Origin: Peptococcaceae bacterium
GTDB lineage: Bacteria > Bacillota > Desulfotomaculia > Desulfotomaculales > Desulfocucumaceae
Direction: 5' to 3'
Assembly (NCBI GenBank): GCA_037444185.1
Contig: JBBIMW010000002.1
Location: forward strand, 73,433 to 105,432
DNA length: 32,000 bases
Below are positions 1 to 32,000 of the stretch, one piece after another. Below the pieces are notes generated by a model, which saw nothing but the letters and a program-made list of their open reading frames with translations, searched no databases and was not told where the DNA came from. Numbering within the stretch: position 1 is the first letter of the stretch; every line of letters begins with the position of its first letter. The translations under genes were made by a program, and so were the position numbers.

Positions 1-49
1 CCGGGGTGTTGGACCTTTTGAGCGGCTTACGCGGGCCTGATTGCCGTAT

Positions 50-994
50 TTAGGAGGCTGTATCCCGGTCTTCGAATCTGGGGCGCGGGTAGAGGCCCGT
101 CCGCTCTACAATTTCAGGCACCACCTCTTCCCAGGCGATGGCCATGATGTGAACTCCGTGCACCCCCTTGACATTTTCTTTGATATATTTGATTTGTTCT
201 ATGGCCACCTCGATGCCTTCACGCTTTTGGTCTTCGGCCTTTTTGAGGCGCTCCACCAGGGAGTCAGGCACCAGCATGCCGGATACTCCGGTCTGCAGAT
301 ATTTGGCCGCCCGCCAGCCCTTCAGGGGGGTTATGCCGGCCAGTATGCGCACCCTCTGGTCGATTCCCCTGGATCTGACCATCTCCATGAAACGCTCGAA
401 TCTTTCCATGTCAAATATGCACTGGGTCTGGATGAATTCGGCTCCGGCCTCCACTTTCTTTTCCAAACGGTCCACCCGGAACTCGAAGGGATCGGCGAAG
501 GGATTGGCCACCGCGCCGATGTAGAACCTGGGTTCATGCTCCTTTATTGCTTCTCCCGACAGGAATTTTTTTTCGTCCCGCATCCTGCGCACCATCTGAA
601 CAAGCTGTAAGGAGTCGATATCGTAAACATTTTTGGACATGGGGTGATTGCCAAATTTCTGATGGTCGCCGGAAAGGCACAATACATTCCTCATGCCAAG
701 GCTGTATGCCCCCATCAGGTCCGATTGCATGGCGATCCGGTTCCTGTCCCGGCAGGTCATCTGTACTATGGGCTCAATGCCGCAGTCCAGTATGTGCACA
801 CCAGCGGCGATACTGCTCAAACGCACAATGGCGGTTTGGCAGTCGGTGATGTTGGTGGCGTCCACGTGATTAACCAGCATGTGGGCGTGGTGCCTGATGC
901 CGTGGGCGGATGCGTGCTTGGGGGGGCCGATTTCAGCGGTCACCGCAAATTGACCGCTTTCAAAAATGCGATGAAGTTTGCTTAAATAGCTCAT
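50..994 (-). CDS. metF: Methylenetetrahydrofolate reductase, catalytic subunit (acetogen MetF type)
   Basis: 314-aa ORF with an MTHFR-like sequence (FAVTAEIGPPK, NITDCQ, LCLSGDH, FIQTQ). Its ATG overlaps the metV stop (ATGA at 991-994). It is the last gene of the hdr-mvhD-metV-metF arrangement known from Moorella-type clusters. Confidence 0.88.
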   Translation of the reverse strand: MSYLSKLHRIFESGQFAVTAEIGPPKHASAHGIRHHAHMLVNHVDATNITDCQTAIVRLSSIAAGVHILDCGIEPIVQMTCRDRNRIAMQSDLMGAYSLGMRNVLCLSGDHQKFGNHPMSKNVYDIDSLQLVQMVRRMRDEKKFLSGEAIKEHEPRFYIGAVANPFADPFEFRVDRLEKKVEAGAEFIQTQCIFDMERFERFMEMVRSRGIDQRVRILAGITPLKGWRAAKYLQTGVSGMLVPDSLVERLKKAEDQKREGIEVAIEQIKYIKENVKGVHGVHIMAIAWEEVVPEIVERTGLYPRPRFEDRDTAS

Positions 995-1659
995 CCGATC
1001 ATCACATCCTCTCTGACAGCCCTGCGGGGGCCGCCGTCCCTGGATGTGGACCAGTCTTTGGGCGGCTGTATTTCCAACAGCCTGTCAATCTTGCCCAGCT
1101 TTTTCATGCGGTCGTATATGAGCTGCCAGGCACAGTCCACATCTTTGCTTATTTCGCACTTGCCGTACTGTGAACCGCCGCAGGGACCGTTTAATATGCT
1201 CTTGGAGCAGCGTATGACCGGGCAGATACCACCGGTTTTATGCAGTATGCAGGCCCCGCAAAGTCCGCATTTTTCCTCCCAGATACCATGCACCGTGGAA
1301 CCGCCTATGAAGTCTGTGTTCAGAGCCGGCACCACCCATTTGTCGAAACGCTCCGCCAGGTATTGCACTCCTACGCCGCAAGCCAGGGAGATGATGGCGT
1401 CCACATCCTTCACCAGTCCCTCCAGGGCATCCACATATTCCGGGTCGCACTGGCGGGTGGCGGTGAAGGTGACGGTTTCCAGCGGGTTGCCCTCCAGCCT
1501 GCGCATGATGCGCAGGGCCGAGGCCATTATTTCGGTTTCCTTTTCACCCCCGGAAAGGCAAACCGTGACACACCCGGCGCACCCGATCAGCGCCACCCTT
1601 TTGCAGTCTCCCACCATGGTGGCTATTTCCTTGATGGGCTTTTGCTGGGCAATAATCAT
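991..1659 (-). CDS. metV: MetV, Cys-rich small subunit of methylene-THF reductase (MTHFR C-terminal-domain family)
   Basis: 222-aa ORF with multiple Cys motifs (GCAGCVTVC, CGLCGAC, CPVIRC, GPCGG, GKCE). It is translationally coupled on both sides (ATGA at 1656-1659 and 991-994) and lies immediately upstream of metF. Confidence 0.85.
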   Translation of the reverse strand: MIIAQQKPIKEIATMVGDCKRVALIGCAGCVTVCLSGGEKETEIMASALRIMRRLEGNPLETVTFTATRQCDPEYVDALEGLVKDVDAIISLACGVGVQYLAERFDKWVVPALNTDFIGGSTVHGIWEEKCGLCGACILHKTGGICPVIRCSKSILNGPCGGSQYGKCEISKDVDCAWQLIYDRMKKLGKIDRLLEIQPPKDWSTSRDGGPRRAVREDVMIG

Positions 1660-2117
1660 TCAGAACCACCTTCTTTCATGCAGCCGCAGTGGCAACCGCA
1701 GTGGCAGCCCGCATTATTCAGAGGATTTGGGCCCAACTCCCTGATGCGGGCGGTCATCTCGTTGGAGATTTCTGCAAAGCGCCCGCCCTGGGCGGAAGAG
1801 AGATTGTACATTTCCAGCCTGTTCCCGCCCAAACCTATTTCGTCCAATAGTTTTTTCACTGCGCTTACGCGTTTTCTTGCCCTGAAATTTCCTTTCAGGA
1901 AGTGACAGTCACCCTCCAGGCAACCGGCCACCAGCACACCGTCCGCTCCTTCTTCAAAGGCGTTCAGTATAACGCGGTGATCTATATTGCCGGAGCATGT
2001 CATTTCCACCACCCTTATATTGGGTGAATACTGGAGCCTCATCGAACCTGCCAGGTCCGCAGCGGAGTAAGCTCAGTAGTGACAGCAGAAAGCCACTATT
2101 TTGGGTTCAAATCCCAC
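1656..2117 (-). CDS. mvhD: MvhD-like [2Fe-2S] electron-transfer protein, paralog 1, with in-frame UGA (probable Sec) at 2073-2075
   Basis: The track ORF 1656..2042 begins mid-domain. The same frame stays open upstream to a GTG at 2115-2117, which has AGGAGG 9 nt upstream, and is interrupted only by TGA at 2073-2075. Read-through gives (M)GFEPKIVAFCCHYUAYSAADLAGSMRLQYSPNIRVV. This aligns residue for residue with paralog 2 ([37 protein letters not shown]), and U sits on a Cys. The start overlaps the hdrA stop by 11 nt. Confidence 0.75.
2043..2059 (-). promoter_or_regulatory. Candidate bacterial SECIS hairpin for mvhD paralog 1
   Basis: The minus-strand RNA CGGACCU-GGC-AGGUUCG forms a 7-bp stem (one G-U pair) with a 3-nt G-containing loop. 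It starts exactly 13 nt 3' of the UGA, the same geometry as the hairpin after the UGA of paralog 2. Confidence 0.45.
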
Positions 2118-5100
2118 CTTGCCGCACCTCCTTGCAAAGGCCTTTGATCATGCCCATATACATTTTGTCGTTGTAACCCTGTAGAGCAATGGCTTTGTTG
2201 GGGCACTCACCGGCGCAACTGCCGCACCCCTGGCAGAGAACCGCAGCTATTTCAGCGGCATAATTCCTTACCTTGGGCGCACCGTAAGGGCACAGCCGCA
2301 CGCAGGTCAGACACGCCGCACACTTGTCCGGCTGCACCACAGCCACCACACCGTGGGATTCAAGTTCACTCTTGGCCAGTATGGCGCCCGCCCTTCCGGC
2401 CGCCGCCCTGGCCTGGGCGATATTTTCCTCGATGTTCTTGGGACCGTGGGCCAAACCTGCCATGAATATCCCTTCGGAGGCGAAATCCACCGGGCGCAGT
2501 TTCATGTGGGCCTCCAAAAAGAAACCGTCTGTATTCATGGGGACTTTGAGCAGCTCATTCATCTTTTTGCAGTCGGGAGAAGCCAATATTGCCGCCGCCA
2601 GGCCCAGAACGTCGGCATCGATGACCAGCGGCTGCCCCAGCACATGGTCGGTGACAGTAACCTTTAACTTGCCGTCGACTTCCTCCACCTGAGGTTTCTG
2701 ATCGGCGCTGTACCGGATAAATATAACTCCTTTACGTCGGGCCTCGCTGTAAAGATCCTCAAAATAACCGTAGGTTCTGATGTCGCGGTACAATATGAAC
2801 ACCCTGGCATCCGGGTTTTTGTCCTTGAGCTTAAGCGCCAGATTGACCGATTTGGAGCAGCATACCCTGCTGCAGTACGGCCTCGCCGGTTCTCTGGAGC
2901 CCACGCACTGGATCAGCGCCACGGTGTCGGCGCGGGTCACTCTGCCGTCACCGGCGGCAATGGCCTCCTCAATCTCCAGCTGGGTCATAACCCTTTCGTT
3001 CCGGCCGTACAGATATTCCTCCGGCTTGTATTCGGCCCCGCCGACGGCAATGATAATCACACCGTGCTGGATCTCCTCTCCATTGGACAGGGTGGTAACA
3101 AAATTGCCCACAAAGCCCTTGGTGTCCAACGCCTCTGTGCCGGTAAAAAGCAATATGCCGGGGTGTGACTTGACCTTTTCAATCAGTTCGGACAGGTAGG
3201 ACTGTACGTCCTCTCCCCTTAAGCCTTGCTTGACACGTCTGGCATTGCCCCCTAATTGGTCCGATTTTTCCACCAGATAGACTTTATAGCCCTGACCGGC
3301 CAGGGAGAGGGCGCTATTCATGCCTGACACGCCCCCGCCTATGACCAGGGCGGCCTTGGTGACGCTTACGGCCTCCTGGTGTATGGGATCCAGCAGGGCG
3401 GCCTTGTAAACCGCCATCCTGACCAAGTCCTTGGCCTTCAGTGTGGCATTTTCCGGCTCATTCTGGTGCACCCAGGAACATTGATCCCGGATGTTGGCCA
3501 TTTCAAACAGATACCGGTTGAGGCCGGACTCCATCATGGTTTCCTGAAACAGGGGCTTATGGGTCCTGGGACTACAGGATGCCACCACCACCCTGTTCAG
3601 CCTGTTTTCGTCGATAATCTGCCGCATGGTGTTCTGGCTGTCCTGGGAGCATGCGTACAGGTATTCGCCGGAATACACCACATTGGGCAATGCCCTGGCT
3701 GTTTCCACCACTCCGGGCACATTCACCACGCTTCCTATGTTCACACCACAGTGGCAGACGAACACCCCTATGCGGGGATCCTCTCCGGCGACATTCTTCT
3801 CTCCAGGATATTCCTTCTTCCTGACCAGGGTTCCCCGGGAGACGGACAGGAATTCGGAGGACTCGCCGGCTGCGGCGCTGGCCTGCATCACTGTTTCGGG
3901 GATGTCCTTGGGACCGCAGAAGGTCCCCGCCACGAAGAACCCCGGCCTGCCAGCGCTTACACCGGTCAGGGGGACAGTATCCGCAAAGCCGTACTGATTC
4001 ATTTCCAGTCCCAGCTTCCGCCCCAGCTCCGTCACCGACCGGTGGGGCTGCAACCCCACCGACAGCACCACCAGATCAAACTCTTCGGTGATGATGGCGC
4101 CATCTTCGTTGGCATAGCGAATAATCAGATTCTTGGATTCATCGTCCTTCTGAGTGACTTCGTACACTCTCGATCTGACAAATCGTACCCCCAGCTCTTC
4201 CCTGGCGCGGTCGTAATATTTTTCAAAGCCCTTGCCGAAAGTGCGCATATCCATAAAGAATATGGTGGTTTCCAGCGGTTCGTGGCTGTGTTCTTTGGCG
4301 ATGACGGCCTCTTTGATGGCGTACATGCAGCACACCGACGAGCAGTAGCCGTGTTTCTCCCTTATATTCCTGGACCCCACGCACTGTATCCAGGCAATTT
4401 TTTTAGGCTCCTTCTTGTCTCGGGGCCTTAACATATGACCCTGGAATGGTCCCGAGGCGCTCAGTATCCTTTCAAATTCAAGGCTGGTCACCACATTGGG
4501 GAATTTGCCGTAGCCGTAATAGAACAGATCCCCAGCGTTGAATGTTTCAAAACCGGGGCTGAGCACTACTGCACCGACATTCAGCTCGACGACATCTTCC
4601 CCCATTTCGTGGTTGATGGCACCGGTTTTGCAGACCTCCAGGCATTTTCCGCAGGAGTTGGGTTTTTTGAAGTTGAGACATCTCCCGGGATCTATGGTAT
4701 AAGCGTTGGGATATGCCTGGGCGTACTGCTTGTATATGGCTTTCCTTAATCCCAGATTCTGGTTGTATTCATCCTTCACCTTAACCGGGCACTTTTCCGC
4801 GCAGGATCCGCAGCCCGTGCACTTTTCTTCATCCACAAAGCGGGGGGACCGCCGCACCTTGACTGTGAAATTCCCCGGATCCCCGGTGATTTCCTCTATA
4901 TCCGAGTTGGTCAGTATGCTGATGTTCAGATGGCGTCCGCATTCCACCAGTTTGGGTGACAATATGCACATGGAACAGTCGTTGGTGGGAAAAGTCTTGT
5001 CCAACATGGGCATTTTACCGCCTATGGCCGGGCTGCTCTCCACCAGATACACGAAATAACCCGACTCCGCCAGGTCCAGGGAGGCCTGTATGCCGGCGAT

Positions 5101-5145
5101 GCCGGCCCCCACCACCATCACGGCCCCTATTTTTTCAGTACTCAT
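2107..5145 (-). CDS. hdrA: Large HdrA-like flavoprotein (1012 aa) with two FAD-binding thioredoxin-reductase-like modules and several [4Fe-4S] motifs
   Basis: Two GxGxxG dinucleotide folds ([19 protein letters not shown]; [19 protein letters not shown]). Two CVGSR..YCS.VCC motifs. An internal HdrA N-domain signature ([12 protein letters not shown]). CxxCxxCxxxCP motifs (CTGCGSCAEKCP; CAACLTCVRLCP; CQGCGSCAGECP). Confidence 0.9.
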   Translation of the reverse strand: MSTEKIGAVMVVGAGIAGIQASLDLAESGYFVYLVESSPAIGGKMPMLDKTFPTNDCSMCILSPKLVECGRHLNISILTNSDIEEITGDPGNFTVKVRRSPRFVDEEKCTGCGSCAEKCPVKVKDEYNQNLGLRKAIYKQYAQAYPNAYTIDPGRCLNFKKPNSCGKCLEVCKTGAINHEMGEDVVELNVGAVVLSPGFETFNAGDLFYYGYGKFPNVVTSLEFERILSASGPFQGHMLRPRDKKEPKKIAWIQCVGSRNIREKHGYCSSVCCMYAIKEAVIAKEHSHEPLETTIFFMDMRTFGKGFEKYYDRAREELGVRFVRSRVYEVTQKDDESKNLIIRYANEDGAIITEEFDLVVLSVGLQPHRSVTELGRKLGLEMNQYGFADTVPLTGVSAGRPGFFVAGTFCGPKDIPETVMQASAAAGESSEFLSVSRGTLVRKKEYPGEKNVAGEDPRIGVFVCHCGVNIGSVVNVPGVVETARALPNVVYSGEYLYACSQDSQNTMRQIIDENRLNRVVVASCSPRTHKPLFQETMMESGLNRYLFEMANIRDQCSWVHQNEPENATLKAKDLVRMAVYKAALLDPIHQEAVSVTKAALVIGGGVSGMNSALSLAGQGYKVYLVEKSDQLGGNARRVKQGLRGEDVQSYLSELIEKVKSHPGILLFTGTEALDTKGFVGNFVTTLSNGEEIQHGVIIIAVGGAEYKPEEYLYGRNERVMTQLEIEEAIAAGDGRVTRADTVALIQCVGSREPARPYCSRVCCSKSVNLALKLKDKNPDARVFILYRDIRTYGYFEDLYSEARRKGVIFIRYSADQKPQVEEVDGKLKVTVTDHVLGQPLVIDADVLGLAAAILASPDCKKMNELLKVPMNTDGFFLEAHMKLRPVDFASEGIFMAGLAHGPKNIEENIAQARAAAGRAGAILAKSELESHGVVAVVQPDKCAACLTCVRLCPYGAPKVRNYAAEIAAVLCQGCGSCAGECPNKAIALQGYNDKMYMGMIKGLCKEVRQGGI

Positions 5146-5181
5146 TCGGCATCCGTCCTCTCATAAGGTGTAAATCCGGAT

Positions 5182-6420
5182 TCACTCTTTCTCCGGCATA
5201 ATAAGGGCTCGCTCCATTAATGCGCACATGTGCATATTTTTGGATTTACCCTTGGTGTCGGGATACCACTTGTTCAGGTCATTCATCTGATCCATGCAGT
5301 TGTGGCATGGCACTATAACGATCTGGGCCCCGGTGGCCATCACCTGATCCACCTTGCGCTTGCCCTTCAGCTTCCTCTTTTCGTTGAATTCCGGCATGGC
5401 CATGCCTCCGCCGCCGGCGCCGCAGCAGTAATTCATCCTGCCGCCAGGGTTCATGTCCACGAAATTCTTGATAAAGCTCCGGGCCAGTTCTCTGGGAACA
5501 TCCCAGACCCCCTCCTTGCGGGCTGTGTTACAGGGGTCATGGTAAGTGACCACCTCTGATATTGCGTCCGGGTTCAGTTTAAGGCTGCCGTCTTTTACCA
5601 GATCGTTGAGTAGCTCCAATATGTGGCGGATGGGGAACATTTCCCCCTTCCAGAAGGTCCTTTGTCCCCACTTCATGGAGCGGAAGGCGTGTCCGCACTC
5701 GGTGACTATGAATTCCTCACAGCCCAGATTGACGAATTCCTCCCATATGGGCATGGATATTTCCACGAAGTCGTCGTTCTTGCCGGTGAAGAGGGCCACG
5801 TTGGTGGCGTCCCAGCGCTTGGTGCTGATGGTGTAATCTATCCCTGTGGCATAAAATATCTTCAGTGTGGTTTGCAGTTCCTGGGGATAATACTTTATGT
5901 CCCTGGCGTTGAATCCATAGAAGTATTTGGCCCCTTTTTTATTTAAAGGAATGGTGTAGTCGGGGTCGTCCAGTTCGCTCTGCAGTTCCTCCTGGATCCA
6001 CTCCAGCGTCTCTTCGTAGTCCACCTGGCTGACGTTCATCTGGTTGCCGGACTCAATGTGCTCTCTTACGATGGTCTGCAGGTATCCGGGGATCTTATCC
6101 CTGTCCCAGGTGCCCCTAAGGTTGCGTACGATGATGGCTATGTTGATGTTCATGGGGCACTCCACGGTGCAGCGCTCGCACATGGTGCAGTACCAGATAT
6201 AGGGATCGGCGAACACCTCCTCCTCCATACCCAGCAGAACCTTGCGCAGGAACTTGCGCGGGTCCTGGTTTTCATGGATGTCGGAGTATGGGCACCCGGC
6301 GGTGCACATGCCGCAGGCCAGGCACTGGGTGAAGTCTATGTTCTTCACCAGTCCGGCCACTCTTTCGCGGAACTTGGGATTGAATCTTGACGCCTGAATG
6401 GTTTCGATGGCATTTTCCAT
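5182..6420 (-). CDS. HdrD-like (fused HdrC/HdrB) heterodisulfide-reductase-related Fe-S protein
   Basis: Two ferredoxin motifs (CLACGMCTAGCP, CTMCERCTVECP) are followed by CCG-type Cys-rich regions (HDPCNTAR, NYCCGAGGG, VPCHNC). The track start is 6468, but the ATG at 6420 has GGGGAGGAG 9 nt upstream, so I prefer it. Confidence 0.82.
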   Translation of the reverse strand: MENAIETIQASRFNPKFRERVAGLVKNIDFTQCLACGMCTAGCPYSDIHENQDPRKFLRKVLLGMEEEVFADPYIWYCTMCERCTVECPMNINIAIIVRNLRGTWDRDKIPGYLQTIVREHIESGNQMNVSQVDYEETLEWIQEELQSELDDPDYTIPLNKKGAKYFYGFNARDIKYYPQELQTTLKIFYATGIDYTISTKRWDATNVALFTGKNDDFVEISMPIWEEFVNLGCEEFIVTECGHAFRSMKWGQRTFWKGEMFPIRHILELLNDLVKDGSLKLNPDAISEVVTYHDPCNTARKEGVWDVPRELARSFIKNFVDMNPGGRMNYCCGAGGGGMAMPEFNEKRKLKGKRKVDQVMATGAQIVIVPCHNCMDQMNDLNKWYPDTKGKSKNMHMCALMERALIMPEKE

Positions 6421-6506
6421 AAATCGATGCTCCTCCCCTCTACGGATTTTGTTATCAGTATTTTCCATTCAGAACCTGATTTTACAGAACAGCATTTCCA
6501 ATGCGG

Positions 6507-7349
6507 CTAATATTCGCCGGGGAGCTGGTTCAGTTCCGCCTTGGTGAACACCGGTCCGTCCTTGCAGACGTACTTGTTGCCCACGTTACAGCGGCCGCAC
6601 ATGCCTATGCCGCACTTCATGCGGTTTTCCAGCGACATGATGACCTGCTCCGGCATGAAGCCGCAGGCCTCCAGCTCGGGCATGGTGAATTTGATCATCA
6701 CCGGCGGGCCGCAGATGATGGCCACGGAGTTTTCCGAGTTGGGCGCCACTTCCTTGGTGACCGCCGGGACGAACCCCACCCTGCGGGTCCACCCTTCCAC
6801 CGGGCGGTCGATGGTGCACACCAGGTCTATATCCGAACGGCTGTCCCAATCCTCCAGCTCGTCTTTGTAGAGAAGCAGTCCGGGGTTCCGGGCGCCGTAA
6901 ATCACGGTCAGCTTGCCGTAGTCCCCCCTGTGTTCGGGCTCCAGTATATAGGTGATCAGAGACCGCAAAGTGGTGAAGGCGAATCCCCCGCCGATGATTA
7001 CTATATTCTTGCCCTTCATCTGTTCCACCGGGTAATGGTTGCCCAGGGGTCCCCGCACGCCGGCGGTGGTTCCTTCCTCCATCAGGTGCAGGGCGGTGGA
7101 AACCACTCCCACCTTGGCCACGGAAAACTTGAGGAATCCCGGCTCGGTGGGGGATGAGGCGATGCCGAAGGGGGCCTCGCCTTTTCCAAACACGCACACT
7201 TCGGCGAACTGGCCGGGCATGTACGGAAAGCTTTTTTCATCATCTTCGCTGAGGAACTGGAAGGTAAATGTGTGAATAAGCCTGTCCTCGGTTTCAGTAA
7301 AGTTTTTTACCAGTTTCACCGGGAGCGGCAGATACGGGTTCCTCTGCAT
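6507..7349 (-). CDS. FAD/NAD(P)-binding oxidoreductase with C-terminal [2Fe-2S] (FlxA / AsrB / sulfhydrogenase-gamma family)
   Basis: 280 aa with a ferredoxin-reductase-type fold (PGQF..FGIAS, IVIIGGGFAFTTL) and a C-terminal CGIGMCGRCNV..C motif. Its ATG overlaps the upstream stop (TAATG at 7347-7351). Confidence 0.8.
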   Translation of the reverse strand: MQRNPYLPLPVKLVKNFTETEDRLIHTFTFQFLSEDDEKSFPYMPGQFAEVCVFGKGEAPFGIASSPTEPGFLKFSVAKVGVVSTALHLMEEGTTAGVRGPLGNHYPVEQMKGKNIVIIGGGFAFTTLRSLITYILEPEHRGDYGKLTVIYGARNPGLLLYKDELEDWDSRSDIDLVCTIDRPVEGWTRRVGFVPAVTKEVAPNSENSVAIICGPPVMIKFTMPELEACGFMPEQVIMSLENRMKCGIGMCGRCNVGNKYVCKDGPVFTKAELNQLPGEY

Positions 7350-8365
7350 TATTTATCCGACCTCCCTTCCTCCTGGATATCCGCCAATATTTCCCGGATA
7401 TCCAGATTCACGGGGCAGTTTTTGATGCACCGGCCGCAGCCCACGCAGGCCATGGCGTTGAAATTGTCCACGAAGTACTTGAATTTGTGCATTATCCTCT
7501 GGCGCATACGCTCCTTGCCGCCGGGACGCGGGTTGTGGCCGGATCCGTGCATGGTAAACAGAGGGAACATGCAGGAGTCCCAGTTTCTCACCCGGCATCC
7601 GTTGCAGTCCACCGCTTCATCCACAATGTCGAAACAGTGGCAGGTGGGGCATGAGTACGTACAGGCTGCGCAGCCCAGGCATTTTTCGTGGAAACGTTCC
7701 CAAATGGCATGGTAGAAATTAATATCCAGCTTTGCCTTTAGTTCACCGGTGTTGACCCGGCAGGTCAGCTCCGCGGCTTCCCTGGCTTTGGCGGCAGCTT
7801 CATTTTGTTCGTCGCCGGAGTCCCCCAGCCCAAATTTTTCCACCAGGGCTTTGCCTGCGTCGCTCAAGGCCTCCACCAGATAGGCGTCGCCGATATCGGT
7901 CAGCAGGACATCCAGGCCGGTTTTGTCAAAGGGGCCGCTGTCCATGGAGGTGCAAAAGCAGGTGCCGGCCGGGTTTATACAGGCCATCCCCACCAGCAGG
8001 GTATTTTCCCTCCTGGTCATGTAATAGGGATCCGTGTATTGATCGTTTTTGAACACGTTGTCCAGCAGTAAAAGGCTTCTGGCGTCGCAGGGACGCAGTC
8101 CGAAGACCACCTTTTTGCCGCTGTCGATGCAGTCCTCTATTTTTGCCCCTTCCCCGGTCAGGCTGTAACAGAAGAGCTTCTCAGACTGAGGGAAAAGGAC
8201 CCCCTTGGGAGGGATTTTGCTGTTGGCATAATCGAAGCAGGCTTCGCCGCCGGCAGTGATTTTTTTGAACAGAGAATAATAGCCCTCCTTCACCGGGGCA
8301 TAAACCTCGTATTCGCCGATCAGTTTATCCAGCAGGTCTGGCAGTGCGCTTTTCGACATAATCAT
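7349..8365 (-). CDS. Fe-S subunit, FlxB / AsrA / sulfhydrogenase-beta-like
   Basis: Contains CLGCAACTYSCPTCHC and CVGCGRCIKNCP motifs and lies next to the FlxA-like gene. The track start is GTG 8374. The ATG at 8365 has GAGGTG 6 nt upstream. Confidence 0.75.
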   Translation of the reverse strand: MIMSKSALPDLLDKLIGEYEVYAPVKEGYYSLFKKITAGGEACFDYANSKIPPKGVLFPQSEKLFCYSLTGEGAKIEDCIDSGKKVVFGLRPCDARSLLLLDNVFKNDQYTDPYYMTRRENTLLVGMACINPAGTCFCTSMDSGPFDKTGLDVLLTDIGDAYLVEALSDAGKALVEKFGLGDSGDEQNEAAAKAREAAELTCRVNTGELKAKLDINFYHAIWERFHEKCLGCAACTYSCPTCHCFDIVDEAVDCNGCRVRNWDSCMFPLFTMHGSGHNPRPGGKERMRQRIMHKFKYFVDNFNAMACVGCGRCIKNCPVNLDIREILADIQEEGRSDK

Positions 8366-8375
8366 CCTTTTCACC

Positions 8376-9329
8376 TCACTCCTTCACCAGGAAAGGTTGC
8401 GGGTCGTCGGCTTTGAAGGTGTTCAGGGCTGGTTTTTCCTCCAGGCTGACACCGGCTTCGCAGCCGAACAGCTCCTTCACTTCCTTGACCATTTTGCGCG
8501 TCATGCCGCGCAGGTTGATGCCCATGGGGCAGGCCCTGTCGCAGGCGCCGCAGTCCGCGCAGCGCCCGGCGCTGTGGAACACCCGGCCGGCCTGGAACAT
8601 AATATTGTCGTCCACATCCGGTGTTTTCTTGATCCAGGCCGGGGTGGAGCAGTCCACAAAGCATTCGGCGCAATAGCACATGGGGCAGGCGTTGCGGCAC
8701 GCATAGCAACGAATGCACTTGAAAAACTCGGCGGCCAGGGTGGCCCTGCGCTCCGCCGGGGAAAGGGCCTCGAAGGCGGTCACGTCGTCGAAGTCTTCCC
8801 CGGGCTTGGCCGGCACCGCTTCCCCCACCAGCACGTCGCAAAGCACAGGGTTGCCGTGGCGGCATACCTTGCAGGTATCGTGGAAGAGGTCCTCCAGCTT
8901 CATTTCCCTGGCAAATCCCTTGCCCCTGATCACCAGGGTATCCCCCTTGTCCTCCACCTCCAGTATATCCCTGCCGTCCACCGCCTCGTCCGCCTTTGCC
9001 CGGTCCACCATGCCGGAGCAGGGGACGCCGATGATGTAAACATTCTCACGGTTAATCTGGTTTTCATTTATCAAGGCAACTATGGATCGCACGTCGCAGC
9101 CCTTGGCCACCACCGCCACCCTGCCCTCCCGCCGGCGCAGGTAATTGGCCAGGTTGTTCTCGCAGGAATAATTCCAGATAAGTTCTGAGGCGTCTTCCGG
9201 CCTGCGAATAAAGCAGGGAGTGCTGCGAAGAGGCAGGCTGCCCCCGGCAAATCCCACCACCAGGTCAACCTTCTTTTCTTCCAGCAGTTTCTTTGCCAAA
9301 TCCTGTATCGCTGAATCTAGCTTTTGCAT
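8376..9329 (-). CDS. Fe-S subunit, FlxC-like (2x[4Fe-4S] ferredoxin domain after an N-terminal alpha/beta domain)
   Basis: Contains CIRCYACRNACPMCYC and CADCGACDRACP motifs. The ATG at 9329 (GGGGTG 9 nt upstream) overlaps the mvhD-2 stop. The track alternative is GTG 9341. Confidence 0.7.
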   Translation of the reverse strand: MQKLDSAIQDLAKKLLEEKKVDLVVGFAGGSLPLRSTPCFIRRPEDASELIWNYSCENNLANYLRRREGRVAVVAKGCDVRSIVALINENQINRENVYIIGVPCSGMVDRAKADEAVDGRDILEVEDKGDTLVIRGKGFAREMKLEDLFHDTCKVCRHGNPVLCDVLVGEAVPAKPGEDFDDVTAFEALSPAERRATLAAEFFKCIRCYACRNACPMCYCAECFVDCSTPAWIKKTPDVDDNIMFQAGRVFHSAGRCADCGACDRACPMGINLRGMTRKMVKEVKELFGCEAGVSLEEKPALNTFKADDPQPFLVKE

Positions 9330-9763
9330 TGGCAAGCACACCCCGATTCTTTACTGGCAGTCAGCCCTTTGTTGGGGCCCAGTTTTTTTACCCTGTCTGT
9401 CACTTCCCTGACCAGCTCGGCGAACCGTCCACCCTCGGCGGCGGATACCCAGGAAAAATTGATCCTGTCCCCGTCCACGCCGATGTACTCCATCAAGCTC
9501 TTCAGCAGGGCGAATTTCCTTCTGGCCACCAGGTTGCCACTAACATAGTGGCAGTCGCCCGGGTGTCACCCGGAGGTAAGCACGCCGTCCGCCCCGTTCT
9601 TAATGGCGGACATTATAAAAAGAGGGTTTATCCGGCCCGAGCAGGGTATGCGTATGACGCGTATGTTCGGGGGGTACTGGATGCGGCTCACGCCGGCCAG
9701 ATCCGCCCCCGCGTAACTGCACCAGTTGCATAGAAACGCCACTATTTTCGGTTCCCATTCCAT
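9317..9763 (-). CDS. mvhD: MvhD/FlxD-like [2Fe-2S] protein, paralog 2, with in-frame UGA (probable Sec) at 9566-9568
   Basis: Track ORFs 9566..9763 and 9317..9529 are in the same frame and are separated only by one TGA plus 12 sense codons. The joined product is 148 aa: ...[28 protein letters not shown].... Paralog 1 has Cys at this position (GVLVAGCLEGDCHF). The ATG at 9763 has GGGGGAGGG 7 nt upstream. Confidence 0.8.
9536..9552 (-). promoter_or_regulatory. Candidate bacterial SECIS hairpin for mvhD paralog 2
   Basis: The minus-strand RNA GCCACUA-UGU-UAGUGGC forms a perfect 7-bp stem with a 3-nt loop and starts exactly 13 nt 3' of the UGA. Confidence 0.5.
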
Positions 9764-9785
9764 AATCTGTCCCTCCCCCTGTCCT

Positions 9786-12700
9786 TTATATGGCGCAGAT
9801 CATGGCCATGATCTGCTCGTCGGTGCATCCCTTTACGTTCAGTGCCCCGCAGCGGCAGGATGATGAGCAGGCCCCGCAGCCCTTGCAGAGGGCCTCGTTG
9901 ACCAGAGCCACTTTCTCGGTCGGGTCCACCGTCACCGCCCTGGCCGGGCACACCGACTCGCAAACACCGCAGCCGGCGCACCTTTTCTTGTTGACCACGG
10001 CGCACTTGCCCTCCACATTGATGGACTCCTTGGCCAGCACTGTGCAGGCCCTGGCCACGGCAGCCTTGGCCTGGGAGATGTTTTCCTCCATGTTTTTAGG
10101 TCCGTGGGCCAGACCGCACATGAAAACGCCGTCGGTGCCGAAGTCTACCGGCCGGAGCTTTAAGTGGGCCTCCAGGAAGAACCCTTCCTGGTTCAGCGGC
10201 ACTTTGAAGAACTGCGAGAGCCGGCTGTTTTCGGACGGCACTATGGCGGCCGCCAGCCCGACAACGTCGGCGTCGATGAGCACCGGCACCCCCAGCACGT
10301 GGTCGGTCACCGTCACCTTAACCTTATCCCCGTCCGCCTCCACCACGGGCTTGTCGTCCAAAGAATAGCGTATGAAGATGACCCCCCGGCGCCGGGCCTC
10401 GGTGTACAGATCCTCGTAAAATCCGTAGGACCGGATGTCCCTGTAGAGTATGAACACATTGGCGTCCGGGTTTGTCTCCTTGACTTTCAGCGCCTGTTTG
10501 ATGGACTTGGTGCAGCAAATGCGGCTGCAGTACGGGCGTTCCGGCTCCCGGGAGCCCACGCACTGAATGAACACCACATTGTTCAATCCGGCCAGTCCGC
10601 CTTCGGCCAGGTCGGACTCCAGTTCCAGCAGTGTCTTGATCCTGTTGTTCCGGCCGTACAGATATTCCGTCGGCGTGTATTCCTGTCCGCCGGTGGCGAT
10701 GATGGTTACTCCGTGCTGCAACTCCTCACCGCTGGACAGTTTGGTCACGAAATTGCCTACGAATCCGTGCACCTCGGCAATTTCAGCCTCTGTATACACT
10801 TTAATCAGTTCGTTGGATTTTACCTTTTCAACAAGGTCGCTCAGATACGACTGGATGTCTTCCCCTTTCATTCCGTAACGGATGCGGCTGGCAATGCCTC
10901 CCAGCCGGTCGGACTTCTCCACCAGGCTCACTTTATATCCCTGGGCGGCCATATTCAGGGCCGCATTCATTCCCGATACCCCGCCGCCGATGATCAGGGC
11001 GTCATGGTTCATGCCCAGGCTGATTCCCTTGATGGGCTCTTGCAGGGCTGCTTTGCAAACGGCCATTTTGACCAGGTCCTTGGCCTTTTCTGTGGCTTTT
11101 TCGGGATCGGCCTGGTGCACCCAGGAACATTGATCCCTTATATTGGCCATTTCGTAGAGGTTGGGGTTCAGCCCCGCCTCTTTCAGTGTTTCCTGGAACA
11201 TGGACTCATGGGTTCTGGGGCTGCACGACGCCACCACAATGCGGTTGAGGTTGTACTTTACAATTGCTTCTCTGATTTGTCCCGATGTGTCCTGGGAGCA
11301 GGCATACAGCTTCTCATCGGCGAAAACAACTCCGGCCAGGGTCTTGGAGTATTCCACCACCTCCGGCACCCTCACCACGCTGCCGATGTTGATTCCGCAA
11401 TGGCACACAAATACACCGGTGCGCACTATCTCACCGGTAACGTCACGCTCCGGAGGATACTCCTTTTTTCTGACCAGGGTGCCCCTGACGCCGGAGAGTA
11501 TCACCGAAGAGTCAGCCGCCGCGGCGCTGGCCTGCATGACGGTCTCCGGAATGTCCCTGGGGCCGCTGAAGGCGCCGGCCACATATATTCCCGGCTTGTT
11601 GGTGCCTACTCCGGTAAAGCTGGGGGGCTCGGCGAAATTAAATTTGTTCAGATCCACACCCAGTTTTCCGGCCAGTTCCGCCACTTCCCCGGAGGGCTCC
11701 AGCCCTATGGAAAGAACCACCAAATCGAACTCCTCTTCTGAAATGGACCCATCCTCGTTGGAGTAACGTATCCTTAGATTTCCGCTGCCGTCGGCGGCCT
11801 CGGCAACCTCGTACACCCTGGACCGGATGAATCGCACACCATGCTCTTCCCTAGCCCGGTCATAGTATTTTTCAAACTCTTTGCCGTATGTTCTCATGTC
11901 CATGAAAAATATGGCGGTATCCAGTCCGTAAGGAGAGTGTTCCTTGGCGATGACCGCTTCCTTGATGGCGTACATACAGCACACCGATGAGCAAAAGCCG
12001 TGGTCAATCCTGCAATTTCTGGACCCAACGCACTGAATCCAGGCGATTTTCCCCGGCTCCTTGTGGTCCGACGGACGAACCAGATGGCCCCCAAAAGGGC
12101 CCGATGCGCTTAATATGCGCTCGAACTCAAGGCTGGTCAGTACATTGGAAAACTTGCCGTATCCGTAGTAGAACAGCTGCTTTGGCCGGAATGCGTCAAA
12201 ACCTGGGGCCATAATGACCGATCCCACTTTTACCTCGATGGTCTGATCCTCCATAGAATGGTCTATGGCGTTGGCCTGACAGGTCTCAAGACATTTTCCG
12301 CAGGCTTTGGGTTTCTTGATTTTAAGGCAGTTGTCCCTGTCAATGGCGTAGGCGTTGGGATACGCCTGGGCGTAAAGTTTATAGATGGCTTTACGTTTGC
12401 CCAGGCCCTGGTTGAATTCGTCGCCGACTTTTTTCGGGCACTCTTCGGTACAGCTGCCGCAGCCGGTGCATTTGTCCGGGTCCACCAGCCGGGCTTTTTT
12501 AAGTATGGTGGCGGTGAAATTGCCGGGCTCACCCTTGATATCAACAAGTTCTGCCCCGGTTAAGGTTTCGATGTTCAAATGGCGGCCGCACTCCACCAGC
12601 TTGGGCGACAGTATGCACATGGAGCAGTCGTTGGTGGGAAAGGTCTTGTCCAGCATCGGCATTGTGCCGCCGATGGCCGGTTTCTTTTCCACCAGGTAGA

Positions 12701-12800
12701 CGTAGTAGCCTGACTCGGCCAGATCCAGGGATGCCTGTATGCCGGCTATTCCGGCGCCCAAAATCAGCACGGCCCCGACCTTTTCGGGTGTGTTGGTCAT
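9786..12800 (-). CDS. hdrA: Large HdrA-like flavoprotein, paralog 2 (1004 aa)
   Basis: Collinear with 2107..5145 and clearly paralogous to it. It has the same double GxGxxG, double CVGSR..CSS/Rx[14 protein letters not shown] and C-terminal 2x CxxCxxCxxxCP architecture. Confidence 0.9.
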
Positions 12801-13021
12801 ATTTTAATCACATCCGTCCTCGAAAAAAAATTATTAACCTATACTCCCCTTCCGACATTGACCATACATCGATGTGCAATCATACATAAGCTTCAGGCGG
12901 CATTGCGGGAATGCACTGGAATACACCCCACCTCCGTTCCAATCCCTTGAAAAATAATACTTGTTTTTAACCTGCATAAAACCCGCGCCCGGCCTTGTCC
13001 GCATTCATGCTAAATATACCA

Positions 13022-13075
13022 GTACAAAAAAACGGCACCGTAGCCCGGATTCATCAACTGATCCGGGGCGGCACT
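13022..13075 (-). terminator. Possible intrinsic terminator or attenuator (minus strand)
   Basis: Stem CCCGGAU/AUCCGGG (13061-13067 with 13044-13050) with a 10-nt loop, then 11 nt, then U7 (13026-13032). The gap between stem and U-tract is longer than usual, so confidence is modest. Confidence 0.35.
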
Positions 13076-13136
13076 GGTGCATGCTTTTTTAGAAAGCTGG
13101 TTCAAAAAGCTTCCGGCTGTTGGACACTCTGCACCT

Positions 13137-13166
13137 AGTATAATATTTCTGAACTATTACTGTCAA
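13137..13166 (-). promoter_or_regulatory. Near-consensus sigma-A-type promoter (minus strand)
   Basis: TTGACA (13166..13161), an 18-nt spacer, then TATACT (13142..13137). It lies in the gap between the acsE stop (13246) and hdrA-2 (12800). Confidence 0.4.
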
Positions 13167-13245
13167 TTCCTTTAGAAATACGGCCCCTTTGTACACAATC
13201 CGAATTTTTTCAACATTTTTATTGTCAACGGTAAATTATTAATCC

Positions 13246-14040
13246 TTATCCCCGCCTGAAGGTCTTCAGGAAGGAATCGCAGTATATGTTTTTGTTCAAA
13301 AAAATATTGCCCGCCGCCACAGCGTCCAGCAGCAGCGGGTCGTCCACCTCCGCAATTACGGAATCCAGCCCCGCCGCCATGCACATGACCAGAAAGGTCC
13401 GGTTCAGCAGGCGCCGGTCACTGCAGCGCTGGGAGGCGTTGGAAAGCCCCAGGGTGGTCCGCACACCGGGCGCCAGTGTTTTGATTTGCCGGATGGCCCC
13501 CAGCACTTCCACCCCGTGTTCCTGGGCTACATTGGCGGGCAGCATCAGCGGGTCGATGAAAAGATCTTCCATGGCGATACCGCGCATGTCGGCGTTGACC
13601 ACTATTTCCATGGCCAGGGCGACCCGGTCGGCGGCGCTTTTGGGCACACCGCCCTCGTTCATGGTCAGTCCGATGATGGCTGCGCTGTATTTGGCCGCCA
13701 TGGGCAGGTAAAGGTCCAGCTTCCACTGGTCGGCCTGGGTGGAGTTAATCATCACCTTGCCGTGCCTGTTGGCTGCGCATCCCGCCTCGATGGCCCCGGG
13801 GTTGGCGGAGTCGATGCAGCAGGGCAGGGGAACGGTGTCGTTGCATATATTGACCAGCCACTCCATTACTGCGGGCTGTTCCTTCGATTCCACAGAAGGG
13901 CCGGTGTTTACGTCAAGGTAGTGCGCCCCCGCTTCATACTGGCGCCTTGCCCAGTGCCTGACGGGACCCGGGTCCCGGTTTATTATTGCCGTCCTTATAT
14001 CCGTAAACATGCCGTTTATCCGTTCACCAATGAGGATCAT
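13246..14040 (-). CDS. acsE: Methyl-THF:corrinoid/Fe-S protein methyltransferase (pterin-binding MeTr)
   Basis: 264 aa with MILIGERINGMF, DVNTG, CIDS and GLSNASQ motifs typical of AcsE and pterin-binding (DHPS-like) domains. It lies downstream of acsD. Confidence 0.9.
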   Translation of the reverse strand: MILIGERINGMFTDIRTAIINRDPGPVRHWARRQYEAGAHYLDVNTGPSVESKEQPAVMEWLVNICNDTVPLPCCIDSANPGAIEAGCAANRHGKVMINSTQADQWKLDLYLPMAAKYSAAIIGLTMNEGGVPKSAADRVALAMEIVVNADMRGIAMEDLFIDPLMLPANVAQEHGVEVLGAIRQIKTLAPGVRTTLGLSNASQRCSDRRLLNRTFLVMCMAAGLDSVIAEVDDPLLLDAVAAGNIFLNKNIYCDSFLKTFRRG

Positions 14041-14081
14041 GCGCCGGCCCTCCTTAATTCCCTGCTGTGTGCCTTATTCTA

Positions 14082-15023
14082 TCAGGAACGCAGCATTTTG
14101 TCGATGTGCGCCCGGAGGTGCTTCAACGACTCCGGATGCCGCAGTACAAGCAGTGATCCTCCGGCCTGCGCCAGGGCGGTGGCTGTAAGTGTTTCCCAAA
14201 GTATGGCCCGGCGCTCCCGGTCGCCCCACTCTGGGATTTCACCGGTGGCGCTCCTGGCTTCCCTAGACTTCCATGCCTCCTGTCCCACAAAGCAGACCAT
14301 CGGCATGGCCAGCATCCTGTCACCGGTAAGGGCGCTGATCCGGGTCCGTTCCATAATGGAATACGCGTATTCAATACCATAGCCCAGGGCCCCCACCGAG
14401 GGGTCGATGATGATCCGGTTGGGCGGCATATTCATTTCCGTAATCAGAATGTTTAATTGTTTTTCCAGACTGATATCCAAGGGGGTGGAGGGAATTATGC
14501 TATGCCCGTACACCATGCAGGCGGCGGTTACGGCCTTGTAGTTCCCGGGAGTGGCGCAGCCGAGGGCGATGTTTCTGCCGGCCAGGAACTCGGCAACTTT
14601 TTCTATTATCCGGGCATCTTTTTCTTCCTCGCCGCATCCAAGAATGACAAGGGGTGCGCTCACCCCGTCGGCAACATTCCTGGCCACCCGGGCGCATTCT
14701 TCGGGGCTGGTGTTCCGGTTGTCCGGATGGGCACTGATCAGTGTCAGGCAGACCACATCGGCGCCGTAATCCACGCATTTTTTTGCCCAGGCCGCCGGGT
14801 CCCCCAGTACTCCGGCATAGGGGCCGGTAAGAATGTCCGGCCAGTCGGAGGGCACCATGTCCCACACTTCCAGGGCCACCGCCGGGCGGTTGGGAATTTC
14901 TCCCTCGAAATGGAGGAAGGGCAGGGTGGCCTCACCTCCTATTTTAACCGCGCCGGAACCTGTTCCCAGCACCACTTCCGCAACCTTGCCGGTCCATCTT
15001 TCTCTGGCTATGGTAACGGCCAT
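14082..15023 (-). CDS. acsD: Corrinoid/Fe-S protein small subunit (CFeSP delta, AcsD/CdhD family)
   Basis: Its sequence is paralogous to 19736..20659 (GGE..LPF..FEG, ALEVWD, DPSVGALGYG). The track start is 15032. The ATG at 15023 has GGAAAGGA 8 nt upstream. Confidence 0.88.
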   Translation of the reverse strand: MAVTIARERWTGKVAEVVLGTGSGAVKIGGEATLPFLHFEGEIPNRPAVALEVWDMVPSDWPDILTGPYAGVLGDPAAWAKKCVDYGADVVCLTLISAHPDNRNTSPEECARVARNVADGVSAPLVILGCGEEEKDARIIEKVAEFLAGRNIALGCATPGNYKAVTAACMVYGHSIIPSTPLDISLEKQLNILITEMNMPPNRIIIDPSVGALGYGIEYAYSIMERTRISALTGDRMLAMPMVCFVGQEAWKSREARSATGEIPEWGDRERRAILWETLTATALAQAGGSLLVLRHPESLKHLRAHIDKMLRS

Positions 15024-15123
15024 GATTGACATCCTTTCCTGTAATATATAACTTGAAAATGGCTCATTCCGCGCTCCTCACCCCGTCATTCTCACGGGCT
15101 GCGGGCAGCCGGCCCCCGGACAG

Positions 15124-15882
15124 TTAAAGCACGGATGTTTTATGCAGAATTTCTTTGACGGCGGTCACCACCGGGTTGTCTTCGGGCAATTCCACCAGCG
15201 GTTTGCCCTGCAGATCATAGGTGAAAACTTGATGGTCCCTGGGGATGGCGCCTATGAAATCCAGCCCGGTCCGCCGTATTTCTTCCTGCAGGGACTCTAT
15301 GGAACCATCGTCCACCCTGGAAACCACCAGATACATTTTCTTCACATCCAGGGCCAGGGAATTCACCAGTTTTTTAATCCTTCCGGCGGACCGGACGCCC
15401 CGGACGCTGGCGTCGCTGGTGACGAAGAGAATATCCACATTCTGGGTGGTGCGCCTGCTCAGGTGCTCCAGGCCCGCCTCGTTGTCCATAACTACATAGG
15501 GGTAATTATTGCTCAATTTATACACAAAATTCCGCACCAGATTGTTCACAAAGCAGTAGCAGCCGGATCCTTCCGGGCCGCCCATGACCATCAAGTCCAC
15601 GTTATCGCTTTCCGCCAGGGACTGATGGACTTTGTAGGCCACGTACTGATCCTTGGTCATGCCCGCCGGTAAGGGCTCCAGGTTGTTGTTCACCCGGGCT
15701 ATGAGTTCGGCTATCGTATCGTTAACTTCAATTCCCAGGGCCTCGTTCAGGTTCGCATTGGCGTCGGCATCCACGGCCAGCACCGGCCCCTTCCCGTTTT
15801 TGACCAGTTGCCCTATAATCAGTGCTGCCAGAGTGGTCTTGCCCGTTCCGCCCTTGCCGGCGAGGGCAATGGTAAATGCCAT
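15124..15882 (-). CDS. cooC: CooC/AcsF-type nickel-insertion ATPase (CODH/ACS maturation)
   Basis: P-loop GKGGTGKTT immediately after the start and a CxC metal motif (GSGCYCFVNN). The ATG at 15882 has GGAAGGTG 5 nt upstream. The track start TTG 15903 has no such site. Confidence 0.85.
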   Translation of the reverse strand: MAFTIALAGKGGTGKTTLAALIIGQLVKNGKGPVLAVDADANANLNEALGIEVNDTIAELIARVNNNLEPLPAGMTKDQYVAYKVHQSLAESDNVDLMVMGGPEGSGCYCFVNNLVRNFVYKLSNNYPYVVMDNEAGLEHLSRRTTQNVDILFVTSDASVRGVRSAGRIKKLVNSLALDVKKMYLVVSRVDDGSIESLQEEIRRTGLDFIGAIPRDHQVFTYDLQGKPLVELPEDNPVVTAVKEILHKTSVL

Positions 15883-15959
15883 ATCAGCACCTTCCTTTCT
15901 CAAAAAAATGGTTTTTCACCCGGAAAACAGCGAAATATAAAGCATGTGCCGCAATGCCC

Positions 15960-17303
15960 TCAGGCCCTCCAGAGCTGTTTTATGAAGGAAGGTATGCCGG
16001 AAGATTCCTGCGGCCCCACCAGTACTTCCCAGCCGGAAAGCTCCCGGATCTTGCCGCTTAAAACAGCCACGCCGCCGGGGATGATAACCCTGCGGTGGTT
16101 CACCCGTTCGGCAATGCCGGAATTGGTCAGCATTTCCGCGACTTTTTCTGGCGTGAACCTGCCGGCGGCCCAGCCGGTCAGCACCGAAGTGCCGTCGGTG
16201 TCCACCGGCAGGATATATCCCGGCACCCGGCTGGCCTCCACATCACCCGCCATACAGAAGTAGGTGAGGGAAAAATTGGTGGTGATGTATACCGGCGCGT
16301 CCGGCCCCGGCTGGCCGATCTCATAAATCCTGGACTCTATGGCAATAGGTTTTTGCGGGTCTGTATAGATATTCAGCCGCAGGGTAATCAGTGACAAAAC
16401 ATCCGCCGGGTCCACCGATTCTATAACTACAATGCCCGCATATTTGGCGATGTAGACACCGGCTTCCACAACGGACTGAAGGGGATCTTCAGCGCTGGCG
16501 AAGGTTATGGTGGGGTATCCGAAGGGTTTGAAGCGTTTTAGGGCCAGCCGGCGGATCTGGGTCTGATCCGCCAGAACAAGGTGCGCATCCCTGGCGCCGG
16601 AATCCAGGAACAATTGCTTGTGTCCCAGGGCCGCCACTTTTTCCACCAGCCCGGCCAGGCTGTCCAGGCTGGTTCCCTTTACCGCCAGAGGCGCTTCGTA
16701 CCTCCTGGCCAGGGCGGTCATGGCATTATAATTGGTTTCATCGGCGCCGCAAAGCAGGGGCTTTCCCGGTCCGGCGATTTCCAGCGCTTTTTCCATGGAT
16801 CCGGGGTCGGCGGTGATCAGTATCAGCGGGTATCCGGTGTTTTCGGCCACCATTTTCACCGTTGCGGCAAATCTGTCCCGATCGTTGGAACAATTGCAGA
16901 CAGCCACCAGGTCTATTCGATATTCCCGGCCCACACGGTCGAAAACCAGCCCATTGATTTTTTCCACCCTGGCGGCCACTTCCTCCATATCCAGGGTGTC
17001 ACAAACGCTGACGGCTATGCCCGTGGGGTTTTCAAAGCGCTTGTCATGGCGGAAGAGAACAGTCTCATTGCCCAAGGCCAGTTGTTTCTCTCCGGCGCCT
17101 ATTTTCACCAGGGCCACCGGCGGGGCGGAAGCGGCGCCCAGGATTTCCCTGGCTTCATCGCCGACATGGGGACACTGATCCAGCCCGGCTTTTCCGGAAA
17201 CCATGGCCATGGCAAATGCCAGACAAGTTGCTTGACCACATTCTTTACAATTGGTTTTCGGCAGCAGCTTAAAAATTTCCAGGCCCGTCAAACCCATTGC
17301 CAT
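15960..17303 (-). CDS. acsC: Corrinoid/Fe-S protein large subunit (CFeSP gamma, AcsC/CdhE family)
   Basis: N-terminal [4Fe-4S] motif NCKECGQATCLAFAMAMVSGKAGLDQCP. Paralogous to 21717..23090. The ATG at 17303 is preceded by AAAGGAGAA, and the track start at 17369 adds 22 non-conserved residues. Confidence 0.9.
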   Translation of the reverse strand: MAMGLTGLEIFKLLPKTNCKECGQATCLAFAMAMVSGKAGLDQCPHVGDEAREILGAASAPPVALVKIGAGEKQLALGNETVLFRHDKRFENPTGIAVSVCDTLDMEEVAARVEKINGLVFDRVGREYRIDLVAVCNCSNDRDRFAATVKMVAENTGYPLILITADPGSMEKALEIAGPGKPLLCGADETNYNAMTALARRYEAPLAVKGTSLDSLAGLVEKVAALGHKQLFLDSGARDAHLVLADQTQIRRLALKRFKPFGYPTITFASAEDPLQSVVEAGVYIAKYAGIVVIESVDPADVLSLITLRLNIYTDPQKPIAIESRIYEIGQPGPDAPVYITTNFSLTYFCMAGDVEASRVPGYILPVDTDGTSVLTGWAAGRFTPEKVAEMLTNSGIAERVNHRRVIIPGGVAVLSGKIRELSGWEVLVGPQESSGIPSFIKQLWRA

Positions 17304-17403
17304 TGTTCTCCTTTCCTGAAGTCTTCCTGGGGAGTGTTGCGAAACCTGTCCCGGGGACGCCGGGTGCATAGCCTTCCGGCCGAAGCCCGGACAAAGGTCC
17401 CGG

Positions 17404-19584
17404 CTAAACCAGTGGGTCCATGGTCAGGGCTGGATGTCCCATGTCCTTTAAAAAGGGCAGTATTTCTTCGCAGGTGACGCCGGTTTTTTCGTCGGCAATC
17501 TGATCTACGAAGCCTTTGCCAAGCCCCCATAACTCTTCCGCAGCCACCTCCAGCAAGGGCCGGAGCTGTTCTTTCAGATCCCGGGGCATCCAGATCAGAC
17601 GTCCCAGGCCTCCGTCAGCCGGGACAAATTTCCGGGAGGCCAGATATGATCTGGCGATACCCATAAAGCCGGGAACCTGCGCCCCGTTGCCAATCATGCC
17701 GGCAATGGCTGAAAAGGTCATGCCGGTGGGATTCATTCCCTGGTACTCACGGTGGACTGCGATGAAGCCGTTGCATTCCGGCACCACGGCCAGTATGCAG
17801 TCCAAACAGCTGGAGGAGGCCATCGGGTGTTCCATCAGGGTGTAAAGATTAACCTTGTCCATGGAGTGCTGTGAATTATTATATACAAACTCGTTGACGG
17901 CCTCCCACTGTCCCTTGATTTCATCTATTGTTCCTTCCTTCGGCACCGGCTGGTTTACGCCGCCGGGGTTGATTTCGCAGGCCGCCCTGGCATCCAGCCA
18001 GCTGACCGCGCCGCACTGGCCCGCGCGTTCAGGAGTTATGACGCACACATGGGCGGGGGCAACCGACTGGCAAAGTGTGCAGGAGTAGAATGTATCGACA
18101 ATTTCGTCCCTGAGGGCCTTTAAATGATCGTCCCGCTTTTTATAGAAACTGCGCGCCAGCTCCCGCATGTCCAAAACCTTTTGTTCATCGGTATATATGG
18201 TTACCTGGACGCGGTCGACTATTGCGGCAAATTCCGCCTTCAGCCTGGCATACAGTATGTTTCCGATGTGCCTCATACGGAAGCCCAGGGCGAAGGCATC
18301 CTTGCTGATCCTCATCCAAAGGGCGTCCCGGTGTCCGGTATGCCATAGTCCTTCACCGTGATTTATATAATAGTGGATACGCCGCTCCAGCACGGACTCA
18401 AAATCTTCCCTCATCCTGCGGCCGTATACATCCACCACTATGCCCAGTGGCATTGCGCCGCCCGGTTCCGCAGTGTCGGCATCGGGCCCGGCCACCGTGA
18501 CCTTCCCGTCCTCCACCTCTTCCGCCTTTGCCATCCGTACCAGTTCGAAGCCGGTGGTGCGTCCTCCGCCGAACTCAACCGCCAGATCGCTCTTCCTTAT
18601 GCTCTCGCCCTCGTAGGCCGGGTCAATCTCTATGGGCGCATCGATCCTGATGTTGGTTATTTTAATCTCCCGCAGCTCCATGCCCAGCTGAATCGCTTTG
18701 TCCAGTCCGGAGCAGGAGACAAACCAGTCTTCAATCCGCCTGTCGCTGGAAAGGGGTTGATCGGTTATGACCGGTATCCCCATACTGAGGGCCCCCATGC
18801 AAAGGGCCGTCTTGAAAGGGTCGTGCTTCCCCAGATAAAGTATAAATGACCGGATCCTCCGGCGCTGAAAATCCAGTTGGCCGTTCCTTTGCCCGGCTTC
18901 AACGCCTCCGATGATCGTCCCCGCCCGCAGAATGAAACTTGGGAATTGTATAGCCCGGCTAAAATCACCCAGGGGGTAGATCATGGAGTCTACGCCCGGA
19001 ATCAGCCCCGGGTCCGGCAATTGATCAATGACTCCGCCACACAGAAAAATCATAAATCCCATCCCGGCAAGCTTATCAATGGCGGCGGCCAGCTCCTTGG
19101 CGTCCCCGGCGCTACCCATAATCAGCACTTCGCCCGGGATGGTCCAGTCCGCCATTTTGATTCCGTACCGGCGTATCACGGAATCTCCCAGGAAACCTTC
19201 CGGGGCGGGAGTGTGCGGCAGACGGCGGACCGCGTCGATGATTTCGGCTGCGTACCATGCGGCCTCTCCGGCAAAAAGATAACCGTCAAGACACCGGGGA
19301 TCCTCCGCAAGTACGCTTTGCAAACGGGTCAAAACCGGTGCGCACTGTCCCAGGGTTTCTATTTTTTCGCCGCTCAAACTGTAGATTACAGGCAGATAAT
19401 AGGCGGTATCCGGATAGCCCACGGGCCGGTCCGCTCCATATTCGCCAATGGCCCGGTTTAAAAGGTGCACCGCCTGACCGACGGCGTCAATGGCGCCTGA
19501 ATAGGCGTCCTTTAATAGACCCTCCGGTTCCTGGCCCGGGATCATTGCCCCTTTTAAAAAGTCAAAATTCACATGCCCGGACAT
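17404..19584 (-). CDS. acsB: Full-length bacterial-type acetyl-CoA synthase (AcsB) homolog with a non-canonical A-cluster nickel motif
   Basis: 726 aa. It has the N-terminal CODH-docking domain (PVGYPDTAYYLPVIY). The [4Fe-4S] ligand set is present (SCTLCQSVAPAHVCVITPERAGQCG). The Cys-Gly-Cys site, however, reads HPMASSSCLDC (17797-17817), whereas the paralog has HTACGCFQ. ATG 19584 is preceded by AAGGGGGAG. Confidence 0.85.
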   Translation of the reverse strand: MSGHVNFDFLKGAMIPGQEPEGLLKDAYSGAIDAVGQAVHLLNRAIGEYGADRPVGYPDTAYYLPVIYSLSGEKIETLGQCAPVLTRLQSVLAEDPRCLDGYLFAGEAAWYAAEIIDAVRRLPHTPAPEGFLGDSVIRRYGIKMADWTIPGEVLIMGSAGDAKELAAAIDKLAGMGFMIFLCGGVIDQLPDPGLIPGVDSMIYPLGDFSRAIQFPSFILRAGTIIGGVEAGQRNGQLDFQRRRIRSFILYLGKHDPFKTALCMGALSMGIPVITDQPLSSDRRIEDWFVSCSGLDKAIQLGMELREIKITNIRIDAPIEIDPAYEGESIRKSDLAVEFGGGRTTGFELVRMAKAEEVEDGKVTVAGPDADTAEPGGAMPLGIVVDVYGRRMREDFESVLERRIHYYINHGEGLWHTGHRDALWMRISKDAFALGFRMRHIGNILYARLKAEFAAIVDRVQVTIYTDEQKVLDMRELARSFYKKRDDHLKALRDEIVDTFYSCTLCQSVAPAHVCVITPERAGQCGAVSWLDARAACEINPGGVNQPVPKEGTIDEIKGQWEAVNEFVYNNSQHSMDKVNLYTLMEHPMASSSCLDCILAVVPECNGFIAVHREYQGMNPTGMTFSAIAGMIGNGAQVPGFMGIARSYLASRKFVPADGGLGRLIWMPRDLKEQLRPLLEVAAEELWGLGKGFVDQIADEKTGVTCEEILPFLKDMGHPALTMDPLV

Positions 19585-19626
19585 ATCAACTCCCCCTTAT
19601 TTAAACCGGCCGGATTGCGGGCAAAC

Positions 19627-19670
19627 AAAAAAAAAGCCCTGGCCCTAAGTCCAGGTGAACCCATAGGGCC
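19627..19670 (-). terminator. Probable intrinsic terminator between the two acs/cdh sets
   Basis: Minus-strand GGCCCUA...UAGGGCC (19664-19670 with 19641-19647), with alternative inner CCUGG/CCAGG pairing, followed by GC-rich bases and U9 (19627-19635). It lies 66-109 nt after the acsD-like stop. Confidence 0.55.
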
Positions 19671-19735
19671 GAACGACAGCTAAACGGCAAAGCACACCAA
19701 GTGCCGGCCGGAAGGTATATTCATCTTTCACCGGC

Positions 19736-20659
19736 TCACACTTCAATTTGGCCTGTGGAAAACTGTCCGAGCAGTTTCTTGACCAGTTTCATACTGTCCG
19801 GTGATCCCACGACAGCCAGATTGGCTCCGGCCAAAAACATGGTCATGGCCGTTATGGCTTCCCAGAGTATGCCCTGCTGGTCATTTTCCTTGGCTTCCCT
19901 GGCTCTCCAGCATTCCCTGCCCAGGTTGGCGATGATGGGCATTTTCATCATGTCGTCTCCAAAGAGCACCGCCACCTGCTTAATGCGCTCCATTACCGAA
20001 AAGCTGTAGTCCATGCCATAACCCAGGGCCGACGACAGGGGGTCGATAACAATCCTTTCTTTGGGGAAAAACTTGGACAGTTTGATGTTCAGTTCTTTGG
20101 CCAGGTTTATGTCTATGGGGGTCTGGGCGATTAGCGCATGACCGTATTCCTGGGCCGCTTCCGCAATCTCCTTGTGGTTTTCTTTTAAAACAGGCCCCAA
20201 TAACAGCCCGTCACCGGCGCAAGCCCGGGCGACTTCTCTCAACACCAGGGTGTCTACGTCCTTCTCTCCGGTGCCGTATACAATCATGGGCGCCGGCAGG
20301 GCATCGCCGATTTCCTTGACCTTGGCCGCCAGCGCCGGCGCATCGGGCTCCCCTTCGGCGGCGGAGGCCAGATAAAGGCAAATCAAATCCGCCTTGTACA
20401 CTTCCAGGCATTTTTTAGCCCAGAGGACCGGAGAATTTACAACATCGCCAAAATGGGAGCGCAGGTGATCCGGCCAGGTTTCCGGCGGCGTGGTGTCCCA
20501 TACCTCCAGAGCCATCACCGGCAGCCGGGGCAGATTGCCCTCGAAGTTATGAAAAGGCAGCACTGCTTCCCCGCCAATGGTGGCCGACTTGCCCTCTTTT
20601 CCAATGGTAACTTCTTTAATGGCTCCTTTTGAAGCTTCCAGAAAATCTTTCAGTGGCAT
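19736..20659 (-). CDS. acsD: Corrinoid/Fe-S protein small subunit, second paralog (AcsD/CdhD family)
   Basis: 307 aa, collinear with 14082..15023 (GGEAVLPFHNFEG, ALEVWD, DPLSSALGYG). Confidence 0.85.
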   Translation of the reverse strand: MPLKDFLEASKGAIKEVTIGKEGKSATIGGEAVLPFHNFEGNLPRLPVMALEVWDTTPPETWPDHLRSHFGDVVNSPVLWAKKCLEVYKADLICLYLASAAEGEPDAPALAAKVKEIGDALPAPMIVYGTGEKDVDTLVLREVARACAGDGLLLGPVLKENHKEIAEAAQEYGHALIAQTPIDINLAKELNIKLSKFFPKERIVIDPLSSALGYGMDYSFSVMERIKQVAVLFGDDMMKMPIIANLGRECWRAREAKENDQQGILWEAITAMTMFLAGANLAVVGSPDSMKLVKKLLGQFSTGQIEV

Positions 20660-20678
20660 CTTTGCTCCTCCCTTAAAC

Positions 20679-21551
20679 CTAAATCTCCAGCCAAGAATGG
20701 GAATATAACACCCTTCCCATTAAAACATTGACCGTTTTTACCAGGGCGGCCTCGTGGGGGGGCAAATCCGCCGGATTGATTTCCTCGTCCATGGCCCGGT
20801 AGATTAAATCCACATCCGCCTGTTTTTCTCCCCGCATCAGTGCCACCATCTCGCTGTCGAAGCTGTCCACAATGGCCGAATACAAGCCGTGCCTTTGCAG
20901 TATCACCAGTTCTATACGGTTCAATATGCCTCTCAAATGGTGGGGCGCCCCGTTGGACATATTGGACAGCCCCAGGGTTGACTTGGCTCCCGGGGCAATA
21001 TCCGGCAGCATGTCCATGAACTCCATCAGCTCAACCACCTGGGGCTGATCCACCCCTATGGGCATCATAATGGGATCCACCCAGATGTTTTCGTTGTCAA
21101 TTCCAATCTCATTGGCGTAGGCAATGGTCTCCATAATGGCCTCGGCCCTTGATGCCGCATCGGAAGGGATGCCCTTGTCGGTCAATACAGATATTATGAC
21201 ATCACAGTTGTACTTTGCGGCCAGGGGAAGCATATCCCTTTTACTGTCTTCCCGGCCGGAGGCGGAATTAATTAGGGGCCTTTTTTTGCAGACCGCAAGA
21301 CCCGCTTCCATCGCCACGGGGTTCAAGGTATCCAGTGACAGCGGCGAATCCACAACTTCCTGCACAGTTTCCACCAGCCAGCGCATAACGTCAGGATCCT
21401 TTCTTGCCGGCCCGACATTTAAATCAATATAGTCCGCTCCCGCCTCGGCCTGTTTTTTGGCCAAGTCCTGCAGGGGAAGGGGATTGCGCTGCTTAATGGC
21501 CTCGGACACCTCATTGGACAGAATATGAATATTCTCTCCAATTAAAATCAT
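20679..21551 (-). CDS. Divergent pterin-binding methyltransferase (AcsE/MtrH-like), second paralog
   Basis: Contains MILIGENIH, DLNVG, SLDT and GLSNMSNG motifs. The ATG at 21551 has GAGGGGG 8 nt upstream, and the track start at 21587 adds 12 residues without a ribosome-binding site. Confidence 0.8.
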   Translation of the reverse strand: MILIGENIHILSNEVSEAIKQRNPLPLQDLAKKQAEAGADYIDLNVGPARKDPDVMRWLVETVQEVVDSPLSLDTLNPVAMEAGLAVCKKRPLINSASGREDSKRDMLPLAAKYNCDVIISVLTDKGIPSDAASRAEAIMETIAYANEIGIDNENIWVDPIMMPIGVDQPQVVELMEFMDMLPDIAPGAKSTLGLSNMSNGAPHHLRGILNRIELVILQRHGLYSAIVDSFDSEMVALMRGEKQADVDLIYRAMDEEINPADLPPHEAALVKTVNVLMGRVLYSHSWLEI

Positions 21552-21643
21552 ATTACTAACCCCCTCTGTATTTATAGCATCTTCCATTTAACGGCCGCGG
21601 CCGGTGTCCGCCATTTGCGGCGCCGCGCCACGGTATCCCCGGT

Positions 21644-21688
21644 GTATCCGGCACCCATCCGCCCTATGGCCCGATGGGTGCCGGATAC
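21644..21688 (-). repeat. Perfect 16-bp inverted repeat (hairpin) in the acsC-like / methyltransferase intergenic region
   Basis: GTATCCGGCACCCATC (21644-21659) pairs with GATGGGTGCCGGATAC (21673-21688) around a 13-nt loop. No U-tract follows. A 12-bp perfect palindrome CGGCCGCGGCCG lies nearby. Confidence 0.6.
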
Positions 21689-21716
21689 GTTGTTCATTTA
21701 ACCCGTCCCGGGGCGC

Positions 21717-23090
21717 TTATGCCGTCTCGGCCTTCCATTTGCTGGTCAGCTTGGTCATAAAGGCGGGCACCTCTTCTGCGTACTTGGGACCAACTATAAT
21801 CTCCCAGCCGGGCAGCTCATCCTCTATTTCGCCCTTGAGCCTGGCCGCCAGACCTGGAATGATCAGCCTCTTTTTCTTCAGCGTGTTTTCCAGACCGCTT
21901 TTCTTGATGAAGGGGCCGATGGTTTCACCGACGAATTTGCCCGTTGACCAGGCCGCCAGAATACACAGTCCGTCTGCCCCCTTTACGCCGACGTAGCCGG
22001 GAACTTTGCTGGACTCCACGCCGTTGGCCACCGCGAAATAGGTCAGGGCGAAGTTGGTGGTAAGGAACACCGGGGACTCTTCCGTCGGCCCGCCGATTTC
22101 ATAAACCTTCTCCTCCACAGCCAGCGGCACCCGCGGATCTGTGTAGATGTTGAGCCGGTGCACCAGAAGGGGGAACAGCGTCTCTTTGTGCAGGTCATTG
22201 AGCACTATAATGGACGCATATTTGACTACCAGGGCGGAAGCCGTCAGCGCCTCCTCCATGGCGTCCTCCGCCTGGAGGGGCAGCAGGGAAATAATCGGAT
22301 ATCCCAGGGGCCTGTAGCTGTGGGTGAGGGCAGCCCGCCTGGCCAAAGTGTAATCCCTAATCGCCTCTTGCATATCCCGGGGTGATGAGTCTATAACAAC
22401 CTCTGTAATGCCGGCGGCTTTCAGTTGGGCGGTCAGCAGTCCGACTTCTTCCAGACCCCGGCCCCTCACCGCCACAGGCACCGCCTTTTCCTTCAGAGCC
22501 GGCAGTGCATCCCCTATATTATCCTTGGTTATGGGATACAGCAGCGGCTTCTGATCGGCGGCCAGATCCCTGGCGGCCATAAGCACCTCCAGGTTTTCAC
22601 TCATCAGTATCATGGGAAGATTTTCCCGGGCCGCCCTGGATACCAGGGACAGGTATCTGTCTCTGTCGCCGCCCTCGAATTTGACGGCAATCATGTCCGC
22701 CCTGAGTTTGATGGCAACCCATTCAAACTGTAATTCTTTTATTTTTTTCAATTTTGCTTCCACAGTCTGGTCGTCGTCTTTGTCGGTTATCAGCACGGCA
22801 AAACCGGGGGGGCGGAAAAATGTCTTTTCATGACGATAGATTACTTCCTCCTCCCCTATGACCAAAGCCCCTTCACCTGTGCCGACGGTCACCAGCCTTA
22901 TGGGCGGCGTAATGGCGTCTATAACCCACTCTTTCACTTCCGGCTCAATTTCCGGACATTTATCCGGGGACACCCCACCGGCCAGCAGTTTCATGGCAAA
23001 GGCCAGACAAGTGGGTAAACCGCACTTTTTACAGTTTTTCTTGCCTCCCCCGGGTAGTTTTTTCTGTATATCGGATGCTTTTACAGGCAT
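21717..23090 (-). CDS. acsC: Corrinoid/Fe-S protein large subunit, second paralog (AcsC/CdhE family)
   Basis: 457 aa with N-terminal NCKKCGLPTCLAFAMKLLAGGVSPDKCP. Collinear with 15960..17303. Confidence 0.9.
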   Translation of the reverse strand: MPVKASDIQKKLPGGGKKNCKKCGLPTCLAFAMKLLAGGVSPDKCPEIEPEVKEWVIDAITPPIRLVTVGTGEGALVIGEEEVIYRHEKTFFRPPGFAVLITDKDDDQTVEAKLKKIKELQFEWVAIKLRADMIAVKFEGGDRDRYLSLVSRAARENLPMILMSENLEVLMAARDLAADQKPLLYPITKDNIGDALPALKEKAVPVAVRGRGLEEVGLLTAQLKAAGITEVVIDSSPRDMQEAIRDYTLARRAALTHSYRPLGYPIISLLPLQAEDAMEEALTASALVVKYASIIVLNDLHKETLFPLLVHRLNIYTDPRVPLAVEEKVYEIGGPTEESPVFLTTNFALTYFAVANGVESSKVPGYVGVKGADGLCILAAWSTGKFVGETIGPFIKKSGLENTLKKKRLIIPGLAARLKGEIEDELPGWEIIVGPKYAEEVPAFMTKLTSKWKAETA

Positions 23091-23107
23091 TATTAAACTC
23101 CTCCCGT

Positions 23108-24307
23108 TCAGCCCACCATAAGAGGATGCTCCACTTTCTGGAGAAACTCAACCAGTTCGTCTACATTCTTTACATCCTCTTCGGTGGCGATTTTGCCGTA
23201 CAAGTCCTCGGGAATGGCGTCCTTGACCTCTTCCTTGATGGCTTTGGGCAGCCATACCACCCTTTGCCAGCCTCCGTCGCTGATTATAAATTTTGGCGAC
23301 TTCAGGTAGGATACGGCCATCCCCAGAAAGCCCTCCTGCTGCCGGCCGCCGCTGGCTTCCCCGGCCATATTGGAAAAGCGGTTGCCCATTACGGTGTCCC
23401 CGACAAAGTCCCGGTGAACGATTCCGAAACCATCCACCTCGGGTATATAAAAACAGATGGACTGGAAGCATCCGCAGGCGGTATGAGGATTTTCCAGGGC
23501 GCTGTGCAGGTAGTATACCGAGTTCCGGCCCAGGGACCTTTGTGCCACCACATCGTTGACTCCGCTATAGACATGCTTTTCCGGATCCAGCATCTCGCCT
23601 TTCTCTACAGCGAATATGCCTCCCTCCGGATCGATCTTGTAGGCGGCCCTCCCGTCCAGCCAGCTGATGGCGCCGCACAATGACATCCTCTCAGGGGTGA
23701 TGATGCATACATGGGTGGGGGCAAAGCTCTGACAAAGGACGCAGCCGTAAAATTCCTCCACTTCTTCCTCGGTCATGCCTTTCAGCCTGTCATCCCTGCC
23801 TTGGTAAATGGGTCTGGCGTTCAGTACCTTTTCTTTCACCAGTTCCGGATCAGTTATAAATGTAACCTGCATCTTTTCAATGATGGGCAGTTCGTTGGAA
23901 AAAAGCATAATCAGTATTTGACCGACTTCATTCAGGGAGTTCAGGCCTTTTTGGACGGCTTCCTTGTGGATCCTGAGCCAGATATGATCCCTCTGGGCCA
24001 TATGCCAGAAACCTTCGATATAGTTGCTGTAAACGTGAATGCGGCGTTCGAAAACCGGCTCCATGTCCTTTTCCAGTTCCTCTCCGGACACCTCCACGCT
24101 GATGAATAGCGGGTAAGTCTTCCCCTGCTCCATATCCATAATGTCCGGGCCGATTATCTCCACCTTCTCGTGTTCCACTTCATCCGCCGGCTTGATGGTA
24201 ACCAGCTCGGCCTTGTACTCGCACTGGGGCCCGCCGAATTCCACATAATAATCGGCTTTCCTGATAGCTTCTCCTTCATACTGGGGCCCTACATCTACAG
24301 AAAACAT
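23108..24307 (-). CDS. cdhC: Short acetyl-CoA synthase catalytic subunit lacking the bacterial N-terminal domain (archaeal CdhC-like)
   Basis: 399 aa, starting at the position equivalent to about residue 310 of the 726-aa AcsB. It has a complete A-cluster ligand set (GCVLCQSFAPTHVCIITPERMSLCG and the canonical ACGCFQ). Confidence 0.85.
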   Translation of the reverse strand: MFSVDVGPQYEGEAIRKADYYVEFGGPQCEYKAELVTIKPADEVEHEKVEIIGPDIMDMEQGKTYPLFISVEVSGEELEKDMEPVFERRIHVYSNYIEGFWHMAQRDHIWLRIHKEAVQKGLNSLNEVGQILIMLFSNELPIIEKMQVTFITDPELVKEKVLNARPIYQGRDDRLKGMTEEEVEEFYGCVLCQSFAPTHVCIITPERMSLCGAISWLDGRAAYKIDPEGGIFAVEKGEMLDPEKHVYSGVNDVVAQRSLGRNSVYYLHSALENPHTACGCFQSICFYIPEVDGFGIVHRDFVGDTVMGNRFSNMAGEASGGRQQEGFLGMAVSYLKSPKFIISDGGWQRVVWLPKAIKEEVKDAIPEDLYGKIATEEDVKNVDELVEFLQKVEHPLMVG

Positions 24308-24642
24308 GTTTATTCTGGCTTCCGAAAACTGAACAAATCAGATTCATCCAGCATTCTTTCCCGCCGACCAACGGGAGGCAGTGTCACAGCCCTTGCCCGC
24401 GGGGCCGCCGCACCACCGCCTGACTGCCGCGCCCGCCAAAAACGGGGCGCTGTCTGCAGCCTGGCCGCTGTTTGCGGCAACGGGCCGTCTTTTAGTGTGC
24501 ATCTGCGCCGGCACTTTTACCTCCGCTGACAGTTGTCACCGTGCCACTGCCGGGAAACCAGGCCTGACACCTCCTGTTTTTTTATTTTTTATATCTGCCG
24601 TTGCTTACTCTGCTCACATTTTGTTCGATACGCGGCTTCTAT

Positions 24643-25335
24643 TCAGTTTTTTGCATTCAATGCCTCTTCCACCGCCTGTTTGGTCATCAGCCCCGCATGA
24701 CGCATCAGCGTGTCGCCGATTTCAGGATCCATGGTCATGGTGGCAGTGCATGGATGGGCGTGGCTCAGGAGCCCTGACTGCTCCACCGCATCCTTGACCG
24801 GCACCCCCACCAGGTTTTTGGCCACGTACCTGGTATTTCCGCAGGGCGCATCCCGCAGAACCTTCACCTCACTTATTTTGTCTTTTGTCACATATATTTC
24901 CACCTTCGGCCGACCGAAGTAGCGGGTGAACATCTGCACATGGGGGTTGGAGCTGTCATTTTCCGTTATCGAGCAAAAAACCAGCGGATGGAGCATTTCA
25001 ATCCCTTTGGCGGCCAGCTTCTTTTTAATTTGCCTGGCCAGTCCCGAAGGGAGATGGGCTTTATTGTCAATGGGCGCGATAACCGCCCTGGCCCCGGTCA
25101 TTTTAACCAGGTCCGGCGCCATTTCAGCCACCACCGGCTCCTCCTGCAGCATCAGCAGCAGGTCGGCGCCGGGCAACCCCGGAGGCAGCAAATCTTCCCA
25201 CGAGTCATCCACCCCCAGCGATATTTTTGGAGGAAAAGCATGGTGGTGGATCTCCCACTCCTGAGGGCCGTAGTTTTTCAGCGCTTCGACGTACCGGCGG
25301 CCGTAATCGCCCTGGATTACCAGAAGAATCTTCAG
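24643..25335 (-). CDS. Small conserved protein of unknown function, tandem copy 1 (DUF166/COG1810-like from memory); no canonical start codon at the homologous N-terminus
   Basis: Roughly 85% identical by eye to copy 2 over its whole length. The track ORF starts at an internal GTG (25212), but homology continues in frame about 40 codons upstream (LKILLVIQGDYGRRYVEALKNYGPQEWEIHHHAFPPKISLG) as far as a TGA at 25363-25365. The position matching the copy-2 TTG is CTG (25333-25335), 9 nt after GGGAGGGGG. Confidence 0.5.
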   Translation of the reverse strand: MKILLVIQGDYGRRYVEALKNYGPQEWEIHHHAFPPKISLGVDDSWEDLLPPGLPGADLLLMLQEEPVVAEMAPDLVKMTGARAVIAPIDNKAHLPSGLARQIKKKLAAKGIEMLHPLVFCSITENDSSNPHVQMFTRYFGRPKVEIYVTKDKISEVKVLRDAPCGNTRYVAKNLVGVPVKDAVEQSGLLSHAHPCTATMTMDPEIGDTLMRHAGLMTKQAVEEALNAKN

Positions 25336-25407
25336 CCGTCTCAGCCCCCTCCCGTCCGCCGGTCATGTCGGCGGCCCGATAACAGATTTTTTACCAAGGC
25401 CCCCTAT

Positions 25408-26100
25408 TCAGTTTTTGCTTTTTAGGGCTTCCTCCACCGCCTGCTTGGTCATCAGTCCCGCATGATGCATCAATGTGTCGCCAATCTCGGGATCCATAGT
25501 CATGGTGGCCGTGCAGGGATGGGCATGATGTAGAAGCCCGGACTGTTCCACTGCGTCCTTGACGGGTATCCCTGCCAGATTTTTGGCCACGTACCTGGTA
25601 TTCCCGCAGGGCGCCTCCCGCAGAATCTTCACCTCACTCACCTTGTCTTTTTCCACGGTTATCTCCAGCTCCGGCCGGCCGAAGTAACGAACAAAGTCCT
25701 GTATATAGGGGTTTTGGCTGTCCTTTTCCGTGATGGAGCAAAAAACCAGCGGATGAATCATTTCAACTCCTTTGGCGGCCAGTTTCTTTTTAATTTGCCT
25801 GGCCAGCCCCGAAGGAAGATAGGCCTTGTTGTCGATGGGGGCTATAACCGCCCTGGCCCCGGTCATTTTAACCAGGTCCGGGGTCATTTCAGCCACCACC
25901 GGCTCCTCCTGCAGCATCAGCAGCAGATCGCACTGGGGCAAATCAGGGGGCAATAAATCTTCCCAGGAATCATCCACTCCCAGCGATATTTTTGCGGGAA
26001 AAGCATGGTGGTGGATCTCCCATTCCGGCGGGCCGTAGTTTTTCAGCGTTTCGACATACTTGCGGCCGTAGTCACCCTGGATTACCAGAAGAATTCTCAA
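25408..26100 (-). CDS. Small conserved protein of unknown function, tandem copy 2 (DUF166/COG1810-like from memory)
   Basis: A 230-233-aa ORF with conserved PCGNTRYVAKN and HHAHPCTATMTMD motifs. TTG 26100 lies 8 nt after AAGGGGG. The track alternative is GTG 26109. Confidence 0.7.
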   Translation of the reverse strand: MRILLVIQGDYGRKYVETLKNYGPPEWEIHHHAFPAKISLGVDDSWEDLLPPDLPQCDLLLMLQEEPVVAEMTPDLVKMTGARAVIAPIDNKAYLPSGLARQIKKKLAAKGVEMIHPLVFCSITEKDSQNPYIQDFVRYFGRPELEITVEKDKVSEVKILREAPCGNTRYVAKNLAGIPVKDAVEQSGLLHHAHPCTATMTMDPEIGDTLMHHAGLMTKQAVEEALKSKN

Positions 26101-26125
26101 CTGTTTCACCCCCTTTTTTTGTCAG

Positions 26126-27535
26126 TCATGATGTTTGCAGAGGTTTACCCGGGGGTACCCGCCTAAAAGGCTGCCGCGCCGCTTTGGGCACAAGGCCGCC
26201 CACCGGACAGCGCTTCACGCACTCGCGGCAGGACTCACAGCCCAACTCCTCCATGTTTTTATCCTCTTTTGACAATACCACCCTATAATTGTTGACACGC
26301 TTCAACTGAAGGGCATCCGCACCGTTGACCTGTTTGCAGGAGCGGACACATATACCGCATGCCACACAACGGGAGCGGTCAATAAGGAAGTAGGGATTGC
26401 TCTCGTCGATTTCCATTAGAGGCGTTGGGCTGCCAATCATTTCCTGATAGACACCCACGAAATTGGCTACCTCCTGCAGTTTGCAGCGGCCGTTTTTGGA
26501 GCAATTCAAGCAGTCACCATTATGGTTGGCCAACACATTTTTCACCGCTGCCGCCTGTGCTTCCTCCACTTCCGGTGTGTTGGTGCGCACCACTGTTCCT
26601 GGCTTTGCAGGCGCAGTACACGCCGGCACCAGCTTGCCGTTGACCTCCACGGTGCAAACCCGGCAGCCGCCGGAACCTTTAAGCTCGGGGTGATAGCAAA
26701 GATATGGGATGTAAACACCTATTTTCATGGCTGCCTGTAAAACGGTGGAGCCTTCATTTATACTTACCGCCATGTCATCCATGATGATGGTTACTTCCTG
26801 GGCGACTGCGGCCTGGGGTGGCTGAGTCACTGCTTCCGGAGGGGCTTGCAGCTTCTCAGCGATTTTTGCGGGAATAACATCCTGATCCATCTGGCCAAGC
26901 CTCTTGGGCAGAAGGGCCCCCACCGGGCACCGGGCCACGCACTCTCCGCAGGACACGCAATTCGACTCCTGCAGCGGCTTGTCTCCAAGGGTGCTTATTT
27001 TGGTGTCGCGGCCCCGGGAAGCGTAATCAATGGCGCTTATTTGCTGGATTTCCGCGCATGTCCTTACGCAGATGCCGCACAAAATGCAACGGTTATAGTT
27101 TCTTAATATCCACGGGTGGGTTTCATCGATGGGCTTGTGCAACTCAACAGGCCGCAGCTCTTTGCGCTGGACCGGGTCGATCCCTGCAAACCGGGCCACT
27201 TCCTGCAGTTTGCAGTTGAGGTTTTTATCGCAGGCAAGACAGTCCGAATCATGCTCGGCAATGATAATCCCCACAACTGTGCGGCGATACCTGTCCAGGG
27301 CCGGACTCCTGGTTTTGACCACCATTCCTTCGGCAATGGGGGTTCTACAGGAAACAACCATTTTTCCATTCGCCTCCACCATGCATACCCGGCAAAAGCC
27401 GGTGGGCTTTAAGTCGGGATGATGGCAGAGATAGGGTATATAAATGCCATTATCGGAGGCCGCTTCCAAAATGGTTTTTCCCTTTTTGGCGGAAGTTATG
27501 GCCAGACCATCTATGGTAAGATTAACCGCTTCCAT
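26126..27535 (-). CDS. Polyferredoxin made of two tandem NuoG/HydA-N-terminus-like modules ([2Fe-2S] + His-ligated [4Fe-4S] + 2x[4Fe-4S], twice), with no catalytic domain
   Basis: Half A (about aa 1-213) has YLCHHPDLKPTGFCRVC..SC, EHDSDCLACDKNLNC, CILCGICVRTC and CVSCGECVARCP. Half B (about aa 248-469) has YLCYHPELKGSGGCRVC..AC, NHNGDCLNCSKNGRC, CVACGICVRSC and CESCRECVKRCP. The two halves are joined by a Pro/Ala/Gln linker. Confidence 0.8.
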   Translation of the reverse strand: MEAVNLTIDGLAITSAKKGKTILEAASDNGIYIPYLCHHPDLKPTGFCRVCMVEANGKMVVSCRTPIAEGMVVKTRSPALDRYRRTVVGIIIAEHDSDCLACDKNLNCKLQEVARFAGIDPVQRKELRPVELHKPIDETHPWILRNYNRCILCGICVRTCAEIQQISAIDYASRGRDTKISTLGDKPLQESNCVSCGECVARCPVGALLPKRLGQMDQDVIPAKIAEKLQAPPEAVTQPPQAAVAQEVTIIMDDMAVSINEGSTVLQAAMKIGVYIPYLCYHPELKGSGGCRVCTVEVNGKLVPACTAPAKPGTVVRTNTPEVEEAQAAAVKNVLANHNGDCLNCSKNGRCKLQEVANFVGVYQEMIGSPTPLMEIDESNPYFLIDRSRCVACGICVRSCKQVNGADALQLKRVNNYRVVLSKEDKNMEELGCESCRECVKRCPVGGLVPKAARQPFRRVPPGKPLQTS

Positions 27536-27561
27536 TTCCTCTCCTCCTTCCTTTGCGTACG

Positions 27562-29511
27562 TTAACGGCTTCCCGGTCTGCCCCGCTCTAGGACATTAAG
27601 CCTTTCCTGCCCGGTAACCCGTATTATAGCGCGGTATTTGTCAGGACAAGCGTCAATGCACACCCCGCACTTGATGCATTTATCCTGAATGATTTCCGGA
27701 GTCTTTCTCCACCCGCCCACTATTGCCTCGGTGGGGCAGGCGTCCATGCAAAGGCCGCAGGGATCGCAGCACCTGTCAGGATCGATCCAATAGGCGATAA
27801 ATTCTTTGCAATAAAGGGCCGGACAGCTCTTCTCGTGTATATGGGCCTCATATTCGGATTTGAAATAGCGCAGTGTGCTCAGAACCGGGTTGGGGGCGGT
27901 TTGCCCCAGACCGCAGATGGATCCGGCCACCACGGACAATCCTATGTTTTCCAGCAGGGCCAGGTCCGTTGGCTTGCCCCGTCCCTGGGTGATGTCCTCC
28001 AGTATTTTGAGCATCTGGTGGGTTCCTGCGCGGCAGGGCGCACACTGGCCGCACGATTCATTGACTGTGAACTCCAGGAAGTATCTGGCCACATCCACCA
28101 TGCAGGTGCTTTTGTCCATAACCACCATGCCCCCGGAACCCATCATGGCCCCGGCGCTGATCAGTGAGTCGAAATCCACCGGCATGTCCAGCATTTCAAC
28201 CGGCAGGCATCCCCCCGACGGGCCGCCGGTCTGCACCGCCTTGAACTCCTCTCCGGTGGAAATGCCTCCGCCGATGTCGAAAATAATTTCCCTCAGGCTT
28301 ATTCCCATCGGCACTTCAATTAGTCCACTATTTACAATTTTACCGGTCAGGGCAAAAACCGCCGTCCCGGAGTTGTTCTTGGTTCCCATGGAAGCGAACC
28401 AGTCCGGTCCTTTGGTGATAATTTCAGGAATATAGGAGAATGTCTTCACATTGTTCAGCAGGGTGGGCTTGCCCCCAATGCCCTCTTCGGTGGTGCGGGG
28501 CCTGGGCAGTACCTTGGGCATGCCCCGGTTGCCCTCGATGGATTTTACCAGGGCTGTGGACTCGCCGCAAACAAAAGCGCCGGCTCCTTGAAAAATTTCT
28601 ATTTCAAAACTGAAGTCGGTGCCCATTATATTCCGGCCCAGCACATTATACTGTTTGGCCTGGGCGATGGCTATCTTCAGCCGGTCAACCGCCAGCGGGT
28701 ACTCCGCCCGCACATAAATGTACCCGTGGCTGGCGCCGATGGCATAGGCGGCGATGGTCATTCCCTCCAGTACGGAGTGGGGATCCCCTTCCAGAACGGA
28801 ACGGTCCATAAAAGCACCGGGGTCCCCCTCGTCACCATTGCAAACCACATATTTGGGCTCGCCGGCGGCCTTGCGGGCGGAAGCCCATTTTCTCCCGGCG
28901 GGGAATCCGGCGCCGCCCCTGCCACGGATTCCCGAACGGGTGACCATGTCGATTATTTGTTCCGGAGTGTGCTGTGAAAGCGCATTTGCCAGCGCCTGGT
29001 AGCCCCCGATGGCGATATACTCCCGGATGTCTTCGGGGTTTATATGGCCGCAGCGGGACAGTACTATTCTCTGCTGTTTCTTGTAAAAGGGTATTTCCTC
29101 TTCGGTCAGGCATTTGCTGCCGTCCGGATTCTTGTAAAGGAGCCGTTCCACCACCGCGTCCTGCTCCAGTGAAGCGGCAATGATTTCAGCCACATCGCCA
29201 ACCTTCACCAGGGTATAGAAAACGCCCTTCGGCTCGAACCGCACCAGCGGCCCCATTTGGCAGAATCCGTGGCAGCCGCTGATGGCAACGCCGGCCTCTG
29301 TCTCCCCGCCCTCAAAAACAAGCTCCACATCGGCTGTGTGACCCTTCTCCGTCAGCAGCCGCACAAATTCATTGTAAACATCCAAAGCGCCCCCGAGAAC
29401 GCAGCCGGTGCCCGCACAGATCAGAAATCTGGACTTTTGCCGGGCAAAGGCTGTTTCACATGTCTTTTTAATCTCCGCCAAATGGCTTGGGGAGCTTACC
29501 TGCATCATCAT
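27562..29511 (-). CDS. nuoF: NuoF/HydB/HndC-like NAD(H)-binding FMN flavoprotein with N-terminal thioredoxin-like [2Fe-2S] and C-terminal 2x[4Fe-4S] domains
   Basis: Contains GRGGAGFPAGRKW (FMN/NADH site), ESCGQCAPCRAG (N3 cluster), N-terminal CAGTGC..CHGFC, and C-terminal CCDPCGLCMDACP and CIKCGVCIDACP. AAGGAGG precedes three consecutive ATGs (29511, 29508, 29505). Confidence 0.88.
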   Translation of the reverse strand: MMMQVSSPSHLAEIKKTCETAFARQKSRFLICAGTGCVLGGALDVYNEFVRLLTEKGHTADVELVFEGGETEAGVAISGCHGFCQMGPLVRFEPKGVFYTLVKVGDVAEIIAASLEQDAVVERLLYKNPDGSKCLTEEEIPFYKKQQRIVLSRCGHINPEDIREYIAIGGYQALANALSQHTPEQIIDMVTRSGIRGRGGAGFPAGRKWASARKAAGEPKYVVCNGDEGDPGAFMDRSVLEGDPHSVLEGMTIAAYAIGASHGYIYVRAEYPLAVDRLKIAIAQAKQYNVLGRNIMGTDFSFEIEIFQGAGAFVCGESTALVKSIEGNRGMPKVLPRPRTTEEGIGGKPTLLNNVKTFSYIPEIITKGPDWFASMGTKNNSGTAVFALTGKIVNSGLIEVPMGISLREIIFDIGGGISTGEEFKAVQTGGPSGGCLPVEMLDMPVDFDSLISAGAMMGSGGMVVMDKSTCMVDVARYFLEFTVNESCGQCAPCRAGTHQMLKILEDITQGRGKPTDLALLENIGLSVVAGSICGLGQTAPNPVLSTLRYFKSEYEAHIHEKSCPALYCKEFIAYWIDPDRCCDPCGLCMDACPTEAIVGGWRKTPEIIQDKCIKCGVCIDACPDKYRAIIRVTGQERLNVLERGRPGSR

Positions 29512-29548
29512 CTAACCTCCTTATGCCGCCCTTGGCCGGGATACCCTC

Positions 29549-30010
29549 CTAATCCCTGCCCAGCGAGCTCCTTACTTTACCTGGCGCCATCTGACCATAA
29601 ACCTGCTTCCCGACCACCACCACCGGCGCTAAAGCGCACGCGCCCACGCAGGCCACCCGCTCAAGGCTGTATTCATAGTCCTCGGTGGTGCCTCCGTGGC
29701 TTATGCCCAACTCCCGCTCAAAGGCCTCCAGCACCCGGGTGGCGCCTTTCACGTGACAGGCGGTGCCGTAGCAAACCTTTACTTCGTGCTTGCCGCGGCG
29801 TGTGAAATAAAACTGTGTATAAAACGTGGCCACGCCATAGACATGGCTTTCGGGCAAGCGTACAAAACCAGCTATCTCCTTCATTGATTCCTCGGGCAGA
29901 TAGCCAAAGGTCTCCTGGGTATCCTGAAGTATTGGGATCAGTTCGTTGCCGGCTCCCTTATACCTGGAAAATATATTCTTTAGCCCTGCTTCCATTTCTT
30001 CCATAAGCAC
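29549..30010 (-). CDS. nuoE: NuoE/HydC/HndA-like [2Fe-2S] subunit
   Basis: 153 aa with VCYGTACHVKG and ACVGACALAP motifs, directly upstream of the NuoF-like gene. GTG 30010 lies 5 nt after GGGAGGG (alternative ATG 30004). Confidence 0.85.
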   Translation of the reverse strand: MLMEEMEAGLKNIFSRYKGAGNELIPILQDTQETFGYLPEESMKEIAGFVRLPESHVYGVATFYTQFYFTRRGKHEVKVCYGTACHVKGATRVLEAFERELGISHGGTTEDYEYSLERVACVGACALAPVVVVGKQVYGQMAPGKVRSSLGRD

Positions 30011-30057
30011 GGGATCCCTCCCTCGTTTCTTTAGTTGAAAAAGTCCCTGGCTGCGCT

Positions 30058-30078
30058 GCGGCTGCGTGGGGCAGCCGC
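30058..30078 (-). other. GC-rich intercistronic hairpin between cooC-2 and the nuoE-like gene
   Basis: GCGGCTGC (30058-30065) pairs with GCAGCCGC (30071-30078), a perfect 8-bp stem with a 5-nt loop. Only a weak T5 lies about 16 nt further downstream, so it is probably not a full terminator. Confidence 0.4.
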
Positions 30079-30081
30079 CTT

Positions 30082-30858
30082 TCAGGAAAAGGGCGCGCCA
30101 CCCGCTTCCCTCGAAATCTTTTCTTTTAGAGCTTCTATTTCAGCAGTAAAGCTTTTTCCGACATTCGAGGCGGCGGCCGGCGCCAGGGCGCTCCCCCAAA
30201 TATCTTCATCGAATCCAATCAGCCCCAGCAGATGATCGGGACCAAAGCTGCCGGTTATAAACTCCCTTTCCCTGTCAAAGCGAATTTTGTTTCCCACAAC
30301 CTTTGTTTTCCTGATTCCCAGTTCGGCGGCCATTTGCATTATGTGGCGGGCGGTATTCACGCTGTTGCGGTTCGGCTCCACCACCACCAGCATCAAATCC
30401 ACCCCCCTGGCGGTGCCCCGGCTGAGATGCTCAATGCCCGCCCCCATATCCATAATGACCATTTCTCCACGATCCAGCAGGAGGGAGGAAACCAGCGCCT
30501 GAAGGAAAGTGTTTTCCCGGCAGTAGCAGTCCGACCCCCCTTTTTTAACCTCTCCCATGCGCAAAAACCTGATGTTTCCGAGGTGATAAGCGTATTGTTC
30601 CGGCACATCGTCCACCCGGGGATTCAGCAGATAAAAGGAACCGCTGCCACTTCTGGCACTGATCAGATCTTTCATCTCAGCTATTGGCTTAAGCCGGGAG
30701 GCAACCTCCTCCGGGATGCCTACGGCCGCAGCCAGACAGGCGTCCGGATCCCCGTCGATGGCGTAGACCAGTTGCTGTGTCCTGGCAAAAGACAGCACCA
30801 GCGCTGCTGCAATGGTCGTTTTGCCCACTCCGCCTTTACCGGAAACAGCCAGTTTCAT
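30082..30858 (-). CDS. cooC: CooC-type nickel-insertion ATPase, second paralog
   Basis: P-loop GKGGVGKTT at residues 7-15 and CxC motif GGSDCYCREN. It sits between the cdhB-like gene and the Nuo-like module. Confidence 0.85.
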   Translation of the reverse strand: MKLAVSGKGGVGKTTIAAALVLSFARTQQLVYAIDGDPDACLAAAVGIPEEVASRLKPIAEMKDLISARSGSGSFYLLNPRVDDVPEQYAYHLGNIRFLRMGEVKKGGSDCYCRENTFLQALVSSLLLDRGEMVIMDMGAGIEHLSRGTARGVDLMLVVVEPNRNSVNTARHIMQMAAELGIRKTKVVGNKIRFDREREFITGSFGPDHLLGLIGFDEDIWGSALAPAAASNVGKSFTAEIEALKEKISREAGGAPFS

Positions 30859-30889
30859 TAAATCACCCCTGAAAAATTTTATGCGGTTA

Positions 30890-31441
30890 TTAAGACAGGG
30901 CCCTTATGATACCCTCAACATATTCTTGGAACCGCTCCACCTTTTGGAATACAGGAGCTGTGTAATCGGCGTGGGGGTGACCGGCGCTGCAGATAACAAA
31001 GGTCTTGAGGTGAGGCGCATAGTGCTTCAGTGCGGACAGGCCGCCGGCCGCCAGATCGGCCCTGATTCCTGTTATTACCACCAGATCGTGGGGCCCCCAG
31101 CCCTTCACCCCGATCCAGTCCTTCATTTTCAGGAAGCGTATAATTTCAATTATATCGTAAACACAGTCTGGTTTTTTGCCGAGCTCCAGCATCTTTTTCT
31201 TTACGTGGGCCGTCACACAGGTGGGAATATTGATTGTCTCCACCAGCTTCAATACATAGTTGAGCAGCGGCCCTTCCTCCATCTGGACGGCCAGCGCCAC
31301 CGGCCCGATAATATAAAGCGGGCTCCTGGCCTGATTGATTATCTCAGCCGCCTCCACCGGATCGGCGATAACCCTCGCGCTTTTCGTGCCCGTAAGAACA
31401 TTTACCGTATAATAAGGCACGGTCATGGTTTCCCTTGGCAT
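30890..31441 (-). CDS. cdhB: CODH/ACS epsilon subunit (archaeal CdhB-like)
   Basis: 183 aa. It is collinear with my recollection of Methanosarcina CdhB (ARSPLYIIGPVAL vs AKRPLFVVGTGVL; INIPTCVT vs NLPIAATG; C-terminal KTFVICSAGHPHADYT vs KSISIGRDYIQNAT). It lies immediately downstream of a Ni-CODH gene. ATG 31441 has GAGGGAGG 9 nt upstream. Confidence 0.72.
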   Translation of the reverse strand: MPRETMTVPYYTVNVLTGTKSARVIADPVEAAEIINQARSPLYIIGPVALAVQMEEGPLLNYVLKLVETINIPTCVTAHVKKKMLELGKKPDCVYDIIEIIRFLKMKDWIGVKGWGPHDLVVITGIRADLAAGGLSALKHYAPHLKTFVICSAGHPHADYTAPVFQKVERFQEYVEGIIRALS

Positions 31442-31482
31442 TGGCAGTAACCTCCCTCACAGGTTTTTTTATGACAGCTTTT

Positions 31483-32000
31483 CTACTTCACTGTGGCGGA
31501 AATGGGCACCTTGGTATCATAAGTGCCTATGATGGTGGGCAGGGACAAGGTGGCCTTGGGCTTCCAGCCCACTCCCTTGAGGTAGGCCAGCACCTCTTTT
31601 TTGTAGACCAGGGGGATGTCCCGCTCACTGCGAACAAAATTCTGTAGATCATCGGGAAGGGTGCCCATATATTCTCTGTATATGGAAATATAATGATGCA
31701 GCTTGAGGGCCCGGCCCATGGGGGTGTCATTGCGCCTCAGGCACTGCTTGATAATGGTAATCAGAGCCCTTTCCCTGCTTTCCACCACGATTGCCATATG
31801 CTCCGGCGTAGGCTCCTGGGTGTCCACCAGTTGCTCGGTCCGTCCGTCGATTACCGTCCAGTCGTCCTGTTCCTTCTTGCTTATGAACAGCCTTTTATAT
31901 TTGGCGCCGTGGGGACCAAGTACCAGCGGAATTCCCCACCGGTTGGCCCCGGTGCCTATGGCGAGGGCTTTCTGGGAATACGGGCCCCAAACCACTGCGC
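31483..32000 (-). CDS. cdhA: Ni-CODH catalytic subunit, C-terminal fragment (CdhA-type by context); the gene continues beyond the window
   Basis: The frame is open to the window edge. It carries the conserved CODH C-terminal motif QKALAIGTGANRWGIPLVLGP and is followed by cdhB. Confidence 0.75.
   Translation of the reverse strand, partial: AVVWGPYSQKALAIGTGANRWGIPLVLGPHGAKYKRLFISKKEQDDWTVIDGRTEQLVDTQEPTPEHMAIVVESRERALITIIKQCLRRNDTPMGRALKLHHYISIYREYMGTLPDDLQNFVRSERDIPLVYKKEVLAYLKGVGWKPKATLSLPTIIGTYDTKVPISATVK

Follow-up and report, generated by a model that had tools for sequence, protein, structure and literature searches.

Acetyl-CoA synthase (ACS) is among the most intensively studied metalloenzymes, and the presence of its gene acsB is widely taken, in genomes and metagenomes alike, as a marker of the Wood-Ljungdahl pathway. 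The closest described relatives of the protein treated here (AcsB*, encoded by acsB*) are the three-domain AcsB enzymes of Carboxydothermus hydrogenoformans and Moorella thermoacetica (1ru3, 7zkj, 1mjg, 1oao), with which it shares 55–58% identity. In these enzymes the A-cluster consists of a [4Fe-4S] cluster held by four cysteines (C506, C509, C518 and C528 in Moorella numbering) and of a proximal and a distal nickel bound by a Cys595-Gly596-Cys597 motif. The CO alcove, the gating helix and the tunnel involve G145, I146, V149, F229 and F512, together with W151, A222 and A265 (PMC11321310, PMC12289521, PMC11474084), the roles of the gating-helix residues being described in two of these studies (PMC12289521, PMC11474084). 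In archaeal-type enzymes, channel and alcove are supplied by CdhA itself, so that the short CdhC-type ACS has no need of an A1 domain (PMC11474084). No published description of a natural nickel-less ACS, of AcsB paralogs or of natural tunnel mutants was found in the literature searched.

The window, that is, the whole stretch of 32,000 nucleotides that was analysed, comes from a Peptococcaceae bacterium and encodes a full-length AcsB homolog that departs from these enzymes at the nickel site:

17404..19584, minus strand: acsB*, full-length AcsB homolog of 726 aa, without the nickel-binding Cys-Gly-Cys (open reading frame and translation)
19585..19735, minus strand: intergenic region 5' of acsB*, without acsA
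17797..17817, minus strand: degenerate nickel motif S590-S591-S592-C593-L594-D595-C596 (translation, HMMER alignment, codon comparison)
18013..18081, minus strand: [4Fe-4S] cysteines C502, C505, C514 and C524 (Moorella C506/C509/C518/C528)

AcsB* has the three-domain A1-A2-A3 architecture of ACS (Pfam CODH_A_N, CdhC and ACS_CODH_B_C; PF18537, PF03598 and PF19436), matches the solved structures 1ru3, 8cjb and 1mjg/1oao end to end with ~920–1000 bits (HMMER) and aligns with the C. hydrogenoformans and Moorella enzymes without gaps near the active site. Its AF2 model likewise agrees with ACS structures, with a TM score of 0.74 to 6ytt_A and, for the N-domain, of 0.92 to 9fnc_D. The protein scores 907 bits against the equivalog cutoff of 800 in NCBIfam NF040764, which shows only that pipelines will call it an ACS, and members of its clade carry the ACS name in GenBank and IMG. 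A strong Shine-Dalgarno sequence (AAGGGGGAG, 19590-19598) precedes the gene, and one of the GAAGGGAGAA type is kept at every clade locus. A terminator-like hairpin with a T-run lies further upstream (~19628-19655); no sigma-70-like promoter was found between this hairpin and acsB*.

The reverse complement of 17797-17817 reads TCC TCC AGC TGT TTG GAC TGC, and in the HMMER alignment, which is gap-free across the motif, S591-S592-C593 fall on Cys595-Gly596-Cys597 of the A-cluster. In Moorella numbering the segment is therefore S594, C595S, G596S, C597, F598L, E599D and Cys at position 600. The initial annotation had reported S-S-C-L-D-C in place of Cys-Gly-Cys together with four intact [4Fe-4S] cysteines; re-translation and the gap-free alignment to ACS structures agree with the former, and all four cysteines are present in AcsB* and in the seven members of its clade (7/7). 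It had also allowed that the Cys-Gly-Cys column might be commonly variable in active ACS enzymes. The departure seen here is no chance variation: every natural close relative (110/110) has the motif, as do 78/78 AcsB genes of an independent metagenome sample. Among the 120 nearest homologs it is kept by 112, the remaining eight being the AcsB* clade and its sister. The cysteine three residues past the motif, described as new, turned out to be ancestral, position 600 being Cys in 57 of the 112 canonical relatives and in every one of the nearest (CGCFEC). Within the clade, Cys595 is absent from every member, position 597 varies between Cys and Ser, and the third motif residue is also lost (SSS) in five of the seven. 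The copy in the window and the P0005 group retain Cys597, which with Cys509 and Cys600 makes three thiolates, and judging from the residues alone a single-metal site may be conceivable in these lineages; with SSS in 5/7 members, the different metal site that had been proposed finds no clade-wide support.

A sequencing or assembly error, or a frameshift disguising a normal Cys-Gly-Cys, has nothing in its favour and is rejected. The AcsB* protein is identical in the NCBI MAG contig (124 kb) and in an independent Logan read assembly, SSS or SSC occurs in at least 11 related sequences from different samples, and four more variants in the cluster around P0005 read SSC-LDC. Each motif change is an in-frame single-nucleotide substitution, and the open reading frame is intact, with neither frameshift nor stop, in at least 12 distinct sequences.

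The gene is flanked by two sets of genes for the corrinoid iron-sulfur protein (CoFeSP) and its methyltransferase, with archaeal-type genes further upstream:

13246..14040, minus strand: acsE2, methyl-H4folate:CoFeSP methyltransferase, set 2
14082..15032, minus strand: acsD2, CoFeSP small subunit, set 2
15124..15903, minus strand: cooC2, CooC/AcsF-type P-loop ATPase, set 2, with P-loop GKGGTGKT and C-x-C intact
15960..17369, minus strand: acsC2, CoFeSP large subunit, bacterial-type set 2 (Pfam CdhD + FeS)
19736..23090, minus strand: set 1, CoFeSP and methyltransferase (acsD1 19736-20659, acsE1 20679-21587, acsC1 21717-23090)
23108..24307, minus strand: short CdhC-type ACS of 399 aa, A2 and A3 only, CGC intact (...NPHTACGCFQS...)
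30082..31995, minus strand: archaeal-type CODH genes (NCBIfam TIGR00314, TIGR00315), namely cooC (30082-30858), cdhB (30890-31441) and the C-terminal part of cdhA (31483-31995, the gene being cut by the window end)

As in canonical acs operons, acsB* is directly followed by acsC2, the CooC/AcsF-type ATPase gene cooC2, acsD2 and acsE2, and then by hdr/mvhD/metVF. AcsC2 is 72–78% identical to canonical AcsC, and cooC2 is the best conserved of the set-2 genes. Set 2 shares 61–81% identity with canonical AcsC/CooC/AcsD/AcsE, and acsB* can thereby be identified as the ortholog of the bacterial acsB in canonical acs clusters. The suggestion that AcsB* is a diverged paralog under selection rather than a decayed gene thus stands as to selection (see below) and fails as to descent: at 40% identity it is no recent paralog of the neighbouring short CdhC. 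At one locus (L010), acsC2, acsD2 and acsE2 have been lost while acsB* and cooC2 are still together.

The upstream side is different. In the canonical sisters (L004, L006, L007) the order is cooC-acsA-acsB-acsC-cooC-acsD-acsE, with acsA immediately upstream of acsB, whereas in the window set 1 lies directly upstream of acsB*, at the position of acsA. The same order of set 1 and then acsB* is seen at L001, L003, L008, L009 and L010, the clade loci reading short cdhC-acsC-acsE-acsD-acsB* behind archaeal-type cdhA/B. AcsB* therefore differs from the C. hydrogenoformans and Moorella enzymes in having no acsA partner at its locus: the gene is absent within the window and from all clade loci, and tblastn with AcsA detected no remnant above chance in the upstream gaps (150–730 bp) of the clade loci. 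The short CdhC, encoded 3.5 kb upstream of acsB*, is presumed to be the working ACS of the locus. It shares with AcsB* homologous A2 and A3 domains and the same [4Fe-4S] cysteine pattern; unlike AcsB*, it (~400 aa) keeps Cys-Gly-Cys, has no A1 domain and is linked to archaeal-type cdhA/cdhB, and it belongs to a separate lineage that is widespread in Desulfobacterota, Chloroflexota, WS2 and Bacillota. The archaeal-type block also occurs and works without AcsB* in other bacteria (L014), so AcsB* is no obligatory part of it.

An SSCxxC-type clade with a gene neighbourhood of its own, whose existence the initial annotation had raised, could be confirmed in the form of seven 90%-identity clusters that read SSS or SSC followed by LDC, share the characteristic context described above and are monophyletic (NJ bootstrap 100/100). 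The sister of this clade, P0009, reads S-G-C, and the next branch out, P0014, in which CGC is intact, is already without upstream acsA and has already undergone W151G in its gating helix. Distances to the outgroups are about doubled for the AcsB* of the clade. No further members were found in a scan of GTDB genomes or in a metagenome scan, both of which returned canonical AcsB only.

Besides the nickel site, AcsB* has lost residues that serve the passage of CO, most of them in two regions:

19138..19182, minus strand: gating-helix region, residues 135-149 (Moorella 139-153), with P139S, V141I and V149A
18802..18933, minus strand: A1 tunnel/alcove, residues 218 (A222 to Ile), 225 (F229 to Ile) and 261 (A265 to Leu)

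Alcove residue F512 is likewise replaced, by Val at AcsB* residue 508. Compared with the C. hydrogenoformans and Moorella enzymes, the clade has exchanged tunnel Ala222 and Ala265 and gating Pro139, Val141, Val149 and Trp151, and the copy in the window Phe229 and Phe512 as well. The replacement of A222, A265 and V149 and the change P139S are found in 7/7 members, while W151 is kept in the window copy and is Arg in five of the seven; bulky aliphatic or aromatic residues occupy the A222 and A265 positions throughout the clade. Engineered tunnel-blocking variants of the Moorella enzyme, A222L/A265M, were reportedly made by Tan et al. in 2005, and the C. hydrogenoformans variants A225L and A268M are said to have been described as tunnel-blocking by Ruickoldt et al. 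in 2024. The titles of PDB entries 8cmw, 8cjb and 8cja name the latter two. The clade is thus naturally bulky at exactly these two alanines, and unlike the engineered variants, in which the nickel site is kept, it is also without nickel site and CODH partner. The C. hydrogenoformans ACS entry P0044, at first a candidate for natural Leu/Met at the tunnel alanines, was rejected as it is the engineered A225L/A268M protein, taken into UniRef from PDB; natural relatives have Ala at these positions. The N-terminal CODH-docking domain, reported as intact, is present but is the most eroded of the three, and this erosion, the replaced tunnel residues and the missing acsA argue against the role of tunnel partner that had been offered for AcsB*.

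Within the clade, whole-gene dN/dS is ~0.13, compared with 0.06–0.14 for the neighbouring genes (pairwise NG86; values are approximate, dS being near saturation, 0.8–2, in many pairs). By domain it is 0.19 in the N-terminal, 0.11 in the middle and 0.08 in the C-terminal domain, with 50%, 89% and 74%, respectively, of the canonical-invariant columns kept, which makes the N-terminal domain the least constrained. The new motif residues survive synonymous changes (Ser TCC/TCG, Ser AGC/AGT, Leu TTG/TTA/CTG, Asp GAC/GAT), and S-S-x-L-D-C is fixed in all seven members along with T106A, P139S, V141I, Q422H, L527Q and T622N. The low dN/dS, the kept Shine-Dalgarno and the persistence of the new motif residues through synonymous changes together indicate that acsB* is selected and not decaying, as had been supposed from the start. 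Constraint is nonetheless partly relaxed: acsB* has the highest dN of the cluster, and the AcsB:AcsC dN ratio is 0.7–0.8 in canonical genomes versus 1.2–1.4 in the clade, a rate about two-fold up relative to its partners that could also mark a slow slide to loss. AcsB* hence bears two marks of a pseudoenzyme: it is clearly homologous to an active enzyme yet has lost essential residues, and its frame has stayed intact under purifying selection over a long time.

Nickel cysteines have been lost elsewhere too. In Candidatus Omnitrophota, the full-length proteins P0141, P0402 and P0403 (SGY/GGY) keep the [4Fe-4S] cysteines without the nickel cysteines, form a subclade nested in the canonical CGC family and are annotated publicly as normal ACS. 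Their loss arose independently of that in AcsB*, in a different phylum and with other residues in place of the cysteines, and they are encoded in a fchA-folD-metF operon with no CoFeSP, acsA or cdhC nearby. In a superfamily-wide survey about one third of the divergent cluster representatives were without a nickel cysteine and kept the cluster cysteines, which suggests that nickel-site loss is no single oddity and that similar losses recur elsewhere in the superfamily.

With its lost nickel ligands, retained cluster cysteines, monophyletic clade of conserved synteny, purifying selection and conserved new motif, AcsB* is probably (roughly 0.6) a catalytically dead, [4Fe-4S]-only pseudo-ACS retained by selection for a non-catalytic role. 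It would carry an ordinary [4Fe-4S] cluster and, lacking the Ni-Ni half of the A-cluster, should neither make nor cleave acetyl-CoA. Its survival would depend on the activity of the well-conserved middle and C-terminal domains, and to judge from the gene neighbourhood its likeliest partners are the always co-encoded CooC/AcsF-type nickel-insertion ATPase and/or the corrinoid iron-sulfur protein. The gene would descend from the original bacterial acetyl-CoA synthase of the lineage. The adjacent bacterial CODH gene acsA would have been lost first, with an archaeal-type module (cdhA/cdhB, the CGC-intact short cdhC and its own CoFeSP and methyltransferase) at the upstream position presumably performing catalysis; erosion would then have set in at the CO-gating helix and the tunnel of AcsB, and the nickel site would have gone last and stepwise, by C595S, then G596S/F598L/E599D and finally C597S in most members.

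Other explanations have to be set against this one. Were nickel bound in an unconventional way, AcsB* might still be an active acetyl-CoA synthase, and the fold, the [4Fe-4S] cysteines, CoFeSP, methyltransferase and CooC/AcsF-type ATPase are indeed all there, with the NCBIfam equivalog cutoff passed; yet 5/7 members have neither of the thiolates bridging the proximal and the distal nickel, and Cys595 is gone in all. The lost residues are invariant in all natural relatives (110/110) and sampled AcsB genes (78/78). Since replacements also affect the alcove, gating and tunnel residues that productive CO binding requires, and an ACS with intact CGC is encoded 3.5 kb upstream, continued activity appears very improbable. 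Conversion into a new enzyme, whose chemistry would be carried out by a [4Fe-4S] cluster left exposed or by a different site for a single metal (candidate ligands Cys509, Cys600, the new Ser/Asp and, in members that retain it, Cys597), would agree with the fixation of S-S-x-L-D-C and the other changed positions through synonymous codons and with the lowest dN/dS lying in the C-terminal domain. AF2 confidence is, moreover, low at residues 588-644 of AcsB* and high for the canonical sister with the same alignment, a contrast that is only suggestive of a remodelled site. We regard such a conversion as unlikely, because the alternation of Cys and Ser at 597 leaves no conserved three-thiolate site, Cys600 is ancestral and not generally conserved in active ACS, no new conserved His or Cys ligands are among the fixed changes, and the clade neighbourhoods show no new enzymatic partner genes.

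It is also quite unlikely that AcsB* is a functionless relic, left redundant by the takeover of the archaeal-type module and now heading for loss. The elevated dN, the roughly two-fold acceleration against its partners and the doubled outgroup distance are what a relic would show; set-2 genes are already gone at L010, the archaeal-type block functions elsewhere without acsB*, and acsA, acsC and acsD are all missing around the independent nickel-less AcsB gene of Omnitrophota. Against this, dN/dS is maintained at ~0.13 over dS 0.8–2, at least 12 sequences are free of frameshifts and stops, the Shine-Dalgarno and 89% of the invariant columns of the middle domain are kept, and L010 retains acsB* even though its neighbours acsC2, acsD2 and acsE2 are deleted. 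The reading of AcsB* as a selected, non-catalytic pseudo-ACS can be widened, tentatively and at rather low odds, to an unrecognised class of ACS-like [4Fe-4S] proteins, devoid of nickel, that would recur across lineages and have a positive function of their own. Members of this class could act as adaptors that help AcsF/CooC deliver nickel to the short CdhC, as CoFeSP-docking regulators of methyl flux, or as catalysts by way of a site-exposed [4Fe-4S] cluster, and the class, if real, would have independent origins in Bacillota, in Omnitrophota and in many divergent ACS/CdhC lineages.

Databases most likely label AcsB* wrongly as a working carbon-fixation enzyme. It passes curated thresholds without a nickel site, and acetogenesis or acetyl-CoA cleavage called from the marker gene can therefore be a false positive unless Cys-Gly-Cys is checked. 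The relatives of AcsB* would form a natural series, from the loss of acsA through the erosion of the gating helix and C595S to full loss of the nickel site, that would record how a bifunctional CODH/ACS is dismantled after takeover by an archaeal-type module. The persisting selection on acsB* points to an undescribed function of the ACS scaffold, non-catalytic or moonlighting: the protein could dock to CoFeSP, work together with the nickel-insertion ATPase, or bind CoA through its middle domain, which has hardly changed.

The acsB* gene, a name used here for the window gene and its orthologs with a degenerate nickel motif, and the motif itself lie as follows:

17404-19584, minus strand: acsB* open reading frame, 726 aa by translation
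17797-17817, minus strand: degenerate nickel motif S-S-S-C-L-D-C, residues 590-596 (TCC TCC AGC TGT TTG GAC TGC)

AcsB* is full length, as the initial annotation had stated: Pfam recognizes all three ACS domains (CODH_A_N, CdhC and ACS_CODH_B_C), and HMMER gives a full-length alignment of the protein with ACS of known crystal structure from Carboxydothermus hydrogenoformans (~1000 bits) and Moorella thermoacetica (~920 bits). The alignment has no gap near the motif, thus S591-S592-C593 sit on Moorella Cys595-Gly596-Cys597 (Moorella numbering is used below for natural substitutions). Retranslation together with this gapless alignment bears out the reported SSC in place of Cys-Gly-Cys (CGC), and the four cysteines, described as intact, that bind the [4Fe-4S] portion of the A-cluster are all kept. 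The AF2 model, built on a 34-sequence alignment, is ACS-like (pTM 0.75) and its Foldseek matches are ACS structures, with pLDDT below 50 at residues 588-605 and 611-644 of AcsB*. The equivalent region of the canonical sister P0012, modelled by AF2 on the same alignment, is confidently predicted and includes a beta-hairpin that is lost in the AcsB* model. The loops that normally wrap the nickels may be remodelled in AcsB*, a reading that is only suggestive because AF2 models are metal-free.

CGC was found in 112 of the 120 nearest database homologs, the other eight being the window protein (SSC), six 90%-identity clusters (SSS or SSC) and one SGC protein. In a second sample of 80 full-length metagenome AcsB genes, in whose selection the motif played no part, CGC and all four cluster cysteines were present in every gene covering the site (78/78). 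Variability of this column is therefore uncommon, and the SSCxxC-type clade whose existence had been left as a question does exist; it comprises seven clusters (the SSx clade) with a gene neighborhood of their own, marked by a short cdhC block and the absence of acsA. The identical window protein is recorded twice, in an NCBI MAG contig (124 kb) and in a Logan read assembly, and SSC-LDC recurs in four further variants of the P0005 cluster. DNA comparison showed each of the changes to be a single-nucleotide in-frame step from the canonical codon (TGC to TCC, GGC to AGC, TGT to AGT, TTC to TTG and GAG to GAT). A sequencing or assembly error is ruled out by the identical protein in two assemblies, the replicated clade and these in-frame changes, leaving an artefact practically no chance of explaining the missing CGC.

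In a neighbor-joining tree the seven SSx clusters form one clade (100/100 bootstrap) whose sister is the S-G-C protein P0009 (100/100); P0014, with CGC intact, is the next branch outside. Canonical sister loci (L004, L006 and L007, Desulfofundulus salinus) show the order cooC-acsA-acsB-acsC-cooC-acsD-acsE-hdrA. acsA is absent from all SSx loci (the window, L001, L003, L008, L009 and L010), and tblastn found no AcsA remnant in these loci. Directly 5' of acsB* they carry nuoF, a nuoG-like gene, DUF166, the short cdhC (CGC intact; 399 aa in the window, at 23108-24307), and acsC, acsE and acsD (set 1), a block that in the window starts with cdhA, cdhB and cooC. The downstream genes acsC2, cooC2, acsD2 and acsE2 (set 2) are 61-81% identical to their counterparts in canonical clusters, indicating that acsB* is an ortholog of bacterial acsB. 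The initial annotation had proposed a diverged paralog under selection; selection is upheld (mean pairwise Nei-Gojobori dN/dS within the clade of 0.13), but a recent duplication of the neighboring short cdhC is ruled out by an identity of only 40%.

Eight neighboring genes gave dN/dS values of 0.06-0.14 and the domains of acsB* 0.19 (A1, the N-terminal domain), 0.11 (middle) and 0.08 (C-terminal), ratios that are approximate since dS is 0.8-2. All seven members retain 50, 89 and 74%, respectively, of the columns at least 98% conserved in canonical proteins. The AcsB to AcsC dN ratio is 0.7-0.8 in canonical genomes and 1.2-1.4 for AcsB* to AcsC2, and the clade lies about twice as far from the outgroups as the canonical sisters do. 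The new motif residues are held constant across synonymous codon variation, and each acsB* start codon has a strong Shine-Dalgarno sequence ahead of it. Taken together, these measures show a partly relaxed constraint, yet acsB* is clearly no decaying pseudogene.

Positions invariant among natural canonical relatives and altered throughout the SSx clade were examined. The tunnel alanines are replaced in all seven members (Ala222 by Ile, Val or Leu; Ala265 by Leu, Ile, Phe or Val); substitutions of tunnel alanines reportedly block CO channelling. Pro139 to Ser, Val141 to Ile and a replacement of Val149 are likewise found in 7/7, Trp151 to Arg in 5/7, and the window copy additionally carries F229I and F512V. 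The A1 domain docks onto CODH, contains the channel and shapes the alcove (PMC11474084). Alcove residues are F229, I146, F512, V149 and G145 (PMC11321310); for the gating helix, PMC12289521 names Val152 as "highly conserved", Trp154, and Met151 as the plug. Leu and Met as natural tunnel residues of C. hydrogenoformans were ruled out: PDB titles give A225L and A268M as engineered, and the UniRef sequence P0044, labelled C. hydrogenoformans, is a PDB-derived tunnel variant (Leu225, Met268). Natural C. pertinax ACS has Ala at both positions, thus Ala occupies both in 110/110 natural canonical sequences; P0044 could mislead other conservation analyses.

At the P0014 locus (L012:9126-11327) acsA and cooC are already gone upstream despite the intact CGC, the order being a phasin-like gene and then acsB-acsC-cooC-acsD-acsE-metV-metF, and the otherwise invariant gating helix already has W151G and T152S; P0014 could be a functional ACS that has no CODH encoded next to it. 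P0009, with ~400 bp of non-coding DNA upstream, carries C595S, A222L and P139S, and position 597 has switched at least twice inside the SSx clade, its codons being TGT (Cys) and AGT (Ser). In the order we infer, acsA would have been lost first, followed by gating-helix erosion, then C595S, then G596S, F598L, E599D, A265x and V149x, and last, in most SSx members, C597S.

An exhaustive C-terminal-domain search against 1.84 billion 50%-identity representatives (survey proteins P0121-P0270) gave 108 top matches covering both sites: 56 CGC, 14 CxC with a non-Gly middle residue and 38 in which one or more nickel cysteines are missing (SSL, SSS, SGY, CGR, CYR, CGD, SPC, TGL, GSV and others). All four cluster cysteines are present in 51 of the 52 non-CGC matches. 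Such proteins are both AcsB-length (~700 aa) and CdhC-length (~400 aa) and scattered across a rough tree; they are rare by gene count, representative sets over-weighting divergent sequences. SGY or GGY marks a small Candidatus Omnitrophota subclade (P0402, P0141 and P0403) nested among 116 canonical CGC sequences, an independent loss of the nickel motif.

L015:4670-6823: Omnitrophota acsB homolog P0402

Its operon reads fchA-folD-metF-(pyridine nucleotide-disulphide oxidoreductase)-acsB, and acsA, acsC and acsD (CODH and CoFeSP genes) are absent from its vicinity at L015. NCBIfam has no separate family for the motif-less proteins, several of which score above its ACS equivalog cutoff, and their public names are those of ordinary ACS. 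In the searchable, openly readable literature no description of natural ACS homologs lacking the nickel motif was found.

Around acsB*, the adjoining CooC/AcsF-type ATPase has an intact P-loop and C-x-C motif in 6/6 loci, and no other set 2 gene is as strongly conserved. P0011 (L010:2459-5532), which diverges most within the clade, has acsC2, acsD2 and acsE2 deleted; acsB* and cooC2 still adjoin each other behind set 1, and an unrelated chemoreceptor gene comes next. Short CdhC proteins have a wide distribution (Desulfobacterota, Chloroflexota, WS2), and at L014 their block is present with no AcsB*, thus AcsB* is lineage-specific and not an obligatory part of that block. In archaeal-type CODH/ACS the channel and alcove come from the CODH subunit (PMC11474084), so that short CdhC does not need the A1 domain of AcsB*. 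Several ~600-aa short CdhC homologs (P0308-P0311, P0315, P0316 and others) carry PF02552 (CdhB/epsilon) alongside PF03598 and PF19436, a domain content that points to fusion of cdhB with cdhC in some bacteria.

A terminator-like hairpin (CCTGG...CCAGG) with a T-run lies between set-1 acsD and acsB* (19628-19655, minus strand). The 40 nt preceding the acsB* Shine-Dalgarno sequence hold no sigma-70-like promoter, and transcription may depend on read-through or an unrecognised promoter. Two tandem DUF166 genes (DfsP-like "(seleno)protein" family; 24643-26109, minus strand) are 86% identical; the frame of the downstream copy extends upstream through a homologous N-terminus (LRRLKILLVIQGDYGRRYVE...), with no ATG, GTG or TTG at the expected start position. 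The archaeal-type block encodes a NuoG/HoxU-like protein (26126-27535, minus strand) with two tandem 2Fe-2S/4Fe-4S modules; its equivalent at L013:6917-9913 forms a fusion with a molybdopterin (formate-dehydrogenase-like) domain, and at that locus DUF166 is fused to a NuoE-like domain. Downstream of set 2 lie:

50-12800, minus strand: Hdr region with HdrB/C-like, FrhB-like, MvhD, MetV and MetF genes and the HdrA-like paralogs
2107-5145, minus strand: HdrA-like paralog, ~1000 aa
9786-12800, minus strand: second HdrA-like paralog, ~1000 aa

This is the Hdr-MetFV module usual in Moorella-type acs clusters, except that HdrA is duplicated.

With its nickel ligands lost the Ni-Ni site would not be assembled, and we hold with high confidence, from the sequence, that AcsB* should not be an active ACS; a still-active enzyme, with the three ACS domains and four cluster cysteines in its favor, is accordingly very improbable. 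The protein is predicted very probably to still bind its [4Fe-4S] cluster. New chemistry at that cluster, with the new motif residues held constant, is an unlikely alternative, and a functionless relic, against which the low dN/dS and the conserved Shine-Dalgarno sequences count, is slightly less likely again.

The most economical reading is that AcsB* is a pseudoenzyme, a leftover of the lineage's bacterial CODH/ACS retained by selection. The archaeal-type module would have taken over catalysis and AcsB* would then have been kept for a non-catalytic role, exercised via its conserved middle and C-terminal domains, with CooC2 and/or CoFeSP as the most likely putative partners.

What the first reader, a model, noticed from the sequence alone, without database searches (positions are those of the whole stretch)
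26126..30010. HydBC/NuoEF-type flavin module plus a polyferredoxin embedded inside the CODH/ACS operon: possible NAD(H)-coupled (bifurcating-type?) CODH/ACS
Between cooC and cdhC lie a NuoE-like [2Fe-2S] protein, a NuoF-like FMN/NAD(H) protein and a carrier with up to 8 Fe-S clusters, and no hydrogenase or formate dehydrogenase catalytic subunit is nearby. The NuoF-like protein carries both accessory domains found in the electron-bifurcating HydB/HndC class: an N-terminal thioredoxin-like [2Fe-2S] domain and a C-terminal 2x[4Fe-4S] domain. The only redox enzyme encoded around the module is CdhAB/ACS. One inference is that CO/CO2 or corrinoid redox chemistry is wired to NAD(H), possibly together with ferredoxin. 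Alternatively, since no RACo-type activator is encoded in the window, the module could supply low-potential electrons to reactivate the Co(II) corrinoid protein.
Basis: inference. Interest (0 to 1): 0.7.

Follow-up and report, generated by a model that had tools for sequence, protein, structure and literature searches.

The report
NADH/ferredoxin flavin module inside CODH/ACS operon
An uncultured Bacillota bacterium carries, inside the operon for its CO2-fixing CO dehydrogenase/acetyl-CoA synthase, a three-gene module of the kind that splits electrons between NAD and ferredoxin. Related operons in several phyla carry such a module too, so the enzyme is probably wired to NAD(H), which has never been shown biochemically.

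Summary
Window 26126-30010 (minus strand) holds nuoE (153 aa), a 649-aa nuoF with both HydB-type accessory domains, and a 469-aa Fe-S protein. They lie between cooC and cdhC of an archaeal-type cdh operon.

- **The "polyferredoxin".** It is two NuoG/HoxU-type modules joined by a flexible linker, with 8 clusters and all 32 ligands invariant. This tandem family is very rare: one 50%-identity cluster among 1.84 billion representatives.
- **Always in cdh operons.** It occurred in the same place in all 12 related loci examined.
- **FDH ancestry.** The NuoF groups with FdhA-linked NuoFs (bootstrap 200/200). Sister loci keep a degenerate, non-catalytic Mo-like domain and fuse DUF166 to NuoE.
- **A second, independent association.** In six of seven other bacterial cdh operons sampled, a phylogenetically separate nuoE-nuoF follows cdhE, often overlapping it.

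This double recruitment argues for real coupling of the Cdh CODH/ACS to NAD(H) and probably ferredoxin. A RACo-substitute role is disfavoured. Bifurcation itself is inferred, not shown.

The closest precedent is the uncharacterised "Codh-Bfu" proposal for CooS-type enzymes. I rate this a new variant of a known kind.

The parts
31483..31995 (-). 3' part of cdhA (CODH alpha subunit), cut by the window end
   Evidence: It matches TIGR00314 cdhA positions 614-761 (E 6.5e-56). The full-length 766-aa gene in the 98-100% identical locus L001 scores 1050 bits against a cut-off of 781. That gene keeps both E/F-cluster Cys motifs, at residues 388-400 and 427-437.
30890..31441 (-). cdhB (epsilon subunit, specific to archaeal-type CODH)
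   Evidence: PF02552 CO_dh, E 8e-21. TIGR00315 cdhB, E 3.4e-27.
30082..30858 (-). cooC-like P-loop Ni-insertion ATPase
   Evidence: PF01656 CbiA/MinD family. It holds the conserved position after cdhB in all type A and type B loci.
29549..30010 (-). nuoE / bfuC-like subunit with one [2Fe-2S] cluster (C1)
   Evidence: PF01257, E 4.6e-48. NF005722 NuoE, 148 bits against a cut-off of 141. Ligands are C80, C85, C121 and C125. It lies 71 nt after cooC.
27562..29511 (-). nuoF / bfuB-like subunit. It has FMN and NAD(H) sites, the [4Fe-4S] B1 cluster, an N-terminal thioredoxin-like [2Fe-2S] domain (B5) and C-terminal 2x[4Fe-4S] clusters (B3/B4).
   Evidence: Pfam domains are, Cys motifs. Its PDB best hits run full length to bifurcating B subunits: 7t2r_B at 770 bits and 8a6t_B at 765 bits over residues 4-624. 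Non-bifurcating FdsB and Nqo1 match only residues 133-562, at about 360 bits.
26903..27535 (-). Module 1 of the tandem BfuA-like protein (residues 1-211): [2Fe-2S], a His-ligated [4Fe-4S] and 2x[4Fe-4S]
   Evidence: Pfam and NCBIfam matches are. It is 51-62% identical to the N-termini of Sec-FdhA. Its best PDB match is HydA1 8a6t_A over residues 2-212. All ligands are invariant.
26804..26902 (-). Pro/Ala/Gln-rich linker between the two modules (about residues 212-244)
   Evidence: It varies in length and sequence in alignment A1. Residues 214-242 of the AF2 model have pLDDT below 50.
26126..26803 (-). Module 2 of the tandem BfuA-like protein (residues 245-455, same four cluster motifs), followed by a short conserved C-terminal tail and the stop codon
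   Evidence: The second set of Fer2_4 and NADH-G_4Fe-4S_3 matches is. It is only 43% identical to module 1. In sister loci this module continues into a degenerate NuoG-like Mo domain. The PF(M/R)R(I/V)PPG tail is conserved in the six full-length type-A sequences (P0001-P0006).
25408..26109 (-). DUF166 copy a
   Evidence: PF02593, E 3e-52. It starts 16 nt after the tandem gene. In type B loci it is fused to the N-terminus of NuoE. In Methanococcus maripaludis DUF166 is required for CODH/ACS-dependent autotrophy (10.1101/2024.03.05.583561).
24643..25362 (-). DUF166 copy b. Its frame is open from 25362, but the first canonical start codon is at 25212.
   Evidence: The translation shows full-length homology to copy a upstream of the called GTG start. 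A CTG sits where copy a has its start codon. The two copies are 85-86% identical.
23108..24307 (-). cdhC (short, archaeal-type ACS subunit)
   Evidence: TIGR00316 cdhC, 602 bits against a cut-off of 356.
21717..23090 (-). cdhE/acsC-like large subunit of the corrinoid Fe-S protein
   Evidence: PF03599 CdhD family, E 2e-86, plus the PF04060 FeS domain.
20679..21587 (-). acsE-like pterin-binding methyltransferase
   Evidence: PF00809, E 3.7e-18.
19736..20659 (-). cdhD/acsD-like small subunit of the corrinoid Fe-S protein. It is the last gene of the hybrid operon.
   Evidence: PF03599, E 6e-38.
19638..19655 (-). Terminator-like hairpin followed by a T-run, in the 151-nt gap before the bacterial-type acsB cluster
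   Evidence: It is only a consensus match, and the total number of sites in the region is no higher than in shuffles.

Best explanation
nuoE, nuoF and the tandem Fe-S protein most likely encode a BfuCBA-type (HydABC-like) flavin/Fe-S module. I propose that it is a dedicated electron entry and exit port of the archaeal-type CdhAB-CdhC CODH/ACS encoded around it.

**Proposed path (inferred).** The C-cluster of CdhA passes electrons to the B and D clusters and then to the E/F clusters of CdhA. From there they run through the 8-cluster wire of the tandem protein. Module 1 would dock on NuoF the way the HydA N-terminus docks on HydB. Module 2, on its flexible tether, would dock on CdhA. The wire ends at the [B1-FMN-C1] site of NuoF/NuoE. 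That site exchanges a hydride with NAD(H), and exchanges low-potential electrons with ferredoxin through the C-terminal B3/B4 clusters.

**Net reaction (inferred).** CO (or acetyl-CoA cleavage) + NAD+ + Fd_ox <-> CO2 + NADH + Fd_red. Run in reverse, NADH would replace part of the reduced ferredoxin needed for acetyl-CoA synthesis.

**Shown.**
- Gene content, cofactor motifs and BfuB-type architecture.
- Conserved placement inside the operon.
- The DUF166::NuoE fusion.
- Two independent recruitments of nuoEF into cdh operons.

**Inferred.** Physical association with CdhA, NAD(H) as substrate, ferredoxin as co-substrate, and bifurcation.
For: 1. **Anatomy.** All BfuB/BfuC/BfuA cofactor sites are present. 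NuoF aligns over its full length to structurally characterised bifurcating B subunits, at about twice the score of non-bifurcating FdsB and Nqo1.

2. **Operon structure.** The gaps from cdhA through DUF166a are 16-71 nt. Promoter-like and terminator-like sites are no more frequent than in shuffles. GC content matches the neighbouring genes.

3. **Conserved synteny.** The tandem protein was found in cdh operons only.
- Type A loci are L001-L005, L090 and L091.
- Type B loci are L006 and L084-L087.
- Gene identities across these loci are 63-87%.
- The family is a single 50% cluster among 1.84e9 representatives.

4. **Selection on both modules.** All 32 ligands and the C-terminal tail are conserved, even though the Mo-like domain has been lost.

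5. **Rosetta-stone fusion.** In type B, DUF166 is fused to NuoE. DUF166 is a CODH/ACS accessory gene required for autotrophy in M. maripaludis.

6. **Independent recruitment.**
- In 6 of 7 other DUF166 contexts sampled (L170-L173, L175-L178), the order is cdhA-DUF166-cdhB-cdhC-cdhE-nuoE-nuoF.
- nuoE overlaps cdhE by 13-22 nt in 5 of those loci.
- These NuoFs are 625-633 aa and carry the C-terminal 2x[4Fe-4S] clusters.
- In NJ bootstraps, types A+B group with FDH-linked NuoFs in 200/200 replicates. Type C is a separate clade in 187/200, and joint monophyly appears in 0/200.

7. **Precedent.** Schut et al. 2022 (PMC9304861) proposed a Codh-Bfu for CooS-type CODH. They argued that bifurcation makes sense when the effective CO potential is raised by very low CO concentration. 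Inside CODH/ACS, CO is a channelled intermediate (my own knowledge).
Against: - No biochemical, expression or interaction data exist for any of these loci.
- At standard potential, CO (-520 mV) can reduce both NAD+ and ferredoxin without bifurcation. The energetic rationale therefore depends on an assumed low CO activity.
- The module clearly descends from a formate-dehydrogenase NuoEF-FdhA, and NuoEF-FdhA sets are common in Wood-Ljungdahl gene clusters generally. Co-regulation without physical coupling is therefore possible.
- The AF2 model of the tandem protein is poor (pLDDT 64, pTM 0.41). It gives no geometry, and no multimer prediction could be run.
- The context sample is small and was chosen through similarity to this window's own proteins.
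Confidence: 0.5

Rival explanations
1. The module is a plain, non-bifurcating NAD+-reducing outlet for CO oxidation. It would be a CO:NAD+ oxidoreductase, analogous to NAD-linked FDH or Hox hydrogenase, with the accessory NuoF domains playing no coupling role.
For: Thermodynamically CO can reduce NAD+ directly (potentials in PMC9304861 Table 1). [quoted passage not shown]
Against: - NuoF keeps the N-terminal [2Fe-2S] domain and the C-terminal 2x[4Fe-4S] domain, which non-bifurcating homologues lack.
- Deleting B3/B4 abolishes bifurcation in T. kivui HydABC (PMC11829005).
- These domains are conserved in both independent cdh-linked NuoF clades.
Confidence: 0.15
2. The module is still a formate-dehydrogenase electron module. 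It would serve an FdhA encoded elsewhere and sit in the cdh operon only so that the two CO2-reducing steps of the Wood-Ljungdahl pathway are co-regulated.
For: - The closest non-cdh relatives are nuoE-nuoF-fdhA(Sec) operons, with NuoF 65-72% identical.
- Each half of the tandem protein resembles FdhA N-termini.
- L086 has a catalytic Cys-type FdhA of 724 aa, scoring 783 bits on TIGR01591, that ends 9 nt before cdhA.
- NuoEF-FdhA sets often lie in Wood-Ljungdahl clusters.
Against: - No fdhA lies within the window, or within about 3.7 kb upstream of cdhA, in any type A locus.
- Type B locus L006 has folD directly followed by cdhA, with no fdhA.
- The Mo-like domain of type B has lost Sec/Cys-His, the catalytic Arg and the Molydop_binding domain. 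In the window it is gone altogether.
- Type C operons carry nuoEF with no FDH gene in the locus.
Confidence: 0.15
3. The module supplies low-potential electrons to reactivate the Co(II) corrinoid protein, or to activate the A-cluster reductively.
For: - No RACo is encoded in the window.
- DUF166 has unknown function, is needed for CODH/ACS function in M. maripaludis, and is fused to NuoE in type B.
- In type C the nuoEF genes directly follow the corrinoid-protein gene cdhE.
Against: - L175 encodes a full RACo (Fer2 + RACo_linker + Raco_middle + RACo_C_ter) in the same cluster as cdh-nuoE-nuoF-G.
- None of the three proteins has an ATPase or RACo domain.
- A 3-subunit, 14-cluster machine is large for a repair function needed only occasionally.
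- RACo could be encoded elsewhere in this genome. That was not testable.
Confidence: 0.07
4. The module is a decaying remnant of an inserted FDH operon and has no current function.
For: The Mo domain was lost stepwise, degenerate in type B and absent in type A. DUF166 copy b lacks a canonical start codon.
Against: - All three genes have intact reading frames.
- All 32 cluster ligands are invariant across homologues of 64-100% identity.
- The NuoF cofactor motifs are intact.
- The arrangement is kept in at least 12 loci from several species-level lineages.
Confidence: 0.03

Closest known systems
BfuABC / HydABC family of electron-bifurcating enzymes (Schut et al. 2022, PMC9304861). Solved members include T. 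kivui and A. woodii HydABC (8a6t, 7q4v), A. mobile NiFe-HydABCSL (7t2r), T. maritima HydABC (7p5h) and NfnABC/Stn (9n5u, 8oh5).
   Same: - NuoF has every BfuB feature: FMN, B1, the B2-site Cys pair, C-terminal B3/B4 and the N-terminal thioredoxin-like domain.
- NuoE corresponds to BfuC.
- Each module of the tandem protein corresponds to the BfuA N-terminal domain.
- PDB matches run full length at 633-770 bits.
   Different: There is no hydrogenase, FDH, NADPH or other catalytic domain in or next to BfuA. The only catalytic partner encoded nearby is CdhAB/ACS. The BfuA module is doubled, which was not seen among the other 149 best of 14,594 hits.
Codh-Bfu, predicted by Schut et al. 2022. It comprises 4 sequences, including Acetohalobium arabaticum and Clostridium cellulovorans, and is uncharacterised.
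   Same: The idea is the same: a BfuBC module genetically interleaved with a Ni-CODH, with CO as the proposed third substrate alongside NAD and ferredoxin.
   Different: - That system uses a monofunctional CooS-type CODH with extra Fe-S subunits, sandwiched between bfuB and bfuA.
- Here the partner is the archaeal-type CdhA/CdhB of a complete CODH/ACS. CdhA scores 1050 bits on TIGR00314 and only 85 bits on the CooS model.
- The module here sits between cooC and cdhC.
- Its NuoF descends from FDH-linked NuoFs.
Electron-bifurcating or NAD-linked formate dehydrogenases of the NuoEF-FdhA type (Fdh-Bfu; FdhF2-HylABC; non-bifurcating FdsABG, 6tg9/6vw7)
   Same: These are the closest sequence relatives. 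NuoE and NuoF are 70-72% identical to the Dethiobacter-type nuoE-nuoF-fdhA(Sec) operon. Module 1 is 51-62% identical to FdhA N-termini.
   Different: The window has no molybdopterin domain. The type B homologue keeps only a NuoG-like domain with dead catalytic residues.
cdhE-nuoE-nuoF arrangement of bacterial hybrid CODH/ACS operons. It was noted in passing for NPL-UPA2 'Unc8' by Suzuki et al. 2018 (PMC6305446).
   Same: A BfuB-type NuoF plus NuoE lie inside an operon with cdhA, DUF166, cdhB, cdhC and cdhE.
   Different: - The position differs: after cdhE rather than between cooC and cdhC.
- There is no BfuA, or only a single 173-219-aa one.
- The NuoF belongs to a different clade, 45-51% identical.
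- The paper says only that these genes 'may serve to regenerate NADH' and may share regulation.

Membership tests
BfuABC (HydABC-type) bifurcating family | BfuB: 51-kDa FMN/NAD(H)-binding domain (IPR011538 / PF01512) | tested here: met
   PF01512 at residues 190-362, E 9.3e-45.
BfuABC (HydABC-type) bifurcating family | BfuB: [4Fe-4S] B1 (N3-type) domain (IPR019575 / PF10589) | tested here: met
   PF10589 at residues 473-557, E 1.1e-31. Ligands are C487, C490, C493 and C533.
BfuABC (HydABC-type) bifurcating family | BfuB: SLBB / ubiquitin-like domain (IPR019554) | tested here: inconclusive
   PF10531 matches only below threshold: 16.5 bits against 27, E 0.008, at residues 385-434. The region does align within the full-length matches to HydB structures.
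BfuABC (HydABC-type) bifurcating family | BfuB: C-terminal 2x[4Fe-4S] (B3/B4), absent from non-bifurcating homologues | tested here: met
   Fer4 dicluster at residues 575-625. Motifs are CDPCGLCMDACP at 582 and CIKCGVCIDACP at 612. The requirement is described in PMC11829005.
BfuABC (HydABC-type) bifurcating family | BfuB: N-terminal thioredoxin-like domain (B5 site, [2Fe-2S] or Zn) | tested here: met
   Cys 32, 37, 80 and 84. There is a weak 2Fe-2S ferredoxin hit at residues 72-125. The alignment to T. kivui HydB starts at residue 4.
BfuABC (HydABC-type) bifurcating family | BfuC: NuoE-type [2Fe-2S] subunit (IPR002023) | tested here: met
   PF01257, E 4.6e-48. Four Cys ligands.
BfuABC (HydABC-type) bifurcating family | BfuA: at least a plant-type [2Fe-2S] domain plus a 4Fe-4S ferredoxin-type domain | tested here: met
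   Both are present twice in the 469-aa protein.
BfuABC (HydABC-type) bifurcating family | Strictly coupled three-substrate activity (NAD, ferredoxin and a third substrate) | not testable with these tools
   This needs enzyme assays.
Codh-Bfu (Schut 2022) | CooS-type CODH catalytic subunit plus Fe-S subunits encoded between bfuB and bfuA | tested here: not met
   The CODH here is CdhA with CdhB: 1050 bits on TIGR00314 against 85 bits on the CooS model TIGR01702. Both genes lie upstream of bfuC. The system works like Codh-Bfu but is not a member.
NuoEF-FdhA formate dehydrogenase (Fdh-Bfu / Fds) | Mo/W-bisPGD catalytic domain with Sec/Cys-His and Arg in the alpha subunit | tested here: not met
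   - The 469-aa protein has no Molybdopterin, Molybdop_Fe4S4 or Molydop_binding domain.
- No such gene is in the window.
- The type B homologue has Ser-Arg and Ile at the catalytic positions and lacks the C-terminal domain.
NuoEF-FdhA formate dehydrogenase (Fdh-Bfu / Fds) | NuoF phylogenetically within FDH-linked NuoFs (ancestry, not function) | tested here: met
   NJ bootstrap 200/200 for types A+B together with the FDH-linked sisters L009, L088, L092 and L093.
Respiratory complex I N-module (NuoEFG) | Encoded with, or functioning with, nuoA-D and nuoH-N; NuoF lacks accessory Fe-S domains | tested here: not met
   The window has no other nuo genes. NuoF carries N- and C-terminal extensions that are absent from Nqo1 and NuoF structures, which match only residues 149-562.
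RACo (reductive activator of the corrinoid Fe-S protein) | Fer2 + RACo_linker + Raco_middle + RACo_C_ter (ASKHA ATPase) | tested here: not met
   None of these Pfam families hits any ORF in the window. A true RACo coexists with nuoEF in L175.
Archaeal-type / hybrid bacterial CODH/ACS (Cdh) | CdhA + CdhB + short CdhC, with corrinoid-protein subunits and AcsE | tested here: met
   The hybrid type is as described by Suzuki 2018.

The most novel reading that the evidence does not exclude
Bacterial archaeal-type (hybrid) CODH/ACS would in general be a Bfu-type electron-bifurcating or confurcating enzyme.

**The claim.** The channelled CO2/CO half-reaction, pulled by acetyl-CoA formation, behaves as a mid-potential "third substrate". 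Acetyl-CoA synthesis would then be driven by NADH plus reduced ferredoxin together. In reverse, acetyl-CoA cleavage would reduce NAD+ and ferredoxin together.

**The window lineage.** Here the original nuoEF was replaced by an FDH-derived set. Its doubled BfuA forms a tethered two-armed wire. Its ancestor (type B with the adjacent FdhA, as in L086) may have joined formate dehydrogenase and CODH on one flavin. That would carry out both CO2 reductions of the Wood-Ljungdahl pathway in a single complex.
Probability: 0.3. Interest if true: 0.85.

Novelty: new variant of a known kind. Interest (0 to 1): 0.66.

Why it matters
**The open question.** CODH/ACS is the central enzyme of the Wood-Ljungdahl pathway, and its physiological electron partner is taken to be ferredoxin. 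Suppose a large group of bacterial Cdh-type enzymes carries its own NAD(H)/ferredoxin flavin module. These groups include Bacillota, candidate division WS2/NPL-UPA2, Desulfobacterota-like MAGs and others, many from subsurface or alkaline habitats.

**What would change.**
- The ferredoxin and ATP budget of acetogenesis and of acetate oxidation in these organisms would have to be recalculated.
- CODH/ACS would be added to the list of third reactions of the Bfu bifurcating family. At present that list has only an uncharacterised CooS example.

**Where the first experiments could start.**
- The conserved cdhE-nuoE overlap.
- The DUF166::NuoE fusion, which also hints at the role of DUF166, a gene required for archaeal autotrophy whose function is unknown.
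- The rare tandem BfuA.

Tried and rejected
1. **Genome scan with the single protein.** The scan of genome contigs found nothing. Repeating it with an alignment worked.

2. **AF2 model of the tandem protein.** It was built with 41 sequences and gave mean pLDDT 64 and pTM 0.41, with a disordered linker. It is too poor to measure inter-module cluster distances, so I ran no fold search on it.

4. **Other tandem-module proteins.** In the exhaustive search, the candidates with two matched stretches turned out to be other things.
- P0242 is a duplicated whole FdhA-like protein.
- P0268 is a NuoF C-terminus fused to G.
- P0276 is a likely assembly artefact.

5. **Rfam scan of the window.** No hits. 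The 335-nt gap before cdhC remains unexplained.

6. **Promoter and terminator scan.** Counts are no higher than in shuffles, so it neither splits nor proves the operon.

7. **Catalytic FDH in sister loci.** I first read the 996-aa type B protein as a catalytic FDH. I rejected this after the active-site alignment.

8. **Biopython NJ bootstrap.** It timed out. I replaced it with a numpy implementation.

9. **Literature searches.** No paper in the library describes nuoEF as part of Cdh-type CODH/ACS, apart from one sentence in Suzuki 2018.

Full report
**1. What is in the window**

All real genes in the 32-kb window are on the minus strand. Read in the direction of transcription, Pfam and NCBIfam give the following order.

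| Coordinates | Gene or product |
|---|---|
| 31995-31483 | cdhA 3' end |
| 31441-30890 | cdhB |
| 30858-30082 | cooC |
| 30010-29549 | nuoE-like, 153 aa |
| 29511-27562 | nuoF-like, 649 aa |
| 27535-26126 | 469-aa Fe-S protein |
| 26109-25408 | DUF166 copy a |
| ~25362-24643 | DUF166 copy b |
| 24307-23108 | cdhC |
| 23090-21717 | cdhE/acsC-like |
| 21587-20679 | acsE |
| 20659-19736 | cdhD/acsD-like |

After a terminator-like hairpin (19655-19638) comes a second, bacterial-type set: acsB-acsC-cooC-acsD-acsE. It is followed by an Hdr/MvhD/MetFV cluster.

The finding's coordinates match the three ORFs exactly. Gaps from cdhA through DUF166a are 16-71 nt. GC content is uniform. Promoter-like and terminator-like sites are no more frequent than in shuffled sequence.

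**2. Anatomy of the three proteins**

- **NuoE.** It has the four [2Fe-2S] cysteines.
- **NuoF, core.** It has the FMN domain and the N3/B1 cluster domain.
- **NuoF, accessory domains.** It has an N-terminal thioredoxin-like domain with four Cys and two C-terminal CxxCxxCxxxCP motifs.
- **NuoF against solved structures.** It aligns full length (residues 4-626) to the B subunits of structurally characterised bifurcating enzymes. These are 7t2r_B (770 bits), 8a6t_B (765), 7q4v_B, 7p5h_B and 9n5u_B. Non-bifurcating FdsB and Nqo1 match only the core, at about 360 bits.
- **The "polyferredoxin".** It consists of two copies of the NuoG/HoxU/HydA-N-terminal module. Each copy has a [2Fe-2S], a His-ligated [4Fe-4S] and 2x[4Fe-4S].
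- **The linker.** The two copies are joined by a variable Pro/Ala/Gln-rich linker, which AF2 leaves disordered.
- **Conservation and origin.** All 32 ligands are invariant among seven homologues. The two modules are only 43% identical to each other. Module 1 is 51-62% identical to FdhA N-termini. This is therefore not a recent internal duplication.

**3. Relatives of the tandem protein**

A word-indexed search of 5.8e9 proteins found only seven full-length clusters, all from Bacillota or Firmicutes MAGs. The next hits are N-terminal pieces of selenocysteine FdhA. An exhaustive HMMER search of 1.84e9 representatives collapses the family into one 50% cluster and shows no other module-module tandem.

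Every locus that carries the tandem protein has it inside a cdh operon.

- **Type A**, like the window: L001-L005, L090 and L091.
- **Type B**: L006 and L084-L087, with NuoF 77-79% identical.
  - Their order is cdhA-cdhB-cooC-[DUF166::NuoE fusion]-nuoF-[996-aa protein]-cdhC.
  - The 996-aa protein is module 1 + module 2 + a molybdopterin-like domain.

That Mo-like domain is not catalytic. Sec/Cys-His is replaced by Ser-Arg and the conserved Arg by Ile, and the Molydop_binding domain is missing. It matches the NuoG profile end to end. A genuine Cys-type FdhA lies 9 nt upstream of cdhA in L086 only. L006 has folD directly followed by cdhA.

The nearest relatives outside cdh operons are nuoE-nuoF-fdhA(Sec)-fdhD operons of the Dethiobacter type, with NuoF 71-72% identical.

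**4. A second, independent association**

I looked up the contexts of DUF166 homologues that are 52-66% identical to the window's copy. Six of the seven contexts show the same layout.

- **Layout:** (acsE-cdhD-)cdhA-DUF166-cdhB-cdhC-cdhE-nuoE-nuoF.
- **Optional additions:** a single 173-219-aa BfuA-like gene, DUF3786 and metF.
- **Loci:** L170, L171/L172 (candidate division WS2), L173, L175 (a Deltaproteobacteria MAG), L176/L177 and L178.
- **Coupling:** nuoE overlaps the end of cdhE by 13-22 nt in five of them.

These NuoFs also have the C-terminal dicluster domain, but they are only 45-51% identical to the window's NuoF. In a 200-replicate NJ bootstrap the results were as follows.

| Grouping | Support |
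|---|---|
| Types A+B with FDH-linked NuoFs | 200/200 |
| Types A+B as a clade | 197/200 |
| Type C as a separate clade | 187/200 |
| All cdh-linked NuoFs together | 0/200 |

BfuB-type nuoEF genes have therefore entered, or been replaced in, cdh operons at least twice. That is hard to explain without functional coupling.

**5. Literature**

- **Schut et al. 2022 (PMC9304861).** They define the Bfu family and predict a "Codh-Bfu" from four CooS-type clusters. They note that bifurcation with CO makes sense only at very low CO.
- **Li et al. 2025 (PMC11829005).** They identify [B1-FMN-C1] as the bifurcating site and B3/B4 as the path to ferredoxin. Non-bifurcating homologues lack B2-B5.
- **Suzuki et al. 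2018 (PMC6305446).** They mention in one sentence that a nuoEF set lies close to the hybrid CODH/ACS cluster of NPL-UPA2.
- **A 2024 preprint (10.1101/2024.03.05.583561).** It shows that DUF166 is required for CODH/ACS-dependent autotrophy in M. maripaludis.
- **Other searches.** They found nothing that treats nuoEF as part of a Cdh-type enzyme.

**6. Interpretation**

The best-supported reading is that NuoE, NuoF and the tandem protein form a Bfu-type electron module dedicated to CdhAB/ACS. It would connect the CODH cluster chain to NAD(H) at the flavin and to ferredoxin at B3/B4.

The tandem protein is plausibly a two-armed or extended wire. Module 1 would sit on NuoF as in HydABC. Module 2 would sit on its tether, having formerly led into the NuoG-like domain, and would reach CdhA.

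CO inside CODH/ACS is a channelled, low-activity intermediate that is consumed exergonically (my own knowledge). The effective potential could therefore fall between those of NAD and ferredoxin. That is the regime where Bfu enzymes operate (Table 1 of PMC9304861). This step is inference.

The rivals are listed with their evidence:
- a plain NAD-linked CODH;
- an FDH module kept only for co-regulation;
- a corrinoid or A-cluster reactivation module;
- a decaying relic.

The RACo-like idea is weakened because RACo and nuoEF coexist in L175.

**7. Verdict**

- **Observation:** confirmed, with two corrections. The Fe-S protein is a tandem BfuA, and the two DUF166 genes were overlooked.
- **Interpretation:** partly supported. 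The genetic coupling is strong, while the biochemical claim is untested.
- **Novelty:** a new variant of a known kind. It is a Bfu-family module attached to a Cdh-type CODH/ACS, here with a very rare doubled BfuA.

Noticed in passing
window 24643-25422 (minus strand): The second DUF166 copy is homologous to the first over its full length. However, it has CTG where copy a has its start codon, and the first canonical start (GTG at 25212) would remove about 44 residues. The two copies are 85-86% identical, and the copy number varies among relatives (one or two).
   Followed up: partly
window 13246-19584 (minus strand): A second, bacterial-type set (acsB 726 aa, acsC, cooC/acsF, acsD, acsE) directly follows the hybrid cdh operon. 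No acsA/cooS CODH subunit is in the window, although AcsB keeps the N-terminal domain that normally contacts AcsA. Type B locus L086 lacks this second set.
   Followed up: partly
window 24308-24642: A 335-nt non-coding gap lies between DUF166b and cdhC and contains an A-rich stretch. It has no Rfam match. It could hold an internal promoter or a regulatory element for cdhC and the genes after it.
   Followed up: partly
window 50-12800 (minus strand): Two paralogous HdrA-like proteins of about 1000 aa (2107-5145 and 9786-12800) lie here. With them are genes for an FrhB-like protein, a Fer4_22 protein, a PyrK-like NAD-binding protein, an HdrBC-like CCG protein, MvhD, MetV and MetF. This looks like a MetFV-Hdr-type methylene-THF reductase cluster with a doubled HdrA.
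   Followed up: no
L086 1368-3552; L084 324-1889: In type B locus L086, a Cys-type FdhA without any N-terminal Fe-S module ends 9 nt before cdhA. In L084, a 904-bp unit is directly repeated upstream of cdhA. The unit contains a Molydop_binding fragment and a second NuoE-like gene that is 41% identical to the operon's NuoE. The repeat may be an assembly artefact.
   Followed up: partly
L145, L146, L148, L151, L161, L164, L165, L155: Many metagenome loci carry a NuoG-like gene plus nuoE-nuoF immediately next to metV-metF. In L155 they also lie next to acsB and acsC. BfuBC-type modules are therefore attached to several different Wood-Ljungdahl enzymes.
   Followed up: no
DUF166 model m3f3550033cab (window 25408-26109): DUF166 gives a confident AF2 model (pLDDT 93) with no significant fold match in the PDB. 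Three Cys (121, 165, 196) and a His-His-x-His-Pro-Cys motif are invariant or nearly so across 42 homologues. This suggests a metal or redox site.
   Followed up: partly
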